Of a DNA stretch of 64,000 bases, positions 1 to 64,000 are shown piece by piece. Source of the DNA: Candidatus Vogelbacteria bacterium RIFOXYD1_FULL_51_18. Its GTDB lineage: Bacteria; Patescibacteriota; Minisyncoccia; Phycocordibacterales; UBA9988. The position numbers and the translations under genes were made by a program. Every line of letters starts with the position of its first letter. The first letter of the stretch is position 1. Under the pieces are notes generated by a model. The model made no database searches. It saw only the letters and a program-made list of their open reading frames with translations, and was not told where the DNA came from. The DNA is taken from contig MHTL01000014.1 of NCBI GenBank assembly GCA_001823095.1, forward strand, positions 1,881 to 65,880, given 5' to 3'.

Positions 1-1
1 G

Positions 2-958
2 TCAGTCTTCGGCGATGCCTTTCGCGATTTTATGGAGGAGAAGCCGGACGACGCGAGGATGATTATCGGCAAGGTTGCGCTTGCCATGAAAGCGCGCAAA
101 GCCGCTAAAGCCGCCAAAGACAGCGTCTTGCGCAAAGGCGCGCTTGAGGGAATGACGCTCCCAGGCAAGCTCGCCGACTGCCAGACCAAGAGTGCGGAGG
201 AGGCGGAGCTCTTTATTGTGGAGGGGGATTCTGCCGGCGGCTCGGGCAAGCAGGGCAGGGACCGTCGTACCCAGGCAGTGCTCCCCCTGAAGGGGAAAAT
301 TTTGAATGTTGAACGGGCGCGTTTGGATAAGATTCTTGCCTTTCAAGAAATTAAGCACCTCATCATTGCGCTCGGCGCCGCTATCGGCGATGCCTTTGAC
401 CTCTCTAAATTGCGCTATCATAAAATTATTATTGCAACCGATGCCGATGTGGATGGCGCGCACATCCGCACTCTGCTCCTTACACTCTTCTTCAGGCACT
501 TTGTGCGAATCATAGAAGGGGGCTACCTTTACATCGCCCAGCCGCCACTCTATAAAATTAAATATGGGAAAGAATCTTACTACGCGTTCAGCGATGACGA
601 AAAGGCAAAAGTCTTAAGCCGCCTTGGTGTGGATGCGAGCGCAGAGCCGGAGCCGGAACAAGAAGAAGAGAGCGAGGAAGAGCTTGCGGAAGAAGTCCGA
701 TCCGCCACGGCGGATCGGACTTCGGGGAGCAAGCGCACAAATAAAGTATCCATCCAGCGCTATAAGGGTCTTGGCGAGATGAATCCGGATGAGCTCTGGG
801 AGACCACCATGGACCCCGAGCGGCGCATTCTCAAACAGGTAACCGTGCACGATGCCGAGGAGGCCGACCGAACCTTTGACACCCTCATGGGCGCTGACGT
901 GAGCTCGCGCAGACACTTCATTCAAACTCACGCCAAACTGGCGAATTTAGATGTTTGA
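2..958 (+). CDS. gyrB: DNA gyrase subunit B, C-terminal (Toprim/GyrB tail) portion; 5' end lies upstream of the window
   Basis: Translation contains the EGDSAGGS Toprim motif, [10 protein letters not shown], and a [22 protein letters not shown]-terminal signature. The frame is open from the window edge. Confidence 0.9.
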
Positions 959-989
959 TAACGTTATTTTTTTGTGTTATGATACAAGC

Positions 990-1232
990 ATGAAAACTAC
1001 ACGGCAAAAAATATATCAGTATACGGCAGTATTTGAGAGAAATGAGCTCGGCGGCTATACAGTTACAGTTCCCAGTTTGCCCGGTCTGGTGACTGAAGGC
1101 AAAAATCTTGAGCATGCTCGCACTATGGCGGAGGATGCCATCTCCTGTTATGTGGAAGGTCTGCAAAAGGAGCGTGAAGCAGTCAACTCTATTCTCGCAC
1201 AAGCAGAAATTCAGATTGACGATTTACTTTAA
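990..1232 (+). CDS. HicB-family (UPF0150) antitoxin-like protein; no HicA partner seen
   Basis: MKTTRQKIYQYTAVFERNELGGYTVTVPSLPGLVTEGKNLEHARTMAEDAISCYVEGL matches the HicB/UPF0150 fold pattern (YxxxxE...GGYxVxxPdLPGcxTqGdTxEEA). Confidence 0.6.
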   Translation: MKTTRQKIYQYTAVFERNELGGYTVTVPSLPGLVTEGKNLEHARTMAEDAISCYVEGLQKEREAVNSILAQAEIQIDDLL

Positions 1233-2960
1233 TGTAGAAACAAACTCTTCCAATGTGAGAGCCCCGAGAGTGCCTTCGCGGCTTTCGGCGGTGATGGTAT
1301 GGGAAGCAAGCTCTTTGTCGCCCACGACGAGGAGGTAAGGGATTTTGTTGAGCTTACTGTCGCGGATGCGCTTGCCTAAGGACTCATCGCGCTCGTCCAG
1401 CTCGGCGCGGACGCCTCGCTGTTTCAACACATCCGTTACCTCTCGCGCGTACTCCTTGTGCGCGCCGCCGACGGGGAACGCTACTGCTTGCACGGGCGCA
1501 AGCCAGAGAGGGAAGGCGCCCCCAAAATGCTCAATCATAATGGCCATAAAGCGCTCCAGAGATCCTGCGATAGCGCGATGTATCATCACCGGCCTCTGTC
1601 GTGAGCCATCCTCGGCTGTATACTCCAGACCAAAACGCTCCGGCATCACAAAGTCTATTTGGACAGTGCCCAACTGCCATTCTCGGCCCAGCGAATCCTT
1701 AAATATAAAGTCCAGTTTGGGGCCGTAGAACGCCGCCTCGCCCTCTACCCGTTTGTAGTTCAGCGCTTCTCTCTTTGCGCATTTCTCCAGCGCCGCCTCC
1801 GCCTCCGCCCAATTTCTATCTTCCCCGAGATATTTCTCTTTATGAGCCATGTCGCGCACCGAGAGCGAGACACGGTACTTGTCCTCGGCAAACATGCCAA
1901 GCTCGGTGTAGAAAGCCTTGATAACGTGGATAATGTGCGTCACCTCTGCTCCTACTTGCTCCAGACGGCAGAAGACGTGCCCATCGTCTTGGGTAATAGC
2001 GCGCACCCGCGAGAGACCGAGAAGTTCGCCCTGCTGTTCGTCGCGGTAGACCGCAGTCGTCTCCATATAACGGATAGGGAGCTCTTTATAACTCCTCTGG
2101 GCGCTCGCATAGATTTGCGTGTGGTGCGGGCAGTTCATCGGCTTCATCACGAATTCTGTCTCACTGCGGCCTTTGACGTAAAAAAGGTCATCCTTGAATT
2201 TTTCCCAGTGGCCGCTCGTCTCGTAGAGTTCGCGCTTGGTGATGTGGGGGATAGTCACTCGCTCGTAGCCGTGCTCTTTTTGAAGGGTCTGTATCTTTTC
2301 TACAATCAGGTCGCGCACCAGCGTGCCCTTGGGAGTAAAGAGGGGCAGTCCCGAGCCGACGAGGTCAGAGAAGGCAAAGAGCCCGAGCTCTCTGCCAAGC
2401 TTCCTATGGTCGCGCAATGCCGCTTCCTCCTTTAGGCTTTCCCATTCGGCAAGCTCCTTGGGGGTGGCAAACGCCGCGCCGTAGATGCGGGTGAGCATGG
2501 CGTTTTTTTCATCCCCGCGCCAATAGGCGCCGGCAGTATGCGTAATGGCAAAGGCATCCGGATTTATTTCTGACGTGTTTGCGACATGTGGACCGACACA
2601 GAGGTCGTTAAAAGAGCCAGATGTGTAGGTCGTAAGCTTTTCCCCTCTCTCTACGAGTTCATTAATGAGCTCTAGTTTATATGGTTCATCTTTAAATTGC
2701 GCATGCGCCTCGTCGGGACTGACTTCAGCGAGAGTAAATGCGAGATGCTCTGCAATGAGCTCGCGCATGCGCGCTTCAAAGCGCTTCAGATCATCCGGAG
2801 AAGGGGAATAGCCCGAGGAGAAGGCAAAATCGTAGTAAAAGCCACTCTCAATCACTGGACCAATACCGAGCTTCACCCCCGTGTTCTTCTCCTTGACTGC
2901 TATGGCCAGCAGGTGCGCCAGTGAATGCCGCACGCGGGTGAGCTGATCTCCTGTATCCAT
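1224..2960 (-). CDS. thrS: threonyl-tRNA synthetase (short form lacking N-terminal TGS/editing region)
   Basis: Class II aaRS core and anticodon-binding domain are present. RVRHSLAHLLAIAV, the HGYERVTIPHITK region and the C-terminal KIPYLLVVGDKELA are ThrRS-like. Confidence 0.9.
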   Translation of the reverse strand: MDTGDQLTRVRHSLAHLLAIAVKEKNTGVKLGIGPVIESGFYYDFAFSSGYSPSPDDLKRFEARMRELIAEHLAFTLAEVSPDEAHAQFKDEPYKLELINELVERGEKLTTYTSGSFNDLCVGPHVANTSEINPDAFAITHTAGAYWRGDEKNAMLTRIYGAAFATPKELAEWESLKEEAALRDHRKLGRELGLFAFSDLVGSGLPLFTPKGTLVRDLIVEKIQTLQKEHGYERVTIPHITKRELYETSGHWEKFKDDLFYVKGRSETEFVMKPMNCPHHTQIYASAQRSYKELPIRYMETTAVYRDEQQGELLGLSRVRAITQDDGHVFCRLEQVGAEVTHIIHVIKAFYTELGMFAEDKYRVSLSVRDMAHKEKYLGEDRNWAEAEAALEKCAKREALNYKRVEGEAAFYGPKLDFIFKDSLGREWQLGTVQIDFVMPERFGLEYTAEDGSRQRPVMIHRAIAGSLERFMAIMIEHFGGAFPLWLAPVQAVAFPVGGAHKEYAREVTDVLKQRGVRAELDERDESLGKRIRDSKLNKIPYLLVVGDKELASHTITAESREGTLGALTLEEFVSTLK

Positions 2961-3022
2961 ATAGAAATACTAACAGAAAAGGCTTTTTTTGTCTTGCCGT
3001 ATATGCTACAGTTACCGTACCT

Positions 3023-3556
3023 ATGCATCTGCGCACGAAAAGGGTCGCAGGGTTCACGCTCATTGAACTCCTTGTTGTTATCGGCATTATCGGCATCCTC
3101 TCGAGCATTGTGCTTGCCTCTCTCCAAACCTCGCGCAAAAAAGCCCTTGATGCGGCGGTGCAGGAGCAATTAGTGGCTATGCGGTCGGCGGTGGAATTGT
3201 ATGCCTTAGACCACAATGGTCTATATACATCGCTTACAGTATTACCATTATTTACTGGAGTAATGGATGAAGACTGCGATGCTGTTAATGCAGAAACTAG
3301 CAATTGGTATGCAAATGATTCTGTGATAGAGCCAATGATAGCTAAAATCAATGAGGCGTCTGGACGAGTAATATGCGCGGCGAATAATACGTATACTAAA
3401 TGGGCAGTTTCTGCACGCTTACCCACAAGTCCGATGTCCCCATCCGCTAATTTGAAATGGTGGTGTGTAGATGGCTATGGGACTTCAAAACAATTCATAG
3501 GGGCGATTCCTATTAATGGAGGATTCCCGTCTTACTACGACGCAAAATGCGAATAG
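3023..3556 (+). CDS. type IV pilin / pseudopilin (prepilin N-terminal cleavage-methylation domain)
   Basis: Leader MHLRTKRVAG followed by FTLIELLVVIGIIGIL (class III signal), and a C-terminal Cys pair (WWCVDG...AKCE). Confidence 0.8.
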   Translation: MHLRTKRVAGFTLIELLVVIGIIGILSSIVLASLQTSRKKALDAAVQEQLVAMRSAVELYALDHNGLYTSLTVLPLFTGVMDEDCDAVNAETSNWYANDSVIEPMIAKINEASGRVICAANNTYTKWAVSARLPTSPMSPSANLKWWCVDGYGTSKQFIGAIPINGGFPSYYDAKCE

Positions 3557-3634
3557 ATATGCACAGGGAGCATTGTGCCTAGCAAAAGCCAGCGCTATGA
3601 TAAAAGCGTTATTTGCTCGCTTAATGTAGATACT

Positions 3635-4171
3635 ATGAAATTCTCTCGGCAAGGGTTTACCCTCATTGAACTCCTTGTTGTTATCGGCATTATCGGCATC
3701 CTCTCGAGCATTGTGTTAGTCTCACTTCAGACCTCGCGCAAAAAAGCCCTTGATGCGGCGGTGATACAGGAGATGAACAGTGTACGATCAGCGGTAGAGC
3801 TGTATGCTTCTATTCATAATGATAAGTATGCCGATGGGACGGCAAACCCTCCCCTAAATGGTTTTTCTAATGATGTAAGCTGTGATCTTGCTTCTCCACT
3901 TACCCCTACCAATGGTTGGTATGGGAATGATCCATCAGTAGCAAAGATATTGTCTAGTTTAAAGTCAAGGACGTCTTACATCTCCTGCGCTTTAAATTAT
4001 GGATATACACAATGGGCGGCAGTTTCCAAACTTCCTTCAGGCCCAACTTCAGGAGCTGGGCAGATTTGGCGATGTGTTGATTGGAAAGGAACGTCAAAAC
4101 AATATACTCAACCGACCCCACCAATGACATCTACTGGCATTTCGCGGATTACAACAGTCAACTGTCTCTAG
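3635..4171 (+). CDS. type IV pilin / pseudopilin, paralog of the upstream gene
   Basis: MKFSRQG|FTLIELLVVIGIIGILSSIVL. About 103 nt of the 5' coding sequence is near-identical to 3058-3160. The C-terminal domain is divergent with a Cys pair (RCVDW...VNCL). Confidence 0.8.
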   Translation: MKFSRQGFTLIELLVVIGIIGILSSIVLVSLQTSRKKALDAAVIQEMNSVRSAVELYASIHNDKYADGTANPPLNGFSNDVSCDLASPLTPTNGWYGNDPSVAKILSSLKSRTSYISCALNYGYTQWAAVSKLPSGPTSGAGQIWRCVDWKGTSKQYTQPTPPMTSTGISRITTVNCL

Positions 4172-4176
4172 GTTTG

Positions 4177-7100
4177 TCATATCCTCTTCACTCCCTCCGC
4201 CACAATTGAGAGTTCGCTATTGCGAGTAGAAACGCGGCCGCGAATGGCAATACAAGTGCCTGCGGTGAGAATTTCTCGGCGCTCGTTGTAGATGCGCGGG
4301 AAGGCAACCACCTCTATGCGGTCGCTCAAGTCAGAGAGTTTGATAAAGGCCATACGTTCGTTATTTTTTGTTGTCACCTCACGCAGTTCGTCAATAAGCC
4401 CGGCTACCACCACAAGCGACCCATCACTCATTTCTTTTGCGTTTGCGATAGTATTCTTGCCTCCATTTTCAGACAAGAGCTTCTCGCGGTACTTATCCAA
4501 GGGGTGGCCCGAAACGTAGAGACCGAGAAGTTCTTTTTCCCAGCCGAGTATGATCTCCGGAGGGATGGGTCCTGCTGGTTTTAACTTGAGGGCTGGCACA
4601 GTCCCGGAATCAGTCATGAGACCAAAGAGCGAATCCTGCGAATCCCCGTGCTTATGGAGCTCGCGCGCGTACTCAATGGATTCCTCAATGTTCGCTAAGA
4701 GCATTGCCCGGTTCTTCTCCACGCTGTCTAGCGCTCCCGCCTTGATGAGTGATTCCAACGACTTGCGGTTGAGGTTTTTATGGCGCACCCGTTCAAGAAA
4801 GTCTGCAAAGGAGCTAAAGGACCCATGCTCCTTGCGTTCACTCGCGATGGCCTCGGCAATCTCGGCGCCTAAATTTTTTATTGAGTAGAGTCCAAAGCGG
4901 ATCTTATTCATAGTAGACACCGGATGTTTATCCGCCGCGGCGGACCCAACATCCGGTGTTTTTGGTGTCTTCAACACGGTAAAGTCCCCGTAGCTCTCAT
5001 TCACATCGGGCGGGAGCACGAGGATATTCATACGCTTGCACTCCTCAATAATGCTCGCCACCTCGTCCACATCGCCCGATTCGGCGGAGAGCACCGCTGT
5101 CATATACTCGCTCGGGTAGTGCGCCTTCATGTACGCAGTCTGGTAGGCCACGTGCCCGTAGCTTGCCGCGTGCGCTTTGTTGAATCCATAGGCGGCAAAG
5201 GGTTCAATAAGGAGCCACAGCGCACGCGCCTTCTCCTTGGAAAGTTTTCCGTGTGAGATAAATCCTTCCAGGAGCTTCTCTTTTTGGGTTGCCATCTCCG
5301 CAGGAATCTTCTTGCCCATTGCCTTACGCAGTTTGTCCGCCTCGGTCCAGCTGTAGCCCGCGAGCAGAATGGCAATCATCATAACATCGTCTTGATAGGT
5401 GATCACGCCGTAGCTCTGATACAGAATCTTTTCCATGCGCGGGTCAAGGTAGCTTACCAGCCGCGGATTGTGCTTGCGGCGAATGTACTCGGGGATAGAC
5501 TCCATCGGTCCCGGGCGATAGAGCGCGACCATGGCGTTGATGTCGTGGATGCTGGAGGGTTTGAGCTCCTTGAGCCATCGCGTCATGCCCGAGCCGCCCA
5601 GCTGGAAGAGCGCGTACGTTTCGCCGCGCGCGAGCATGGCAAAGGTTTTTGCGTCGTCAAGAGGGAGTGCGCTCAAGTCAATCGTCTTTTTCACTGTTTC
5701 TTGCACCAAACGCGCCGCGCCTTCAAGAATGGAGAGGTTCCTGATGCCGAGAAAGTCAAACTTAAGGAGCCCAGCATCCTCAACGCTGTGCATATCATAC
5801 TGGGTGATAATCTTCCCGCCCTTGGGGTCAAGCTGGACGGGGACAAAGTCGGTAATCTCGGTAGGCGCAATCACTACTCCTGCGGCGTGGACGCTAATGT
5901 GCCGCGCGCAACCTTCCAACTTTTTAGCCAAGTCCATAATCTCGCGCACCTCTGCCTCATCCTCGTACATTTTTTTTAGTTCCGGCTCCAATTCCATAGC
6001 GCGGTCAATCGTCATGGGGAAGCCCTGACTGCCCATAGGGATAAGTTTGGACACGCGGTCGCCGAGGGCGTAAGGATGCCCCAGCGCGCGCGCGACGTCG
6101 CGGACGGCGCCTCGCGCCATCATGGAGCCAAAAGTGCCAATCTGTGCCACCTTCTCCTCGCCGTACTTCTCGCGCACATAGTCTAGGACTTTTTCCCTCC
6201 CGTTGTCGGCGAAGTCCATATCAATATCGGGTGGCGAGGGGCGGTCGGGGTTGAGAAAGCGCTCAAAAGGGAGCTTGTATTTGAGCGGATCAACTGCGCC
6301 GATGCCGATAAGGTAAGAAACGAGCGAGCCAGCCGCAGATCCTCTCGTATTAGTAAGCACGCCGAGGCGCTTTGCCGCGCTGTAGATATCGGCAACGGTG
6401 AGAAAGTAGGGCGCGTAGCCTTTGCGGCAAATAATGTCTAGTTCATATCGCATGCGTTCGAGAGCGCTCTCGCCAAAATCAGGATTGCGTGTGAGGTACT
6501 CTGCAAGTCCCGCTTCTGTCTTCTTGATGAGCTCATGCTCAAAACTGGATCCCTTAGGGATCTGGTAGTCAGGAAAGCGCCATGTGCCCAGCGGGAGTTC
6601 AATATCAACGAGTTCTGCAACGCGGAGCGTGTTATCTACTGCCTCTGGCGCGTCGGCAAAGAATGAACGGAATGTTTTCTCGTCAACAAAGGAGAAATCC
6701 TCGGTGCTGTTTGCCATGTCTCTGGTGTCCTGAATATCAGTATTAGTTTGCACGGCCACGAGAGTGTGGTGCGCGCGCTGGTCTTCAGCATTGAGGTAAT
6801 GCGCATCATGAGTCGCCACAAGGGGGACATTAAGCTCGCGAGCTATCTCAATGAGGAGCGCTTTGACGCGCGCCCCACCCTCAATGCCCGGGTGCTGCAT
6901 AATTTCCACAAAGTAGTGTTCTGCGCCAAAAATCTCCTGGTACTCGCGGACAAGCGCGCGCAGTTTGTCACGGTCTCCTACCGCGGCTGCCTGCGAAAGT
7001 TCGCTGCCCATACACCCCGAGAGGCAGACAAGCCCATCATGGTGCTCACGCAGAAGCTCCTTGTCCATGCGCGGCTTGTAGTAATAACCCTCCAAATTTG

Positions 7101-7422
7101 CTTTAGTGACAAGCTTGATGAGATCCCGGTAGCCGCTCTCGTTTTTGGCGAGAAGCGTGAGATGGTAGCGTCGAGCGTCAATGCGCGCCTCTTTGTCAAA
7201 GCGCGAGCGGACGGCCATGTAGGCTTCCACGCCGATGATGGGTTTGATGCCGGCCGCGGTGCATTTTTTGTAAAATTCCAGCGCGCCGTAGAGGTTGCCG
7301 TGGTCGGTGAGGCCGAGGGCGGGAGAGCCGTACTCCTTGGCCTTCTTTACCAAATCAGGAATTTTCATCAGACCATCCAAGAGCGAGTAGTGACTGTGGT
7401 TGTGGAGGTGTACGAAGGCCAT
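4177..7422 (-). CDS. dnaE: DNA polymerase III alpha subunit
   Basis: N-terminal PHP domain (FVHLHNHSHYSLLDG), polymerase core and OB-fold tail; 1081 aa. Confidence 0.95.
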   Translation of the reverse strand: MAFVHLHNHSHYSLLDGLMKIPDLVKKAKEYGSPALGLTDHGNLYGALEFYKKCTAAGIKPIIGVEAYMAVRSRFDKEARIDARRYHLTLLAKNESGYRDLIKLVTKANLEGYYYKPRMDKELLREHHDGLVCLSGCMGSELSQAAAVGDRDKLRALVREYQEIFGAEHYFVEIMQHPGIEGGARVKALLIEIARELNVPLVATHDAHYLNAEDQRAHHTLVAVQTNTDIQDTRDMANSTEDFSFVDEKTFRSFFADAPEAVDNTLRVAELVDIELPLGTWRFPDYQIPKGSSFEHELIKKTEAGLAEYLTRNPDFGESALERMRYELDIICRKGYAPYFLTVADIYSAAKRLGVLTNTRGSAAGSLVSYLIGIGAVDPLKYKLPFERFLNPDRPSPPDIDMDFADNGREKVLDYVREKYGEEKVAQIGTFGSMMARGAVRDVARALGHPYALGDRVSKLIPMGSQGFPMTIDRAMELEPELKKMYEDEAEVREIMDLAKKLEGCARHISVHAAGVVIAPTEITDFVPVQLDPKGGKIITQYDMHSVEDAGLLKFDFLGIRNLSILEGAARLVQETVKKTIDLSALPLDDAKTFAMLARGETYALFQLGGSGMTRWLKELKPSSIHDINAMVALYRPGPMESIPEYIRRKHNPRLVSYLDPRMEKILYQSYGVITYQDDVMMIAILLAGYSWTEADKLRKAMGKKIPAEMATQKEKLLEGFISHGKLSKEKARALWLLIEPFAAYGFNKAHAASYGHVAYQTAYMKAHYPSEYMTAVLSAESGDVDEVASIIEECKRMNILVLPPDVNESYGDFTVLKTPKTPDVGSAAADKHPVSTMNKIRFGLYSIKNLGAEIAEAIASERKEHGSFSSFADFLERVRHKNLNRKSLESLIKAGALDSVEKNRAMLLANIEESIEYARELHKHGDSQDSLFGLMTDSGTVPALKLKPAGPIPPEIILGWEKELLGLYVSGHPLDKYREKLLSENGGKNTIANAKEMSDGSLVVVAGLIDELREVTTKNNERMAFIKLSDLSDRIEVVAFPRIYNERREILTAGTCIAIRGRVSTRNSELSIVAEGVKRI

Positions 7423-7458
7423 GCCGCTAGTATAGCAGAGCCCACCATTCCCGCCGAT

Positions 7459-7494
7459 GTAATAATCCTCTCACGATCGTGGAAGGATTATTAC
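7459..7494. repeat. 36-nt near-perfect palindrome gtaataatcct-ctCACGATCGTGga-aggattattac (TCACGATCGTGA-core hairpin family), between the wHTH/Cas2-like gene and dnaE
   Basis: The reverse complement equals itself except for 2 central positions. It lies about 35 nt upstream of the dnaE ATG and 14 nt downstream of the 7508-8086 gene. Confidence 0.8.
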
Positions 7495-7507
7495 AATCCC
7501 ATTTTGT

Positions 7508-8086
7508 TTATTTTAAAGGTAGGTCAAATGCTTTGCGTAGCCATCGGTCATTCTCAATAAAATCGGCAGTGAGATAGAGCACGTCTTTACCTATGTGGAT
7601 ATGCGCTTTCAAGAGCGTCACTACTTCTTGGCATTCGTACGGGTAGACCCATACACTCCGCTGGAGCTGGATAAAACCAAGTTGTGTAAGCCAGATGCGC
7701 AACGTATCTCTAGCGCCGCGCCTGGTTTCTTTGATGTCAAAGATAATGATTCTATATTTCTTATCCCACCGACGCGGTGTGGCGAGTGTTATATGTTTAA
7801 GCCGATACTGCATAAGGAGATCCCTGCCCTTTTCTGTAAGTCTCAATACCTTTCCAACTACCGGGTCTTGCTCCTGTTTGATTAACCCTTGCCGGATACA
7901 ACGCGTGACGACTACGTTTACATAGTGACACTTCTGCCGCCTGAAGAGAGGGGTGTATTTTAAGAGGCGCATTGCATTCGGCGCAACAGCGGCAAGGGCG
8001 AGGATCCCTGTGACGGCGATAAGACCAAGCACAATGGCGCTCACATCCCCTAGCACCCCCGATTTCTCTTTTTGTTTTTTCTCCAT
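7508..8086 (-). CDS. membrane-anchored winged-helix plus Cas2-like domain protein (PaaX/Cas2-fold-like), function unknown
   Basis: N-terminal TM helix (VSAIVLGLIAVTGILALAAV) and a wHTH-like segment (RCIRQGLIKQ...LRLTEKGRDLL). The C-terminal block YRIIIFDIKETRRGARDTLRIWLTQLGFIQLQRSVWVY resembles the Cas2 core (xxVVxYDIxxxxRRxKvxKxLxxyGxRvQxSVFeC). Confidence 0.55.
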   Translation of the reverse strand: MEKKQKEKSGVLGDVSAIVLGLIAVTGILALAAVAPNAMRLLKYTPLFRRQKCHYVNVVVTRCIRQGLIKQEQDPVVGKVLRLTEKGRDLLMQYRLKHITLATPRRWDKKYRIIIFDIKETRRGARDTLRIWLTQLGFIQLQRSVWVYPYECQEVVTLLKAHIHIGKDVLYLTADFIENDRWLRKAFDLPLK

Positions 8087-8087
8087 T

Positions 8088-8123
8088 GTAATAATCTTAC
8101 CACGATCGTAAGAAGATTATTAC
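8088..8123. repeat. 36-nt near-perfect palindrome gtaataatctt-acCACGATCGTaag-aagattattac, 1 nt upstream of the 7508-8086 gene start codon
   Basis: Same arms as the 7459-7494 copy (c/t difference) and the same CACGATCGT core; the two copies bracket one gene. Confidence 0.8.
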
Positions 8124-8205
8124 ACTGTACAAAATTATATAAGAGTGATATTCTATAGAAAACCCTAGCGTAGCTGGGATGATCTTTGTAAAACGAGGTG
8201 TTGAT

Positions 8206-8403
8206 ATGACAGATATGACAGGAAAAGAAACACGTATAGTAAGTGCTATTAATGAGCCTAGTTTCTCTAAGGATATGGAGGAAGAAATTAAACTCCGCGC
8301 GTTTATCATTCTAAGAGCACTTGATGAAATGGACGAGGAACTTCAAAATCGCGCCGACTTACATGCAACACTTAATCCAAACACCTCAATGCCCCCATCG
8401 TAG
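8206..8403 (+). CDS. hypothetical small acidic protein
   Basis: ORF with a plausible GAGGTG RBS-like sequence upstream of MTDMTGKETR; no recognisable domain. Confidence 0.25.
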   Translation: MTDMTGKETRIVSAINEPSFSKDMEEEIKLRAFIILRALDEMDEELQNRADLHATLNPNTSMPPS

Positions 8404-8434
8404 GGGGCTTTTGTTTTTGGTGTATACTCTTGAT

Positions 8435-9046
8435 ATGGCACGGACACGTTGGGTGGTGGGGGTGGACGAGGCGGGACGGGGGCCGCTTGCCGGGCCGGTA
8501 TCGGTTGCGGCGCTTGCCTTCCCCGAGCCGCTCTATGCAAAACGTGCGGGTATTCTCCACGGCATCCGCGACTCAAAAAAACTCACCGAGCTCGGCCGCG
8601 AGCGCTGGTATACAAAGCTCTCTGCGCAGGCAAAAGCGGGGAACATCAAATTTGCCTCTAGTATGGTCTCTCACAGCGTCATTGACCGCCGAGGGATTAG
8701 CAAGGCAACCGCGCTCGGCGTTGCGCGGACGCTCATAAAGCTTGATTTACATCCTGCCACAACCCGCGTGCTCCTTGACGGCTCACTTGCCGCACCGGCT
8801 CTGTGGCGCAATCAGAAGACTATCGTGAGAGGCGATGATCGGGTGGCAATCATTGCGGCGGCATCAGTAATTGCCAAAGTGCGCCGCGACCGGCGCATGA
8901 AGCGTCTCTCACTGCGTTATCCAGATTACGGCTTTGCCGTCCACAAGGGCTACGGCACGGCGAGCCACTACCGTATGCTCAAAAAGCGCGGTCTCTCTCT
9001 TATCCACCGCAGGAGCTTTTGCAAAAAATTGTTCCCTATGGTATAA
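8435..9046 (+). CDS. rnhB: ribonuclease HII
   Basis: VVGVDEAGRGPLAGPV and the DSKKL motif typical of RNase HII; start chosen at MARTRW. Confidence 0.9.
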   Translation: MARTRWVVGVDEAGRGPLAGPVSVAALAFPEPLYAKRAGILHGIRDSKKLTELGRERWYTKLSAQAKAGNIKFASSMVSHSVIDRRGISKATALGVARTLIKLDLHPATTRVLLDGSLAAPALWRNQKTIVRGDDRVAIIAAASVIAKVRRDRRMKRLSLRYPDYGFAVHKGYGTASHYRMLKKRGLSLIHRRSFCKKLFPMV

Positions 9047-9079
9047 TATACATAGGTAATCTTTAAGAAAGGGGATTGG

Positions 9080-9370
9080 TTGATGGCAGAACAGTACCGC
9101 TACAACTGCATAGTTGGGGGCGTGCACAGACAGCTCCTTACACCTGAACTGGGAAGCGCCGTGTTTTTAAAAGCAGCACAAACGCGGGGAAGTCCCAAGA
9201 GGCGGGTATGCGCCGAGCCGGGCTGTATCACAGTACTCTCGGGCAGCAATGAGGGCGCCAAGTGCCGGAGGCATCAGGATACAGAGTTCATACGGGCAAC
9301 CGCGCAGAGTCCAGGGCGGACAGTGGTCCGCCGAAGGAATGCAGGGAGACGAAAAGGGAGAGGAACATGA
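9080..9370 (+). CDS. hypothetical basic protein with Cys motif
   Basis: ORF whose TGA overlaps the next ATG (ATGA); contains CAEPGC...C...H; no confident family. Confidence 0.35.
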   Translation: MMAEQYRYNCIVGGVHRQLLTPELGSAVFLKAAQTRGSPKRRVCAEPGCITVLSGSNEGAKCRRHQDTEFIRATAQSPGRTVVRRRNAGRRKGRGT

Positions 9371-9642
9371 AAACAGAAAGCTTCCAAAATGATCGGCCGA
9401 GTGAGCGGGCGTTGCGCGACTTGGACATCTACTTGGCGCATCATGGCACAGTGTCGCGCCATAGGCAGGCATGCATTGATTGCGGCGCTCTCTTGAATCA
9501 CTACAACTCTGGGCCGCGGTGCCTCCCTTGTGAGAGAGAAGAGGAGAAACGGCAATTAGAGCGCAGGCTCAAACGTTTCCACCCGCTGGATTTGGGGAGA
9601 GTTCGCAACCGGCACCGGCTCTTTAGCCACTTTGCCAAATAG
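9367..9642 (+). CDS. hypothetical zinc-ribbon protein (CxxC-x13-CxxC)
   Basis: CIDCGALLNHYNSGPRCLPC; 4-nt overlap with the upstream ORF; sits upstream of rpmF, where YceD/DUF177 often lies. Confidence 0.4.
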   Translation: MKTESFQNDRPSERALRDLDIYLAHHGTVSRHRQACIDCGALLNHYNSGPRCLPCEREEEKRQLERRLKRFHPLDLGRVRNRHRLFSHFAK

Positions 9643-9729
9643 TTCACCCATCCTCTGCTGTGGCTTTTGCCTCGACTTACCATCGGGGCTTTTTTTCTTT
9701 ACTTTTCCTCTCCTCCCGTGTATAGTAGG

Positions 9730-9963
9730 CGGATGTCAGTACGCATGCGCCATACTCGCGCCCATACGGCAAACCGCAGATCACATCATGCGATAGAGGG
9801 TGTCCGTCTGTCCACGTGTCTCAAATGCGGCGCTTTGCATGTGCGCCACCGCGTGTGCCTCAACTGCGGGAGCTACCGCGGACGCGAGGTGCTCAATGTG
9901 CTTGCCAAGGTGGAAAAGCGGCAGGAACGCATGCGCAAGCGCGAGGCAGCCGCATCGAAGTAA
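9730..9963 (+). CDS. rpmF: 50S ribosomal protein L32
   Basis: [20 protein letters not shown]... plus a CLKCG...CLNCG zinc ribbon, classic bL32. Confidence 0.85.
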
Positions 9964-10001
9964 GCTTTTTTTGTAAATTAGGCGGTAGGTTCTTTGTATC
10001 T

Positions 10002-10931
10002 ATGGCAAATCGGCACCTTTCACGCAGTATAGCGCTCCAATCACTCTTTGAGTGGGATTTCATGAGCGAAACCGCCACGATAACGGATAGTTACGGCGGG
10101 CTCGCCGCTTCTATTGAAGCAAATATTGCCGAATTTGCTCCCGGTTTGGAGGATGCCCGTTTTACAAAATCTCTTGCTGCTGGTGTGGTAGAGTATCGCG
10201 AGAAGCTGGATACTGTTATTGAAAAATTTGCTCCAGACTGGCCGATTGACCAGATTTCCATAGTAGACCGCAATGTCCTGCGTCTCGGACTCTTTGAGCT
10301 CCTCTTTGGCGACACAAAAGAGGTCCCCGCCAAAGTTGCTATCAACGAGGCCATTGAACTTGCCAAGATGTTCGGCGGCGAGTCTAGCGGCAAGTTCGTC
10401 AACGGCGTGCTCGGCTCGGTATATCGCGAGATGGGTGAGCCGGGCAAGGACGACGTCCCCGCCAAGAAGCGCCGCGTTAAGGAGAGGGATATAGATCCTA
10501 AGGATCTCCCCATAGAGAAGCTTGGCGGCGCTGTGGTATACTCGCGCGAGCGCGGCACCATCCGTCTTGCGCTCGTCCACGACGTGTTTGGCTACTGGAC
10601 GCTTTCAAAGGGGCATATTGAGGAGGGCGAGAATGCGGAGGAGGGGACGATACGCGAAATCCACGAGGAGCTCTCGCTCCCCATCACCATTGTTGGCGCA
10701 CTGGGCGGTAACGAATATATTGCCTCCCATCCGGAGAAGGGTAAGATACGCAAGCAGGTGGACTACTTTTTGGGAGAGACCAAGGACAGGGGTAAGCTCA
10801 AGCTCACCAAGGAAGGAGGGCTTGACCAAGCGGCGTGGTTTACGCTTGAAGAACTCGGCGATCTGCGCATCTATGACGACATCATCCCCATTATTACCAA
10901 AGGCATTCAAATAATACTTGCAAAACCATGA
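10002..10931 (+). CDS. nusB: NusB antitermination factor fused to a C-terminal NUDIX hydrolase domain
   Basis: N-terminal NusB (RSIALQSLFEWDF...VDRNVLRLGLFELLF...KFVNGVLG), a Lys/Arg/Asp-rich linker, then a Nudix box GHIEEGENAEEGTIREIHEELSL. Confidence 0.8.
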   Translation: MANRHLSRSIALQSLFEWDFMSETATITDSYGGLAASIEANIAEFAPGLEDARFTKSLAAGVVEYREKLDTVIEKFAPDWPIDQISIVDRNVLRLGLFELLFGDTKEVPAKVAINEAIELAKMFGGESSGKFVNGVLGSVYREMGEPGKDDVPAKKRRVKERDIDPKDLPIEKLGGAVVYSRERGTIRLALVHDVFGYWTLSKGHIEEGENAEEGTIREIHEELSLPITIVGALGGNEYIASHPEKGKIRKQVDYFLGETKDRGKLKLTKEGGLDQAAWFTLEELGDLRIYDDIIPIITKGIQIILAKP

Positions 10932-11629
10932 GCACGGACTTTTCTCCCTTTGAAGCGCGGATCGGCGTGCGATTTAGAGATCGGGCTCTGCTGGAGCAGG
11001 CCTTCATACATCGCTCATACCTTAATGAAAATCCTAACATAACTCTTGGCCATAACGAGCGGCTGGAGTTTCTCGGCGATGCGGTGCTGGAGCTGGCGGT
11101 AACCGACTATCTCTACCGTAGCTACCCAAAAGAGGACGAGGGGACATTGACTGCATACCGTTCCGCACTTGTTAATGCAGTGACTATCGGTACTGTGGCG
11201 CAGGAGCTCGGTATGAACGAGCATCTCTTGCTCTCGCGCGGGGAGGCAAAAGATGAGGGGCGCGCGCGGCAGGTCATCCTTGCCAACACCTACGAGGCGG
11301 TAGTTGGCGCACTTTATCTTGACCAGGGCTACGCGTGCGCGCGGGACTTTATTACGGCACATCTCATCCCGCGCATGGACGGCATCCTTGCCGAGAATCT
11401 CTGGCTGGATGCGAAGAGTTTTTTCCAGGAAAAAGCGCAGGAGAAGGAGGGCGTTACTCCCTCTTACAACGTTCTCGCGGAATCCGGGCCCGACCACAAC
11501 AAAAAATTTACCGTTGGCGTCTACATCGGGAGCGAGCAGGTGGCGCAGGGCAACGGCCATTCCAAGCAGGAGGCCGAACAAGATGCCGCGCGCAAGGCCC
11601 TTGCCGAGAAACGTTGGAATGTCCGCTAG
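10928..11629 (+). CDS. rnc: ribonuclease III
   Basis: HRSYLNE...NERLEFLGDAVLELAV RNase III signature plus a C-terminal dsRBD; ATGA overlap with nusB-nudix. Confidence 0.9.
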   Translation: MSTDFSPFEARIGVRFRDRALLEQAFIHRSYLNENPNITLGHNERLEFLGDAVLELAVTDYLYRSYPKEDEGTLTAYRSALVNAVTIGTVAQELGMNEHLLLSRGEAKDEGRARQVILANTYEAVVGALYLDQGYACARDFITAHLIPRMDGILAENLWLDAKSFFQEKAQEKEGVTPSYNVLAESGPDHNKKFTVGVYIGSEQVAQGNGHSKQEAEQDAARKALAEKRWNVR

Positions 11630-11644
11630 TGTTATAATAATTCC

Positions 11645-13837
11645 GTGCGGTTAAAAAATATTGAGCTTTCCGGTTTTAAGTCATTTGCAAAAAAGACGCT
11701 ACTTACTTTTGACGCGCCCATTACCGCTATCGTCGGCCCCAACGGTTCGGGGAAGAGCAATATTGCGGAGGCCTTCCGCTGGGTCTTGGGCGAACAGTCG
11801 CTTAAAATACTGCGCGGTAAACGCGGCGAGGACCTGATTTTCAACGGCTCCGGCTCTGCGCCGCGGATGAGCCGGGCGTCGGTGACACTCACCTTTGACA
11901 ACAGCGGCAGGAGCTTGCCGCTCTCATTTAACGAGGTTTCCATCTCGCGCGAGGTGCACACCGACGGCGCCAGTGAGTATCTCCTCAACCGCTCCAAGGT
12001 GCGCCTCAAGGACATTGTAGAGCTCCTTGCCTCGGTGGGGCTCGGAAGCACGGGCCACCACATCATCTCGCAGGGCGAGGCTGACCGAATATTGCGCGCA
12101 CGCCCGCGTGAGCGCGAGGCCATGATTGAAGAGGCGCTCTCGCTTACGGTCTATCATCTCAAAATTGCCGAGAGCGAGCGCAAGCTCCAAAAAACACAGG
12201 AGAACCTGCGCCAGGTTGAGGCATTGCGAAAGGAAATTGCGCCGCACCTCAAGTTTTTGGGCAAGCAAATGGAGAAGATGCGCCAGGCGGAAAGCCTGCG
12301 AGATGAGCTCACGGCTCTCTATCGCGACTACCTTGCCCGCGAGGAATCCTACCTGCGGAGAACCGCACAGGAGCTTGCGGCGGCACGTACAGTACCTGCG
12401 CAGGAGCTCCGCGACATTGAAGCGCGCCTGAAAAATGCCGAAACACTCCTCTCACGGGGAGGTCCGGCAGAGAGCGACGACGAATGGACTTTCACACGCT
12501 TGCGCAGAGAGCTTGGAGAGACGGGGAATGAGCGCGCAGAACTTACCCGCAAACTTGGGAGAGTTGAGGGCATGATAGAGGTGAGGAGCGAGAGCGAGGG
12601 AACAGAGGCAGACGCCGCATCTATACCGCTCGCGGACGTCCGTACGCTCGTAGAGGACATTGAGGCGCTCATCGCGGGCAGTGAACAGAAAAGCGATTTT
12701 ACATCCATCAAGGCGGCGCTTACCGCTATTAGGGAAGAGGTAAGAATTTTTATCGGGCAATTTGCAGGGAGCATAAAGAGCAGCAAGGCAAGCACACTCT
12801 CGGGACTTACGCGCGAGAAGGAGATCATGGAGCGCGCGCTCGGCGCCGTGCTCGCTCGAGAGGAAGGACTGCGCGCGGAAGCCGATACCGTGCGTGCGCG
12901 CATTGCGGAGGCGGAAAGTCTTTCGCGCGAAAAGGAGCGGGAGACCTATGAGCTGAAGGCCGCGCGCAGCGCGCGCACGCAGGAACTCGAGTCGCTTGAC
13001 CTTAAGCGTTCCACGTTTGAAATCAGCGAGCGTGACTTCAAGGAGATGCTCGCAGAGGCGCGGGTTTTGATTGGACGGGAGGCGCTCAACTATAGTTCTG
13101 AACATTTGAATCTTGATACCGAGACGCGTGCCGCACAGGAAGCGCGGCACAAGCAGATTGACCGGCTCAAGTTCAAGTTGGAAGACCTTGGCGCCGGAGG
13201 CGACGACATCGTGAAGGAGTACCGAGAGGTGAGCGAGCGTGACAGCTTTCTCTCGCGCGAGCTTGAGGACCTTTCTGCGAGCGAGCAATCCCTCCATCAG
13301 GTGCTCCGGGAGCTTGAGGAGATTCTGGAGCGCGAGTTCCATGAGGGGATTGAGAAGATTAATGCCGAATTCCAAAAGTTTTTTGAGTTGATGTTCGGCG
13401 GCGGCACGGCGTCTATTTTTGTCATTAAAGCAAAGCGGCGCGCTCGGGGAGAGGAGGAAATTTTGGAGGAAGGGCAGGAGGAGACGGGCATAGACATATC
13501 GGTCTCACTCCCTCGCAAAAAACTCCGCGGCATTCATATGCTCTCCGGAGGCGAGCGGGCGCTTACCTCCATCGCACTTTTGTTTGCTATCTCACAGGTT
13601 AACCCGCCGCCCTTCCTCATCCTTGACGAGACGGATGCCGCTTTGGATGAGGCAAACTCGCGCCGCTACGGCGACATGATAGAGAACCTTTCGCACTACT
13701 CCCAGCTCATTGTGATTACCCACAACCGTGAGACCATGAGCCGCGCGGGCATTCTCTACGGCGTTACCATGAACGCCGACTCAATCTCAAAACTCCTCTC
13801 CATCCGCTTTGATGAGGCAGTAGATATTACAAAATAG
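11645..13837 (+). CDS. smc: SMC-family chromosome segregation ATPase (short, about 730 aa, GTG start)
   Basis: N-terminal Walker A GPNGSGKSNI, long coiled coil, and C-terminal LSGGERALTSIALLFAI...ILDETDAALD signature/Walker B. Confidence 0.85.
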   Translation: MRLKNIELSGFKSFAKKTLLTFDAPITAIVGPNGSGKSNIAEAFRWVLGEQSLKILRGKRGEDLIFNGSGSAPRMSRASVTLTFDNSGRSLPLSFNEVSISREVHTDGASEYLLNRSKVRLKDIVELLASVGLGSTGHHIISQGEADRILRARPREREAMIEEALSLTVYHLKIAESERKLQKTQENLRQVEALRKEIAPHLKFLGKQMEKMRQAESLRDELTALYRDYLAREESYLRRTAQELAAARTVPAQELRDIEARLKNAETLLSRGGPAESDDEWTFTRLRRELGETGNERAELTRKLGRVEGMIEVRSESEGTEADAASIPLADVRTLVEDIEALIAGSEQKSDFTSIKAALTAIREEVRIFIGQFAGSIKSSKASTLSGLTREKEIMERALGAVLAREEGLRAEADTVRARIAEAESLSREKERETYELKAARSARTQELESLDLKRSTFEISERDFKEMLAEARVLIGREALNYSSEHLNLDTETRAAQEARHKQIDRLKFKLEDLGAGGDDIVKEYREVSERDSFLSRELEDLSASEQSLHQVLRELEEILEREFHEGIEKINAEFQKFFELMFGGGTASIFVIKAKRRARGEEEILEEGQEETGIDISVSLPRKKLRGIHMLSGGERALTSIALLFAISQVNPPPFLILDETDAALDEANSRRYGDMIENLSHYSQLIVITHNRETMSRAGILYGVTMNADSISKLLSIRFDEAVDITK

Positions 13838-13874
13838 GCCTTAATGACGGAAGTGAGACTTCCGTCATTAAGGC
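13838..13874. terminator. bidirectional hairpin (17-bp perfect stem, GAG loop) between convergent smc and rnr
   Basis: gccttaatgacggaagt-gag-acttccgtcattaaggc; the rnr stop lies within the stem. Confidence 0.6.
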
Positions 13875-15439
13875 ACCAATTCGTAGTCAATCTGATTTTT
13901 GCCGGTATCAACGCGGCAGACGCGGATGCTCACCGTATCGCCGAGGCGGTAAGCGCGCTTGCTGTGCTCGCCGACGAGGAGCATGCTCTGCTCGTTGAAT
14001 ACGTAATAGTCGTCAGGGAGCTTGGTAACGTGTATGAGCCCGTCAGCGCCGGTACTCTCCTCTCGCACAAAGACGCCAAAGTTAGTCACGCCGGTAATAA
14101 TCCCGTTACTCTCCATGCCGATGTGCTCCGCGAGATACTCAACCTGCTTGGCCTTGAGCGAGTCACGTTCGGCCTCCGCGGCAAAGACCTCACGCTCGGT
14201 AGCATGCAGAGCCGCCCTGTCGCAGTGCTGCAGGAGTTTGGCGGATACGCGGCGTCCCTTGAGGTACTCGGTGAGGAGGCGATGCACAAGTAGGTCCGGG
14301 TAGCGACGGATGGGAGAGGTAAAGTGCGTGTAGTGCTTGAAGGCGAGTCCAAAGTGCCCGATATTTTTCATCGAGTAAATTGCCTTTGCCATGGCGCGTA
14401 GCGTCGCAGAGTGCACAAAGTATTGCTGTGGCGTTCCCAGCACCTCGATGAGGAGTCGGTTGAGCTCGGCAGGATTTACCTGCTTGCCCCGTAAAATTGA
14501 ATAGCCCATGGGTCTTGCGTAAAGGTCCAGAAAGGCGATTTTCTCCGTGTCAGGAACATCATGGATGCGGTACACAAAAGCGCCGGGTTTGTTCTGCGCC
14601 GCGCGGGAGGCAAACTCCGCCACGCGGCGGTTGGCGAGGAGCATGAGGTCCTCAATAAGCTGGTGGCTCTCGCTGTGGGGTACGACATAAAATGAAAGGG
14701 GCTTGCCATCGGCATCCAATTCACAGCGCAGTTCGGTATCGTGGATGGCAATCGCTCCCGCGTCGAACTTTTTTTTCCGCAGGGCTCTCGTGATACGCGC
14801 GAGTGTGCCAAGCATCTCGCCCCATGGTCCACCATTTCCATCCATGATCTCCTGTGCTTCTTCATAGGTGAGCCGCGCGGCAGAGCGGATAATACTCCTG
14901 CCAAACCATTCCTTGGTGATACTGCCGTCCTTGCTGGTTTCAAACACCGCCGAGTAGCAGAGCCGTTCCTTGTGCGGCAGGAGCGAGCAGAGTGTATTAG
15001 AGAGCGCCTCGGGGAGCATGGGGATGACACGGTCAACGAGGTAGATAGAAGTTGCACGCTTGTGCGCCTCTTTATCCAAGGCGCTCTCGGGGCTGACAAA
15101 GAAGGATACGTCGGCGATGTGTATTCCCACTTCATGTGTGCCATCGGGAAGTGCGCGCAGTGATATGGCGTCGTCAAAATCTTTGGCGCTTTTAGGATCA
15201 ATCGTGATGGTCGGCACATTGCGAAAGTCGCGACGTCCGCCTGCGGCGGACTCGCGCTCCATAATTTCCGCCTCCCTTGCAAGGAGGGCTTGTGCCTCCC
15301 TCTCTGCCTCATGCGGAAAAGCCCCCGGGAGAGGGGGTCGCACGCGCACTTTTGTGCGCACCGAAGCGCCCTTTTTGACCATATACATTATCATAGCACA
15401 TCTGCCGGGCCTGCCTGCCGGTAGGCGGGCCGGATACAA
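13868..15439 (-). CDS. rnr: RNase R / RNase II family 3'-5' exoribonuclease (RNB + S1; lacks N-terminal cold-shock domains); true start may be a few codons downstream
   Basis: RNB motif IDPKSAKDFDDAISL near the N-terminus; C-terminal S1-like domain. Confidence 0.85.
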   Translation of the reverse strand: MYPARLPAGRPGRCAMIMYMVKKGASVRTKVRVRPPLPGAFPHEAEREAQALLAREAEIMERESAAGGRRDFRNVPTITIDPKSAKDFDDAISLRALPDGTHEVGIHIADVSFFVSPESALDKEAHKRATSIYLVDRVIPMLPEALSNTLCSLLPHKERLCYSAVFETSKDGSITKEWFGRSIIRSAARLTYEEAQEIMDGNGGPWGEMLGTLARITRALRKKKFDAGAIAIHDTELRCELDADGKPLSFYVVPHSESHQLIEDLMLLANRRVAEFASRAAQNKPGAFVYRIHDVPDTEKIAFLDLYARPMGYSILRGKQVNPAELNRLLIEVLGTPQQYFVHSATLRAMAKAIYSMKNIGHFGLAFKHYTHFTSPIRRYPDLLVHRLLTEYLKGRRVSAKLLQHCDRAALHATEREVFAAEAERDSLKAKQVEYLAEHIGMESNGIITGVTNFGVFVREESTGADGLIHVTKLPDDYYVFNEQSMLLVGEHSKRAYRLGDTVSIRVCRVDTGKNQIDYELVP

Positions 15440-15485
15440 GTATTTGACGTATGCGCCTTATCTGATATAGTTACCCCGTATATCT

Positions 15486-15848
15486 ATGCTAAAAATCAGA
15501 TTACAGCGGGTTGGACGCAAGAATGACCCCTCATTCCGCATTGTGGTTGCAGAACACACGACTGCCGCTAAGAAGCCGGGTTCATTTCTTGAAGTGCTGG
15601 GGAATTACGACCCGCGTCGGGATACGCGCACTATAAATGCCGCGCGCGTAAAGCACTGGATGGAGCGTGGTGCACAGGTCTCTGGCACAGTGCACAACCT
15701 CCTTATTACAGAAAAGATTATCAGCGGAGAGAAGCGCAATGTGCTCCCGCGCAAAACCGTGCCCACAAAACAGGAAGAGCCAAATGCAGGAGAGCCTAAA
15801 GAGGCTGAAGTAAGAGAAGAGACGCTTGTAGCAAAAGAGGCCGCGTAG
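15486..15848 (+). CDS. rpsP: 30S ribosomal protein S16 with C-terminal extension
   Basis: MLKIRLQRVGRKNDPSFRIVVAE bS16 signature. Confidence 0.9.
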   Translation: MLKIRLQRVGRKNDPSFRIVVAEHTTAAKKPGSFLEVLGNYDPRRDTRTINAARVKHWMERGAQVSGTVHNLLITEKIISGEKRNVLPRKTVPTKQEEPNAGEPKEAEVREETLVAKEAA

Positions 15849-15882
15849 TATACTAGGTGCATTAACAGTTTACCTTTAGCGT

Positions 15883-16203
15883 ATGTCAGAGCATTCTGAT
15901 CAGGACTTTCTTGAAAGTGTTATTAATGCCCTTGTAGACAATCCGAGTGATGTGAAGATTGGGAGGACGGTGGATGAGATGGGCGTACTGCTCACACTTG
16001 ACCTCAACCCGGCGGATATGGGGAAGGTAATCGGCCGTAGCGGCAACACCGCAAAGGCGATCCGCACACTCCTGCGCGTCGTGGGGATGAAGAACAACGC
16101 GCGCGTCAATTTAAAAATCAATGAGCCGGAAGGCGGCCGCCACTTTGCAGAGAGCGCCGCAAGCAAGTCGGTGGATGAAGCGATGGCGGACTTGAAGTTC
16201 TAA
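15883..16203 (+). CDS. KH-domain RNA-binding protein (YlqC/UPF0109-like)
   Basis: GKVIGRSGNTAKAIRTLL KH-type GxxG motif; conserved position between rpsP and trmD. Confidence 0.8.
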   Translation: MSEHSDQDFLESVINALVDNPSDVKIGRTVDEMGVLLTLDLNPADMGKVIGRSGNTAKAIRTLLRVVGMKNNARVNLKINEPEGGRHFAESAASKSVDEAMADLKF

Positions 16204-16206
16204 GGC

Positions 16207-16851
16207 GTGCTGAAGTTTTTGATCATCACCATTTTTCCCGAGAGCCTGGAATCCTACCTCGCATCTTCAATGATATTGCGTGCTGTGGCACGCAATATCA
16301 TTTCTGCACAAGCGATTAACCCGCGCGATTTTACTGACGACCCGCACCGGAAAGCAGACGACAAGCCCTACGGCGGCGGGCCGGGGATGGTGATGAAGGC
16401 GCTACCCATCATAAGGGCAGTGAGCGCGCTCAAATTGAAGAAGGGCGGAAAGAGAAAAATTCTCATTATGTCTCCACGGGGCAGACAGTTTACGCAGACG
16501 GAAGCAAAAAAATTTGCAAAAAAGTACGATGAGCTGGTGCTCATTGCCGGGCACTACGAGGGCATTGATGCGCGGGTGAAAAAAATATTAAAAGCAGAAG
16601 AAGTCTCGGTGGGACCTTACACACTCACCGGCGGGGAGCTACCCGCGCTCATCATTATTGATGCGGTCTCGCGGCATGTACCCGGCGTTTTAGGCAAGGT
16701 GGAGTCTCTGGAAGAGGGGAGGGCGACGAGCGGCGAGACCTACACTCGCCCCGAGCTCATCACCGTCAAAGGCAAAAAGTTCCGCGTCCCCGCAGTCCTC
16801 CTCTCCGGCCACCAAAAAAATATACACTCCTATCGCTCCACACAATCTTAA
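16207..16851 (+). CDS. trmD: tRNA (guanine37-N1)-methyltransferase (GTG start)
   Basis: IITIFPE...PYGGGPGMVM TrmD motifs. Confidence 0.9.
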   Translation: MLKFLIITIFPESLESYLASSMILRAVARNIISAQAINPRDFTDDPHRKADDKPYGGGPGMVMKALPIIRAVSALKLKKGGKRKILIMSPRGRQFTQTEAKKFAKKYDELVLIAGHYEGIDARVKKILKAEEVSVGPYTLTGGELPALIIIDAVSRHVPGVLGKVESLEEGRATSGETYTRPELITVKGKKFRVPAVLLSGHQKNIHSYRSTQS

Positions 16852-16880
16852 TTGTCCAACCTCCGATGTTGGACAATTAA
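16848..16880 (+). terminator. hairpin after trmD (13-bp stem ttaattgtccaac / gttggacaattaa)
   Basis: Perfect inverted repeat starting in the trmD stop codon; no strong T-tract. Confidence 0.45.
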
Positions 16881-17262
16881 CGCTCTGTAATAAAGAATTC
16901 ACAGCCGTGAATTAAAGGATAAAACGATAGGTATGGCACACAGTGCAAGAAGAGACGCCATCGGCATCGGTGCAGACGTGGTCAACAAACTGGCTGGTTT
17001 GCAAATTGACCTCTTGCAAAAAATTCGGCAGGGTCATATCACCAACGAACATCTTGAGTGGTTTAACGGTCTCACTTTATGGCTGACAGTTTTTCTTTTT
17101 GAGCCGCTTGACAGGATTGAGGGACCCGTATATACTCGGGAGTACGTTTAGCTGCGATTGAGTTACGATACCCGCTAACACAATTACTAGCTAGTCTCCA
17201 ATAGTAAACCTTTGAACGGGTAACTATTTCTTTGGGCATATTTTTGCACCCGCTCTTTTTCT

Positions 17263-20200
17263 ATGAAACTCACTAAAAAGTATTTTTCAAAGTACACCAA
17301 GCCCCTGGCCGAGGTCCCTGACCTCGTTGAGCTCCAGCTCAACTCGTTCCGCTGGCTCGTTAAGGAGGGCCTCGCGGAGGTCTTCAAGGAGTTCTCGCCC
17401 ATTAAGGACTACTCGGAAAAGAAGTTTGACCTCACCTTTAAGGATTTTGCCATTGAGGAACCCAAGTACGACGAGCAACACGCCAAGGAGAACAATCTCA
17501 CTTATGAAGCCCCGCTCGTGGCGAGCGTGGTTCTCAAGAGCAAAAATTTTGAGCATGAGCAGAAGATATTTCTCGCCGACTTCCCGCTCATGACTGCGCA
17601 CGGCACCTTCATCATCAACGGCATTGAGCGTGTGGTGGTGCCCCAACTCGCGCGGAGCTTTGGCGTCTTCTTCACCGCAAACGACCTGCGCGGCAAGAAG
17701 CACTTTGGAGCCAAGGTCATTCCCTCGCGCGGCGCGTGGATTGAATTTGAGACCGAACTGGATGGCTGCGTCTACGTGCGCATTGACCGCAAGCGCAAGA
17801 TTCCCGCAACAGCGCTCCTGCGCCTCTTTGGCGATACGGAAGGAAAGGGGAGCACGGAGGCAATCCAAAAGGCCTTTGCACACCTTGAGTCAGAGACGCC
17901 CTACATCAAAAATACCCTAGACAAGGAGGCATTCAACTCTATTGACCAAAGCTTTGTAGAAGTCTATAAACGCCTGCGTGACTCCGACCTCGTCACAATT
18001 CCCGGCGCGCGCGAGTTTATTAAGAACCTCTTTTCGGCGGAGCGCTACGACCTCTCACTTGTCGGCCGCTACCGCCTCAATCAGCGCTTCGGCCTCCCTA
18101 CCAGCGGAGAGGAGGCAGGACGTCGGACGCTCTCTTTTGACGACCTCGTTCGCATCGTGAGCCATATCATTACCTTAAATAGCGCTAAGGGAGCCAAGGA
18201 GGATGACATTGACCATCTGGGACTGCGCCGCGTGCGCCTTGTGGGCGAGATGCTCCAGCAGCGCGTGCGCGTGGGCATGACGCAAATGAAGCGCTACATC
18301 CAAGACAAGATGTCTACTGCCGACCAGGAGACCATGTTCCCCATCCAGCTCATTTCCCCGCGTCCACTGCAGGCACGCATCAAAGAATTTTTCACCACCA
18401 ATCAGCTCTCACAGTTCATGCGGCAGGACAACGTGCTTGCCGAGATTGAGCATCTGCGTACCCTCTCGGCCATGGGTCCCGGCGGACTCACTCGCGAACG
18501 CGCCGGCTTTGAGGTCCGCGACGTGCATACCAGCCACTATGGGCGCCTCTGTCCTATCCATACGCCGGAGGGTCCGAACATCGGGCTTATCCTGCGCCTT
18601 ACCACATATGCGCGCATTAACGACCTTGGTATCATAGAGACTCCCTACCGCCGAGTGCAGAAGGGCGTAGTGACCGACGAGGTCGTCTACCTCAACGCCT
18701 TGGACGAAGAACAGTACAACATTGCCCACGCCAGCGTCCCCTATGACGAGCACATGCGGCTCATTGACGATGAGGTTGAAGTGCGCGCCAAAACTAAGCC
18801 GGGCATGGTTGGGAAGGGAGAGGTCCACTTTATAGACGTTGCACCCAACCAGGCGTACTCGGTGGCTACCTCCATGATTCCCTTCCTTGAACATGATGAC
18901 GCCAACCGGGCGCTCATGGGTTCAAATATGCAAAAGCAGGCGGTACCCTGCGTCAAACCGGAGGCGCCCCACGTGGCCACCGGCATGGAGGAGCTTGCCG
19001 CACGCTTTACCGGGCGCCTCATCTTTTCCGACATTGACGGCGAGGTTGCAGAAGTTGACGGAGAACATATCCTCATTAAGGGGCATGATGGCGGAAAGCG
19101 CGATCACAAGCTGATAACCTTCGGCCGCACCAACGACTTTACCGCTTTCCACCAGCGCCCCGCGGTCTCGCTCCACGATACGGTGAAGAAGGGCGACCTC
19201 CTTGCCGATACCTCCTCATCCGCAGGAGGCCAGATGGCGCTGGGCCAGAACGTCTTTGTCGCTTTCATGACCTGGGAAGGGGCAAACTATGAAGATGCCA
19301 TCGTCATGTCCGAACGGCTCGTGCGCGAAAATATTTTCACCAACATTCATATTGAGGAGTTTGTCTGTAATGTCCGCGACACCAAACTGGGTCCAGAACT
19401 CACCACGCGCGATATTCCTAACGTCGGCGAAGCCAAGCTCAAAAATCTTGATGAGGAGGGCATTGTGCGCATCGGCGCCGAAGTCGGCCCGAACGATATC
19501 CTGGTTGGAAAGATTACCGCAAAGGGCGAGACCGAACTCACGCCCGAGGAACGCCTCCTCCGCTCTATCTTCGGCGAGAAGGTGCGCGATGTGAAGGACA
19601 CATCGTTGCGCATGTCGCACGGCAAGCGCGGCCGCATCATCGGCATTAAAGTCTTTTCCCGCGACAATGGCGACAAGTTGGAAAGCGGTATCATCAAGCA
19701 GGTACATATTGAAGTCGCGCAGGTGCGGAACGTTTCCGTGGGCGACAAGCTTGCCGGACGCCACGGCAACAAGGGTGTCATCGCCAAAATCCTTCCCGTT
19801 GAAGACATGCCCTATACGGAGGACGGCACACCCATTGACGTAGTGCTTACCCCCCTCGGCGTTCCCTCACGCATGAACCTCGGTCAGATATTAGAAATGC
19901 ACTTGGGGCTTGCCGCGCGCATGCTCGGCTACCAGGCAATGACCCCCGTCTTCCAGGGCGCAGACCCGGAGGAAATTAAGGATGAGCTTGAGAAGGCGGG
20001 TTACCCGCGCGACGGGAAGGTGACGCTCTATGATGGACGCACTGGTGTGCCCTTCGAGCAGAAAATTGCCGTGGGTTCCATGTATGTGCTCAAGCTCCAC
20101 CACATGGTTGAGGATAAAATTCACATGCGCTCCATTGGCCCCTACTCGCTCATTACCCAGCAGCCTCTCGGTGGCCGGGCGCAGGGTGGCGGACAGCGCT

Positions 20201-20421
20201 TTGGAGAAATGGAAGTCTGGGCGCTGGAGGGTTACGGCGCCGCCTACACATTGCGCGAGATGCTCACTATCAAGTCAGACGACATTAGCGGGCGCTCGCA
20301 GGCCTTTGACTCAATTGTGAAGGGAGAGCATATTAAAGCCCCTTCCATTCCCGCATCGTTCAACGTATTACTCAATGAGCTCCGCGGGCTCGCGCTTGAC
20401 GTCGAGCTGGAAAACCTATAA
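17263..20421 (+). CDS. rpoB: DNA-directed RNA polymerase subunit beta (compact, 1052 aa)
   Basis: Full set of RpoB conserved blocks, including the C-terminal [20 protein letters not shown]. Confidence 0.95.
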   Translation: [1052 protein letters not shown]

Positions 20422-20425
20422 TCAT

Positions 20426-23400
20426 ATGCCACAAAAAGAGATAAAAACGGACTTTAATGCCATCTCGCTCAAGCTCGCTTCGCCCGAGCGGATCCGCGAG
20501 TGGTCCTGCGGCGAGGTGACCAAGCCGGAAACGATTAACTATCGCACCCAACGCAGTGAGCGCGGCGGCCTCTTTGATGAAAAAATATTCGGCCCCGAGA
20601 AAGACTATGAGTGCTACTGCGGCAAGTATCGCCGCATCCGCTATAAGGATATCATTTGCGAAAAATGCGGAGTAGAAGTCACGCGCTCCATTGTGCGTCG
20701 TGAACGCATGGGACACATTGAACTGGCGAGTCCTGTGGCGCATATCTGGTTTCTGCGCGGCGTTCCCTCGCGTATTGGGATGGTGCTCAACCTCTCGGTA
20801 AGCGATTTGGAGAAAGTCATCTACTTTGCCGGCTACATCATCACCCGCGTGAATGAGGAGGAGAAAGCGGAGCTTCTCAAGCGTTTGGACTCTGAATTTA
20901 AAGCAAAGAGCAAGTCGCTCACGGGAAAAGAGGATACCGAGAAACTCCGCGATGCGCTTTTGGATGCCAAACGCGAAGTAGAGTCTCTCGTCAAATGGCG
21001 CGTCCTTGACGAGATGAGCTACCATCGCTACTCTATGAAGTACGCAACTGTCTTTGAAGCGGGCATCGGCGCCGAAGCGATACACAACATCTTCAAGGGC
21101 ATTGACCTCACTGCGTTGGCGCAGGAACTCTCGCAGAACCTGGTCAAGGCAAGCTCCCTGGACCGCGCAAAAATCCAAAAGCGCTACAACCTTTTCAAAT
21201 CCATGATCCAGTCCGGCGTGCGGCCCGAGTGGATGTTCATTACCGTCGTGCCAGTCATCCCGCCGGCGCTTCGGCCCATGGTTGCTCTCGACGGCGGCCG
21301 GCACGCGACCTCTGACGTCAACGACCTCTATCGCCGCGTGATTAATCGCAATAACCGCCTCAAGAAGCTCAAGGACTTGAGCGCGCCGGATGTAATTCTC
21401 CGCAACGAGAAGCGCATTCTGCAAGAGGCAGTTGACGATCTATTGGACAATTCCATTCATGCGCGCCAGAGCGCGACCAGCCAGGCCAGGGCGCGCACTC
21501 TCAAGTCGCTCTCCGACAGTATCAAGGGCAAGCAGGGCCGCTTTAGGCAGAATCTCCTAGGCAAGCGCGTTGACTACTCCGGCCGCAGCGTAATCGTCGT
21601 CGGCCCAGAACTCAAGCTTGACCAGTGTGGACTCCCCAAGCACATGGCGCTGGAGCTCTTCCGCCCCTTTGTGATAGGGAAGCTCCTTGAAGCCGAACTT
21701 GCCTACAACATCCGTGGCGCGGGCAAGCTTATTGAAGAGGAAATCCCGGAGGTATGGGCAATCCTTGAAGATGTCATTCGCGAAAAGTACGTGCTCCTCA
21801 ACCGCGCGCCGACCCTGCACCGCCTCGGTATTCAGGCTTTCCGTCCCGTGCTCATTGAAGGCAATGCCATCCAGGTGCACCCCATGGTCTGTGCCGCATT
21901 TAATGCCGACTTTGACGGCGACCAGATGGCCGTGCACGTGCCCTTGGGCAATGCCGCCCAGCGCGAAGCGCGCGAACTTATTGCCTCGCGCAAGAATCTC
22001 CTGCGTCCGGGCTCGGGGGACCCTGTGGTCAATCCCACTCTAGACATGGTGCTCGGCGTATATTGGATGACGAAAGAAATGCCCGGAGAGAATGGGGAAG
22101 GCGGGGTATACGCTGACTATGAGAGCGCACTCCTCGCGCATGACTTTGGTGTCCTGTCTCTCAGGGCAAAAATCAGTGTGCAGAAGCCGACTGCCAAAAA
22201 GTTTGAGAGCTTCCCTGAAGGCAGGATTGAAACCACGCTTGGCCGTCTCATGTGGAATGCCATCTTCCCGGACGACTTCCCCTTCATGAACGGCGAGGTG
22301 ACGAGAAAGGATGTTGCCGAAGTGGTCTCGCGCGTCTTTGACCTCTACGGAGCGGAGCAGACCCCAGATATTTTAGACAAGATTAAGTATTTTGGCTTTC
22401 ACTACGCGACAGTCTCCGGCATCACCTGGGGTATTGACGACGTGAGCGTCCCCAAAAACAAAGGAAAGATTATTGAAGAGTCCAAGAAGGAAGCCCTCGC
22501 CATTGAGGAGCAGTATGCCGATGGACTCCTCTCCGAGGAAGAGCGCTACCGCATGGTGATTGAAGTCTGGCAACGCGCCAAGATGCGCATTGACAAGGAT
22601 GTCCCACAGGCATTGCCGACAAACGGCCCCGTAAGCGATATGCTCCATTCCGGCGCACGCGGCTCCATCAATCAAGTAAGCCAAATGGCAGGCATGAAGG
22701 GTCTCATCATCAACCCCGCGGGGCGGCTCGTGGACTACCCGATCATCCCTTCGTACAAGGAGGGTCTCTCACCGATTGAATACTTCGTCACCACGCATGG
22801 CTCGCGCAAGACGCTCGCCGACACGGCGCTCAACACCGCCAAGGCGGGCTACCTGACGCGTAAGCTCGTTGACGTGTCGCAGGACGTCGTTGTCCGCGAG
22901 GGAGACTGCGGCACTAAGGAAGGGAAAAAGATTTCGCTTGAGAATATTCCCGTCTTTGATTCCGGCATCGGGAACACCGTCCGCGGCCGCATCCTTGCCG
23001 CAGACATGCTCTCTCCCGACGGCACAACGCTCTTTTCCCGCGGCCACTTGGTGAGCAAGGCGGACGCAAAAAAAATTGATGAGGCGAAGGTTTCCGAGGC
23101 GATCGTGCGCTCGTCGCTCACCTGCAAGTCGCTTGAAGGGATCTGCACGTCCTGTTACGGCATAGATCTGGGGCGCGGGAGGCTTGTGGCATCGGGCGAG
23201 ACCGTCGGTATCGTGGCGGCGCAGGCCATTGGCGAGCCGGGCACCCAGCTTACCATGCGCACCAAGCACTCGGGAGGCGTTGACACCAAGGGCGATATCG
23301 TCGGGGGCCTCCCGCGCGTTGAGGAGATTTTTGAGCGCCGCACGCCGAAAAACCCCGCCGTTCTTTCTGAAGTTGACGGGACCGTGACGGAAATCAAAAC

Positions 23401-24043
23401 TTCAGGTCGTGAACGCGTTATCACCTTGCTCCCCGACATCGAAAGCAAGAAGAAGAAGGACGCGAGCTTCCAGTACTCGGTGCTCTTCCCGCGTACGGTT
23501 ACCGTTGCGGAAGGCGACCGGGTGAAGAAGGGGGAACCCCTCACCGACGGACCCATCATCATCCCTGACCTCTTTAAGTTTGCCGGCAAAGCCGCAACGG
23601 AAGACTATATTTTGAAGGAAATTGAGAGTATCTACCACTTGCAAGGCGCATCTATCTCACGCAAGCATATTGAGGTGGTCATTCGGCAGATGTTTAGCCG
23701 CAGGAAGATTAAGACGGCAGGCGACACACACTTTGTGTCCGGAGAAATTGTTGAGCTACGCGAACTCTCCGAGGAGAACGACCGCATTGCGCAGGAGGGC
23801 GGCGAAGCCGCGACGGAGGATATTATTGTGCTCGGCATTACCGAGGTTGCGCTCAACACGGAGAGTTTCCTCTCGGCTGCATCCTTCCAGAACACCACGC
23901 GCATTCTTATTGATACTGCCGTCAAGGGTGGCATGGATCACTTGCGCGGACTCAAAGAGAACGTCATTGTCGGACGTCTCATACCGGCGGGCACGAGCCT
24001 GCAGTCAGATTTTGCGCTTGAAGACAAGCAAGAGGACTTTTGA
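20426..24043 (+). CDS. rpoC: DNA-directed RNA polymerase subunit beta'
   Basis: Zinc finger CYCGKY...CEKCGVEV and the [14 protein letters not shown] catalytic motif; start at MPQKEIK, 4 nt after the rpoB stop. Confidence 0.95.
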
Positions 24044-24049
24044 TGAAAA

Positions 24050-24085
24050 GACACCGAGTGTTTAGGTGCCCCAACACTCGGTGTC
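24050..24085 (+). terminator. hairpin terminator after rpoC (13-bp stem gacaccgagtgtt / aacactcggtgtc)
   Basis: Begins 7 nt after the rpoC stop; member of the ACACCGAGTGT stem family. Confidence 0.6.
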
Positions 24086-24098
24086 TCTCATTATACAT

Positions 24099-25830
24099 AT
24101 GCAGACTCCCGTTGAACAAATCAAGGAGCGGCTCTCCATCGTGGATGTGGTGGGGGAGTATGTAAAGCTCGAGCGCGCGGGCAAGGCCTTTCGTACGCGT
24201 TGCCCCTTCCATAACGAGAAGACCGCATCCTTTTACGTCTCGCCAGAGCGCGGGAGCTGGCACTGTTTTGGCTGTCACCGCGGGGGCGACATCTTTAGCT
24301 TTATGCAGGAGATAGAGGGCTATGATTTCCGCGCCGCGCTTGAAGCGCTCGCAACCCGCGCGGGAGTGACGCTTACAAACGTCAATCCCAAAGAGCAGTC
24401 GCTGAAGCACGAACTCTTGCGGCTCCTGGAAGAAGCGACGCTTTTTTATCAGCGTGCGCTCCTTACCACTGCGGAGCCGAAGGAATACCTTAAGAACCGT
24501 GGCATCGTCGCAGAGAGCGTGCGGCGTTTTCGCATCGGCTACGCGCCGCGCGAGTGGCGCGCTCTCTTTGACCATCTGAAGAGCAAGGGATTCAGCCCCG
24601 CGCGCATAGAGGATAGCGGCCTTGCCGTACGGCGGGGTGATAGCAGTGTATCACTCGGCGCCGGGCACTACGATCGATTCCGCGGGCGCATCATCTTCCC
24701 CATCGGCAATACCGAAGGGTCGGTTATCGGCTTCTCGGGCAGAATCCTGCCCGGAGCGGATACTGATACAGAGAAGGAAGCTAAGTACATTAACACGCCG
24801 CAGACGGCGCTCTATGACAAGTCGCGGGCGCTCTTTGGCTACCGCGAAGCGAAGGAGTCAATCCGCCATGAGGACCTTGCCATATTGGTAGAAGGTCAGA
24901 TGGATGTGGTGCTCTCGCACCAAGCAGGAGTGCGCAATGTAGTTGCGGTCTCCGGCACTGCACTTACCACGGGGCACCTCGGGATTCTGTGGCGGCTTAC
25001 CGAGAAGCTCCTCATGGCCTTTGACGCAGACGCCGCAGGAATTGCCGCCGCAGAGCGTAGTATCTACACGGCGCTGGAAGCCGGATTTGACGTCTCGGTT
25101 GCAACGCTCCCGGAAGGCAGGGACCCTGCTGACCTCGTGCGGGAGCTTCCCTCGCGCTGGCATGATGCTTTGCAAGGCGCCCTCCATGTGATAGATTTTT
25201 ACCTAACAGTTCTTTCACGCACGGTGCCGGATGTGCGGCAGCGAGGAAGGGCGGTGCGAGAACGCGTACTCCCCTTGGTTAGCCGTCTAAGAAGCGAAAT
25301 AGACAAGGCGCATTTTATAGGCAAGATTGCCGCGTCACTTTCCATCCCCGAAGAGCCGCTCTGGCGGGAACTCTCGCGGGTAAACGCTCCGAAGGGCACG
25401 GGGGAAATCCCACTTGCCGGCAAGATATCTGCGCTTGTTCCGGATCAGCCCGTGAAGACGGCGCAGTCCATTGCCCACGACCGACTCCGCGGCATCTGCT
25501 ACTGGCAAGAGCGTAGCAAGCGCCCCCTGATTGAGGTTGCGGCGCTTACGGAGACGCTTGCCGAATTTGAAGAGGGAGCCTCTGTAGTTTCTGACGCGCG
25601 GAAAGAAGAGCTCATTTTTGAAGCGGAGCAGATGTACGGTTCTGTGGAGAAACTGGACGTTGAAATCAAGTCGCTTCTCCAATCACTCTCGGAGTACCGA
25701 CTCCGAGAGTCCTTCTCCCGCGCGATGGAGGATCTCAAGCGCGCGGAGGTAGCAGGCGATACTGTCGCCGTGCAGACGGCACTCAAGGAATGCCAACGCA
25801 TTACGCAGCAATTAAATAATTTACAACGCC

Positions 25831-25838
<8 letters not shown>
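24099..25838 (+). CDS. dnaG: DNA primase
   Basis: Zinc-binding [14 protein letters not shown]...[11 protein letters not shown], a TOPRIM domain, and a C-terminal helicase-interaction region. Confidence 0.9.
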
Positions 25839-27069
<1,231 letters not shown>

Positions 27070-27131
27070 GCAAAAAGAAAGACCACGCTGGCGAGCCATG
27101 GTGGTCAGTTGCTTTAAAGGGAGATAGAACG

Positions 27132-27341
27132 CTACCAATCAAAATGGTAACCTATTATCCCAAAAAGTATCCCAAAAAAGGCAGTAGGTATACTAACCCA
27201 CAAAGTAGCTCCGAGCCAATCCACCGTCCCTCCAACTTCGAGGATTTGTACCAAAGGAAAGGCACATGCGATCATTACAGTGATCGCTACCGGAATGCCA
27301 AAAGCAAACCCCTTCCCAATCCTACCCCATCTGTTTAGCAT
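27132..27341 (-). CDS. hypothetical small two-TM membrane protein
   Basis: Two hydrophobic helices; no recognised family. Confidence 0.35.
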   Translation of the reverse strand: MLNRWGRIGKGFAFGIPVAITVMIACAFPLVQILEVGGTVDWLGATLWVSIPTAFFGILFGIIGYHFDW

Positions 27342-27441
27342 CGCATCCTCCTCTCAAAGTCCTTTTCACTAGGCGGCGCCTAGGTTTCTGTCTAATAGAC
27401 AGTATAGCATACTGACTATTAAAAGTCAAGTTTTTTTGCAT

Positions 27442-27475
27442 GTACTAATTTATTCACGATCGTGAATAAATTAGT
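27442..27475. repeat. 34-nt perfect palindrome tactaatttatTCACGATCGTGAataaattagta (TCACGATCGTGA-core hairpin family)
   Basis: Exact self-complementarity; lies about 100 nt upstream of the start of the minus-strand gene at 27341. Confidence 0.8.
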
Positions 27476-27836
27476 ATGTTTGTGGGTGATAAAGAACCCC
27501 GTCTAATCTGCTAAAGCAGACGGACGGGGCGAGATGTTAGGTTACTCGAAGTGACTGGAGTCCGACTTCAGTCAATCAGAGCGGTACTTTTTGGCCGGTG
27601 GCCGATGAGCATCTTGCTCTTGGTAATATATGCGCTTGCAGAGGGCGCATGAGTTGATTTCGTTCATGAGCGCTCTCCGTTTGTCAAAATCCACTTCTCC
27701 TGCGGCAAGTTGCTTGATGACTTCTCTTTTTATACATCGATGCACCGTGCTCTGTGTGTTAGATATAGCCGGCACGCTGTCCACCTCCCTTCTTTTTTTA
27801 ATGTAGCACAGAGAAGCTCTGTGGTAAAATAAAAAC

Positions 27837-29102
27837 ATGCGTATACGGAACTTTTATGAACTAGGGAAGACACAGGCGCGACGCGACGCGCTCTCCATCC
27901 TTGAAGCGGGCTACAATGCCATAGACACGCGCACCGTGCTTAAAAAAAAGATTACGAATGATGGCTCTACACTCTGCCTTGATGGTGAAAATTATATCTG
28001 TGCCGAATATGACCGCATCTTTGTCATCGCCATTGGCAAATGCGCCCTTGAGGGCGCAGAGGCGCTAGAAGATATTTTAGGCGATACCATCACCGACGGC
28101 ATTGTCCTGGACTTGCGCGTGGGGCCCTTAAAAAAACTGCGCTCCTACGCAGGCACACACCCCTATCCCAGCGAAATAAATGTGAGCGTCTCGCGCGAAG
28201 TGGTCAAGCTCCTGCGCGGCGTCACCGAGCGCGACCTGGTGCTGGTGCTCATCTCCGGCGGCGGCTCCTCACTCCTTTGTTTGCCTTTTGACATTTCTTG
28301 CGAGGCCTTAGCCGAGCTGACCAAAGAGCTTACGCATAAAGGCGTCGATATCTATGAGCTTAACACGGTGCGCAAACATCTCTCCGAGATCCAGGGCGGC
28401 CACCTCGCGCGCCTTGCATACCCCGCGCATGTCGTCTCGCTCATTTTCTCCGACGTGCCGGGCAACGATATCTCCGTCATTGCATCCGGCCCCACTGTGC
28501 TGGACAAGAGCAGTGCGGACGACGCGCGCGCCGTGCTCACGAAGTACGCTATCAAGGGCGTGGAGCGCCTTTCCGAGACCCCCAAGGACCCTAAGTACTT
28601 TGAGCGCGTGCACAATACGCTCATCCTCACCAATCACGATGCGCTCCTTGCTATGAAGGCCTGCGCCGAGTCCCGGGGCTATAACAGCAAGGTGCTTACG
28701 GAAGATTTGCGTGGCGAGGCGCGCGAGGTGGGCAAGAAGCTCGCAGAGCTCGCGCTCCCATACCGCGCGTGCGCGATTGCCGGCGGCGAGACTACCGTGC
28801 ACATAGCAAACGATGCGGGCTATGGCGGCAGGAACATGGAGGTGGTGCTCGCGGCGTTGCCGCACCTAGACGAGCACAGCGTCATTATTGCGGCGGCGAG
28901 CGACGGCTGGGACAACACCGATATTGCCGGCGCCATCGGCGATAAAAATTTTTTTACGCTCGCAGTGGATAAAAACCTTGATGTGCGGACGCATCTGCGA
29001 GACAATACATCATACAACTTCTTCAGCGCGCTTGGCGCGGGGATCATGACGGGGAGGCTCGGGAGCAATGTATCTGATTTATTCATCGTTCTTAGGGTGT
29101 AA
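27837..29102 (+). CDS. glycerate 2-kinase (MOFRL family)
   Basis: DUF4147 N-domain with LISGGGSSLL and a C-terminal MOFRL domain (GGETTV...). Confidence 0.85.
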   Translation: MRIRNFYELGKTQARRDALSILEAGYNAIDTRTVLKKKITNDGSTLCLDGENYICAEYDRIFVIAIGKCALEGAEALEDILGDTITDGIVLDLRVGPLKKLRSYAGTHPYPSEINVSVSREVVKLLRGVTERDLVLVLISGGGSSLLCLPFDISCEALAELTKELTHKGVDIYELNTVRKHLSEIQGGHLARLAYPAHVVSLIFSDVPGNDISVIASGPTVLDKSSADDARAVLTKYAIKGVERLSETPKDPKYFERVHNTLILTNHDALLAMKACAESRGYNSKVLTEDLRGEAREVGKKLAELALPYRACAIAGGETTVHIANDAGYGGRNMEVVLAALPHLDEHSVIIAAASDGWDNTDIAGAIGDKNFFTLAVDKNLDVRTHLRDNTSYNFFSALGAGIMTGRLGSNVSDLFIVLRV

Positions 29103-29113
29103 AAAAATTTTTT

Positions 29114-31543
29114 ATGAATGACAAAGAGACGCGCAACATCCTCTGGTTTGACCAGGTTGGCAATGATGATGTTGCGCTCGTTGGCGGGAAGAACGCCTCG
29201 CTCGGCGAGATGTACCAGCATCTCGTCCCAAAGGGAATCCGCATTCCCAACGGCTTTGTTATTACCGCGCGCGCCTACCGCGAGTTTGTAAACGAGACGA
29301 GCCTGGCGGCGATGATTCGCGAGACATTAGACGGGCTCAACACTAAAGACATCAGAGACCTGCAGTTGCGCGGCAAAAAAATCCGCGCAGCCTTTAGAGA
29401 AATTGAATTCCCCGCCGATATGGTCGCCGAGATACGCTCTGCCTATCGCGACCTCTCCAACGCCTACCACATGGATGAGGCAGACACGGCAGTGCGCTCC
29501 TCTGCAACCGCGGAGGACCTCCCGGGCGCAAGTTTTGCTGGAGAGCACGAGACGTACCTTAATGTGGTGGGCGAGGAGAAGGTGCTCTACGCCATCCGTG
29601 ACGCGATGGGCTCTCTTTTTACCGATCGCGCCATTTCCTACCGCGTGGACAAGGGCTTTGACCACTGTGCTATCGCGCTCTCCGTGGGCGTGCAGAAAAT
29701 GGTTCGCTCCGACAAAGGGGTGTCGGGCGTCATGTTCACCTTGGATACCGAGAGCGGCTTCAGGAATGTTGTGGAAATCAACGCTTCCTGGGGGCTCGGC
29801 GAGATGGTGGTGCAAGGCAAAGTAACGCCGGACGAGTACCTTGTCTTCAAACCCACTTTTAACCAGGGCTTCCGTCCTATCATCAGGAAAACCTTAGGCT
29901 CGAAAACAGTCAAGATGATTTACTCTACCCATAGTAAACGGCCTGTTCACTCCGCCTCTGGCGGAGTAAGGGAAGTAAAAGTTTCGCCAAAAGAGCGCAA
30001 CCGTTTTGTGCTCACTGATGACGAGATACTCACGCTCTCTCGCTGGGGCATGCAGATTGAGGAGCATTACAGCGGCCGCGCAGGGCACTCCGTACCGATG
30101 GATATGGAATGGGCCAAGGATGGCGAGAGTGGGGAGCTCTACATTGTGCAGGCGCGTCCCGAGACCGTGCAGGCGGAAAAAAAGAATCTCACCCGCACCG
30201 ACTACACGTTGCATACCAACGAGACGCCGATGGTGGAGGGCATCTCGGTAGGCACCAAAATTGTTTCTGGCAAGGCGCGTATCATTACCAAGACCGCAAA
30301 GCTCTACAAGTTCCAGCCCGGCGAAATTCTCATTACCGAGATTACCGACCCCGACTGGGAGCCGATCATGAAAATTGCCACCGCCATCGTCACCGAGAAA
30401 GGCGGGCGCACCTCGCACGCGGCAATCGTCAGCCGCGAGCTTGGCATCCCCGCAGTCATCGGAACGGGGAACGCCACAAAGAAAATCAAGACGGGAGAGC
30501 TTATCACTGTTGACACAAGCAGCGGGAGCGTGGGCCGCGTGTACGAAGGCAAGTTGGAATGGGAGGAGAGCACTTACAACGTCACTGACATCCCCGAGGT
30601 CAAGACTAAACTCTGCCTCAACGTGGGGAGTCCCGAGAGCGCATTTGTGCACTCCTTCCTCCCCAACAAGGGAGTAGGGCTTGCGCGCGAGGAATTCATT
30701 ATCGCCTCGCACATCCGGATTCATCCTCTCGCGCTCATCAATTTCAGTTCGCTCAAGTCTCGCTCCCTCAAAAAAAAGATTAACGAGCTTACTGCCGGCT
30801 ACGACGACAAAGTCGCCTTCTTTGTGGGCAAACTCGCTCAGGGCATTGGCGAGATTGGGGCCGCCTTCTGGCCCAACGATGTGATAGTGCGCTTTTCCGA
30901 CTTTAAGACCAACGAGTACGCGGCGCTTATCGGCGGCGCGGAATATGAGCCCGAGGAAGAAAATCCCATGCTCGGCTGGCGCGGCGCCTCGCGCTACGCC
31001 AATCCGCAATTTGCGCCTGCCTTTGGGCTGGAATGTCAGGCCATCAAAAAGGTGCGCGGCGACTACGGACTCAAGAATGTGCACGTGATGGTGCCCTTTT
31101 GCCGCACGCCGGAAGAAGGCGCGCGCGTGGTGGAGATTATGCGCGAGATGAAATTGCCTAAGGGCGAGGACGGGCTTAAGGTGCACGTGATGTGCGAGAT
31201 ACCCACTAACGTCCTGCGCGCCGATGAATTTTTGGACATCTTTGACGGATTTTCCATTGGCTCCAATGACCTTGCCCAACTCACCCTGGGGCTTGACCGC
31301 GACTCGTCCATTGTTGCGGGCATCTCCAACGAGAACGACCCTGCGGTGCGTACGCTCATTGCGGATGCCATTGCTGCCTGTCAGCGTCGTGGCAAGTATA
31401 TCGGCTTCTGCGGGCAGGCTCCTTCCGACTATCCCGACTTCCTCCGTTTCCTTGTTTCTAAAAAAATTGAGGCGGTATCACTCAATCCTGATTCGCTTGT
31501 CTCCATGACCTTTGAGGTTGCAAAAGAGGAGGAGAGGACGTAG
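29114..31543 (+). CDS. ppsA: phosphoenolpyruvate synthase (pyruvate, water dikinase)
   Basis: N-terminal ATP-grasp/PPDK N domain, phospho-His mobile domain GGRTSHAAIVSRELGIPAVIG, and C-terminal PEP-utilising TIM barrel. Confidence 0.9.
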   Translation: MNDKETRNILWFDQVGNDDVALVGGKNASLGEMYQHLVPKGIRIPNGFVITARAYREFVNETSLAAMIRETLDGLNTKDIRDLQLRGKKIRAAFREIEFPADMVAEIRSAYRDLSNAYHMDEADTAVRSSATAEDLPGASFAGEHETYLNVVGEEKVLYAIRDAMGSLFTDRAISYRVDKGFDHCAIALSVGVQKMVRSDKGVSGVMFTLDTESGFRNVVEINASWGLGEMVVQGKVTPDEYLVFKPTFNQGFRPIIRKTLGSKTVKMIYSTHSKRPVHSASGGVREVKVSPKERNRFVLTDDEILTLSRWGMQIEEHYSGRAGHSVPMDMEWAKDGESGELYIVQARPETVQAEKKNLTRTDYTLHTNETPMVEGISVGTKIVSGKARIITKTAKLYKFQPGEILITEITDPDWEPIMKIATAIVTEKGGRTSHAAIVSRELGIPAVIGTGNATKKIKTGELITVDTSSGSVGRVYEGKLEWEESTYNVTDIPEVKTKLCLNVGSPESAFVHSFLPNKGVGLAREEFIIASHIRIHPLALINFSSLKSRSLKKKINELTAGYDDKVAFFVGKLAQGIGEIGAAFWPNDVIVRFSDFKTNEYAALIGGAEYEPEEENPMLGWRGASRYANPQFAPAFGLECQAIKKVRGDYGLKNVHVMVPFCRTPEEGARVVEIMREMKLPKGEDGLKVHVMCEIPTNVLRADEFLDIFDGFSIGSNDLAQLTLGLDRDSSIVAGISNENDPAVRTLIADAIAACQRRGKYIGFCGQAPSDYPDFLRFLVSKKIEAVSLNPDSLVSMTFEVAKEEERT

Positions 31544-31552
31544 TATGGCGCC

Positions 31553-32554
31553 ATGAAGATACTTTACTGTTACAACGAGGACTGGGAGCGTGACTTTGTC
31601 ACCGAGCGGCTCACCGGCCATGAGCTTGTTTTTGTAAAAGGCACCTTGCAGGAGCAACACGAGCTCCCCGCGGATGCCGAGGCGCTCTCGCTGTTTGTAA
31701 ACTCCTCTGCCAGCGCGGAGCTTCTGGGGAAGCTCCCTGCGCTCAAGCTCATTGCGACGCGCTCGACTGGCTATGACCACATTGATACGAATTATGCGAA
31801 GGAGAAAGGGATAGCCGTTGCCTACGTGCCCACCTACGGCGAAAACACGGTTGCCGAGTTTGCCTTTGCTCTCCTTCTTTCACTCTCGCGCAAAATCTGC
31901 GATGCCTACGACCAGGTGCGCACAACAGGTTCCTTCTCACAGTTGGAGTTGCGCGGCTTTGACCTTAAGGGCAAGACCATCGGCATCGTGGGGACAGGGC
32001 ACATTGGCATGCACGCTATAGCGATGGCGCGCGGCTTTGACATGCGCATCCTTGCCTACGATGTGAAGGAAAATGCCGAAGCGGCAGGCAGACTTGGTTT
32101 CAGCTACCTTCCTTTTGAGGAGCTCCTCGCGCAGTCGGATATCCTCTCCCTGCACGCTCCCTACAACGAGCGCACGCATCACATGATTAATCGCGAAAGC
32201 ATTAAAAAAATGAAGCGTGGGAGCATCCTCATCAACACAGCCCGCGGCGGGCTTGTGGAGAGTGAGGCGCTTGTTGCGGCGCTCGAAGACGGCACGGTGG
32301 CAGGAGCGGGACTGGATGTGCTGGAGGGAGAGGGATTTATGGATAACGAAGTCGCCTTGCTTGCGAGCGAGGCGCCGCAGGTAGAGGACCTCAAACGCGC
32401 GCTAGCCAACCAGTACTTTATTGACCACCCGCGGGTCATCGTCACGCCGCACAATGCCTATAACACTCGCGAGGCCATTGAGCGCATCCTCGGTACCACC
32501 TGCGAGAATATCGTTTCCTTCGCACAAAGCAGACCCATACATCTCATACCCTAG
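31553..32554 (+). CDS. D-isomer-specific 2-hydroxyacid dehydrogenase (glycerate/hydroxypyruvate or D-lactate type)
   Basis: NAD-binding GIVGTGHIGMHAI...D and catalytic R/E/H arrangement of the D-2-HDH family. Confidence 0.85.
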   Translation: MKILYCYNEDWERDFVTERLTGHELVFVKGTLQEQHELPADAEALSLFVNSSASAELLGKLPALKLIATRSTGYDHIDTNYAKEKGIAVAYVPTYGENTVAEFAFALLLSLSRKICDAYDQVRTTGSFSQLELRGFDLKGKTIGIVGTGHIGMHAIAMARGFDMRILAYDVKENAEAAGRLGFSYLPFEELLAQSDILSLHAPYNERTHHMINRESIKKMKRGSILINTARGGLVESEALVAALEDGTVAGAGLDVLEGEGFMDNEVALLASEAPQVEDLKRALANQYFIDHPRVIVTPHNAYNTREAIERILGTTCENIVSFAQSRPIHLIP

Positions 32555-32584
32555 ACAATGAGACCGCGGAGAATATACGGGGTT

Positions 32585-33814
32585 TTATTTTGGCGCAAGT
32601 TCGCTTGCGGGAGAAATAGTCACGCGGACGCTCCGGGGAGCAATACTGGTGAGGGAAAAGTAAGGGGGCAAAGTCACGTTCTCGCTCCCGAGCGTATAAC
32701 GCTTAGTGCCTTCCTTGGACTCGGCAAGGTTAACAGATACCTTGATACTTGAGGGAGTGAGTCCCTGAAAATCGCGGTAATTGCCCGAGACAGTCACCGT
32801 TGCCTCGTGCACGTCGCTCTCTTTAATGGCAAACCCGCTAGGAATGGAGCGGAATTCAATCGGCGCCAGCACCTGCTTGGTAGTAACGCCTGTCTGGTAG
32901 ACGAGGCCGAACCACAAAAGCGTCGAAAGGAGCAGCGCCGAAAGTTTGAGCAAAAAATTGCGCACCACGAGGTCGCGCCAAGGACTTATGCCAACCTCAA
33001 TGTTCTCCTTCAAAAAATCTTCAATTATTTTTTCAAGCCGCTCGGGTTCCGTCACCGTGTTCAGCATGCCATCAGAGGCGTAGGAGATGCTTCCTTTTTC
33101 CTCCGAGACAACAATGGCAAGCGCGTCAGTTTTCTCGGTAATGCCGACGGCGGCGCGGTGCCGCGTGCCAAATCCGTCTAGCCGGTCAAAGCGCTCTGCA
33201 AGCGGGAGGTGCACGCCAAAACGGCGGATGCGGTGGTCGTTAATGATAATAGCGCCATCGTGCCCGGGCGAAGTGGGATCAAAAATGGAGAGGAGGAGGG
33301 GGACAGAAATTCTCCCGTCTAAGGGCACGCCACCCTCGGTCACATCTTCAAGCGGATAGTCGCCCTGAAAAACGATGATCGCTCCAAAGCGCCGCTGCGT
33401 CATCTCAAGTAGCGCGCGTGTGATGGCTACCGATGCGCTCTCCGAGACGTTTGCTTTGCGCTCGTAGGCGAGCCGACGCGAGGCAAAGGAGAACCACTCA
33501 AAAAAGCGGCGTATCTCCCGCTGGAAGACGATAACGATGATGACAACAATGAAGGTGAGTATGGGCTGGATAATTTGCCTCGTCAGTCCAAGGTTGAAGG
33601 TGCTGCCGAGGATGTTGACTCCCATGAGGAGCGCCATGGCGCTTACAATAAAGTAGGAGCGACTCTGCTTGATGAAGATGAGAATCAGATAGATGAGGAA
33701 GGCGGCGACGGCAACGTCAATAAAATCCTTCGTCTGGAGCGAATCAAAAAGGGCGGGGAGCCCTGCAATGAAGGTCATGAGTGTGCTGGTTGGCATAGCT
33801 TCTCTAGTATACAA
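32585..33814 (-). CDS. cdaA: diadenylate cyclase CdaA fused to a YbbR-repeat (CdaR-like) domain
   Basis: N-terminal TM helices, DAC domain (GAIIVF...DGAIIIN...HRAAVGITEKTDALAIVVSEE), a further TM helix, then YbbR-like repeats. Confidence 0.8.
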   Translation of the reverse strand: MYTREAMPTSTLMTFIAGLPALFDSLQTKDFIDVAVAAFLIYLILIFIKQSRSYFIVSAMALLMGVNILGSTFNLGLTRQIIQPILTFIVVIIVIVFQREIRRFFEWFSFASRRLAYERKANVSESASVAITRALLEMTQRRFGAIIVFQGDYPLEDVTEGGVPLDGRISVPLLLSIFDPTSPGHDGAIIINDHRIRRFGVHLPLAERFDRLDGFGTRHRAAVGITEKTDALAIVVSEEKGSISYASDGMLNTVTEPERLEKIIEDFLKENIEVGISPWRDLVVRNFLLKLSALLLSTLLWFGLVYQTGVTTKQVLAPIEFRSIPSGFAIKESDVHEATVTVSGNYRDFQGLTPSSIKVSVNLAESKEGTKRYTLGSENVTLPPYFSLTSIAPRSVRVTISPASELAPK

Positions 33815-33834
33815 AAAAGTGTTACAATAGCCCT

Positions 33835-35112
33835 GTGTTTAAGATAAGCGTTCTCTTTGCGCGCGAAATTCTTGATTCGCGCGGCAATCCAACGGTAGAA
33901 GTTGACTGCGTGCTGGAAGACGGCTCTGCCGGGCGCGCTGCGGCGCCTTCTGGCGTCTCTATAGGAAGTCATGAGGCTGTGGAACTGCGCGATAAGGATG
34001 GCCGCTACCTCGCTAAAGGTGTAACACATGCAGTTGATAATGTCAAATATCGCATTGCGCCGGCGCTTGGCGGGAAGGAATTAAGCCAGCGCGTTTTGGA
34101 TGAAGCGCTCATCGCGCTTGACGGCACGGCGGACAAAAGCGCGCTCGGCGCCAATGCCATCCTTGGCGTCTCGCTTGCATTTGCTAAGGCCACTGCCCTT
34201 GCGGAAAAGAAGCGCCTCGCAGACTACTTCCGCGCGCAGAGTACGTTTACACATCCGCTACGCATGCCCGTGCCCTTGATGAATGTTATCAACGGCGGCG
34301 CGCATGCGACGGGTTCCACTGACGTCCAGGAATGGATGGTAGCGCCCTACGGCGCGTCCTCGTTTAAGGAGGCCCTGCGCTCTGGGTCAGAAATTTTTCA
34401 TGCGCTCCAGATGATATTGGCGGAGCGAGGACTCTCTACGCTTGTGGGTGACGAGGGCGGCTTTGCGCCGGCGTTGAGAACAAGCGAAGAAGCTTTTGAA
34501 CTCCTGCTTGCCGCTTGCGCCAAGGCAGGATATAAACCCGGTGTTGACGTCGGCTTTGCGCTGGATGTTGCGGCAAGCGAACTCCTGCGAGATGGGAGTT
34601 ACCACTTTGAACGAGAGGGAAAAGTTTTCAGCGCTGACGAGCTCATTGCGCGTTACAAGGGTTGGTGCGACACGTATCCGCTCCTCTCTATTGAAGACGG
34701 CCTTGCCGAAGATGATTGGGGAGGGCACGCGCGCCTCACCGAGGCGCTCGGCACGCGCATCCAGCTGGTGGGCGATGATCTCTTCTGCACCAATGCCGCG
34801 CGCATTAGAGAGGGTGTGCAGAAAAAAGCGGCGAACGCCGTTTTAATTAAACTCAATCAGGTAGGCACAGTGAGCGAGACGCTAGATGCGGTGACTGCAG
34901 CCGAGGCGGCAGGCTACCGTAGCATTATCTCGCACCGATCGGGCGAGACGGAAGATACCTCCATTGCCGACCTTGCCGTGGCAACGGGCTGCGGAGAGAT
35001 TAAGGCGGGCGCACCCTCACGCGGCGAGCGAGTGGCAAAGTATAATCAACTCTTGCGGCTTGAAGAACTTTACGGAGATATCCCCTATGCGGGGAAGGGG
35101 GCATTTACTTAA
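33835..35112 (+). CDS. eno: enolase
   Basis: ILDSRGNPTVEVD N-terminus and the C-terminal SHRSGETEDT motif. Confidence 0.95.
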   Translation: MFKISVLFAREILDSRGNPTVEVDCVLEDGSAGRAAAPSGVSIGSHEAVELRDKDGRYLAKGVTHAVDNVKYRIAPALGGKELSQRVLDEALIALDGTADKSALGANAILGVSLAFAKATALAEKKRLADYFRAQSTFTHPLRMPVPLMNVINGGAHATGSTDVQEWMVAPYGASSFKEALRSGSEIFHALQMILAERGLSTLVGDEGGFAPALRTSEEAFELLLAACAKAGYKPGVDVGFALDVAASELLRDGSYHFEREGKVFSADELIARYKGWCDTYPLLSIEDGLAEDDWGGHARLTEALGTRIQLVGDDLFCTNAARIREGVQKKAANAVLIKLNQVGTVSETLDAVTAAEAAGYRSIISHRSGETEDTSIADLAVATGCGEIKAGAPSRGERVAKYNQLLRLEELYGDIPYAGKGAFT

Positions 35113-35115
35113 AAC

Positions 35116-35143
35116 AAAAAATCCCCTGAGTGGGGGATTTTTT
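35116..35143. terminator. bidirectional rho-independent terminator between convergent eno and the RRM gene
   Basis: aaaaaatcccc-tgagt-ggggatttttt: GC stem flanked by A-run and T-run. Confidence 0.8.
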
Positions 35144-35153
35144 GTTCGGTGAA

Positions 35154-35444
35154 CTAGAACGAGCGGGAGAATCCTTCCCGGCGGGGAGGACGCTCGGCCA
35201 TGGGGCGAGCCTCGTTTACCACGAGGGCGCGTCCATCCAGCTCTTTGCCGTTCCATACCTCTACTGCCTTCGTTGCTTCATCATCGTTGGGCATTTCGAC
35301 GAACCCGAATCCGCGTGAGCGGCCGGTCATCTTGTCCATGATGACGGAAGCAGAAGAAACGGCCCCGACCTGCTCGAAAGCGGCCTTGAGGCTGTCGTTG
35401 GTTGTGGTGTAGCTCAAGCTACCGATGTACAACTTCTTTGCCAT
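35154..35444 (-). CDS. RRM-domain RNA-binding protein
   Basis: RNP-2 LYIGSL and RNP-1 RGFGFVEM motifs. Confidence 0.85.
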   Translation of the reverse strand: MAKKLYIGSLSYTTTNDSLKAAFEQVGAVSSASVIMDKMTGRSRGFGFVEMPNDDEATKAVEVWNGKELDGRALVVNEARPMAERPPRREGFSRSF

Positions 35445-35639
35445 GTGAACTATATTTCTTAACTAACGCCGAGTAGACCGACACTTCTCGAGACCTAAGA
35501 AACTAGTTCACTCGAGAGCCTACTGACAAGGGGTAGTATACACCTATTGAAAAAAAAGTCAACCTGTTCGCCGAGGCGGGATAAAACAGCCCCCCGCACC
35601 TAGGTGTAGGGGGCCTTGAAAAGAAGAGGAGTGGACTAC

Positions 35640-36296
35640 TTAAGCCGAGTAGCTTAATTCAGTAACATGATGCCCCATAAGGGCCCACATCTCCGCAAAG
35701 ACCGAGATGGGTTTTTGCTTCCTCTCCTCGGGGGGCTCCGGATTGACCTCTACAAAGCGCGTCCTTTTGCGCAGATAGGGGATCATGGTCTCGCAGGCGA
35801 CGCGATATTCATCCCAGCGGCTCATCACCTCGTCAAAAACGGCGACTGCATTTTTCTTGCTTGAGAGATGCTTTTGGAGCCGCTTGGTAAGCAGGTCGTA
35901 GGTCCCTGCCATGTGGACGCACACGGGATACAGTATCTTATGCTCCTGTAGCATGGCAATCAGATTCTCTGCCTGCTCCAGCGTCCGTGGGTAGCCATTG
36001 ATGGCAGTGAGATATACGCCGCTCCCGATGCTCATGTTGATTTCTCCTGCCATTATGGCAGTCACTACTTCTTGGGGGACAGGGAGATGTTCTCCCAAAC
36101 ACTTCTCCACTAACGGGTCTGGACTCCAACGGAGCACGCTCTCCAGAGAGACGTGGCGGACGGTCCCCTTCACATCATCTCTGGTCATAACATCCGAAAG
36201 GTGCTTGACCATCTCGTCCTTCCCCACCAGGGGAGGTCCCACAAACAGCACGACAGAGGATTTTTTCGGCTTAAGTCGCTGTGTTCCCATTTCCAT
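35640..36296 (-). CDS. adenylate kinase-family NMP kinase (divergent P-loop GPPLVGKDE)
   Basis: P-loop at the N-terminus and an NMP-binding-like LTAINGYPRTLEQAENL (compare DGFPRT in Adk). Confidence 0.55.
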   Translation of the reverse strand: MEMGTQRLKPKKSSVVLFVGPPLVGKDEMVKHLSDVMTRDDVKGTVRHVSLESVLRWSPDPLVEKCLGEHLPVPQEVVTAIMAGEINMSIGSGVYLTAINGYPRTLEQAENLIAMLQEHKILYPVCVHMAGTYDLLTKRLQKHLSSKKNAVAVFDEVMSRWDEYRVACETMIPYLRKRTRFVEVNPEPPEERKQKPISVFAEMWALMGHHVTELSYSA

Positions 36297-36371
36297 TACA
36301 CTTCCTCCACATTAAAGATCATGGCTGTATTCAGCCTCCACTGTGCAGTATGGCACAAAAGAGAATGACAG

Positions 36372-36423
36372 TCAAAAAAAAGCTCGTCCGCATCCCGACA
36401 CAAATGTGTCGGGATGCGGACGA
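36372..36423 (-). terminator. rho-independent terminator for the minus-strand beta-helix gene (21-bp perfect stem followed by T8 on the minus strand)
   Basis: gctcgtccgcatcccgacaca-aa-tgtgtcgggatgcggacgagc, preceded on the plus strand by aaaaaaaa. Confidence 0.7.
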
Positions 36424-36447
36424 GCCCACTACTATCTACTCCCTAAG

Positions 36448-37386
36448 TTACTCTGGCTTGAACGCACCAGGATGCAGTCCGTGTCCGCGATTCTCGCCAA
36501 GGTTGCGCGAGATATCATTTTCATCATCTAAACTTGCAGGTGTAAGCACAATCTGAAGCGTGGTTCCGCGCAAGTCGTTAAAGCCGATACCGTTGTCGTG
36601 GATAACAGCAGGATGCGGGTCGCTGTCGTCCCGCGCTTCGGTCAGCTCAACGGCTACTATATCAACCGTATCCGGATCGTCGCTTATAAGCGCGATCTTA
36701 TTTTTGAGCACACGGTTGAACTCAATAGAAACAGCGCCAGCCGCGTCCCAGCGGAAGTCTGCGTAGAGCACGATGCCAGTGCCGTTGTAACCGCCGCAGT
36801 CACTGTCAGAGACGTCCAAAACACCGCTGATTTTGTTATGCGAGACCACGTTGTCGCTCACTGTGCCGCCCAAGTAGTCGCCTACGAGGATGCCGATGCC
36901 GCCGCCGCAGCGCGTGCGCAGGCCGGTGATCACGTTATGCGAGATCTCCCAGTCGTCGCCGCGCCAATTGGAGATGGCCTGTACCGTGTTTAAAAACACG
37001 CATTGGGTCACGGTCACCTCATGTGCCGCCTGGCCATTCATAATGGCGAGGTCAACGCCATCAAACGTCAAGTGACTGAAGGTACAGCCGTCACTGCCGG
37101 CGAGAAGCCGAAAGCCTTGAATGAGCCCGGAGCCGTGCACAGGACCGCTGTTAATCACAGCTTGCCCCTCGCCCCTGATCTCAACTCGCTTGTCAACAAG
37201 CGCGCCCGCGTGATTGCCTGAGCCGACCACAATGGTGTCGCCGTCCAGGACCGCCGCATCATCATTAATAGTATCTTGGATAGTGGCATAATCGCCTGGC
37301 ACTTCCCACATGGCCGCAGGGGCCGTGTAGGGGAGCACAAACACATTTGACATAAGCACTGCTAGCAACGTGAGAAAACTGCGCAT
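36448..37386 (-). CDS. secreted right-handed parallel beta-helix repeat protein
   Basis: Signal peptide MRSFLTLLAVLMSNVFVLP, then repetitive G/N/D/V-rich beta-helix-like repeats (NVITG..., NKISGV...). Confidence 0.6.
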   Translation of the reverse strand: MRSFLTLLAVLMSNVFVLPYTAPAAMWEVPGDYATIQDTINDDAAVLDGDTIVVGSGNHAGALVDKRVEIRGEGQAVINSGPVHGSGLIQGFRLLAGSDGCTFSHLTFDGVDLAIMNGQAAHEVTVTQCVFLNTVQAISNWRGDDWEISHNVITGLRTRCGGGIGILVGDYLGGTVSDNVVSHNKISGVLDVSDSDCGGYNGTGIVLYADFRWDAAGAVSIEFNRVLKNKIALISDDPDTVDIVAVELTEARDDSDPHPAVIHDNGIGFNDLRGTTLQIVLTPASLDDENDISRNLGENRGHGLHPGAFKPE

Positions 37387-37503
37387 CTTTTTATTACCTG
37401 CCTTTCTTTTTTTGGTACAGAGTAGAGAGTAGTCAAAGTGCAAAAACTGTCCTCGGATACTCTACCACGAGGAGGACATAAAGGTCAAGAAAAGTTTGCT
37501 TAA

Positions 37504-37980
37504 TTATTTGCGTGTGTAAGTGCCCATGAGCTCGCCGTAGGCGCGGATGTGCCCGCTCATGGCGGTAATGAGCTCATCTTTGCCTGCTCCTGCAGGGAGG
37601 GCAAGCTCGCTATCCAGCGCGTAGGCTTTGAAAAAGTAGCGATGCGTGCCGAAGGGTGGGCAGGGGCCATGGTACATCCGCGTGCCGTCTGAGCTCTCGC
37701 CCGAGACTCCCATGGGCTCCTCGCCCTCCCGAATGACGACGGTAGTCTCTGTGTGTGCGGGAATGTTCCACTTGAGCCAATGCACCCAGCCACCGGCCGC
37801 CGCCGCATCAGGGTCATTCACAATGAGCGCAAGTGTTATGGCTCCTGCGGGGATGTCGCTAATCTCAAGCGGTGGATGTTTGTCCGCCCCATCGCAGGTG
37901 AACTGCACGGGGATTGTCCCGCCTGCCCTGAAGGCGGAGCTCATGATCGTGAGCGCGGGATAGTTTATGTTTTCCGTCAT
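37504..37980 (-). CDS. YbhB/YbcL-family phosphatidylethanolamine-binding protein (PEBP)
   Basis: PPLEISDIPAGAITLALIVNDPDAAAAGGWVHW...HRYFFKAYALD is the bacterial PEBP signature. Confidence 0.8.
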   Translation of the reverse strand: MTENINYPALTIMSSAFRAGGTIPVQFTCDGADKHPPLEISDIPAGAITLALIVNDPDAAAAGGWVHWLKWNIPAHTETTVVIREGEEPMGVSGESSDGTRMYHGPCPPFGTHRYFFKAYALDSELALPAGAGKDELITAMSGHIRAYGELMGTYTRK

Positions 37981-37986
37981 AGCGGT

Positions 37987-38661
37987 CTAACTCAAATCTT
38001 TCTTCCTTTCCTCAAATTCTTTTTTATCAATCTCACCTTTAGCATACCGTTTCTGCAAAATTTCAAGCGCGGATTTTTCGTGATTGTGCGTGCCGCGCGA
38101 TTGATTCGTAAGCCATTTGATAAGCGCGACAATACCCGCGATTATCAATACCCACCAGAGGATCATAAAAATCCAGCCGAACGAGCCAAAAGGCCCAGAT
38201 CCAAAATTCATCATACTCCCTCCCCACATCATATTCATCATCGGCATCCAGCCGCCGCTTATGGCCGGAAATGATGCTGATGTATCGCAACCAGAAAGAC
38301 GTTTACCCATGACGATGTGAATCTGCTCTTCGCCGTCTTCGCCATGCGCCTGAATCATCATGGCGTTCATGGCGGCATGGGACTCTCCAGCCATTTGTCC
38401 CATAAAATACTCGCCGAGAACTCCAAACTGCTCATCGCTTAAATTCTCGCAAGCGATTTCTTTTGCTTGCAGTGTATCCCAAAGCCCTTTGCCTTCCTGT
38501 TCTTCACGGGCGGTATGTTCAACGACCTCGTTCCAATCAACTGTCGTATTGGAGAGATTACCCATCCCTTCAACACCGTTCAGGACAGGCATTTGAGCAT
38601 CTACCGAACCGTCAACAAGTATTGACCCAAAAATGAAAGCCGTGATTAAAAGTTTTTTCAT
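37987..38661 (-). CDS. secreted/membrane Met-rich protein with C-terminal SHOCT domain
   Basis: Signal peptide MKKLLITAFIFGSILV, a Met-rich segment GGWMPMMNMMWGGSMMNFG, a TM helix, and a C-terminal LEILQKRYAKGEIDKKEFEERKKDL SHOCT-like motif. Confidence 0.6.
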   Translation of the reverse strand: MKKLLITAFIFGSILVDGSVDAQMPVLNGVEGMGNLSNTTVDWNEVVEHTAREEQEGKGLWDTLQAKEIACENLSDEQFGVLGEYFMGQMAGESHAAMNAMMIQAHGEDGEEQIHIVMGKRLSGCDTSASFPAISGGWMPMMNMMWGGSMMNFGSGPFGSFGWIFMILWWVLIIAGIVALIKWLTNQSRGTHNHEKSALEILQKRYAKGEIDKKEFEERKKDLS

Positions 38662-38683
38662 ACAGTCGTATTTTAGCTTATTC

Positions 38684-39067
38684 TTATTGTTTAGAAAAGA
38701 CGAAATACGAAAGATACCCAAGGAGTCCGAGTTGAATCGTAGGCGTTAAGCCGACGGAGAGAATTGGGATTATGGGCATATACTCATTATACGCCCATCT
38801 TCCCGTGTTGAGAGCGTACAATTCAATACATATCGAAATCAAGACGCCAATCGGAATAATGAGCCAGCTTCTTTTTCTGAGACTGGCGACCAGTACAAAG
38901 GGTAGAGTCAATAGGATAATAATAATCGCATCAGCGATAGAAGCTCGCAACAGAATAGTCTCGGTTATCTCTCCGCCCATATAAACGATATAAAAATAGG
39001 AATGTAAATTTTCCCAAATTAGATTAAGAAAAAATGACAAAATAAAAATTAAAGATACTTTTTTCAT
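38684..39067 (-). CDS. hypothetical multi-TM membrane protein (very AT-rich gene)
   Basis: Four predicted hydrophobic helices; composition is markedly AT-richer than the backbone. Confidence 0.5.
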   Translation of the reverse strand: MKKVSLIFILSFFLNLIWENLHSYFYIVYMGGEITETILLRASIADAIIIILLTLPFVLVASLRKRSWLIIPIGVLISICIELYALNTGRWAYNEYMPIIPILSVGLTPTIQLGLLGYLSYFVFSKQ

Positions 39068-39201
39068 ACTGTTTATTTTTCCGCATGAGCGGTATGCTCC
39101 TTAAAACGTTTCCTAAGATCGGTGGTTGATCCAAAATAAAGTTGCGAATCTTTTTTACTTTTCAAAATACATGTGTAGTTCATAGAATTTGGTGTGGGGG
39201 T

Positions 39202-40104
39202 TTATTTTTGTTCCCAGGGACTATTCAAAGACTCTTCTCCAATCTTCCACACGCCCTTTTCCAAGAAAGCCTCGATGGTCTGGCGGGTGGCCTTGTTGAT
39301 AAGATTTGAGTGAGAAAATTTGTTGCTCTTTGCATAGTCGGAAAGCAGAACAATCTTTTTGCTCTCTAAATATGCCAAACGCTTGTGATAACTATTGGTA
39401 AGAGCCTTACCAATAATCTCTTCCATAATTTCGGTTGCCCCCTTTTCATCAAACTCCCTGAAAGCGTCGTAGTATTTCTTCTGGTCGATAAACTTGATGT
39501 TTATCGGCACAAAGCCTTCCCGTATGAGGAGATAGTTGTTGATGACGCGCCCAATGCGGCCATTCCCGTCCATGAATGGGTGGAGATATTCAAACGCCAG
39601 ATGAAGCCGCGCGATGCGCTTGATGATATTTTCATGACTTGTCGCATTGTATTCCGCAAACATCTTCTCAAGACTCCCGTTGATTTCTTTTGGAGCAGGA
39701 GCAATATAACTGCCGACACGAACATACTCGTCATCCTTGCGAAATCGTCCGGCAACTTCATCACGAATATTTGACAGGAGCATCTTGTGGAGTGACAAGA
39801 TAACCTCAAAGCCGAGCTCCTGCTCTTTAGCCCGCTTGTTTATGTACGACACGACTCGGGCAAGATTTTTTGCTTCGAATATTTCTCGTTCAGAAATATA
39901 CCGGTCCAGATCAATCTGGAGAAGTATCTTTTCCGTTTCCTCAAGAGAGAGAGTACTGTTCTCGATAGCGTTTGAGTTGTATACCTGATCTGCGATTTCC
40001 GCTTCGCTTATAAGCTTAATAAGCGCATCTTTTCCGATGGCCGCTTTGTAATACCTTTCCCTAAACAGATTGATTTTATTAAGTGCTCTAGCTGTTTTCG
40101 CCAT
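39202..40104 (-). CDS. Fic/DOC-family protein (putative AMPylase)
   Basis: Canonical Fic motif HPFMDGNGRIGR. Confidence 0.9.
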   Translation of the reverse strand: MAKTARALNKINLFRERYYKAAIGKDALIKLISEAEIADQVYNSNAIENSTLSLEETEKILLQIDLDRYISEREIFEAKNLARVVSYINKRAKEQELGFEVILSLHKMLLSNIRDEVAGRFRKDDEYVRVGSYIAPAPKEINGSLEKMFAEYNATSHENIIKRIARLHLAFEYLHPFMDGNGRIGRVINNYLLIREGFVPINIKFIDQKKYYDAFREFDEKGATEIMEEIIGKALTNSYHKRLAYLESKKIVLLSDYAKSNKFSHSNLINKATRQTIEAFLEKGVWKIGEESLNSPWEQK

Positions 40105-40121
40105 ACGGATTAAGTATAGTC

Positions 40122-40157
40122 TTTTTCACGACTTTGTCAACTCTAATCGTGAAAAAC
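40122..40157. repeat. split variant of the TCACGA/TCGTGA hairpin: tttttcacga-[16 nt]-tcgtgaaaaa, 18 nt upstream of the Fic start
   Basis: 10-nt perfect inverted arms containing the TCACGA half-sites, separated by ctttgtcaactctaa; a further TTTCACGATTTTG half-site lies at about 40177. Confidence 0.5.
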
Positions 40158-40582
40158 TCTCTTTTTTCTTATACTTTCACGATTTTGGACATATAGCCCC
40201 TCTGCCTTTCAGCAGTATAACAAAAAGTGTCTCATATTGGCTCCGGAGTTAAAACCTTCACAAACCCCGAAGGAAAAACAAGTTCCCTACGAGGCATGCT
40301 TTTGAAATTATTCTGCCAAATCTGATACACAAATCCAAAAAGCAAAATCTGAAGTGATGCGCCCCGCCACTATTTTTCTGGGACAAAGGAGGCGGGGCTG
40401 GGCGACCTGTCCGCCGTAGCTTTAGCAAAGGCGGAGCGAACCCTCTCGTCTTCAAAATCCGAGTTCGTATCTAGTTTATTGGCTCCCACTACTGAACGAG
40501 TTTAGAACAATAGATTGGAAGGGTATAAAGCAAGAACTTGAGCTTAGCGGTATTATGACGCTACTGGGCCAGAGAGGTTTTG

Positions 40583-41026
40583 TTAGCGTCTAACCTTATC
40601 GGTTTCAAGATGGTTTTCTGTTATGGCCACAACATAGAAAGTTCGTTCTGGCTCAATATCAAAATAGAATATCCGTGCTCTTTGTTGTAGTTTTATTTCC
40701 TTGAGTTCAATGCCTTCAGCAATGCCCCTGTATAGCTTTTTGTATTCGCTATCGTATCTCATAGGTATTCGGTCCACATAGTTTCTTTGAAAATCGGCCT
40801 CGGGGCGGATTTTTGTTCCTATGGTTTTGAGAGTTTCTATGGCCCTTTTTGCTTTGTTGCCGCCGAGCTCTGAAATCTCGCACATTCTTTCGTTGTATTT
40901 TGCAAAAGAGATTACATAAGGAATTGCCTCAGGTGCTTCTGTGTCCTGAGGCAATTCTTGAGCGATTTGAGAAAGTTTGTCTATTTCATCACTTGGCTCT
41001 GTGGCTTGTTTTGGAATGTCGGTCAT
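40583..41026 (-). CDS. uncharacterised 147-aa protein, candidate toxin partner of the Panacea-domain antitoxin (weak RelE/HigB-like C-terminus)
   Basis: ATGA overlap with the upstream Panacea gene. C-terminal YRGIAEGIELKEIKLQQRARIFYFDIEPERTFYVVAITENH resembles the RelE/ParE/HigB (Gp49-like) beta-strand core; acidic N-terminal 50 aa. Confidence 0.5.
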   Translation of the reverse strand: MTDIPKQATEPSDEIDKLSQIAQELPQDTEAPEAIPYVISFAKYNERMCEISELGGNKAKRAIETLKTIGTKIRPEADFQRNYVDRIPMRYDSEYKKLYRGIAEGIELKEIKLQQRARIFYFDIEPERTFYVVAITENHLETDKVRR

Positions 41027-41526
41027 TTGTGCTTCTTGGCCTCTTCCAATTTTTCAGAGTAGTAATTTTTCATTGATTCAAGGGATATTTCGTTTTCTGA
41101 GTTTTCATAATGCTGAAGGCCCTTTCGTGCTTCTCGCCACGGCTCTTCTGAGTGCGTGAGCATTTCCAAATAACCAGCATCAAGTTTTCCGTATGCGTTC
41201 CATACGGTATCAATAAGTTCTTTTGACTTGCCCGAAATGTTAAGCGTGTCTGATTTTATCTCTTCCTGTATCGGTTCAAATCCGAACTTTTTATATAGCA
41301 CATACAAACTGCGAACTGCTGGCCCGTGCACCCACGCTTCAATCGGCTCACTGAAGAGTTTTTTGTTATTCAATACCAAAGACCAGGCCTGTGCGTAATA
41401 GACCAGTTTTTGGAGTTTTTTATTCGTTATCGGCTCTTTTTCTTGGCTGGCGAGATATAAGAAATATCGGCCTACATCCCGTGCCTTTAAGGTTTTTTGA
41501 GAGTGTAAGGCCATAGGTATTTTCAT
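41023..41526 (-). CDS. Panacea-domain (DUF4065, SocA/PanA-like) antitoxin
   Basis: NKKLQKLVYYAQAWSLVLNNKKLFSEPIEAWVHGPAVRSLYVLY matches the Panacea core, and the N-terminal DVGRYFLYL matches the family leader. Confidence 0.75.
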   Translation of the reverse strand: MKIPMALHSQKTLKARDVGRYFLYLASQEKEPITNKKLQKLVYYAQAWSLVLNNKKLFSEPIEAWVHGPAVRSLYVLYKKFGFEPIQEEIKSDTLNISGKSKELIDTVWNAYGKLDAGYLEMLTHSEEPWREARKGLQHYENSENEISLESMKNYYSEKLEEAKKHK

Positions 41527-41537
41527 AGTAGCAATTC

Positions 41538-41555
41538 TGTAAACAGTTGTAAACA
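41538..41555 (-). promoter_or_regulatory. direct-repeat operator-like element TGTTTACA-ac-TGTTTACA (minus-strand sense) upstream of the Panacea gene
   Basis: Two 8-mers at 10-bp spacing, 12 nt upstream of the proposed ATG, in an AT-rich 110-bp gap after abiEii. Confidence 0.4.
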
Positions 41556-41638
41556 GACAGGAAGATGTTGATATTTCTGGCCGAGCGTGTAAACTAAAGT
41601 AAAGTATGAAAGAAGTAATGATGGATAGACTCATAATT

Positions 41639-42931
41639 TTATTTTAACAAGTCATCAAAGTCGTGTCTGATTAGATCTTCTTTCCGAAGAACGATCTGTT
41701 CCTTCTGATTCAGGTTGTCAGCGGATACACGGATAAGTTTTGTCATCAGGGTGTCACCAACAAGTTCATAGTTAATTTTCTTCAAATAGGCCTCGATTTT
41801 TTCGTAAAATAGAGAGGCGTATTCTTTCTGCTTTTTCTCTGATGTCGGTCTACTGCTAGAACCATTTGCTGAAAACTCGATGCTGTCACTCACTACGTTG
41901 TTGATTGGAAACGAAACCTCGATGTCTTTGAAAAGAAACCAGTACTCGCTCAAGTTATATATAATGCGCACGTGGTCGCCCTCTTTCGTGCTGTACTCAA
42001 AAATGAAAGAGAACACATCAGTCCGGAAGTCCTCGAACACTCGCACTCTTTCGTATTTTGATACGGTTCTGATTTTATATTTATCGCGTAGCTGAAAGAA
42101 AGTGTCGCGCCAGTTCGCAAGCCAGTTAGTGACGAAACGAGGGTCAAGAAAGAGCGGTGAGAGGTCATTTTTGAGATTTTCTTCGCTTACGTTGTTCATT
42201 TTTACCGCAAGTTTTGTGAACAGTGTCCGATAATCTTTTGCTTCTTCCACATTCTTTGCTTTGAGATAGTCAAGGTCGGGTACGATTTTCTTACTCATGT
42301 ACCAAAGTAAATCGTAGATGTCGCGCCCTTTTTCTTCATACACCGCCTCGCCGACGCCACGCGTTCCGCGAAGGAAAATTGCAGCGATTTTGCTCGCCAT
42401 AAGAGAAGAGAGGTTGTATGTCCGGATTACGAATGACAACTGTCCATGATTCTGCGGTATTCTTTCCGTAACAACGCCGCCGGGCGGTGCAAACTGATTA
42501 CAATCAACTTTCACATGAATCCATTCGGAAGCGTAGCCCTCAATCAAACTGCCAGCTCGGAATTTAAGCGTTATGCCTCGATTGTTCGTGATAGAGATTT
42601 TCAAAAATTCCGCGTCAACTCCATAGACTTTTGCGAAATGCTTTTCTGCCTCTTCTTTGAATTCGTTGAGAAAGTCGCTGTCAACCTTGTGGCTTACCTC
42701 AAAATCCAAATCAACGGACATTCGGTCGAGGTCATAGCAGATGCGAAGCGCTGAGCCGCCATACATTATCCATTTGTTATATTCCGGATGATGATAAGTG
42801 AAATCGAGGACATAGAACTGCAACTCCTCTTTAAGAACGTTGAGGCGCGTCTCGGGATCGGAAATGCTAACGCCATAGGTCGAAAGGCCATCAAGTTTGC
42901 TTTTCAGGACTGTTAGTATCTGATCACTCAT
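41639..42931 (-). CDS. abiEii: AbiEii/AbiGii-family nucleotidyltransferase toxin (DUF1814)
   Basis: IMYGGSALRICYDLDRMSVDLDFEVS matches the AbiEii NTase motif (GGTAL...R.SEDLDF); 430 aa. Confidence 0.85.
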   Translation of the reverse strand: MSDQILTVLKSKLDGLSTYGVSISDPETRLNVLKEELQFYVLDFTYHHPEYNKWIMYGGSALRICYDLDRMSVDLDFEVSHKVDSDFLNEFKEEAEKHFAKVYGVDAEFLKISITNNRGITLKFRAGSLIEGYASEWIHVKVDCNQFAPPGGVVTERIPQNHGQLSFVIRTYNLSSLMASKIAAIFLRGTRGVGEAVYEEKGRDIYDLLWYMSKKIVPDLDYLKAKNVEEAKDYRTLFTKLAVKMNNVSEENLKNDLSPLFLDPRFVTNWLANWRDTFFQLRDKYKIRTVSKYERVRVFEDFRTDVFSFIFEYSTKEGDHVRIIYNLSEYWFLFKDIEVSFPINNVVSDSIEFSANGSSSRPTSEKKQKEYASLFYEKIEAYLKKINYELVGDTLMTKLIRVSADNLNQKEQIVLRKEDLIRHDFDDLLK

Positions 42932-43541
42932 GGAGATATGTTTTTACTTTTTCATAAAATTTCTTCCGCTCCTCCTCGTCCATCTCATCAATATCTATCC
43001 GCAATTCTTTTACCATCTTTGTAATATCTTCAAACCGGACGCTTCGAAACTGATGCGTTCTGAAGTACAGCAAGTCGAATAGTGCTTTTGATGGAGAAGC
43101 AATAAAAAAATCAAATTTTCCTTTCACAAGAGAGTAATCCGAAAAGAGATTCTTATTGATTGACTGGTATGAAAAAGTCCCCGCCTTCGTTTCATAATCC
43201 CGTGTGATTTTCGGTGTAACCGACGTGATAGAGCGTATCGCTTCAGTGGCGAGATTATAATACTGGAGCGCAGTCCACGAGCTTACGTAGGAAGGCGTAC
43301 GGAGAATGTTTGCAAGGTAGAAAGAATACGAGATATCGCTTTTATTATCTGCAAAAAAATCGGCGGTAATATACAAGCCATTTTTCAGCGGCAAAATCTC
43401 TTTGCGCTTCAAAAAACGGCTGATGTATGTATTTACCGTACTATTTTTCAGCCCCAACTGACTACCAAGCTGGTATACTGTACTTTTGGTGAAATGGGGC
43501 AAACTATTAAGCTGTTCCAACAGATTTTTCTTGCTTTTCAT
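42924..43541 (-). CDS. abiEi: AbiEi-family antitoxin/transcriptional regulator (wHTH N-domain)
   Basis: N-terminal wHTH (TVYQLGSQLGLKNSTVNTYISRFLKRKEILPLKNGLYI); 8-nt overlap with abiEii. Confidence 0.8.
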   Translation of the reverse strand: MKSKKNLLEQLNSLPHFTKSTVYQLGSQLGLKNSTVNTYISRFLKRKEILPLKNGLYITADFFADNKSDISYSFYLANILRTPSYVSSWTALQYYNLATEAIRSITSVTPKITRDYETKAGTFSYQSINKNLFSDYSLVKGKFDFFIASPSKALFDLLYFRTHQFRSVRFEDITKMVKELRIDIDEMDEEERKKFYEKVKTYLHE

Positions 43542-44061
43542 AACTATGACAATAGTGTATCATATATGAAATGAGCAGTCAAAAGCTCATATAGCCCGCC
43601 CCGCCTTTTTGCCACCCCATTCCAATTCAAATCCCCCCCGCGAAAAAAATAAGAATGGAGAAGGGGCAAAAGGCGAGGGCGGAACGCCGAGGCTCTGCGA
43701 GGCGTTGGGCGGAATGGTTAGAGTCACCACAGAGTCCGAGCGTACGATTCAATCAGAAGCCACCACGCACGCGGAGCGTGCGATTAGTCATCAGTCGGAT
43801 TATTGCGAAAATATGTTCGAACTTTTTCTAACAAACACAGCAAACTTAGATACCCTTCGGAATTTTTGGAACCGAGGGGCGCGCTTCGCGCGCTGTATGG
43901 AAAATCGGCGAGGAGGGCAAAGGATTTTTTCGGAGTGGCAAAAAGCGCGCTTCGCGCGCAGGTGGGGGTTCCATGATGAGTACATCATTCAAAACAAAGT
44001 TTTGCGAGCCGACGGGCGGCAATTTCAAAGCGATTGAGAGCATAGCTTTCCCTTTTTCTAT

Positions 44062-45435
44062 ATGAATAAATTCTTTCTCTACGCGCGAAAATCTACCGAC
44101 GAGCCGGACAGGCAGATTTTGTCTATCGAAGCGCAGATACACGAGTTGAAAGAATTTGCAGAGCGAGAGCATTTGGAGATCGTGGACACTTTTATCGAGT
44201 CGCAAACGGCGAAGGAGCCGGGGCGACCTATTTTTAATCAAATGCTCTCGCTTATTGAAAAAGGGAAAGCCAATGGAGTTGTGGCGTGGCACCCAGATCG
44301 TCTCGCGCGCAACAGCGTTGATGGTGGGCGTATTATCTACCTTATTGACATCGCTAAGGTGGTTGCGCTCAAATTTCCGACTTTTTGGTTTGAACCCACG
44401 CCACAAGGCAAATTTATGCTCTCAATCGCTTTCGGGCAGAGCAAATACTATGTTGATAATCTTTCAGAGAATGTGAAGCGCGGTTTGCGACAGAAAGTGC
44501 GCCGTGGCGAGCAAAGCGGACAAGCGCCGACCGGATATTTGAATGATAAAGCGAATCGTGTGATCGTACCCGATCCGGCGCGCTTTAAGTTTGTCCGCGA
44601 ATTGTTCGAAGCATACGCCACGGGTTCACATTCTCTGAAAGAAACTGGGAATTTGCTCTCTGCCCGAGGCTTGGTTAGTCGGAACGGCAATGTGCTTACC
44701 ATTTCGAATATTCAAATGATTTTGCGTAATCCGTTTTACTACGGGGCGTTTAAGTTCAATGGCGAGGAGTATCAAGGTAAGCACAAGCCAGCGATAACAA
44801 AGAAACTTTTTGATCAGTGCCAAGCGGTGATGGCGCGAAAAGCGCACCCCACTAAGCGAGGCGAGCAAAAGCATATTCTTCGCGGAGTTTTTTCGTGCGC
44901 AGAGTGCGGTTGCGGTATCACAAGCGAAGTGCAGAAAGGTCATGTGTATTATCGGTGCACGAAAAAGAAAGGTATCTGCGCACAACCCTATGTCCGCGAA
45001 GAGTTGCTCGCCTCGCAAATCACCGAGTATCTGCAAAAAGTTTCTTTGTCTTCGGCGTGGGCAAATGAGATGCTTGCTCTCTTGGAGAAGGAGCAAGCAG
45101 AAACTACCCACGCCGATGCCGATTTCGTTCAAAATCTAAAGCTCAAAATTAAGGAGTGCGAGGAGAAGCTTGACCGGCTTCTTGACGCGCATCTTGAGCA
45201 AACGCTATCGAGCGAAGAATATGTCGCCAAGAAGCGCGTTCTCCTCGACTCTAAAATTGATTTTGAGCAGAAGTTGAAGGATTTTGAGCGAAACGGCAAT
45301 CATTGGCTCGAACCGGCCCGACAATTCGTTTTAGCGGCTCAACAAGCCAAAATTATCGCTTTGCAAGAAAATCCCGTCGCGGGACGGGATTTTCTCAAAA
45401 GAATTGGCTCGAACCACGTCGACAATTCGTTTTAG
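44062..45435 (+). CDS. large serine recombinase (resolvase catalytic domain + recombinase domain + zinc ribbon); C-terminus apparently frameshifted by a 101-bp tandem duplication
   Basis: Catalytic YARKSTDEPDRQILSIEAQ (Ser nucleophile) and a zinc ribbon CAECGCG...YYRC. The alternate frame 45303-45644 re-encodes the same peptide and continues to the tRNA. Confidence 0.9.
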   Translation: MNKFFLYARKSTDEPDRQILSIEAQIHELKEFAEREHLEIVDTFIESQTAKEPGRPIFNQMLSLIEKGKANGVVAWHPDRLARNSVDGGRIIYLIDIAKVVALKFPTFWFEPTPQGKFMLSIAFGQSKYYVDNLSENVKRGLRQKVRRGEQSGQAPTGYLNDKANRVIVPDPARFKFVRELFEAYATGSHSLKETGNLLSARGLVSRNGNVLTISNIQMILRNPFYYGAFKFNGEEYQGKHKPAITKKLFDQCQAVMARKAHPTKRGEQKHILRGVFSCAECGCGITSEVQKGHVYYRCTKKKGICAQPYVREELLASQITEYLQKVSLSSAWANEMLALLEKEQAETTHADADFVQNLKLKIKECEEKLDRLLDAHLEQTLSSEEYVAKKRVLLDSKIDFEQKLKDFERNGNHWLEPARQFVLAAQQAKIIALQENPVAGRDFLKRIGSNHVDNSF

Positions 45436-45520
45436 CGGCTCAACAAGCCAAAATTATCGCTTTGCAAGAAAATCCCGTCGCGGGACGGGATTTTCTCAAA
45501 AGAATTGGCTCGAACCACGT
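45302..45520. repeat. 101-bp tandem direct repeat, 2 full copies plus a 17-nt third copy, each starting ATTGGCTCGAACC
   Basis: Units at 45302-45402 and 45403-45503 are identical apart from a 6-nt patch (ggcccg vs acgtcg); partial unit at 45504-45520. Confidence 0.9.
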
Positions 45521-45629
45521 TTTGCGCTCGCAAGCGATTTGCTTTGAACCTAAAAAGTCGTGGAAAATTCTTGCCGATTTGCCCGCCGAGGGGCGAAGCC
45601 CCGAGGCGGAGAACTCGTATCATCCTATT

Positions 45630-45705
45630 TGGCTCCGCGGCTAGGGCTCGAACCTAGGACATCCTCGTTAACAGCGAGGCGCTCTACCAACTGAGCTACC
45701 GCGGA
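45630..45705 (-). tRNA. tRNA-Asn (anticodon GTT), CCA encoded
   Basis: Reverse complement reads TCCGCGG-TA-GCTC-AGTTGGT-AGAGC-G-CCTCG-CTGTTAA-CGAGG-ATGTC-CTAGG-TTCGAGC-CCTAG-CCGCGGA-G-CCA, a clean cloverleaf. Confidence 0.85.
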
Positions 45706-45756
45706 ATATATTTTTCCGCGGTAGCTCAGTACTGAGCCCTGCCTGTCGGCAGGCAG
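45690..45756. repeat. inverted copy of the first 16 nt of tRNA-Asn (TCCGCGGTAGCTCAGT) 9 nt beyond the tRNA 5' end, followed by a ctgcctg/caggcag hairpin
   Basis: 45690-45705 (tRNA 5' end, minus) and 45715-45730 (plus) are exact reverse complements. Confidence 0.7.
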
Positions 45757-45838
45757 ATACCGCAGAATATCGTTCTTAAAGAACCGAACTAAATGGTATC
45801 AAATTTCTCTAATTCGCGCGAATAAGCGAATAGTATAT

Positions 45839-46513
45839 ATGGAGCGGCAACGGTGCTACAATGAGGAAATGTTTGAACCTAGCCAATGGACTACCTTTGC
45901 CAATCTTGTGCTCCAGCATCGGAATCCACGCGCCGAAGCAATCTTTGTCCACGCCTGGGGCGATCTGCATGATGAGCTCATCACCCTCACCGGCAAGTGC
46001 TATCATAGCTCTCGGCCACGGATGCTTATCCTCAACGCCCATGAGCACTATGAAATCGGCGGCCTCGGCATTGGGTACTGGCGCTCGGCGCTTATGGAGC
46101 GCTCCGGAATCCCTGCGGGAGCGATCCGCACCATCCCGCCAGCCGACCACACCGGCGCTGAAGCCGAAGCGCTGATGGAATATGCCAAGCAGGGAAAGCT
46201 CGCGTCTATTATTGTTATCTCGCACCCCGTGCATCTGGTCCGTGCCATGCTTACCCAGATTGGCGCCATGCACAAGCACGGATTGGACCTCACGCTCTAC
46301 CCGCAAACTCTCTCTCTTGTTGCATGGGATGAGGTGGTGGAGATTAGATCTTTGGCCAGCGAGGGGACCGAAACCACGCGGCGCATCGCCCGTGTATACG
46401 GGGAATGCGCACGCATTATGCAGTACAACCAGAAGCGGGGAAGCGGCGACGAGAGCTTTCCCATTGCCTCCATCAGCGAGGGCATTGAGTATTTTAAGAG
46501 CAAAGGCATATGA
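45839..46513 (+). CDS. DUF218 (YdcF/SanA/ElyC-like) domain protein
   Basis: [10 protein letters not shown]...[16 protein letters not shown]...[23 protein letters not shown]...[13 protein letters not shown] fits the DUF218 Rossmann-like pattern; the antisense ORF 45809-46546 is treated as a shadow. Confidence 0.6.
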
Positions 46514-47085
46514 AGATATTCTCGCAATCAGTAAAAGCGCATGCACTGGCCGCGGCGCTCGTATTTGCCATCGCTGCAGGGGCGGAGCTCTGGCTTGGGC
46601 GCATCCTTATCTGCGAGTGTGGGTACATCAGCCCCTGGTACGGCAACACCAACGGCCCCGGCAACTCGCAGCATCTTGCCGACTGGTACAGTTTCTCACA
46701 CATCATCCACGGCTTTCTCTTTTACGGCTTCCTTCATCTTGTAGCACGAAAACTTCCCGTGCAAACGCGGCTGGTGCTCGCGCTCATCATTGAGGCCGTC
46801 TGGGAGGTGCTGGAGAACTCGCCGATTATCATCAACCGCTACCGCGCGGCGACCATCGCGCTGGATTATGTGGGCGACAGCGTGATTAACTCTATGATGG
46901 ACATCGCCTTTACCGCGCTCGGCTTCTGGGTCGCGCGCAAAATTAAGCTCTGGCACAGCGTGGCGCTGATTATTCTCATGGAGGGTTTTGTGGGCTATGT
47001 GGTGCGCGACAACCTCACCTTAAACATCATCATGCTGATTTACCCGAGTGAGGCAATTAAAACATGGCAGATGGGCGCGCCCTGA
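46510..47085 (+). CDS. hypothetical polytopic membrane protein (DUF2585/UPF0314-like)
   Basis: ATGA overlap with the upstream gene; 4-5 TM helices. Confidence 0.5.
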
Positions 47086-47142
47086 TTTGCTATACTACGA
47101 CCAAGGTCGAATTACTGGCAAATTTGCAGAATATTTCACCCT

Positions 47143-47682
47143 GTGAGACGGAATCTCCCGCTCTCATTCTATCGCCGTGATGCAGTCATCATAGCCGAGG
47201 AGTTGCTTGGCAAGTTTCTCGTGGGGAATCGAGGCGCGGAGAGCGCCGCGCGGCGCATTATTGATGTGGAAGTCTACGACGGGCCGGAGGACCTCGCCTC
47301 GCATGCCTCGCGCGGACGGACACCACGCACCGAGGTTATGTTCAGAAAGGGTGGCGTTTGGTACGTCTACCTGGTGTACGGGATGCACCAGCTCCTTAAT
47401 GTTGTAACTGGGCCGGAAGGTTACCCTGCCGCTATTCTCATTCGTGGCGTGGAGGGCGCAGAGGGCCCGGGGAGGGTGGGGAAGCTCTTTGGGGTGGAAA
47501 AAGCTCTCTATGGAGCTCCTGCGGCTCGCAAGAGCGGCCTCTGGGTTGAGGACCGAGGAATTGCCGTCCCCAAGGATTCCGTCACGCGCCTGCCCCGCGT
47601 GGGTGTGGCCTACGCAGGCGCATGGGCGCAGAAACCACTGCGTTTTGTCTGCTGTCGGCTGCACAAAAAAATACTACATTAA
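47143..47682 (+). CDS. mpg: DNA-3-methyladenine glycosylase (AAG/Mpg family)
   Basis: FYRRDAVIIAEELLGKFLV...RIIDVEVYDGPEDLASHASRGRTPRTEVMF...YVYLVYGMHQLLNVV is the Mpg signature. Confidence 0.85.
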   Translation: MRRNLPLSFYRRDAVIIAEELLGKFLVGNRGAESAARRIIDVEVYDGPEDLASHASRGRTPRTEVMFRKGGVWYVYLVYGMHQLLNVVTGPEGYPAAILIRGVEGAEGPGRVGKLFGVEKALYGAPAARKSGLWVEDRGIAVPKDSVTRLPRVGVAYAGAWAQKPLRFVCCRLHKKILH

Positions 47683-47736
47683 CATATTTGACAGAGAAGA
47701 GCTCTGGGACTCACTTAATTTTTTGTACAGAACAAA

Positions 47737-47778
47737 AATCATCACATCCTATCACGATCGTGATAGGATGTGATGATT
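47737..47778. repeat. 42-nt perfect palindrome aatcatcacatcctaTCACGATCGTGAtaggatgtgatgatt (TCACGATCGTGA-core hairpin family), 8 nt upstream of the pyrD-like ORF start
   Basis: Exact self-complement. Confidence 0.85.
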
Positions 47779-47785
47779 TGTAACA

Positions 47786-48862
47786 ATGCCTTTTTTATTT
47801 CCGATATGCTACACTTTTCTCGTGTTCTACCGTCATCTATTACGACCCATATTTTTTTTATTTCCTGCCGACTACATGCATACGCGCTTCCTTGTGCTGG
47901 GGAATCTGCTCGGACGTTCTCGTCTAGGAAGAACCGCGGTCTCGCTTGCCTACGGCTACCCGCACGGGGATGCGCGCGTTATTGTGGACGGACTTGCGTA
48001 TCACTCACCCGTGATGCTTTCCGCCGGCTTTGACTACAACGCGCGGATTATCTCCATCCTCCCCTCGCTCGGCTTTGGCGGGGTTGAGGTGGGCTCGGTC
48101 ACGGCCCGCGCGAGCGCGGGGAACAAAAGTCCCCAGCTTGTGCGGCTCCCGCGCTCGAAGAGCATCCTCGTCAACAAGGGACTCAAGAATGACGGCGTGG
48201 ATGCCATCATCCCGCGCATTCTTGCGGCGCGCATCCCCGATGATTTTGTCATTGGCGTAAGCGTAGCGCGCACCAATGACTCCGCCGCCGCAGACGAGAA
48301 TGAGGGGATTGCCGACTACTGCTATTCGCTTAAGGCGCTGTCAAAAGCAGGCGCGGGACGCTATTACACGCTCAATATCTCCTGCCCCAACTCGTTTACC
48401 GGTGAGCTCTTTAGCACGCCCCCAGCGCTTGACCGCCTACTCACTGTGGTGGATGTGCTCGCGCTTGCCCGGCCTCTCTACGTTAAACTCCCTATCTCAC
48501 TGCCGTGGGAGGACTTGCGCTTACTGGTTGACGTAATTCGCGCCCACAGGGTGGCAGGCGTGATTGTGGGCAACCTTCACAAAGATCATGCACTCCTCGC
48601 AGAAGGGGAACGTTCGCACGGCAGGCAGGGCGGAATCTCGGGAGCGCCGTGCCGTGAGACTTCCACTGAACTCATTAAAAAAATTCGGGCTACTGTTGCC
48701 TTCACCATTATCGGCTGCGGCGGCGTCTTTAGCCCCGAGCATGCGCGGGAAAAGCTGCGCGCCGGCGCCGACCTCATCCAGCTTATTACCGGCATGATTT
48801 ACGAGGGCCCTGGACTGATTGCAGACATTGCGCGAGATTATGCGAACAGCCCTCTTGTATAA
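47786..48862 (+). CDS. pyrD: dihydroorotate dehydrogenase-family protein (class-2-like layout, Cys at catalytic base position); start may be at 47876
   Basis: SAGFDYNA...GFGGVEVGSVT...LVNKGLKNDGVD...NISCPNS...GCGGV FMN-barrel motifs. Confidence 0.75.
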   Translation: MPFLFPICYTFLVFYRHLLRPIFFLFPADYMHTRFLVLGNLLGRSRLGRTAVSLAYGYPHGDARVIVDGLAYHSPVMLSAGFDYNARIISILPSLGFGGVEVGSVTARASAGNKSPQLVRLPRSKSILVNKGLKNDGVDAIIPRILAARIPDDFVIGVSVARTNDSAAADENEGIADYCYSLKALSKAGAGRYYTLNISCPNSFTGELFSTPPALDRLLTVVDVLALARPLYVKLPISLPWEDLRLLVDVIRAHRVAGVIVGNLHKDHALLAEGERSHGRQGGISGAPCRETSTELIKKIRATVAFTIIGCGGVFSPEHAREKLRAGADLIQLITGMIYEGPGLIADIARDYANSPLV

Positions 48863-48948
48863 AAAAGAGAGTGGGGTTCGATAGAGCATCTATCGGGACT
48901 ATATCCTTTGTGCTATAATGAGGCAAACGATCTTTAAGGAGGGATCAG

Positions 48949-49332
48949 ATGAGGCAAATCTTTGCGGCAACGCTCATAGCGCTCATTGTCGCGGCAATCT
49001 TTTTAACGCTCTGGTATGGCAACTATGCTTCACGGGCAGAGGCAAATGATGCAGAGGAGTCGGCAGCTATCGCGGCAGCCGAGTTTTTATCCGGAATGCA
49101 CTATGCATCCGGAGATGAGTTTCCGGTAAAGACCGAGGAGCTCTCTCAAGCCACGGTGCTGCGTTCCATTCCCGGACCGGGGAATCTGTATCGCTTTCTT
49201 GTTCGAGTCGGAAGCAATGAGGAAAAAGAAAACTTTGCCTGTGCGCTTGAGGATTTTTTCCCAGGCACCCGCGTTACTCTTTTCCGAGTGAGTTTGGAGG
49301 GGAGAAACTGTCAGTTCTACTATATACGGTAG
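48949..49332 (+). CDS. hypothetical membrane-anchored protein
   Basis: Single N-terminal TM helix; no domain recognised. Confidence 0.4.
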   Translation: MRQIFAATLIALIVAAIFLTLWYGNYASRAEANDAEESAAIAAAEFLSGMHYASGDEFPVKTEELSQATVLRSIPGPGNLYRFLVRVGSNEEKENFACALEDFFPGTRVTLFRVSLEGRNCQFYYIR

Positions 49333-49384
49333 TAGAATACGACTTCCCCGTCCGCTATGGCAGGCGGGGAATTTTTATACACAT

Positions 49385-50182
49385 ATGAATACAAAAGAGT
49401 TACTGATGCGGGATAAGTATCACGGGCATGCCGATGCCGGCTCTTTGGAGAATGATTTAATGCGCATCGCAGCGGGGGAGCCAATTGACTACGTCATTGG
49501 CTGGAAGCCATTTTGCGGCATAGAGGCAGACCTCTCGTTGCAGCCGCTCATCCCGCGCGAGGAGACGGAATACTGGGTGAGTGAGTGCATTCGGTTTTTG
49601 GGAAGTGAGACCCGCCGCGGCGGGTCTCACTTCCAGAATTTGCGATGCTTGGATATGTGCACCGGCTCTGGATGTATCGCTGCCGCGCTCCTTAAGGCAT
49701 TCTCATTTGCATCTTGCGATTGTGTGGATAATGACCCACAGATGCTCAAAGCTGTGTGGCTCACGATGGAGCGCAATAGCATCTCACCCGAGCGCTACCG
49801 ACTCATAGAGAGTGATATGTGGGAGCATGTTGAGGGAGTCTATGACCTTATCTGCGCAAACCCGCCCTATGTGGGAGAGCAGGAAGAAGTGGGGGAAGGT
49901 GTGCGTGAGCACGAGCCGACGCAGGCAGTATTTGCGGGGGATGCAGGACGCGCGGCGCTCTCAAAATTTTTTGAAGGATTAGAGGAGCACTTGGCAGAGG
50001 GAGGCCCGCCCGTGCCGAACGGCACGTTCGAGCGTGGACTTGCTTACTGCGAATTCAGCCCCATGCAAGAAGCATGGGTGCAAGAGCATCTCACAACTCT
50101 CGCGTGCCAGGGAAAAATCTGCAGAGACCAGTATGGGCGCGCTCGATTCCTGCGTATGGGCAAGCGCGTTTTGTACGCATAG
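49385..50182 (+). CDS. prmC: release-factor glutamine N5-methyltransferase
   Basis: SAM-binding LDMCTGSGCIA and the NPPY motif. Confidence 0.8.
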   Translation: MNTKELLMRDKYHGHADAGSLENDLMRIAAGEPIDYVIGWKPFCGIEADLSLQPLIPREETEYWVSECIRFLGSETRRGGSHFQNLRCLDMCTGSGCIAAALLKAFSFASCDCVDNDPQMLKAVWLTMERNSISPERYRLIESDMWEHVEGVYDLICANPPYVGEQEEVGEGVREHEPTQAVFAGDAGRAALSKFFEGLEEHLAEGGPPVPNGTFERGLAYCEFSPMQEAWVQEHLTTLACQGKICRDQYGRARFLRMGKRVLYA

Positions 50183-50242
50183 AGAAACATGCTAGGATAG
50201 AGGGAGGAGTTTGAACCTTTGAGTAAGAAGGAGGGTTAGCAT

Positions 50243-50476
50243 ATGGCGGTAAGGGTAAGGGCTTCTAAGAGTTTTTTTGGGATTGGGCAGCATTCCTGCG
50301 GGGAAAAACTCATCGTTGTGCGGCGTAACGGTCGCTGCGAGCACTATCCGCTCACTGCGCAGTCAAAAAATGGCTTGCAGGGGGAGGCGCTAACCCGGTG
50401 CCCTCGTTGCGGTAAGAATTTTTGCACTCGCCACAAAAAACAGTGCCGCAGTTTTGTAACGCTTGATTCTTTTTGA
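50243..50476 (+). CDS. hypothetical small Cys-rich (zinc-ribbon-like) protein
   Basis: CGEK...C...CPRCGKNFC...C; no family assignment. Confidence 0.3.
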   Translation: MAVRVRASKSFFGIGQHSCGEKLIVVRRNGRCEHYPLTAQSKNGLQGEALTRCPRCGKNFCTRHKKQCRSFVTLDSF

Positions 50477-50596
50477 TAGTTCAATTTGACAGTTCAAGAA
50501 GATTCCACTTACGCCGCCACGGACCTCCGTCTACACATGGAATCCGCGGTGGCATTTTTTCTTGCAGAGTTTTATAAAATTTCATATACTTTAATT

Positions 50597-50929
50597 ATGG
50601 AATTTTCTCTGCCCCTTGCTTCACCACTCCTCATTGCCGGTCTTGCGGGCGGGATGTTGCGCGCAGTTGTGGGCTACATCAAGGCAAAGAACGCGCTCAA
50701 AAAATCACCGAACTTCTCTCCGCTCTACCTTCTCTCCACCGTCTTCGCTTCCGGCGCCATCGGCTACCTCACGGTGTGGTTCTTTTACGACTTACGCGAG
50801 ATAGTCCTTGGCCCCTTGCCATTTACTCCCGCCATTTCGGCGGTGCTGGGCTATGCAGGCGGGGACATCATGGAGAATGTGTATAAAATCTTCACTAAGC
50901 GCCTGACCTTGTTTGAAAAAGCAAAGTGA
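50597..50929 (+). CDS. hypothetical small membrane protein
   Basis: Three hydrophobic helices; start at MEFSLPLASP is uncertain. Confidence 0.4.
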   Translation: MEFSLPLASPLLIAGLAGGMLRAVVGYIKAKNALKKSPNFSPLYLLSTVFASGAIGYLTVWFFYDLREIVLGPLPFTPAISAVLGYAGGDIMENVYKIFTKRLTLFEKAK

Positions 50930-51022
50930 AATACAATACCCGCATCCGCGATTGACAATAAAGCACCTCTTGTGCTATAATGGCATCAAAGAGGTTTTTG
51001 ATTTTGAAAGGAGGAATAAAAA

Positions 51023-51454
51023 ATGAAGGTGATTGTACTGCAGAAGGAGCGGATGATTTTTGATCTTGTCGCTCGTTTTCTGAATGAGAAATACTTGGGT
51101 GCCATTGTGGGAACTATTGACCCTGAAGAGGCGCTCAAGAGTCTGCGACAAGAACAAAAGCAGGAGCGGGATGCGGTGCTCATCACGTGCCATTACCCGA
51201 AGACCATGCGCGATGCGCTTGCAATCGCGCGCTTAGTAAAAAGGACTCTGCCCGGAGTTCCCGTCTATACTTACTCGGCAATACAGGTTTGTGGCGCCGA
51301 GGACTTGGCGTTAATTGATGGACAGATTAAAAAGCCATGCGGAGCAAGGAACTCGGCTGGACATTTTGCAACGGTTGCCCAGGTTTTCTCTCGCCTTGCC
51401 GATGGTGCGAGTGCGGATGAAATTAAAAACGAGTTTCCTGGTATGGTCATCTAG
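51023..51454 (+). CDS. pseudo-receiver (CheY-like fold) domain protein lacking canonical acidic pocket
   Basis: Strong RBS GGAGGAATAAAAAATG; MKVIVLQKE...AVLITCHYP has the receiver topology, but QK replaces DD and C replaces the phospho-Asp. Confidence 0.45.
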   Translation: MKVIVLQKERMIFDLVARFLNEKYLGAIVGTIDPEEALKSLRQEQKQERDAVLITCHYPKTMRDALAIARLVKRTLPGVPVYTYSAIQVCGAEDLALIDGQIKKPCGARNSAGHFATVAQVFSRLADGASADEIKNEFPGMVI

Positions 51455-51459
51455 CTGTC

Positions 51460-51476
51460 AAACACCGAGTGTCGGG
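51460..51476. repeat. half-copy of the ACACCGAGTGT hairpin family (aaacaccgagtgtcggg)
   Basis: Reverse complement matches the right arm plus loop edge of the copies at 24050 and 54927. Confidence 0.5.
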
Positions 51477-51493
51477 TAGTCTTGCCCTGTTCG

Positions 51494-51535
51494 CTCCGCC
51501 AGCTGGCGGAGGCGAATGGGGCTTTTTCTTTTTCG
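51494..51535 (+). terminator. hairpin ctccgcc-agct-ggcggag followed by T-rich tract
   Basis: GC stem, then gcgaatggggctttttctttttc. Confidence 0.5.
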
Positions 51536-51598
51536 TATGAATAGTGTATAGTCCCACCAGAAAAGGACGTTAACAATGATTGAGAAAGGGGACATACA

Positions 51599-52588
51599 AT
51601 GCCTGCAGATACCTTGGAACTCCGCGGAGTTCCTTTTTTGAGAGTCTTTCAGATGTCCGGGGCAACTAATTTCTTTGGGGAGGGTTACGCCTTCCACCGC
51701 CTCTGGAAACATCTTGGAATGGACTGGAGCAGAACGACCTTTGCGGCAAAAACAACAACCCTTTTAGCGCGCGCAGGGAATATGCCGCTGCAGAGAGACA
51801 GTATTACTCCGCAAGAGTGGTGCCCTAAGTGTATTATCGCGAAGCCTAGACAGGGGGTCACATTGAATGCTGTCGGACTTTCTGGCCCAGGCACACACAC
51901 GCTCCTTACCAGAGGGAGCTGGCAGCTCCGTAATGAACCGTTCTGGATTTCCTTCATGCCTGTGACGGAAACGCCGCAGAAGCGGCACCGGGAGCTTGTT
52001 GCCTTCAGAAACTTGCTCTCTGCGCGCATGGCGGAATTCAGGAGCCCCTTCGGACTCCAGCTCAATCTCTCCTGCCCTAATGTGGGGCTCAATGGGAGCA
52101 AACTTGCGGAAGAAGCGGGGGACATGCTCTCTGTTGCAGGGACGCTCCGCATACCGCTTGCGCTCAAGCTTAATCTCTTGGTACCGCCGCGTCTTGCGGC
52201 GGCTATTGCCGAGCATCCTGCCTGCGATGCCCTCCATGTGACCAACGCACTGCCGTGGGGGTCATTCCCTGACGAGATTGATTGGGAAGAGCTCTTTGGG
52301 GGGCGCATATCGCCGCTCGCACATCTGGGGGGCGGCGCCCTTTCGGGCAAGCCGCTCTTGCCGCTTGTGCTACGCTGGCTTGCGGAAGCAAGAAAGCATG
52401 TGAGGAAGCCCATCATTGCAGGCGGAGGGATACTCTCGCCTGCGGACGCCGAAGCCATGATTAACCTTGGCGCCGCCGCGATAGCGCTTGGCGTTATCGG
52501 GATACTGCGCCCATGGCGTATGCGCTCCACAATAAAGGCCGCATATCAGCGCTTCGCCTTGCACGAGAGACTATACGGAGGAGACTAG
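51599..52588 (+). CDS. dihydroorotate dehydrogenase-like (class-1-like catalytic subunit) protein
   Basis: NLSCPNVGLNG, ...GKPLLPL..., IIAGGGILSPADA FMN/TIM-barrel motifs. Confidence 0.7.
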   Translation: MPADTLELRGVPFLRVFQMSGATNFFGEGYAFHRLWKHLGMDWSRTTFAAKTTTLLARAGNMPLQRDSITPQEWCPKCIIAKPRQGVTLNAVGLSGPGTHTLLTRGSWQLRNEPFWISFMPVTETPQKRHRELVAFRNLLSARMAEFRSPFGLQLNLSCPNVGLNGSKLAEEAGDMLSVAGTLRIPLALKLNLLVPPRLAAAIAEHPACDALHVTNALPWGSFPDEIDWEELFGGRISPLAHLGGGALSGKPLLPLVLRWLAEARKHVRKPIIAGGGILSPADAEAMINLGAAAIALGVIGILRPWRMRSTIKAAYQRFALHERLYGGD

Positions 52589-52589
52589 C

Positions 52590-53636
52590 ATGTCAGAATT
52601 CAGAGAGATTACTATGGCGCGGCCGGATGACTTTCACGTCCATCTGCGTAGCGGAACAATGATGCAGGAAGTGGTACGGCTCACACGGCCGTGGAGACGA
52701 GCGCTGGTTATGCCAAATCTGGAGAAGCCGATTCTCACCGCAGAAGATGCTCTCCGTTATCACGATGAGATTGAGCGAGCCAAGCGCACGCACGGAGTGG
52801 ACTTTGAACCGCTTATGACTATCCAGATTACCAAGGATACTAGCTCCGACATCATCCATCGCGCAAGAATTGACGGAAAGGTGCTTGCCGGAAAAGTATA
52901 CCCGCGCGGGCTTACGACTAACTCCGAATTCGGAGTTGTGGATTATCCAAAGGAACTCTATAGCACGCTCCTTACTATGGAGGAAACGGGGATGGTGCTC
53001 TCACTCCATGGCGAAAAGCCGGGAACATTCTCTCTTGACCGCGAGAGAGCATTTCTTGAGACTCTCTCGTGGATTATTGAACACTTCCCAAGACTTAAAA
53101 TTGTGCTTGAGCATATCACCACAGCCGCAAGCGTCGGCTTTGTGATGCATGGCCCGCCTACGCTTGCGGCAACGATTACGCCACACCATCTCTATCTTAC
53201 TCTTGATGACGTTATTGGCACGACTTTGCGGCCGCATAATTTTTGCAAGCCGATTGCCAAGTATCCGCACGATCTGCGCGCTCTCCGCAGCGCTCTCACA
53301 TCAGGCAATCCCCGGTTCTTTGCCGGCACTGATTCTGCGCCGCATAGCCGCGAACGCAAGGAGTGCGACCACGGTTGTGCGGGCATCTTCAGCGCTCCCA
53401 CAGCGCTTTCGCTCTACCTTGATGCGTTTGAAGAAGAGGACGCTTTCTTAATTGCCAGCCCTTTCCTGAATGAATATGGCGCACGGTTCTATGGTCTCCC
53501 TCCCATTCCAGACCAGCGTTGGATACAGCTCCAGAAGAAAACCTGGAATGTGCGCGAAATGGAGACTCGCTGCGGTGTTAAAATTTTCACCGCAAACGAG
53601 ATGGGCGACGTCCACTGGAATGTCCTCGCGTCCTAA
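52590..53636 (+). CDS. pyrC: dihydroorotase (homodimeric E. coli type)
   Basis: RPDDFHVHLR, the MPNL segment, KVYPRGLTTNSEFGV, FFAGTDSAPHSRERKE...CAGIF align along the whole length to E. coli-type PyrC. Confidence 0.9.
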   Translation: MSEFREITMARPDDFHVHLRSGTMMQEVVRLTRPWRRALVMPNLEKPILTAEDALRYHDEIERAKRTHGVDFEPLMTIQITKDTSSDIIHRARIDGKVLAGKVYPRGLTTNSEFGVVDYPKELYSTLLTMEETGMVLSLHGEKPGTFSLDRERAFLETLSWIIEHFPRLKIVLEHITTAASVGFVMHGPPTLAATITPHHLYLTLDDVIGTTLRPHNFCKPIAKYPHDLRALRSALTSGNPRFFAGTDSAPHSRERKECDHGCAGIFSAPTALSLYLDAFEEEDAFLIASPFLNEYGARFYGLPPIPDQRWIQLQKKTWNVREMETRCGVKIFTANEMGDVHWNVLAS

Positions 53637-53705
53637 ACTTGTTCTTGATAGATAACCCCGCTTTGCCTCTGGCAATTTGCGGGGTTATTCTTATATACTA
53701 CGGTT

Positions 53706-53933
53706 ATGTATATCCGCGTTTTTGTCACCCCCAAGGCCAAGCGCGACGTTATCATCAGAGAGGGGTCGGAGAACTTTAGCATTTCGGTGCGGGTGCCCGC
53801 AGAGCGCACTATGGCCAATGAGCGCGTCCGCGAGCTGGTAGCGGGGGAGTTTAAAGTAGCCAAGGAGAAGGTGCGCATTATAAGCGGGCACCATAGACCC
53901 GGGAAAATTCTTTCGGTAGAATTGGATTATTAG
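53706..53933 (+). CDS. DUF167 (YggU/UPF0235) family protein
   Basis: VFVTPKAKRDVI...SVRVPAERTMANERVRELVAGEFKVAKEKVRIISGHHRPGKIL matches the YggU pattern. Confidence 0.7.
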   Translation: MYIRVFVTPKAKRDVIIREGSENFSISVRVPAERTMANERVRELVAGEFKVAKEKVRIISGHHRPGKILSVELDY

Positions 53934-53948
53934 CGCAGTAATGAAGTC

Positions 53949-54314
53949 ATGCGTATTGATATTTCTGCGAAGGGGATAGAGATTACGGGAGCGATACGCG
54001 ATTACGCTAAGAAAAAGATTTCTGCCCTCTCGCGCTTTCTCAAAGGAGCGAGGGAGCTTCGCGCCTCTCTGATGCTTGGCAAAGAGACGGCGCACCATCG
54101 TGAAGGCGAGGTGTTTGTGGTGGAAGCAGAGCTCTCTGTTGACGGGAGGAGTTTTCATAGCGATGAGAAGGGGGATGACCTCTACGCGACGATAGACGCT
54201 GTGCAGGAGGAATTGGAGCGCATGATTACAAGCGAAAAGGAAAAACGGGGGAGCATGCTGCGCCGCGGCGGCAGAAAAGTGAAGGAGATATTCAGGAGAT
54301 TTTACCGCGCATAA
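53949..54314 (+). CDS. hpf: ribosome hibernation promoting factor (HPF/RaiA family)
   Basis: MRIDISAKGIEITGAIRDYAKKKISAL...DLYATIDAVQEELERMI is typical HPF. Confidence 0.85.
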   Translation: MRIDISAKGIEITGAIRDYAKKKISALSRFLKGARELRASLMLGKETAHHREGEVFVVEAELSVDGRSFHSDEKGDDLYATIDAVQEELERMITSEKEKRGSMLRRGGRKVKEIFRRFYRA

Positions 54315-55167
54315 TTGACAGGTCGCCGTAACCACGGAGAAAATCTTGGTAGCTCATTTCGCGCCCGCCCTCGGGGATGACGCGGTCAATGGAGAGCCCT
54401 CTGCCCTCCCTGTGCGCGGCAATGATGACTACACGCGATTTTTTGCCTTTGTGCGTGATGGTAAAGAAGGTTCGCGGCCAGGGCTCGTAGGCGCGGATTT
54501 TTCTGAAATTTAATTCACTGTCATCCGCAAGATTAACAAAGCCGTCTTCTTTTTTTATCATTTTTGTATAGGTTGCTTTGATCTCGTCTTGCGGGGTCTC
54601 TTGTGCCGTGCCGTCTGCCACAGCAGGGAGCACGGAAGCAAGAAGTTTGCCTCCCTCATGGGCCAATTTTTCTGCCAGTTCCGGATACCACTCATCTCCG
54701 CGCAGGGGAACTTCCTTTTGCGCAATGATTGCTCCATGATCCATTTTTGCGTCTATGCGCATTACCGTCACTCCGGTGAGTGGCGCGCCGCCTAAGATGG
54801 CTCCCTCAATGGGAGTTGCGCCGCGGTAACGCGGCAGGAGCGACGGGTGAATGTTCACTGCGCCGCGCTCGGGAATGTTGAACACAGCTTCGGGAATGAT
54901 TTTCCCGTACGAGGCGACAATAAAAAGGCAGACACCGAGTGTTTGAAATTCCCGACACTCGGTGTCTGCCAAGTTCTCGGGCTGAATGAAAGGAACACCG
55001 TGCGCAAGAGCCCACTCTTTTAAAGGCGGCGGGGTGAGCTTGTGTGCTCTCCCTGCGGGCCTGTCGGGCATGGTGACAATCAGCGAGGACGGATATCCCG
55101 CCTGCACGAGCTCCTCAAGCACGAGTATGGAGAAATCATCACTACCCCAGAATGCGTAATTAATCAT
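54292..55167 (-). CDS. fmt: methionyl-tRNA formyltransferase
   Basis: VASYGKIIPEAVFNIPERGAVNIHPSLLPRYRGATPIE formyltransferase core; contains an in-frame 44-nt palindrome. Confidence 0.9.
   Translation of the reverse strand: MINYAFWGSDDFSILVLEELVQAGYPSSLIVTMPDRPAGRAHKLTPPPLKEWALAHGVPFIQPENLADTECREFQTLGVCLFIVASYGKIIPEAVFNIPERGAVNIHPSLLPRYRGATPIEGAILGGAPLTGVTVMRIDAKMDHGAIIAQKEVPLRGDEWYPELAEKLAHEGGKLLASVLPAVADGTAQETPQDEIKATYTKMIKKEDGFVNLADDSELNFRKIRAYEPWPRTFFTITHKGKKSRVVIIAAHREGRGLSIDRVIPEGGREMSYQDFLRGYGDLSIMRGKIS
54927..54970. repeat. 44-nt perfect inverted repeat ggcagacaccgagtgt-[12]-acactcggtgtctgcc inside the fmt coding sequence
   Basis: 16-bp perfect arms; encodes ADTECREFQTLGVC in frame; shares ACACCGAGTGT with the rpoC terminator stem. 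Confidence 0.85.
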
Positions 55168-55660
55168 CTTTGTGCGGAGGAATTTCTCTGATATTTTTTG
55201 CTTTGTCAATAAAGAGAACGCCGTCAAGATGGTCAAGCTCGTGCTGGAAAATTTGAGCAAGGAGGCCTCCCGCGCCGCGCGCAAACTTTTTTCCGTGCTC
55301 ATCATAGGCCTCCACCGTCGCCTGCGCCGCCCGCGTCACTTCCCCGTAGAGCCAGCGCACGGAGAGACATCCCTCTTCCATTTTTTTGGTGCGCTTGGAA
55401 ACACGCAGGAGCCGCGGATTGATAAAAACCGTGCGTATGTCGCGCTCGCTTTCAAGGTAGGCGTTGGGAGAAACCACAAAAATCCGCAGAGGGAGTCCGA
55501 TCTGCGGCGCCGCGAGCGCCACCCCGTCGTCCTCTCGCGCGAGCGCCCTTTTCATATTCTTGAGTATCGTACGCAATTTAGCACTGCCAAAAAGCTTTTC
55601 CGGAACAGATCCTGCCCCTTTCCGGAGCGCCGCGTGGTCTCGGTTAACGATGCGAACCAT
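55160..55660 (-). CDS. def: peptide deformylase
   Basis: GVALAAPQIG, EGCLSV and HELDHLDG motifs; overlaps fmt by 8 nt (def-fmt operon). Confidence 0.9.
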   Translation of the reverse strand: MVRIVNRDHAALRKGAGSVPEKLFGSAKLRTILKNMKRALAREDDGVALAAPQIGLPLRIFVVSPNAYLESERDIRTVFINPRLLRVSKRTKKMEEGCLSVRWLYGEVTRAAQATVEAYDEHGKKFARGAGGLLAQIFQHELDHLDGVLFIDKAKNIREIPPHKDD

Positions 55661-55667
55661 CATTAGA

Positions 55668-57557
55668 TTATAGAATACTTGAAGGGTCAATATCAACTGC
55701 ATAGCGGGGAGACAACTCTTTCACAATACCCGCGAGTCGCTTATCCGGCCAGTGGGGAAAAGCTATTTTAAGGAGGATGTGCATAGCTCCCGTAGGACCG
55801 GCGTATAGTAATGGATTCCATTCGCGCAATTCCTCGGTAAGTTTTTCCATGTCTGTACGGATGGTATCGCGTTTTCCTTGCCGGCTGATTTTAATCAGTG
55901 TTGCGTAGGGCGGATAGTTGAGCGCGCGCCGAGCCTCAAGCTCGGCGCGCTGGAACTCCACAAGCTGTCCGCGCGCCGCATACGCGATAGTTGGCGCATC
56001 GGGGTTCCTTGTCTGAATGGCAAAATGCTCCACAGCCCGCTCTCGCAAGCGCGTAAGCATGACGAAGAGTCGCTCGCTGATTTTAAAGTCCGGTATGACG
56101 AGGAGCGTGTCCACCGAAATAATACCCACCAACTCAATGGGCGCTTGCAGGTAGGGGATAAGCATCTCTGTCCCGAGGAGAATACTCCCGCGTGTTGCAT
56201 AAAATTGCCGTACGCGCTCTTCTGCCACGGCGCGGCTCTTAACCGAGTCGCTGTCAAGGGAGAAGACCGGCACCCGGGGAAAACGCTCCTTGAGCTCCTC
56301 GCGCGCCTTCTGTGTCCCAATGCCGAGCATAACAAGCTTCCAACTGCCGCAGTTCTGACAACCTTCCGGCGGTTCCTGCAGAGCTCCGCACTGGTGGCAG
56401 GCGTAGATGTACTCACTTTCCCCGTTCTGCCGGCCAGCGGATTCATGGAGTACGACGGGGCTTCCACAGCGCAAGCAACGCACCGTCTCGCCGCAGTCAC
56501 CGCAGACGGTGGAAGGGGCAACGCCGCGCCGCGCGCCCAAAAGCGCTACGTGCCCTGCCTTTTTCACTGTTTCGGTAATCAGCTTTCCCAGCGCCTCGCC
56601 GATGGCGCGACCTTTCTCTTTTTTCTTTACCGCGCCGCGCTCCTCATTGCGCATGTTGATAAGATGCACTTCGCCGTGGGTATGCGCGCGCGTTTTGACG
56701 GGGACGAGAGGGGTAAGAGCGCCTGATTCTATGCGTAGCATCGATTCTGCGGAAAGCACGCTGTCTCCTGTAATAAAGCGCACCGAGCTTGCGTCGCAGA
56801 GAAATTCCGCAAAGCGGCGCATGTCAATAAATGGCCGCGCAAGCGCCTTGTACGCGCTGGTATTTTCCTGGTCAACAATAAGCGTCTCAACGGAGCCGCC
56901 GGTGAGCGCGAGCGCTGTCGGGGTGCCCACAATGAGGAGCGCGGTCCCATTGGCGAATTCTTTGATTATTTTTCCGAGCTCCTCCGTGCTCGTCTCGCCA
57001 TGCACGATACGCACAGAATTATTAATGCCTCGTCCCAGCACGAGAGCTGCGGCGGAGACGTCTTTGACTGTCGGTAGAATCACGAGCACGGAACGGCGTT
57101 TGACAAAGGTCTCGCGGATAAGTTTTTTATAGAGCGATAGCCGCTCCTCGTCACTGTCGGAGACCACATAGCGCTCCTCGCGAAGGCCACATTGATGTTG
57201 AGTAAGGGCGGGGAGAGATTCTCCGCAATCAAGAACAGTAGATGAGAGCACAACGGAGAGAACAAGAGAGAGCGGCGCGGCATAAAAATCCGCGCAGGCG
57301 CGCGCGGCGTCCAAGAATGCGGGGGAGAGATAGGCGCTGGTAAGCAGTTTGCCTATTTTTTTAAGGGAAAAACGCGAAGCCTTGAGCTCGGCCTTGTGCG
57401 TCACGGCGCTCTCGCAACCCGCTACCAGGGCGCGTACGCGCTTGCCCCGCAGGGGTATCTCCACCAGGTCCCCGGGGGAGAGTAGGGAGGCGGAGTAGTA
57501 CGTGAGCTCCTCCACAAAAGCCCCGCGGGCTATGGGGATTACCGTAACAACATTCAT
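55668..57557 (-). CDS. priA: primosomal protein N' (PriA helicase)
   Basis: N-terminal 3'-end-binding domain, helicase core, and Cys-rich zinc ribbons (CGDCGETVRCLRCGSP...CHQCGALQ...CQNCGS). Confidence 0.85.
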   Translation of the reverse strand: MNVVTVIPIARGAFVEELTYYSASLLSPGDLVEIPLRGKRVRALVAGCESAVTHKAELKASRFSLKKIGKLLTSAYLSPAFLDAARACADFYAAPLSLVLSVVLSSTVLDCGESLPALTQHQCGLREERYVVSDSDEERLSLYKKLIRETFVKRRSVLVILPTVKDVSAAALVLGRGINNSVRIVHGETSTEELGKIIKEFANGTALLIVGTPTALALTGGSVETLIVDQENTSAYKALARPFIDMRRFAEFLCDASSVRFITGDSVLSAESMLRIESGALTPLVPVKTRAHTHGEVHLINMRNEERGAVKKKEKGRAIGEALGKLITETVKKAGHVALLGARRGVAPSTVCGDCGETVRCLRCGSPVVLHESAGRQNGESEYIYACHQCGALQEPPEGCQNCGSWKLVMLGIGTQKAREELKERFPRVPVFSLDSDSVKSRAVAEERVRQFYATRGSILLGTEMLIPYLQAPIELVGIISVDTLLVIPDFKISERLFVMLTRLRERAVEHFAIQTRNPDAPTIAYAARGQLVEFQRAELEARRALNYPPYATLIKISRQGKRDTIRTDMEKLTEELREWNPLLYAGPTGAMHILLKIAFPHWPDKRLAGIVKELSPRYAVDIDPSSIL

Positions 57558-57621
57558 GGGCTAAGTATCAAGGAACAAGAGCCAAGTAGCAAGGGGGTAA
57601 TTTTTGCATTACAATGGCTCT

Positions 57622-58911
57622 ATGAAGAAGGAATTTTTTGAGATTAATGGCTTGGGAGGGGAGGCGGGATTGGAAGGGGAGATTAGAGTTTCCGGGGCAA
57701 AAAATGCCGCATTGCCGGCGCTCGCGAGCGCCGTGCTCTTTACGAATACGCTGACCTTGACTGAAATCCCGTCTATTGAAGACATCTTTCGCACGCAGGA
57801 AATGATTAGCGCCATTGGTGGAACGGTGCAGTTTGCGGACGGCACGATGGAGGTGGGCATTCCCGATTCGTGTACCCCTGACCTCACTGGCGATATTGCT
57901 AAACGCATGCGCGCTTCGGTCATTTTTACGGGGCCGCTACTCGCGCGCTTCCGCCGCGTGCGCTTCCCGCACCCGGGTGGTTGTGTTATCGGACCGCGGC
58001 CCATTGATATGTTTCTTGAAGCCTACGAGCGCATGGGAGCGACCGTGCGCATTGAAGACGGTTTGTATGAGGTGAGTGCTCCGCGAGGCCTGCGCGGCGC
58101 ATCTATTTTCTTCCGCCAGCAAAGTGTTACCGCCACCGAGGCAGTGATGCTCGCGGCGGCGCTTGCGGAAGGGACAACAATCATAGAGAATGCCGCATGT
58201 GAGCCGGAGATCGCGAGTGTCGCGGATTTCCTCATTGCAAATGGCGCGCAAATCAGCGGAGCCGGTTCTTCGACGATTACCATACGGGGTACGACGCTTC
58301 TTACTGCGCGAGAGCATTATCGCTGTATCCCCGACAGGATTGAAGCGGGCAGCTTTCTCATCCTTGCGGCGCTGGCGGGGAAAGATGTCCGCATACATAA
58401 TGTCAACTGTGCGCATATCCGTTCGCTCACTAATGAGCTTGAACGCGCAGGAGTGGAGCTACGCTACGGAGAGAATAGCGTACGCGTTGCAAAAAGCGCG
58501 CAATCCTACTGCCCGCTCACATTCAAAACGCACGAGTACCCTGGATTCCCTACTGACCTGCAGGCGCCCATGCTCGTTTTTCTCACGCAGGCGGGAGGGG
58601 AGAGCTTGGTATTTGAAACAGTGTTTGAAAACCGCCTTAATTACAGCGAGGAGCTCATGCGCATGGGAGCCGACATCACGGTCATGAATCCGCACCAAGC
58701 GCTCGTGCGCGGCCCGCGGAACTTGCATGGACGGGAGCTCCCGAGTCCCGACATCCGCGCCGGACTCGCATTTGTTATTGCCGCCGCTATTGCAGAAGGG
58801 AAGTCGCTGGTTCATAATGTATATTATATTGACCGCGGGTACGAGCGCATTGACGAGAGATTCGCCGCGCTCGGGCTCTCCATCATTCGTCATGAATTCG
58901 AAACTCATTGA
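57622..58911 (+). CDS. murA: UDP-N-acetylglucosamine 1-carboxyvinyltransferase
   Basis: RVSGAKNAALPALAS N-terminus and EPT-fold repeats throughout. Confidence 0.9.
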   Translation: MKKEFFEINGLGGEAGLEGEIRVSGAKNAALPALASAVLFTNTLTLTEIPSIEDIFRTQEMISAIGGTVQFADGTMEVGIPDSCTPDLTGDIAKRMRASVIFTGPLLARFRRVRFPHPGGCVIGPRPIDMFLEAYERMGATVRIEDGLYEVSAPRGLRGASIFFRQQSVTATEAVMLAAALAEGTTIIENAACEPEIASVADFLIANGAQISGAGSSTITIRGTTLLTAREHYRCIPDRIEAGSFLILAALAGKDVRIHNVNCAHIRSLTNELERAGVELRYGENSVRVAKSAQSYCPLTFKTHEYPGFPTDLQAPMLVFLTQAGGESLVFETVFENRLNYSEELMRMGADITVMNPHQALVRGPRNLHGRELPSPDIRAGLAFVIAAAIAEGKSLVHNVYYIDRGYERIDERFAALGLSIIRHEFETH

Positions 58912-60487
58912 TTACATCCGCACACAGACGGTGCTCGGGAAAACTCCAGAGGATATTTCGCAGGCTCTCATCACGCAGGGCGGATGGACCAAGGAGGAAG
59001 TTGCCGCCGCATTCACTGCATTCCGCGCTGAACGCAAGGCGCCCGAGATTGCCGTGGTGCGGGAAGAATATCATCCCTTGGCCGCATCAACGGTAAAAAA
59101 TCCCTCAACCATTCCCGAGGTCAAACCAGCCGCGAGGGCGAGACGTTTCTCCCTGCGCACCACCCTCATTCTTATCGCAGTGTTCCTTCTCCTTGCCGCC
59201 ACGGCCGCCTACGGCTACTTTGTATATCTGCCGACAATGAATCAGCCCTCGCTCGCGGAAGCGCTCCCGGAAATTGCGCGGGGCACTGCGGCCCTTCCCA
59301 GCGCGAGCTATGTCGGCTCATACCACGCAACGGGCACTTTCAGCTATATGAAGAGCGGCCCCTCTGCCGCTGCAGACCCTTCTACGCGTATAAGAGGCTC
59401 TTTTGATGCGCAGGCGCCTTTTTCTTTTTCTTACATCAAAGCTGACCCTGCGAATGAGGGCGACATAAAACTCCATGGCAGAATTGAGCCATACGTCGCT
59501 TTTTCCATGCCGCCGCTCTCTTTTATTGCCTCGGCAACCAGCTCATTTATTGTTGTGGATAAAACCTTCTACGCGCGTCTGGATGACATATCAGAGATAA
59601 TGCTCATCCCCTTTGATTTTTCCCAGCTGACCGACGTGTGGGTGAAAATGCCAGCCGATGAAAGTCAGACTTTGGAGACGGCGGAAGTCGGACTTCCAGC
59701 TGACGCGATTGCTTCCTCAACCGCACTTGCGAAGAAAGCTCTTGAAAGAGCGCTCAAAGAAGAAGTGATAAAAGTTGTTGATACTCTGCCCGGCGGGAGC
59801 ATTGGGGGAATGCGCACCTACCGCTACCGCTTCCAGATTGATGTGGGGAAGCTCTCAATCATTATTGCGGAGGAAACTCGCAATTCCGGTGGAGCTGATA
59901 TTACCGCAGAGCTTGACCGCGAATTTGCGGCGCTGCCGCCCTTATGGGGAGATCTCTGGATTGACCGCGATACGCTGGCACTGCGCCGCCTTACGGTTGC
60001 GTACCGTGTAAGCACAACGACCCCGTTGGACTCTGATACCGTTACCGAGTTTGACATCTCGTCGCTCTTCACCATTGAACGGCAAGGGAGCGTCCCTTCT
60101 GCCATTGCGGCCCCTGCGGATTCCGTAACGCTGGAGGAGCTCATGGACACAATCCGCTTCAGTAGTTTGCTCAAGGACCTTGACGATAGTTCCACAACGA
60201 CCGAGGCCGTTGCGCGCGAGCTGTGGAGCGGCAGAAATAAGCTTATGGAAAGCTACCCCGATGCCGCCACCAGTTCCCGCTCCTACCGTCGCTATCCTCC
60301 AAGCGCATGCAAAGACCTCGGGCTCTCTCCCACATGCCGCATCGGACCTGCCTCTTCCTGGGGCAACACCTTCGTTCTCTGGAGAAATTTGAGCGGGAAG
60401 CGTATACTCTGCGTTGACGAGGAGGATATGGAGATACTTGCCAAGCCGCTTAACAATACGGAGTATCGCTGCCCTTCCGTCTTCTAA
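58892..60487 (+). CDS. hypothetical single-pass membrane protein with large C-terminal extracytoplasmic domain
   Basis: About 100-aa cytoplasmic N-domain, TM LILIAVFLLLAATAAYGYFVYL, then 400 aa with no recognised domain; 20-nt overlap with murA. Confidence 0.5.
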   Translation: MNSKLIDYIRTQTVLGKTPEDISQALITQGGWTKEEVAAAFTAFRAERKAPEIAVVREEYHPLAASTVKNPSTIPEVKPAARARRFSLRTTLILIAVFLLLAATAAYGYFVYLPTMNQPSLAEALPEIARGTAALPSASYVGSYHATGTFSYMKSGPSAAADPSTRIRGSFDAQAPFSFSYIKADPANEGDIKLHGRIEPYVAFSMPPLSFIASATSSFIVVDKTFYARLDDISEIMLIPFDFSQLTDVWVKMPADESQTLETAEVGLPADAIASSTALAKKALERALKEEVIKVVDTLPGGSIGGMRTYRYRFQIDVGKLSIIIAEETRNSGGADITAELDREFAALPPLWGDLWIDRDTLALRRLTVAYRVSTTTPLDSDTVTEFDISSLFTIERQGSVPSAIAAPADSVTLEELMDTIRFSSLLKDLDDSSTTTEAVARELWSGRNKLMESYPDAATSSRSYRRYPPSACKDLGLSPTCRIGPASSWGNTFVLWRNLSGKRILCVDEEDMEILAKPLNNTEYRCPSVF

Positions 60488-60492
60488 CAACA

Positions 60493-61509
60493 ATGTTCAT
60501 CCGACGTCTCGGTATTGATCTGGGTACCGCGAATACTCTCGTGTATGTCCCCGGCAGGGGGATTGTGCTTAATGAACCTTCTGTGGTGGCAATTTCCGAA
60601 TATGACAAAAAAGTCCTTGCGGTGGGAGCCGAGGCAAAAAGGATGATAGGGAAGACTCCTGACTCCATAATTGCTTATCGCCCCATGAAAGACGGTGTCA
60701 TTGCCGACTACCGCGTCACCGAGGCAATGTTGCGCTACTTTATCGGGAAATCTCTCGGGCCTTGGAGTTTTCTCAAACCGGACGTGCTCGTCTCCGTCCC
60801 CGCGGGCATCACCTCCACGGAGCGTCGCGCCGTGATTGAAGCGGCGCTCAAAGCTGGAGCCAAGAACGCCTATGTGGTAAAGGAGCCCATCCTTGCGGCA
60901 ATCGGCGCGGGCATCCCCATCCAGGAAGCAACGGGGCACATGATTGTGGACATCGGCGGCGGCACCACCGATGTTGCCGTCATCTCGCTCGGTGGCATCG
61001 TTGCCTCCACCTCTGTGAAGTGCGCCGGGGACAAACTGGACCATGCAATCGGCGACTATATTAAAAAAAGCTTTAATCTCGCCATTGGCGACAAGAGCGC
61101 GGAGGAGCTGAAAATTCATATCGGCTCGGCTCTCCCCGTTGATGAGGAGCTCACTTATAACTTGAAGGGGCGCGACTTTATCACTGGACTCCCGCGTTCC
61201 ATTGAAATTAAGACCAACGAGATCGTGCGCGCCATACAACCTCAATTGCGGTTTATGATCAAGGCAATCAAAGACGTGTTCCAAGACACGCCGCCGGAGC
61301 TCGCGGCCGATATTATTGACCAGGGAATTACCATGACCGGTGGCTCTTCGCAGCTCCGCAACTTCCCCGAGCTCGTCTTTAAGCGCACGGGAGTAAAGGC
61401 CGCCATTGCGGAAAATGCGCTCTTTTGCGTCGCCAACGGCACTGGCGCGGCGCTCTCGCACCTTGCAATTTACAAGACGAGCATCCTCTCAAAAATTTCA
61501 AAACGGTGA
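60493..61509 (+). CDS. mreB: rod-shape determining protein MreB
   Basis: GIDLGTANTLVYV...DIGGGTTDVAVIS actin-fold ATPase motifs. Confidence 0.95.
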   Translation: MFIRRLGIDLGTANTLVYVPGRGIVLNEPSVVAISEYDKKVLAVGAEAKRMIGKTPDSIIAYRPMKDGVIADYRVTEAMLRYFIGKSLGPWSFLKPDVLVSVPAGITSTERRAVIEAALKAGAKNAYVVKEPILAAIGAGIPIQEATGHMIVDIGGGTTDVAVISLGGIVASTSVKCAGDKLDHAIGDYIKKSFNLAIGDKSAEELKIHIGSALPVDEELTYNLKGRDFITGLPRSIEIKTNEIVRAIQPQLRFMIKAIKDVFQDTPPELAADIIDQGITMTGGSSQLRNFPELVFKRTGVKAAIAENALFCVANGTGAALSHLAIYKTSILSKISKR

Positions 61510-62090
61510 AGCACGACGCACTCCTCTCATATATTGCTACGCATCCTCACCACGCATACATCGTGCGCGGCGCTTTTCCCGAGGCGACGTTGGCTCTTCG
61601 GGATTGCTATCTTGTCGAGCGCGACGTTCTGCGCATAGAAGACGTGCGGTTCTTGCGCGCCTCGGCAAGCCGCATCAATGAGAGCTCCTCAATCATCCTC
61701 CTGCGCGCGCAGGCAATCCTTGTGGAAGCGCAACACGCGCTCCTTAAAGCGCTTGAGGAGCCGGTGGAAGGGCTCATCTACCTGATACATGTGCGCACGG
61801 CGCACTCCTTGCTCTCGACGCTTATCTCGCGCTGTTGTGTTATAGACATGTCTGACCCGTGTGTAAATCCCGAAATAGAGAACTTTCTTTCCTTTTCACT
61901 CCGCAGGCGCATGGACTATATTGCGCAGGCTGTGGAGAGTGAAGGGCACGGGGACGCGTATGCGCTGTTGGAAAATCTTTTGCGAGAGCGGAAAACACAA
62001 ACGCTCCTTACTGCCTATCGTGCAGTAAGCAGGCATCCGCTGGGCCTGCGTCAGATACTAGAGCATTTTGCGCTCACTCTAAAAAACTAA
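61506..62090 (+). CDS. holB: DNA polymerase III delta'-like clamp-loader subunit (degenerate P-loop, GTG start)
   Basis: HHAYIVRG and the sensor motif EAQHALLKALEEP (compare QNALLKTLEEPP); GTGA overlap with the mreB stop. Confidence 0.6.
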   Translation: MKHDALLSYIATHPHHAYIVRGAFPEATLALRDCYLVERDVLRIEDVRFLRASASRINESSSIILLRAQAILVEAQHALLKALEEPVEGLIYLIHVRTAHSLLSTLISRCCVIDMSDPCVNPEIENFLSFSLRRRMDYIAQAVESEGHGDAYALLENLLRERKTQTLLTAYRAVSRHPLGLRQILEHFALTLKN

Positions 62091-62111
62091 ACACTGAGTG
62101 TTTAGTTTTTT
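62081..62111. terminator. hairpin aaaaaactaaacact-gag-tgtttagtttttt (bidirectional terminator-like) at the holB stop
   Basis: 15-bp perfect stem flanked by A and T runs. Confidence 0.7.
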
Positions 62112-62146
62112 ATTGATAACACAGATTATGATACACTCTTACATAC

Positions 62147-62701
62147 ATGAATTATAATTTTCACACATTCAAGGAACGCGCACAGGCGGTAGAGAATTGG
62201 TTCTCCGAGGAACTTTCACTCCTGCGTACAGGCAAGGCTATTCCCCAGGTGCTAGACAAAGTGCTCGTGGAGGCCTACGGTCAAAAGAGCGAGCTCACGC
62301 ATGTGGGCAGTATTGCGGTGCACGATGCCCGGACGCTCTATATTACGCCATGGGACAGCTCGCTCATAGGGGCGATACAGAAGGGGATAGACGGTGCAAA
62401 CATCGGCGTCTCTGTGGTAGTGGAGGGGGGAGGCGTGCGGGTTATTTTTCCCGAGCTCACCGGCGAGCGGCGTGCCCAGTTGGTAAAACTCGTGGGGCAG
62501 AAACTTGAGGACGCGCGCATTTCACTGCGCGCTGAACGGGAAAAAGTCCTCGGTGACATGAGTATGAAGGAAGAGGATAAGGAGCTCTCTGAAGATGAGC
62601 GCTTCCGCGCCAAGGAGGAACTCCAGCGTCTCATTAACGAGGGTAATGCCCGGTTGGAGACGCTTGCAGAGAAAAAACGCGCGGAAATGAAAACGCTATG
62701 A
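62147..62701 (+). CDS. frr: ribosome recycling factor
   Basis: Conserved RRF blocks (LSLLRTGKA..., VSVVVEGGGVRVIFPELTGERR...). Confidence 0.9.
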   Translation: MNYNFHTFKERAQAVENWFSEELSLLRTGKAIPQVLDKVLVEAYGQKSELTHVGSIAVHDARTLYITPWDSSLIGAIQKGIDGANIGVSVVVEGGGVRVIFPELTGERRAQLVKLVGQKLEDARISLRAEREKVLGDMSMKEEDKELSEDERFRAKEELQRLINEGNARLETLAEKKRAEMKTL

Positions 62702-63756
62702 ATATCATTATCTTTCTCGCTATTTTAGTGCTGTTGATTATAGTCCATGAGCTGGGGCACTTTATTGTTGCGAAGCGCGCTCGGGTGGGTGTGGACGAAT
62801 TTGCCGTTGGATTCCCTCCGCGCATCTGGGGAGTCCGTAAGGGAGAGACGCTCTACGCGCTGGGCGCACTTCCCATCGGCGGCTACGTTAAAATCAGAGG
62901 TGAGGACGGGGGGTCCCATGATGACCCTCGGTCGCTTGCGAGCAAACCGCGTCTCGTGCAGGCGGCGGTGCTTCTGGGAGGAGTGACGATGAATGCGCTC
63001 CTCGGCTGGGCGCTCATCTCGGGCGGGCTCATGCTGGGGCTCCCCATTTCCGATTCCGCGCTCCCTGAAGGCTACCAGCTCAATAACCCGGCGACTATCA
63101 TCACGAGCGTAAGCGCAGATTCTCCGGCAGCGCGCGCCGGTGTCAATTCCGGTGATACCGTTCTTGCAATCAATACATTGGAGAACCCGACGATAGAGAA
63201 TGTAAAATCAATTGTGGAACGCTCGCCCGGGGGAGTGGAATTTACACTCCTCTCTGACGGAATTTCTCGCACGGTTGTTGTCACGCCGGAAAAAAGCGGA
63301 GGAGAGCAACGCGTCGGCGTCAGTCTTGACCGCATCGGGACCTTACAGCTTTCAATTCCGAATGCCGTCATTTCTGGTTTGTCCATGACTGTCTCGCTGG
63401 TGTGGGCAACACTCTCGGCGCTTGTTGAAATTATCCGCTCGCTCTTTGCAGGCGCACCAGCTTTGGAAGCGCTCACCGGGCCGGTCGGACTGGTGGGTCT
63501 CGTGGGGACCGCGCGTGGGTTGGGATTCATCTACCTTATTTCGCTTACCGCAATCATCTCGGTGAACCTTGCCGTGGTGAACCTGCTCCCATTCCCCGCG
63601 CTTGACGGAGGACGCCTGCTCGTCCTTGCCATTGAGAGTATGCTCCGGCGCCCCCTGCCCGCGCCCCTTACCGGCGCACTGCACCTTGCCGGCTTTATTG
63701 TGCTGATTGCGCTCATGCTCCTGATTACCGTGCGCGATATTCATAATCTCTATTGA
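62698..63756 (+). CDS. rseP: RIP metalloprotease RseP (site-2 protease, M50 family) with PDZ domain
   Basis: HELGHFIVAKR zinc motif, PDZ segment, and the C-terminal LPFPALDGG motif. Confidence 0.9.
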   Translation: MNIIIFLAILVLLIIVHELGHFIVAKRARVGVDEFAVGFPPRIWGVRKGETLYALGALPIGGYVKIRGEDGGSHDDPRSLASKPRLVQAAVLLGGVTMNALLGWALISGGLMLGLPISDSALPEGYQLNNPATIITSVSADSPAARAGVNSGDTVLAINTLENPTIENVKSIVERSPGGVEFTLLSDGISRTVVVTPEKSGGEQRVGVSLDRIGTLQLSIPNAVISGLSMTVSLVWATLSALVEIIRSLFAGAPALEALTGPVGLVGLVGTARGLGFIYLISLTAIISVNLAVVNLLPFPALDGGRLLVLAIESMLRRPLPAPLTGALHLAGFIVLIALMLLITVRDIHNLY

Positions 63757-63776
63757 TGTGCGTTATACTGTAGGGG

Positions 63777-64000
63777 ATGGCTCGCGCATATTCATCCAAA
63801 ACGCTCCCCATCGCCGCATCGCTCGCTTTTGCGTTTGTTATTGTGCTCATTGCTCTCTCATGGGAATGGCCGCCGATAGCTACGGAGCAAGGAGCGGATG
63901 TGTTCAGTGACGGAGAAGTACGCATGCCGCCGACTTCTGCATACTGCACAGCGCCCGGAGGTGAGACGCTTGCAGATCGTTTTACCGCCTTTAAAAAGCT
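63777..64000 (+). CDS. hypothetical membrane-anchored protein, 5' portion (continues beyond the window)
   Basis: ATG at 63777 followed by an open frame to the window end, with a TM helix IAASLAFAFVIVLIAL. Confidence 0.3.
   Translation, partial: MARAYSSKTLPIAASLAFAFVIVLIALSWEWPPIATEQGADVFSDGEVRMPPTSAYCTAPGGETLADRFTAFKK

What the first reader, a model, noticed from the sequence alone, without database searches (positions are those of the whole stretch)
47737..47778. 42-nt perfect palindrome with the TCACGATCGTGA core between mpg and the pyrD-like gene
aatcatcacatcctaTCACGATCGTGAtaggatgtgatgatt is exactly self-complementary over 42 nt. It ends 8 nt before the ATG of the 47786 ORF. It could terminate mpg, gate pyrD, or both. 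It is the longest member of the family and again has unique arms around the conserved core.
Basis: seen in the sequence. Interest (0 to 1): 0.5.

Follow-up and report, generated by a model that had tools for sequence, protein, structure and literature searches.

The report
Solo binding-site palindrome of PaaX-like protein
The palindrome is real, but it is probably not an mpg terminator: it looks like a stray copy of the roughly 38-bp DNA site that flanks, and carries the promoter of, a small PaaX-like DNA-binding protein gene in the same window, and this gene-plus-palindrome pairing recurs widely and has not, as far as I could find, been described.

Summary
The palindrome is real and slightly longer than reported: 44 nt, perfect, at 47736-47779. 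It belongs to a four-member family in the window, all centred on CGATCG and all intergenic.

Two members flank a 192-aa gene (7508-8086, minus strand) encoding a winged-helix plus Cas2-like protein. Its best structural match is E. coli PaaX.

A pattern scan of one genome for each of about 185,000 species found 70 loci, against about 9 expected (my estimate). Sites were multi-copy, with genome-specific arms. A homologue of this gene lay next to the palindrome in 12 further loci.

In 80 loci chosen only by the protein, palindromes flank the gene in about 60% of upstream and downstream windows, against 2% of controls. The upstream copy usually holds a -10 hexamer, and the ATG begins 18 nt from its centre, which implies a leaderless promoter inside an operator.

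The copy studied here sits in a 136-nt insertion absent from three relatives. The insertion truncated mpg. pyrD most likely starts at GTG 47822 from its own leaderless promoter, with the palindrome centred 64.5 bp upstream.

There is no T-run on the mpg strand and no sense-strand G·U bias, so a terminator role is poorly supported. Whether this copy regulates pyrD or is just a dispersed repeat remains open.

The parts
47736..47779 (.). Palindrome #4: 44-nt perfect palindrome centred on CGATCG. A solo copy of the family. Inner 24 bp ATCCTATCACGATCGTGATAGGAT; outer 10 nt per arm are private.
47761..47769 (+). TGATAGGAT: extended -10-like motif (TGnTAnnnT) in the right arm, facing pyrD.
   Evidence: motif scan
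47746..47754 (-). The same TGATAGGAT motif on the other strand, facing back into mpg.
47650..47785 (+). 136-nt segment absent from three relatives, in which mpg and pyrD are 12 nt apart. It carries the palindrome and supplies the new last codons and stop of mpg.
47786..47821 (+). Relic of the ancestral mpg 3' end plus the 12-nt spacer. It now reads in frame into pyrD, which is why the ORF reaches back to ATG 47786.
47807..47815 (+). TGCTACACT: extended -10 motif ending 6 nt before GTG 47822. Probable leaderless promoter of pyrD.
47822..48862 (+). pyrD (class 2 dihydroorotate dehydrogenase) from its probable start GTG 47822, which is homologous to the GTG start in relatives.
47143..47682 (+). 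mpg (methylpurine DNA glycosylase). Its C-terminal 11 residues differ from relatives because of the insertion.
7508..8086 (-). Gene for the 192-aa PaaX-like protein (winged helix + PaaX_M/Cas2-like domain, no C-terminal ligand domain). Presumed binder of the palindrome family.
8087..8124 (.). Palindrome #2. It abuts the ATG of the PaaX-like gene. Its gene-facing arm reads TGGTAAGAT, 7 nt, then ATG (a leaderless promoter). The three arm mismatches remove this motif only on the side facing away from the gene.
7458..7495 (.). Palindrome #1. It starts 13 nt after the stop of the PaaX-like gene and is centred 54.5 bp upstream of the leaderless dnaE start at 7422. The site is orthologous in relative L162.
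27443..27476 (.). Palindrome #3: 34-nt perfect solo copy, 13 nt upstream of the -35 of a TTGACT-17-TATACT promoter on the - strand.

Best explanation
The palindrome is a solo copy of a family of roughly 38-bp palindromic DNA sites belonging to a small PaaX-like DNA-binding protein encoded in the same window (7508-8086, minus strand). The protein has a winged helix plus a Cas2-like dimerisation domain and lacks the ligand domain of true PaaX.

In this protein family the gene is typically flanked by two copies of its palindrome. The upstream copy contains the gene's own -10 hexamer, and the start codon begins 18-20 nt from the palindrome centre. A dimer bound to the two outer half-sites and the central core would therefore sit on a leaderless promoter and repress its own gene (inferred).

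The copy at 47736-47779 arrived inside a 136-nt insertion. That insertion cut off the last codons of mpg and broke the tight mpg-pyrD coupling seen in relatives. pyrD now most probably starts at GTG 47822 from its own leaderless extended -10 promoter (TGCTACACT), with the palindrome centred 64.5 bp upstream.

I therefore expect it to act on double-stranded DNA. It would be a binding site for the PaaX-like dimer that could block read-through from mpg or modulate the pyrD promoter. It also carries two outward-facing promoter-like motifs that the bound protein would cover.

What is shown: the family, the gene association, the promoter geometry at the master copies, and the insertion. What is inferred: protein binding, repression, and any effect on pyrD.
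For: 1. Family in the window: four CGATCG-centred zero-spacer palindromes, all intergenic.

2. Wider occurrence: the pattern ATYYWNYCACGATCGTGRNWRRAT matched 70 loci in one genome for each of about 185,000 species, against about 9 expected from its information content (my calculation). Sites were multi-copy per genome with genome-specific arms.

3. Gene association: the only neighbour family enriched beside those sites is the homologue of window ORF 7508-8086. It lies beside the site in 12 of those loci as well as in the window. In 8 of these 13 cases (window included) the gene has a palindrome on both sides.

4. Unbiased test: in 80 metagenome loci picked by the protein alone, a palindrome scoring at least 14 of 18 pairs is present in 44 of 76 upstream and 47 of 78 downstream windows, against 6 of 308 control windows. 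In 24 of the 44 upstream cases the in-frame ATG begins 17-18 nt after the centre.

5. Arm asymmetry: in 22 of those loci the gene-facing arm has a TAnnnT hexamer in 15 cases and the opposite arm in 5. The outer half-site (TAnnGTA) and the centre are kept on both arms.

6. Co-varying specificity: a paralogue in L007 is flanked by a different palindrome pair.

7. Protein identity: PF20803 PaaX_M, E = 1.5e-18. The AlphaFold model has pLDDT 82. Its best PDB match is E. coli PaaX 8a39, E = 5e-6 over 183 columns.

8. Operator size: the E. coli PaaX operator is TGATTC-N27-GAATCA, 39 bp, the same span as these palindromes (PMC9493321).

9. Leaderless promoters in this genome: TGnTAnnnT ends 6-7 nt before the start codon for 9 candidate starts among the 56 genes, against about 0.4 per other offset. 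These include dnaE, the PaaX-like gene and GTG 47822.

10. Insertion: relatives have a 12-nt mpg-pyrD spacer, and the alignment gives one 136-nt insertion in the window.
Against: - No binding experiment exists, so the protein-site link rests on association and geometry.
- The outer 7 nt of this copy's arms (TCATCAC) differ from those of the copies flanking the gene (TGTAATA). The window's protein may therefore not recognise it well, and its cognate paralogue, if any, is not in the window.
- In other genomes nearly identical copies lie in convergent intergenic regions (14, against 6 divergent) and even in frame inside genes. This is not what a regulon looks like.
- The site is 43 bp or more upstream of the probable pyrD start, so simple promoter occlusion does not apply.
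- Gene calls in the fetched loci were crude ORF calls of my own.
Confidence: 0.6

Rival explanations
1. It is a selfish or neutral dispersed repeat. The 38-bp palindrome spreads by a copy-and-insert process, mobilised by the flanked PaaX/Cas2-like protein or by something else, and this copy is a passenger with no selected role for mpg or pyrD. This overlaps with the best explanation, because a dispersed copy can still bind the protein.
For: - One MAG (CAYIXQ) has 17 copies matching the strict pattern, most of them nearly identical over all 38 bp, with unrelated flanks. Point mutation cannot build that.
- Copies lie in frame inside secA, tgt, miaA and a ychF-like gene, encoding SLSFYHDRGKMIV.
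- Convergent contexts outnumber divergent ones (14 versus 6).
- The palindrome-gene-palindrome unit is present at priA-aroA in L007 and L008 and absent, with no solo copy left, in L001 and L009.
- Close homologues sit in different neighbourhoods.
- This copy lies in a lineage-specific 136-nt insertion.
- Many homologues are on contigs of about 700-1000 nt, as expected if assemblies break at flanking repeats.
Against: - No target-site duplication was seen and no transposase is associated.
- The window's four copies differ from one another far more than copies of a recently active element would.
- The mechanism of spread is unknown.
Confidence: 0.45
2. It acts as RNA: a 20-bp hairpin in a read-through mpg-pyrD transcript. 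The hairpin would terminate transcription, be cut by RNase III, or hinder ribosomes at pyrD.
For: - The fold is very stable (-41 kcal/mol for 118 nt, z = -7.4).
- It lies 54 nt after the mpg stop.
- A relative encodes RNase III in the same neighbourhood as the window's dnaE region.
- Within one MAG lineage, several arm changes are compensated on both arms.
Against: - No T-run follows the stem on the + strand.
- Arm mismatches show no preference for G·U on the sense strand (10 versus 9).
- Member #2 precedes its gene with no gene upstream to terminate.
- Ordinary GC-rich terminators with T-runs exist elsewhere in the window, for example 35113-35146.
- If pyrD is leaderless from 47822, the hairpin is not in its mRNA.
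Confidence: 0.12
3. It is itself a bidirectional promoter. The two TGATAGGAT motifs fire outward, giving a pyrD transcript with a short leader and an antisense RNA into mpg.
For: - TGnTAnnnT is this genome's leaderless promoter signature.
- The same position in the arm is the working -10 of the PaaX-like gene at #2 and in many homologous loci.
- Copy #4 keeps the motif on both arms, whereas #1 and #3 have it on neither.
Against: - The motif ends 16 nt before ATG 47786 and 52 nt before GTG 47822, not the 6-7 nt seen for the leaderless genes in this window.
- No Shine-Dalgarno-like sequence follows.
- pyrD has a better-placed motif of its own at 47807-47815.
Confidence: 0.2

Closest known systems
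E. coli PaaX repressor and its operator (TGATTC-N27-GAATCA)
   Same: - The protein shares the winged-helix plus Cas2-like dimerisation architecture. The best PDB match is PaaX 8a39, and it hits Pfam PaaX_M.
- The site is an inverted repeat spanning about 38-39 bp.
- At the regulator's own gene the site overlaps the promoter, as PaaX does at Px (PMC9493321).
   Different: - No C-terminal phenylacetyl-CoA domain (192 aa against 305-316).
- No paa genes nearby.
- The whole 38 bp is palindromic with a conserved CGATCG centre.
- The gene is flanked on both sides by the site.
- Sites are multi-copy and dispersed, sometimes inside ORFs.
- The own-gene promoter is leaderless.
REP elements and their RAYT genes (REPINs)
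   Same: - Short palindromic repeats with genome-specific sequence, many copies, mostly between genes.
- The associated single-copy gene is flanked by two copies of the repeat.
   Different: - The associated protein is PaaX/Cas2-like, not an HUH Y1 transposase.
- There is no GTAG head.
- These are perfect zero-spacer palindromes rather than imperfect hairpins.
- The upstream copy doubles as the gene's promoter.
Rickettsia palindromic elements (RPE) and bacterial MITEs such as Correia elements
   Same: - Palindromic repeats that insert between genes and, in some genomes, in frame within conserved protein-coding genes.
- They can bring promoter-like motifs next to neighbouring genes.
   Different: - Much shorter (38 bp against about 100-150 bp).
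- No terminal-repeat-plus-duplication structure was seen.
- Tightly linked to a DNA-binding protein gene.
- Found across several phyla with a shared core.
parS sites and ParB
   Same: Near-perfect palindromes with a CAC...GTG centre conserved across phyla, several copies per genome, and one next to the gene of the binding protein.
   Different: - 38 bp rather than 16 bp, with 4 extra central bases (CACGATCGTG against CACGTG).
- The partner protein is unrelated to ParB.
- Arms are genome-specific.

Membership tests
PaaX-family regulator with its operator | Protein has an N-terminal winged helix followed by the PaaX_M (Cas2-like) dimerisation domain | tested here: met
   PF20803, E = 1.5e-18. 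TIGR02277 PaaX partial match covering residues 56-161. AlphaFold model pLDDT 82.3; best PDB hit 8a39 E. coli PaaX, E = 5e-6 over 183 columns; also 3l09 and 3kfw.
PaaX-family regulator with its operator | C-terminal ligand-binding domain (phenylacetyl-CoA) and linkage to paa catabolic genes | tested here: not met
   The protein is 192 aa and has no Pfam hit beyond PF20803. The TIGR02277 score is 31, against a cutoff of 264. Its neighbours are dnaE and RNase HII.
PaaX-family regulator with its operator | Operator made of widely spaced inverted half-sites (about 39 bp overall) that overlaps the regulated promoter | tested here: met
   The palindromes are 38 bp, with outer half-sites and centre conserved on both arms. 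A -10 hexamer lies in the gene-facing arm, and the ATG starts 18-20 nt from the centre. The PaaX operator span is taken from PMC9493321.
PaaX-family regulator with its operator | The protein physically binds the site | not testable with these tools
   There is only association: the homologue lies beside the site in 12 scanned loci and in the window, and palindromes flank the gene in 58-60% of windows against 2% of controls.
Intrinsic (rho-independent) terminator | Stable stem-loop followed by a T-run on the strand of the gene that ends there | tested here: not met
   The scan finds the pattern only on the - strand. On the + strand the stem is followed by GTAACAATG.
Intrinsic (rho-independent) terminator | Family members lie at the 3' ends of transcription units | tested here: not met
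   #2 lies upstream of its gene in a divergent region. Six sites are in divergent regions, and some lie inside ORFs.
REP / RAYT (REPIN) system | Short palindromic repeats, many copies per genome, mostly extragenic, with the associated gene flanked by two copies | tested here: met
REP / RAYT (REPIN) system | The associated gene is an HUH Y1 transposase (RAYT), and the repeats carry a conserved GTAG head | tested here: not met
   The associated gene is PaaX_M/Cas2-like. No GTAG head is visible in the aligned arms.
MITE | Terminal inverted repeats bounded by a direct target-site duplication; derived from an IS with a transposase | tested here: not met
   The flanks of the copies show no direct duplication, and in several the flanks extend the palindrome instead. 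No transposase is among the enriched neighbours.
Rickettsia palindromic elements (works-like comparison) | Palindromic repeat inserted in frame in conserved protein genes | tested here: met
   secA, tgt, miaA and a ychF-like gene in the CAYIXQ/CAYILQ MAGs carry the 38-bp unit in frame. Tgt has about 42 extra residues there compared with a solved homologue. The copy in this window instead replaced the 3' end of mpg.
HIP1-type hyperabundant octamer (GCGATCGC) | Octamer over-represented throughout the genome, including coding regions | tested here: not met
   There are only 8 CGATCG sites in 64 kb, and GATC is depleted: 101 sites against about 247 expected (my calculation).

The most novel reading that the evidence does not exclude
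Short PaaX-like proteins (winged helix plus Cas2-like domain, often annotated 'Cas2') and their 38-bp palindromes form a previously undescribed self-contained genetic unit, palindrome-gene-palindrome.

The unit would move, invert and seed solo copies through genomes of Patescibacteria and several other phyla. That would be a REP/RAYT-like system built on a different protein. The solo copies would carry portable operator and promoter modules that rewire neighbouring genes, here splitting the mpg-pyrD operon.
Probability: 0.35. Interest if true: 0.8.

Novelty: new variant of a known kind. Interest (0 to 1): 0.62.

Why it matters
Patescibacteria have very few recognisable regulators, and almost nothing is known about how they control genes such as dnaE, priA or pyrD. 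This analysis links a widespread, mis-annotated protein family ('Cas2', 'PaaX' or 'hypothetical') to a precise DNA site. It also gives a testable promoter-operator architecture for leaderless genes.

The same site behaves as a dispersed repeat that can land inside operons and even inside genes. If the protein mobilises or manages these repeats, this would be a second, independent example of the REP/RAYT type of host-element relationship.

There is also a practical point. These palindromes break assemblies and mislead start-codon calls, as with ATG 47786 here.

Tried and rejected
1. RNA-level selection. I classified every arm mismatch as G·U on the sense or antisense strand of co-directional neighbours. 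The result was 10 versus 9, so no bias.

2. Rfam. Nothing but one tRNA at gathering threshold in the whole window.

3. Insertion as a decayed PaaX-like gene. tblastn gave KKYYINIFDREE against KKYRIIIFDIKE at 47666-47701 (E = 6.5). A profile HMM of 47 homologues scored that frame at E = 82, so I dropped the idea.

4. Shared flank TAATTTTTTGTACAG beside #2 and #4. Local alignment shows that similarity between the loci is confined to the inner 24 bp, so I treat it as chance.

5. Fixed spacing between solo copies and downstream start codons. None was found. The apparent peak at offset 10 is the ATG inside the repeat of one MAG lineage.

6. CRISPR-array reading of the Acidobacteriota repeats. They are 43-nt tandem repeats without spacers.

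7. Structure from a single sequence. pLDDT was 42.6, which is unusable, so I redid it with an alignment.

8. Profile search of PDB sequences with the 47-homologue alignment. No hits.

9. Phage origin. Only 3 matches in 2.9 million viral contigs.

10. Literature. Searches for the core sequence, for PaaX with Patescibacteria, and for palindromes with Cas2-like proteins found no description of this system.

Full report
**The observation**

The quoted 42-mer is present at 47737-47778 and is exactly self-complementary. The perfect palindrome is 44 nt, 47736-47779, with 22-nt arms and no spacer. Chance expectation in 64 kb is about 4e-9 (my calculation).

The core TCACGATCGTGA occurs twice, against 0.02 expected. 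Four of the eight CGATCG sites in the window are centres of long zero-spacer palindromes:
- #1, 7458-7495
- #2, 8087-8124
- #3, 27443-27476
- #4, 47736-47779

All four lie between ORFs. Palindrome #4 is identical in four independent assemblies of the same organism, and two short contigs begin inside it. The organism is a Patescibacteria MAG labelled Candidatus Vogelbacteria.

**What the family is attached to**

#1 and #2 share the arm TGTAATAATC. They flank a 192-aa ORF (7508-8086, minus strand) that hits Pfam PaaX_M, the Cas2-like central domain of PaaX (E = 1.5e-18). #2 abuts its ATG, and #1 starts 13 nt after its stop.

I scanned one genome for each of about 185,000 species with a degenerate pattern derived from the window's sites. 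This gave 70 loci, where about 9 were expected from the pattern's information content (my calculation). Many genomes had several copies.
- Within a genome the arms are nearly identical. One MAG has 17 copies matching the pattern, most built on cACTATCATTTTACCACGA|TCGTGGTAAAATGATAGTg.
- Between genomes the outer 7 nt differ, while the inner ATTTTnYCACGA is shared. That inner consensus was partly imposed by the search pattern.
- The genomes are mostly Patescibacteria. MAGs labelled Verrucomicrobiota, Acidobacteriota, Planctomycetota and Chloroflexota also appear.

I clustered the ORFs on either side of every site. This gave one large cluster of 14 entries, from 12 scanned loci plus the window: homologues of the window's PaaX-like protein. 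In 8 of these 13 cases (window included) the gene has a palindrome on both sides.

**An unbiased test**

Those loci were chosen by the palindrome, so I fetched 80 metagenome loci chosen only by the protein.
- A palindrome with at least 14 of 18 complementary pairs is present in 44 of 76 upstream windows and 47 of 78 downstream windows. Only 6 of 308 control windows in the same loci have one.
- The centres vary (CGA|TCG, CTA|TAG, CGG|CCG), so the CACGATCGTG type is one subfamily.
- In 24 of the 44 upstream cases the in-frame ATG begins 17-18 nt after the palindrome centre.
- In 22 such loci the gene-facing arm reads TnGnnTAnAAnTAnnGTATGG: a -10-like hexamer at positions 6-11, six bases, then ATG.
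- TAnnnT is present in 15 of 22 gene-facing arms but only 5 of 22 opposite arms. Positions 12-18 (TAnnGTA) and the centre are kept on both arms.

This is the signature of a symmetric protein-binding site laid over an asymmetric leaderless promoter.

A paralogue in relative L007 is flanked by two copies of a different palindrome, so site and protein change together.

**The protein**

With 47 homologues as the alignment, the AlphaFold model reaches pLDDT 82.3. Its best PDB match is E. coli PaaX (8a39, E = 5e-6, 183 aligned columns). Other PaaX-like structures follow, along with separate MarR-type winged-helix and Cas2 hits. The protein lacks the PaaX C-terminal ligand domain. Public records call it Cas2, PaaX or hypothetical.

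According to PMC9493321 the E. coli PaaX operator is TGATTC-N27-GAATCA. That is 39 bp, the same span as these 38-bp palindromes.

**Promoters in this genome**

TGnTAnnnT ends 6 or 7 nt before the start codon for 9 candidate starts among the window's 56 genes, against about 0.4 per other offset. These include:
- dnaE (TGCTATACT, 6 nt, ATG 7422)
- the PaaX-like gene (TGGTAAGAT, 7 nt, ATG 8086; the motif lies inside #2)
- GTG 47822 (TGCTACACT)

The three mismatches in #2 remove the motif only on the side facing away from the gene. #1 and #3 have no such motif. #4 has it on both arms (TGATAGGAT).

**The local history of #4**

In three relatives with about 70% identical PyrD, mpg and pyrD are 12 nt apart. 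There pyrD starts at a GTG followed by VFYRY....

MAFFT places a single 136-nt insertion in the window, 47650-47785. The insertion carries the palindrome. It replaces the last codons of mpg, which now ends CCRLHKKILH* instead of VDPSLFI*.

The old mpg end and the 12-nt spacer survive at 47786-47821. They read in frame into pyrD, which explains why the ORF extends back to ATG 47786. The start homologous to the relatives' start is GTG 47822, and it has acquired a well-placed leaderless promoter motif.

Measured from the probable start sites, the palindrome centres fall at:
- -64.5 for #4 (pyrD)
- -54.5 for #1 (dnaE)
- about -65.5 for #3 (the promoter of a 69-aa ORF)

These positions come and my own arithmetic. 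The remaining 92 nt of the insertion match nothing I hold. A hint of a decayed PaaX-like gene within it did not survive a profile test.

**Terminator and RNA readings**

- The hairpin is stable, as any palindrome must be.
- No T-run follows it on the mpg strand.
- #2 has no gene to terminate.
- Across 80 sites, arm mismatches show no preference for G·U on the sense strand (10 versus 9).
- If pyrD is leaderless from 47822, the hairpin is not part of its mRNA.

An effect on read-through mpg transcripts, such as RNase III cleavage, cannot be excluded.

**Regulon or dispersed repeat?**

Several results do not fit an ordinary regulon:
- Copies nearly identical over 38 bp, with unrelated flanks, in single genomes.
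- More sites in convergent than in divergent intergenic regions (14 versus 6, using my crude ORF calls).
- Copies in frame within secA, tgt, miaA and a ychF-like gene in two related MAGs, encoding SLSFYHDRGKMIV. Tgt carries about 42 extra residues at that place compared with a solved homologue.
- The whole palindrome-gene-palindrome unit is present at priA-aroA in L007 and L008 and absent without trace in L001 and L009.
- A 65% identical homologue sits next to alaS instead of dnaE.
- In relative L162 both palindromes lie between dnaE and rnhB as in the window, and the flank on the dnaE side is conserved, but the gene between the palindromes is inverted. That is what exchange between two palindromes would produce.

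No target-site duplication or transposase was seen. In several copies, including #4, the palindrome extends beyond the usual 19-nt arm into private sequence. Template switching at a hairpin during replication would do this, but that is my inference and is untested.

**Verdict**

#4 is a solo member of a palindrome family that serves as the binding site, and at the master copy as the promoter-operator, of a short PaaX-like protein.
- The association, the geometry and the insertion are shown.
- Binding and any regulatory effect on pyrD are inferred.
- The terminator reading is poorly supported.

I found no description of this protein-palindrome unit in the searchable literature. I rate it a new variant of known kinds: a PaaX-type operator with REP-like dispersal.

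Noticed in passing
window 2960, 7422, 8086, 11645, 15382, 27837, 33835, 41634, 47822: Leaderless-type promoters are common. TGnTAnnnT ends 6-7 nt before the start codon for 9 candidate starts among the 56 genes, with a sharp peak over a flat background.
   Followed up: yes
L049:1742, L062:4976, L067:6147, L064:3992, L042:6198: In two related MAGs the 38-bp palindrome lies in frame inside secA (both MAGs, same position), tgt, miaA and a ychF-like gene. It adds the peptide SLSFYHDRGKMIV, which is reminiscent of Rickettsia palindromic elements.
   Followed up: partly
L162:5925-6706 versus window 7422-8330: The PaaX-like gene between dnaE and rnhB is inverted in a relative, while both flanking palindromes stay in place. 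This suggests inversion by exchange between the palindromes.
   Followed up: partly
L023, L034, L041, L043, L073, L074, L075 (one Acidobacteriota MAG): At least 7 copies of a roughly 250-nt repeat carry three TTTTCCACGATCGTGGAAAAAT sites, two of them 31 bp apart. In the two copies examined (L041, L073) about eight 43-nt tandem repeats follow, each with its own inverted repeat. This is not a CRISPR array, and its nature is unknown.
   Followed up: partly
window 38000-45705: A low-GC block (0.41-0.49 against about 0.55) ends with a large serine recombinase ORF (44062-45435) next to tRNA-Asn (45630-45705). An inverted copy of the tRNA 5' end lies at 45714-45730. An imperfect 30-nt palindrome occurs twice (45366-45395 and 45467-45496). 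This is probably an integrated element.
   Followed up: no
window 49601-49634: A 34-nt perfect palindrome (ggaagtgagacccgccg|cggcgggtctcacttcc) lies inside the methyltransferase-like ORF 49385-50182. It is unrelated to the CGATCG family and is also present in L001.
   Followed up: no
window 24049-24086, 54927-54970; L007 about 8660-8680: This is a second hairpin family, built on GACACCGAGTGT / ACACTCGGTGTC. Its members are probably terminators sharing a stem sequence, and it also occurs in a relative.
   Followed up: no
window 36382-36425: A 21-nt-arm perfect inverted repeat, GCTCGTCCGCATCCCGACACA, with a 2-nt spacer. It is GC-rich and unexplained.
   Followed up: no
whole window: GATC is depleted: 101 sites against about 247 expected from base composition (my calculation). 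A relative (L008:3144-4576) encodes an N6/N4 methyltransferase next to a MutH-family nuclease.
   Followed up: no
homologue list (P0126, P0136, P0138, P0141, P0142, P0144 and others): Many homologues of the PaaX-like protein are known only from contigs of about 660-1000 nt. That is roughly the size of one palindrome-gene-palindrome unit, as if assemblies break at the flanking repeats.
   Followed up: no

What the first reader, a model, noticed from the sequence alone, without database searches (positions are those of the whole stretch)
54927..54970. 44-nt perfect inverted repeat embedded in-frame inside fmt, belonging to a terminator-hairpin family
ggcagacaccgagtgt-ttgaaattcccg-acactcggtgtctgcc has 16-bp perfect arms and lies within the fmt coding sequence, where it encodes ADTECREFQTLGVC. 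The arm core ACACCGAGTGT is the same as the stem of the rpoC terminator (24050-24085), and a half copy lies at 51460-51476. Compared with E. coli Fmt the region is about 5 residues longer, consistent with a MITE-like hairpin element having inserted in frame into a loop of an essential gene. Alternatively it is a programmed mRNA structure causing translational pausing or attenuation within the def-fmt operon.
Basis: seen in the sequence. Interest (0 to 1): 0.6.

Follow-up and report, generated by a model that had tools for sequence, protein, structure and literature searches.

The report
Mini palindromic repeat inside fmt gene
A perfect 44-base hairpin sits in frame inside the essential fmt gene of a tiny groundwater (CPR/Parcubacteria) bacterium; it is one copy of a small dispersed palindromic repeat that also occurs between genes, in other proteins and in 23S rRNA, so it looks like tolerated selfish or self-perfecting DNA, not a conserved fmt control element.

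Summary
Positions 54927-54970 form a 16-bp perfect inverted repeat with a 12-nt loop inside fmt (54292-55167, minus strand), and it is translated as A67-C80. Its core ACACCGAGTGT recurs in the rpoC-dnaG spacer (24049-24086) and as a half copy (51462-51476).

It is not a length insertion in Fmt. The segment is as long as in hairpin-free relatives and one residue shorter than in solved Fmt.

It is not a conserved fmt structure either. About 80 Parcubacteria fmt genes lack it. Only three lineages carry hairpins at that spot, each with a different sequence.

The same unit (ACACCGAGTGT-YGGG..-ACACTCGGTGT) was found in four other metagenome contigs:
- at a 23S rRNA helix tip (47-nt insertion);
- in an EndoQ gene (+33 nt compared with its 82-84% identical relatives);
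- in two further ORFs.

The arms are themselves palindromes, so the layout resembles a miniature REPIN. A 94%-identical relative carries a compensatory arm change. The genome holds about 100-fold more long perfect hairpins than shuffled sequence, several of them inside genes. One, in trmD, was perfected in situ within a conserved motif.

Best reading: a dispersed nested-palindrome element lodged in a permissive Fmt loop and kept perfect by templated correction. On the sense strand it resembles an intrinsic terminator; this effect is untested.

The parts
54927..54970 (-). 44-nt perfect hairpin element inside fmt: arms 54927-54942 and 54955-54970 (16 bp), loop 54943-54954. The sense (minus) strand reads GGCAGACACCGAGTGT CGGGAATTTCAA ACACTCGGTGTCTGCC and encodes A67-C80 of Fmt.
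54917..54926 (-). U-rich tail (UUUUUAUUGU on the sense strand) directly 3' of the stem. It is made by the conserved codons L-F-I-V of the LFIVASYG strand and gives the element an intrinsic-terminator look.
   Evidence: The site is not listed by the terminator scan because the loop exceeds 8 nt.
54292..55167 (-). fmt (methionyl-tRNA formyltransferase), 291 aa, intact. The catalytic N105/H107/D143 are invariant columns.
55160..55702 (-). def (peptide deformylase), upstream gene of the same operon; overlaps fmt by 8 nt.
   Evidence: Pfam labels
24049..24086 (.). Second full copy of the family, AGACACCGAGTGTT taggtgcccc AACACTCGGTGTCT. It fills most of the 55-nt spacer between the rpoC stop (24043) and the dnaG start (24099). 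There is no T-run on the + strand.
51462..51476 (+). Half copy ACACCGAGTGTCGGG: left arm plus the first 4 loop bases, identical to the fmt sense strand. It lies just after the stop of ORF 51023-51454 and before a canonical terminator.
36382..36425 (.). Intergenic 20-bp perfect hairpin whose inner part, CCCGACAC aaat GTGTCGGG, shares the GTGTCGGG motif of the family. Possibly related.
692..723 (+). Same phenomenon with a different sequence: 14-bp perfect hairpin GAAGTCCGATCCGC cacg GCGGATCGGACTTC inside gyrB, in the acidic linker between Toprim and GyrB_C.
16269..16302 (+). Same phenomenon: 15-bp perfect hairpin inside trmD, within the conserved SSMIKRA.A.KLIS motif. It was perfected in situ; the relative L215 has only 9/15 complementary positions.
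25685..25710 (+). Same phenomenon: 11-bp nested palindrome ACTC-TCG-GAGT accg ACTC-CGA-GAGT in the C-terminal part of dnaG.
49601..49634 (+). Same phenomenon: 15-bp hairpin GGAAGTGAGACCCGC cgcg GCGGGTCTCACTTCC in a PrmC/HemK-like methyltransferase. The L002 orthologue has a different hairpin at the same place; L209 and L210 have none.
55924..55950 (-). Same phenomenon: 11-bp GC-rich hairpin GCGCGCCGAGC ctcaa GCTCGGCGCGC inside priA.

Best explanation
The fmt hairpin is one copy of a small dispersed palindromic repeat. The unit is ACACCGAGTGT - YGGG + 5-9 nt - ACACTCGGTGT, 33-35 nt long, and its arms are themselves short palindromes around CGA/TCG. [quoted passage not shown] In this Parcubacteria lineage intergenic space is very short. 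Such units survive in spacers, at rRNA helix tips and in structurally permissive, poorly conserved loops of proteins. The arms contain no stop codon in any frame, so a copy can simply be translated. In fmt the copy occupies the variable connection between strand 60-61 and the LFIVASYG strand, replacing the usual ..ELLxxxWD segment, and Fmt stays intact. Once in place the palindrome is extended (GGCAG/CTGCC beyond the 11-nt core) and kept perfect by intrastrand templated correction, that is, a replication template switch between the arms. This process also makes and perfects unique hairpins elsewhere in the genome. Shown: family membership, insertion behaviour at other loci, absence from nearly all fmt orthologues, and a compensatory change. 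Inferred: how the copy entered fmt without changing its length, the copying machinery, and the correction mechanism. A side effect is probable but untested: on the fmt mRNA the element is a -34 kcal/mol stem followed by U5, a terminator-like signal, presumably read through only while ribosomes follow the polymerase closely.
For: Family in the window: 2.5 copies sharing 13-15 nt per arm; chance expectation is 0.42 and 0 of 100 shuffles reach the observed count. Same unit elsewhere: L164, a 47-nt insertion at the apical loop of a 23S rRNA helix (Rfam alignment); L122, inside EndoQ, where the 82-84% identical relatives L211 and L212 lack exactly 33 nt (11 aa) and the flanks CCGTCGGC/GCCGACGG have also become complementary; L157 and L173, inside ORFs, read in all three frames and in both orientations. 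Not a property of fmt: of about 84 fmt loci most have only 4-7 bp stems at the homologous spot; only WIN, L002 (a different 13-bp hairpin) and L080 (a different 22-bp hairpin, Fmt about 7 aa longer) carry long ones. Similar behaviour in a related genome: L002 has its own family, GAAGTCGGACTTC, in fmt, a methyltransferase gene and a third ORF. Nested-palindrome architecture: 16 of 136 hairpins are nested against 3.8 expected. Maintenance of pairing: L001 is 94.4% identical in DNA and has 3 changes in the arms; two form a compensatory G-C to A-T pair that costs L77F and the third gives G.U; the trmD palindrome was perfected from 9/15 to 15/15 within a conserved motif. Genome-wide excess: 19 perfect stems of >=12 bp against 0.2 in shuffles, with at least six inside Pfam-confirmed genes. 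Tolerance in the protein: the segment is loop/short helix/loop with the lowest confidence of the folded part (pLDDT about 70) and is variable in alignment A1. Literature: REPINs are inverted REP doublets forming hairpins with frequent compensatory changes (PMC3116915); palindromic elements are known in frame in Rickettsia genes (PMC10969869); template switching creates and maintains perfect stems (PMC8794818).
Against: No empty-site allele of fmt was found: all members of the >=93% clade carry the hairpin, and the next relative is only 67% identical. Fmt is not longer than hairpin-free orthologues, so a simple 34-44-nt insertion did not happen; insertion plus deletion, or an overwrite, must be assumed. 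No target-site duplication or conserved flanking tetranucleotide is seen. Copy number is low: 2.5 copies in about 84 kb of this genome. No cognate mobilising enzyme was identified; the IS200-type transposase just outside the window is flanked by unrelated hairpins. The hairpin sits at nearly the same codon positions in WIN and L002, which could instead indicate a selected structure.
Confidence: 0.58

Rival explanations
1. The hairpin is a selected cis-acting RNA structure of the def-fmt mRNA. It would act as an intragenic attenuator, pause or terminator, or as an RNase target, that tunes Fmt relative to Def. It would terminate when translation is uncoupled from transcription and be read through when ribosomes follow the polymerase.
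For: On the sense strand a 16-bp stem (-34.2 kcal/mol, z = -7.7) is followed directly by UUUUUAUUGU. The 94%-identical relative keeps the stem through a compensatory pair that costs an amino-acid change, plus a G.U pair that pairs only on the sense strand. The sister lineage L002 also has a perfect hairpin within 9 nt of the same place, and L080 has one as well.
Against: It is absent from about 80 other Parcubacteria fmt genes, including L209 and L210 of the same gene neighbourhood. The U-tract is forced by the conserved L-F-I-V codons. The same hairpin sequence occurs in unrelated genes, in rRNA and in a spacer, in both orientations and without U-tracts. The L002 hairpin is followed by no U-run. 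Many other genes of this genome carry unrelated perfect hairpins.
Confidence: 0.15
2. No mobile element is involved. The lineage has a strong mutational drive towards palindromes, through replication template switching at quasi-palindromes. This may be because hairpin- or 3'-end-processing nucleases are missing. The fmt hairpin would then have been written in situ or copied from an ectopic template such as the rpoC-dnaG hairpin. 'Families' would be products of ectopic templating and gene conversion rather than transposition.
For: Fmt length is unchanged, which fits an overwrite rather than an insertion. The trmD hairpin is unique and was perfected in situ inside a conserved motif by a cluster of about 9 substitutions in 30 nt. 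Flanks of the L122 copy became complementary. The three WIN/L001 differences are explained by one substitution plus one arm-to-arm conversion (inference). Within each genome the copies share extra flank bases: AGACACCGAGTGT in both WIN copies, GAAGTCGGACTTC in the L002 copies. PMC8794818 documents the mechanism.
Against: The same 11-nt arms plus the YGGG loop start occur in different genes of at least three or four different organisms. In EndoQ and in 23S rRNA the copy is a net insertion of a whole unit. Local template switching cannot produce this without a donor already in the genome.
Confidence: 0.2
3. The two ACAC-N3-GTGT palindromes, spaced 22-24 bp apart, are a double binding site for a dimeric DNA-binding protein (a regulator or nucleoid protein). 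The hairpin potential would be incidental.
For: Each arm is itself a palindrome (ACAC CGA GTGT / ACAC TCG GTGT) with constant spacing. The window contains clear operator-like palindromes of another type (I1, I7).
Against: Copies lie in the middle of coding sequences and inside 23S rRNA, where an operator makes no sense. The second arm is the exact reverse complement of the first, including the asymmetric centre, which points to pairing, not to two equivalent duplex sites. The sister element L173b keeps the pairing while changing the arm sequence.
Confidence: 0.04
4. It is a chance palindrome or an assembly artefact.
For: None beyond the fact that metagenome assemblies can create inverted joins.
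Against: 0.07 stems of >=13 bp are expected per shuffled window. The sequence is identical in five independent assemblies from NCBI, ENA and JGI. A diverged but still paired version exists in L001.
Confidence: 0.01

Closest known systems
[quoted passage not shown]
   Same: Two short units, each itself palindromic, lie in inverted orientation around a less conserved spacer and fold into one longer hairpin. The elements are dispersed in the genome. Singlets or half copies exist. Compensatory changes keep the stem.
   Different: This element is 33-44 nt, against about 70-110 nt for a REPIN. It has few copies per genome, where REPINs have hundreds. It sits inside coding sequences and rRNA rather than in extragenic space. 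It has no consistent GTAG/CGTC tag. No RAYT flanked by these units was found; the nearby Y1 transposase is of the IS200 type with unrelated hairpins.
Rickettsia palindromic elements (RPEs; Ogata et al. 2000/2002, as reviewed in PMC10969869)
   Same: Palindromic repeats are inserted in frame in unrelated, often essential, protein genes (and RNA genes) of a reduced genome. They are translated as extra surface segments compatible with the fold.
   Different: RPEs are about 100-150 bp and each family encodes a conserved peptide in one frame. Here the unit is three to four times smaller, is read in all three frames and both orientations, and in fmt does not lengthen the protein.
Hairpins created and maintained by replication template switching / quasi-palindrome correction (PMC8794818, PMC5453318)
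   Same: Perfect arms are present. Clusters of nearby substitutions make a stem perfect (trmD). A compensatory pair is explained by one conversion event. The stem extends outward into the flanks.
   Different: Template switching alone gives locus-specific sequences. It does not explain the same 11-nt arms and loop start in different genes of different organisms.
Coding palindromes and hairpin elements of organelle genomes: Nematomorpha mitochondrial genes (PMC6649704); double-hairpin elements and GC clusters of fungal mtDNA (the latter recalled from memory, not checked here)
   Same: Perfect inverted repeats are embedded in protein-coding and rRNA genes of compact genomes, and both arms are translated.
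   Different: These are organellar. Arm lengths reach hundreds of bp in Nematomorpha, and there is no sequence relationship to this element.
Rho-independent (intrinsic) terminator
   Same: A GC-rich stem is followed immediately by a U-run on the transcribed strand of fmt.
   Different: It is located 200-240 nt into an 876-nt essential gene. The loop is 12 nt. Other family members lack a U-run on the transcribed strand.

Membership tests
REP / REPIN | Short palindromic unit present as an inverted doublet that folds into a hairpin | tested here: met
   Arms ACAC-CGA-GTGT and ACAC-TCG-GTGT are each palindromic and are inverted relative to each other. Nested architecture is found in 16 of 136 hairpins against 3.8 expected.
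REP / REPIN | Extragenic location | tested here: not met
   Copies lie inside fmt, EndoQ, two other ORFs and 23S rRNA. Only the rpoC-dnaG copy and the half copy are intergenic.
REP / REPIN | High copy number within one genome | tested here: inconclusive
   There are 2 full copies and 1 half copy in about 84 kb of this species. The whole genome could not be scanned.
REP / REPIN | Cognate RAYT (Y1 transposase) gene flanked by the same REP units | tested here: not met
   The Y1_Tnp gene 1.2 kb beyond the window (L213 12211-12645) is called an IS200/IS605 transposase by NCBIfam NF033573. It is flanked by ACCCCGCGGcttgCCGCGGGGT-type hairpins, which are unrelated and absent from the window. The rest of the genome was not searched.
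REP / REPIN | GTAG or CGTC tetranucleotide tag at one end (PMC3733652) | tested here: not met
   Inspection of the flanks of seven copies: only L122 has CGTC/GACG in its flanks.
Rickettsia palindromic elements (RPE) | In-frame residence in protein-coding genes without disrupting them | tested here: met
   The fmt ORF is intact and its catalytic residues are conserved. EndoQ carries +11 aa in frame.
Rickettsia palindromic elements (RPE) | Length of about 100-150 bp with a family-specific conserved peptide | tested here: not met
   The unit is 33-44 nt. It is translated as DTEC.., TPSV.. or HRVS.. depending on the locus.
MITE | Terminal inverted repeats plus target-site duplication; derived from an IS | tested here: not met
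   The whole element is the inverted repeat. No direct repeats flank any copy, and the filled/empty comparison in EndoQ shows no duplication.
Intrinsic terminator | GC-rich stem-loop followed by a U-tract on the transcribed strand | tested here: met
   Sense strand: 16-bp stem followed by UUUUUAUUGU. The scan tool skips it only because the loop exceeds 8 nt.
Intrinsic terminator | Position at the end of a transcription unit; actual termination | not testable with these tools
   It lies 197-240 nt into fmt. No transcript data are available.
Conserved cis-regulatory RNA of fmt | Structure conserved at the homologous position across orthologues | tested here: not met
   Best stems are 4-7 bp in most of the 80 loci. 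Long hairpins occur only in WIN, L002 and L080, with unrelated sequences. There is no Rfam match.
Template-switch (quasi-palindrome) product | One arm ancestral, the other rewritten as its reverse complement; clustered substitutions | tested here: inconclusive
   The signature is clear for trmD. For fmt neither arm can be shown to be ancestral, because the nearest hairpin-free relatives are only 62-64% identical.

The most novel reading that the evidence does not exclude
CPR/Patescibacteria genomes harbour a previously undescribed class of ultra-short (about 33-nt) nested-palindrome elements. The elements are stop-free in their arms. They colonise coding sequences of essential genes and rRNA helix tips, turn over at the same permissive sites (fmt and the methyltransferase in two genomes carry different, genome-specific hairpins), and grow by self-templated palindrome extension. 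This would be a distinct way in which selfish or self-perfecting DNA remodels proteins in minimal genomes, possibly driven by an HUH/Y1 enzyme or by loss of hairpin-processing nucleases.
Probability: 0.4. Interest if true: 0.7.

Novelty: new variant of a known kind. Interest (0 to 1): 0.55.

Why it matters
If confirmed genome-wide, the finding would have four consequences.
- It would show that even ultra-small, gene-dense CPR genomes carry proliferating palindromic DNA, and that this DNA survives by living inside genes and rRNA rather than between them.
- It would add a bacterial case beside Rickettsia RPEs in which selfish or mutationally driven palindromes rewrite surface segments of essential proteins. 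In trmD they even override conserved residues.
- It would offer a natural system for studying palindrome growth by template switching.
- It has practical value. Such hairpins break assemblies, mimic terminators and can mislead RNA-structure or regulatory-element scans in CPR metagenomes.

Tried and rejected
1. Insertion test against orthologues.
2. Conserved fmt RNA structure. About 80 Parcubacteria fmt loci show no hairpin at the spot. Rejected.
3. Metagenome scan with ACACCGAGTGTYGGG. The 15-mer was too short, and most of the 120 rows are chance hits. Only 4 carried the full hairpin.
4. Viral contig scan for the full hairpin: no hits.
5. Rfam, gathering and permissive thresholds: only sub-threshold miRNA-like hairpin noise.
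6. L205-L208, fetched as '93% cluster' relatives, turned out to be the same species (>99% nt). They are uninformative for evolution but useful as independent assemblies.
7. Link to the neighbouring IS200-type transposase. Its end hairpins are unrelated and absent from the window, so no link was shown.
8. Terminator scan tool. It does not list the site because its loop limit is 8 nt, so the site was judged by hand.
9. Invertible-segment idea (16-bp inverted repeats around a 12-nt spacer). Not pursued: the spacer is too short for recombinase synapsis (my own judgement; not tested), and none of the assemblies read shows an inverted loop.
10. DNA uptake sequence idea. Rejected because of the low density (5 core motifs in 64 kb) and the many unrelated hairpin sequences.
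Full report
**Observation**

The window comes from a Parcubacteria (CPR) genome; the Fmt protein is 100% identical to that of 'Parcubacteria group bacterium GW2011_GWF2_52_12'.

- Positions 54927-54970 read ggcagacaccgagtgt-ttgaaattcccg-acactcggtgtctgcc: two 16-nt arms, perfectly complementary, 12 nt apart.
- They lie inside fmt, which runs on the minus strand from 55167 (MINYAFWG..) to 54292 and overlaps def (55160-55702) by 8 nt.
- The hairpin is read as A67-D-T-E-C-R-E-F-Q-T-L-G-V-C80.
- As RNA either strand folds at -34.2 kcal/mol (z about -7.7). As DNA it folds at about -20 kcal/mol.
- Perfect stems of >=13 bp are expected 0.07 times per shuffled window.
- The same sequence occurs in five independent assemblies of the species.
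- The core ACACCGAGTGT recurs in both arms of a 14-bp hairpin that fills the 55-nt spacer between rpoC (stop 24043) and dnaG (start 24099). It also occurs once as ACACCGAGTGTCGGG at 51462-51476. That is 6 matches against 0.42 expected.

**Not an extra piece of Fmt and not a conserved fmt structure**

- In an alignment with 18 relatives the stretch between the conserved QP and LFIVASYG is 17 residues in the window, against 16-18 in relatives. Against a solved Fmt (3q0i) the window protein is one residue shorter there.
- The segment is the least conserved part of the N-terminal domain. In an AlphaFold model (mean pLDDT 88) it is loop, short helix 72-76, then loop, between strands 60-61 and 81-84, with pLDDT about 70.
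- I fetched fmt DNA from 80 further Parcubacteria and looked for the best perfect stem in the 100 nt before the ASYGK codons. Most have 4-7 bp, which is chance level.
- Long hairpins occur in only three lineages: the window species; its sister L002-L004 (67% Fmt identity), with a quite different 13-bp hairpin GAAGTCGGACTTC cagaaa GAAGTCCGACTTC about 9 nt upstream; and L080, with a 22-bp hairpin and a Fmt about 7 residues longer. L075, with a 10-bp GC-rich stem, is a weaker fourth case.
- The next relatives, L209 and L210 (62-64%), have none.
- A hairpin here is therefore sporadic and lineage-specific, as expected for a permissive site rather than a conserved regulatory structure. Rfam has no matching family.

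**A dispersed family**

A metagenome scan with ACACCGAGTGTYGGG mostly returned chance hits. Four contigs carried the whole hairpin with the same 11-nt arms, a loop beginning YGGG, and variable flanks.

- L164: a 47-nt insertion at the apical loop of a 23S rRNA helix, at about model position 282.
- L122: inside an endonuclease Q gene. The closest homologues (82-84% identical; L211, L212) lack exactly 33 nt (11 residues) there. In the filled allele the flanks CCGTCGGC/GCCGACGG have also become complementary.
- L157: inside a 433-aa ORF.
- L173: inside an insertion in a YraN-like protein. Seventeen nt downstream sits a second hairpin with the same layout but covarying arms (GAGGT-CGA-ACCTC gggctctca GAGGT-TCG-ACCTC).

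The copies are read in all three frames and in both orientations relative to transcription, and the arms contain no stop codon in any frame.

On an alignment of eight copies the inner 12 pairs are paired in every sequence, with changes on both sides at 10 positions. These sequences were chosen as hairpins, so only the L001 pair and the 5/41 pair carry independent weight.

**Architecture**

Each arm is itself a small palindrome (ACAC-CGA-GTGT; the other arm is ACAC-TCG-GTGT). The element is therefore an inverted doublet of a palindromic unit.

- The same nested layout is seen in the dnaG hairpin of the window, in the L002 family, in L080 and in L173b.
- Among 136 perfect hairpins in 627 kb of held sequence, 16 are nested against 3.8 expected.
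- This is the layout of REPINs, REP doublets forming hairpins, in which compensatory changes are also common (PMC3116915), but at a third of the size.

**A genome-wide habit**

- The window has 19 perfect stems of >=12 bp against 0.2 in shuffles.
- Besides ordinary spacer hairpins, several lie inside Pfam-confirmed genes: gyrB (692-723), trmD (16269-16302), dnaG (25685-25710), a PrmC-like methyltransferase (49601-49634), fmt and priA (55924-55950).
- The L002 genome behaves alike. Its family GAAGTCGGACTTC is in fmt, in the orthologous methyltransferase (there +9 aa compared with L209/L210) and in a third ORF. It also has TGTCCGACAC-cga-GTGTCGGACA, which shares ACACCGAGTGTCGG with the window family.
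- L209 and L210 have almost none.
- The trmD case is instructive. The hairpin lies in the conserved motif SSMIKRA.A.KLIS. The window encodes MILRAVARNII, and the 83%-identical relative L215 has only 9 of 15 complementary positions. A cluster of about 9 substitutions in 30 nt made the palindrome perfect at the expense of conserved residues.
- That is the signature of replication template switching, which can create and maintain perfect stems (PMC8794818).

**Maintenance in fmt**

- The only diverged relative with the same hairpin (L001) is 94.4% identical over 1060 nt.
- It differs at three arm positions. G13-C4' became A-T, a compensatory pair in which GAG to GAA is silent and CTC to TTC costs L77F. 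C9 became T, giving G.U on the sense strand.
- One substitution followed by one arm-to-arm conversion explains all three differences. This is inference.

**Mechanism proposed**

Shown:
- The fmt hairpin is a member of a dispersed nested-palindrome family.
- Members are net insertions in EndoQ and 23S rRNA.
- They are tolerated in variable loops.
- Pairing is kept through compensatory change.
- The lineage perfects palindromes in situ.

Inferred:
- A copy was written into the variable Fmt loop. Fmt did not lengthen, so this happened by insertion plus deletion or by an overwrite from an ectopic template such as the rpoC-dnaG copy, with which it shares AGACACCGAGTGT.
- The palindrome then extended by GGCAG/CTGCC.
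- It is kept perfect by intrastrand templating.

The machinery is unknown. An IS200/IS605-type Y1 transposase lies 1.2 kb beyond the window end. Its end hairpins are unrelated to this family and do not occur in the window.

**Possible effect on expression**

- On the fmt sense strand the stem is followed at once by UUUUUAUUGU, which is formally an intrinsic-terminator signal 240 nt into the gene.
- The U-run is dictated by the conserved L-F-I-V codons, and other family members lack such a run on the transcribed strand. I therefore regard this as a side effect that translation probably masks.
- A role as a conditional attenuator of Fmt relative to Def cannot be excluded without transcript data.

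**Comparison with known systems**

- It works like a REPIN/REP element in layout and like a Rickettsia palindromic element in lifestyle, living in frame in essential genes of a reduced genome (PMC10969869).
- It fails defining features of both. Against REP/REPIN: it is not extragenic, has no RAYT association, no GTAG/CGTC tag and low copy number. Against RPE: it is far shorter than 100-150 bp and encodes no conserved peptide.
- It has no target-site duplication, so it is not a classical MITE.
- Coding palindromes are also known in Nematomorpha mitochondria (PMC6649704).
- Library searches found no description of such elements in CPR/Patescibacteria.

**Verdict**

The feature is real and non-random. 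It is best read as a new, very small variant of the palindromic-repeat kind, resident in a coding sequence. Interest is moderate to fairly high, mainly because of the genome-wide pattern it reveals.

Noticed in passing
L213 12141-12685 (same species; about 1.2 kb beyond the window's 3' end): An IS200/IS605-family Y1 transposase gene (144 aa; NCBIfam NF033573) is flanked by near-identical hairpins ACCCCGCGGcttgCCGCGGGGT and ACCCCACGGcttgCCGTGGGGT. This genome therefore encodes a single-strand hairpin-recognising transposase. No copy of its hairpins occurs in the window.
   Followed up: partly
window 16269-16302 (trmD): A 15-bp perfect palindrome lies inside the conserved TrmD motif (relatives SSMIKRAxAxKLIS; window SSMILRAVARNIIS). 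The 83%-identical relative L215 has only 9/15 complementary positions, so the palindrome was perfected in situ at the cost of conserved residues.
   Followed up: yes
window 49601-49634 and L002 9289-9325: The orthologous PrmC/HemK-like methyltransferase carries a perfect hairpin at the same place in two genomes. The inner sequences differ (both start GGAAGT and end ACTTCC), and the L002 copy adds 9 aa. L209 and L210 have none.
   Followed up: partly
window 7458-7495 and 8087-8124: Two copies of TGTAATAATCyT-N14 (CACGATCGTG-like centre)-ArGATTATTACA bracket a PaaX_M-like regulator gene (7508-8086, minus) and lie upstream of dnaE (4177-7422, minus). They are probably operators. Other TCACgatcGTGA-centred palindromes occur at 27443-27476, 47736-47779 and in L215 3257-3290.
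   Followed up: no
window about 38000-45750: A low-GC island (0.41-0.44 against about 0.55) contains a Fic-domain protein (39202-40104) and a large serine recombinase (44062-45435). It also holds a 30-nt hairpin present twice (45366-45395 and 45467-45496) and a tRNA (45633-45705, minus) whose first 17 nt are repeated inverted at 45714-45730. It looks like an integrated mobile element next to a tRNA.
   Followed up: no
window 692-723 (gyrB) compared with L214: Within-species polymorphism inside the gyrB hairpin: GAAGTC.. in the window and GGAGTC.. in L214. This turns an A-T pair into G.T. The rest of 13 kb is 99.93% identical.
   Followed up: partly
L213 15726-15769: A three-arm palindrome (GCGCGTCTC / GAGACGCGC / GCGCGTCTCGC) lies inside a 266-aa ORF just outside the window. 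It is a further example of intragenic palindromes in this species.
   Followed up: no
window 3049-3160 and 3652-3763: A 112-nt direct repeat (about 93% identical) links the 5' parts of two adjacent N_methyl (pilin-like) genes (3023-3556 and 3575-4171).
   Followed up: no
L173 2168-2254: Two adjacent 35-nt nested-palindrome hairpins, 17 nt apart, have the same layout and similar GGG..A loops but fully covarying arms (AACAC-CGA-GTGTC and GAGGT-CGA-ACCTC). Both are translated within an acidic insertion of a YraN-like protein.
   Followed up: partly
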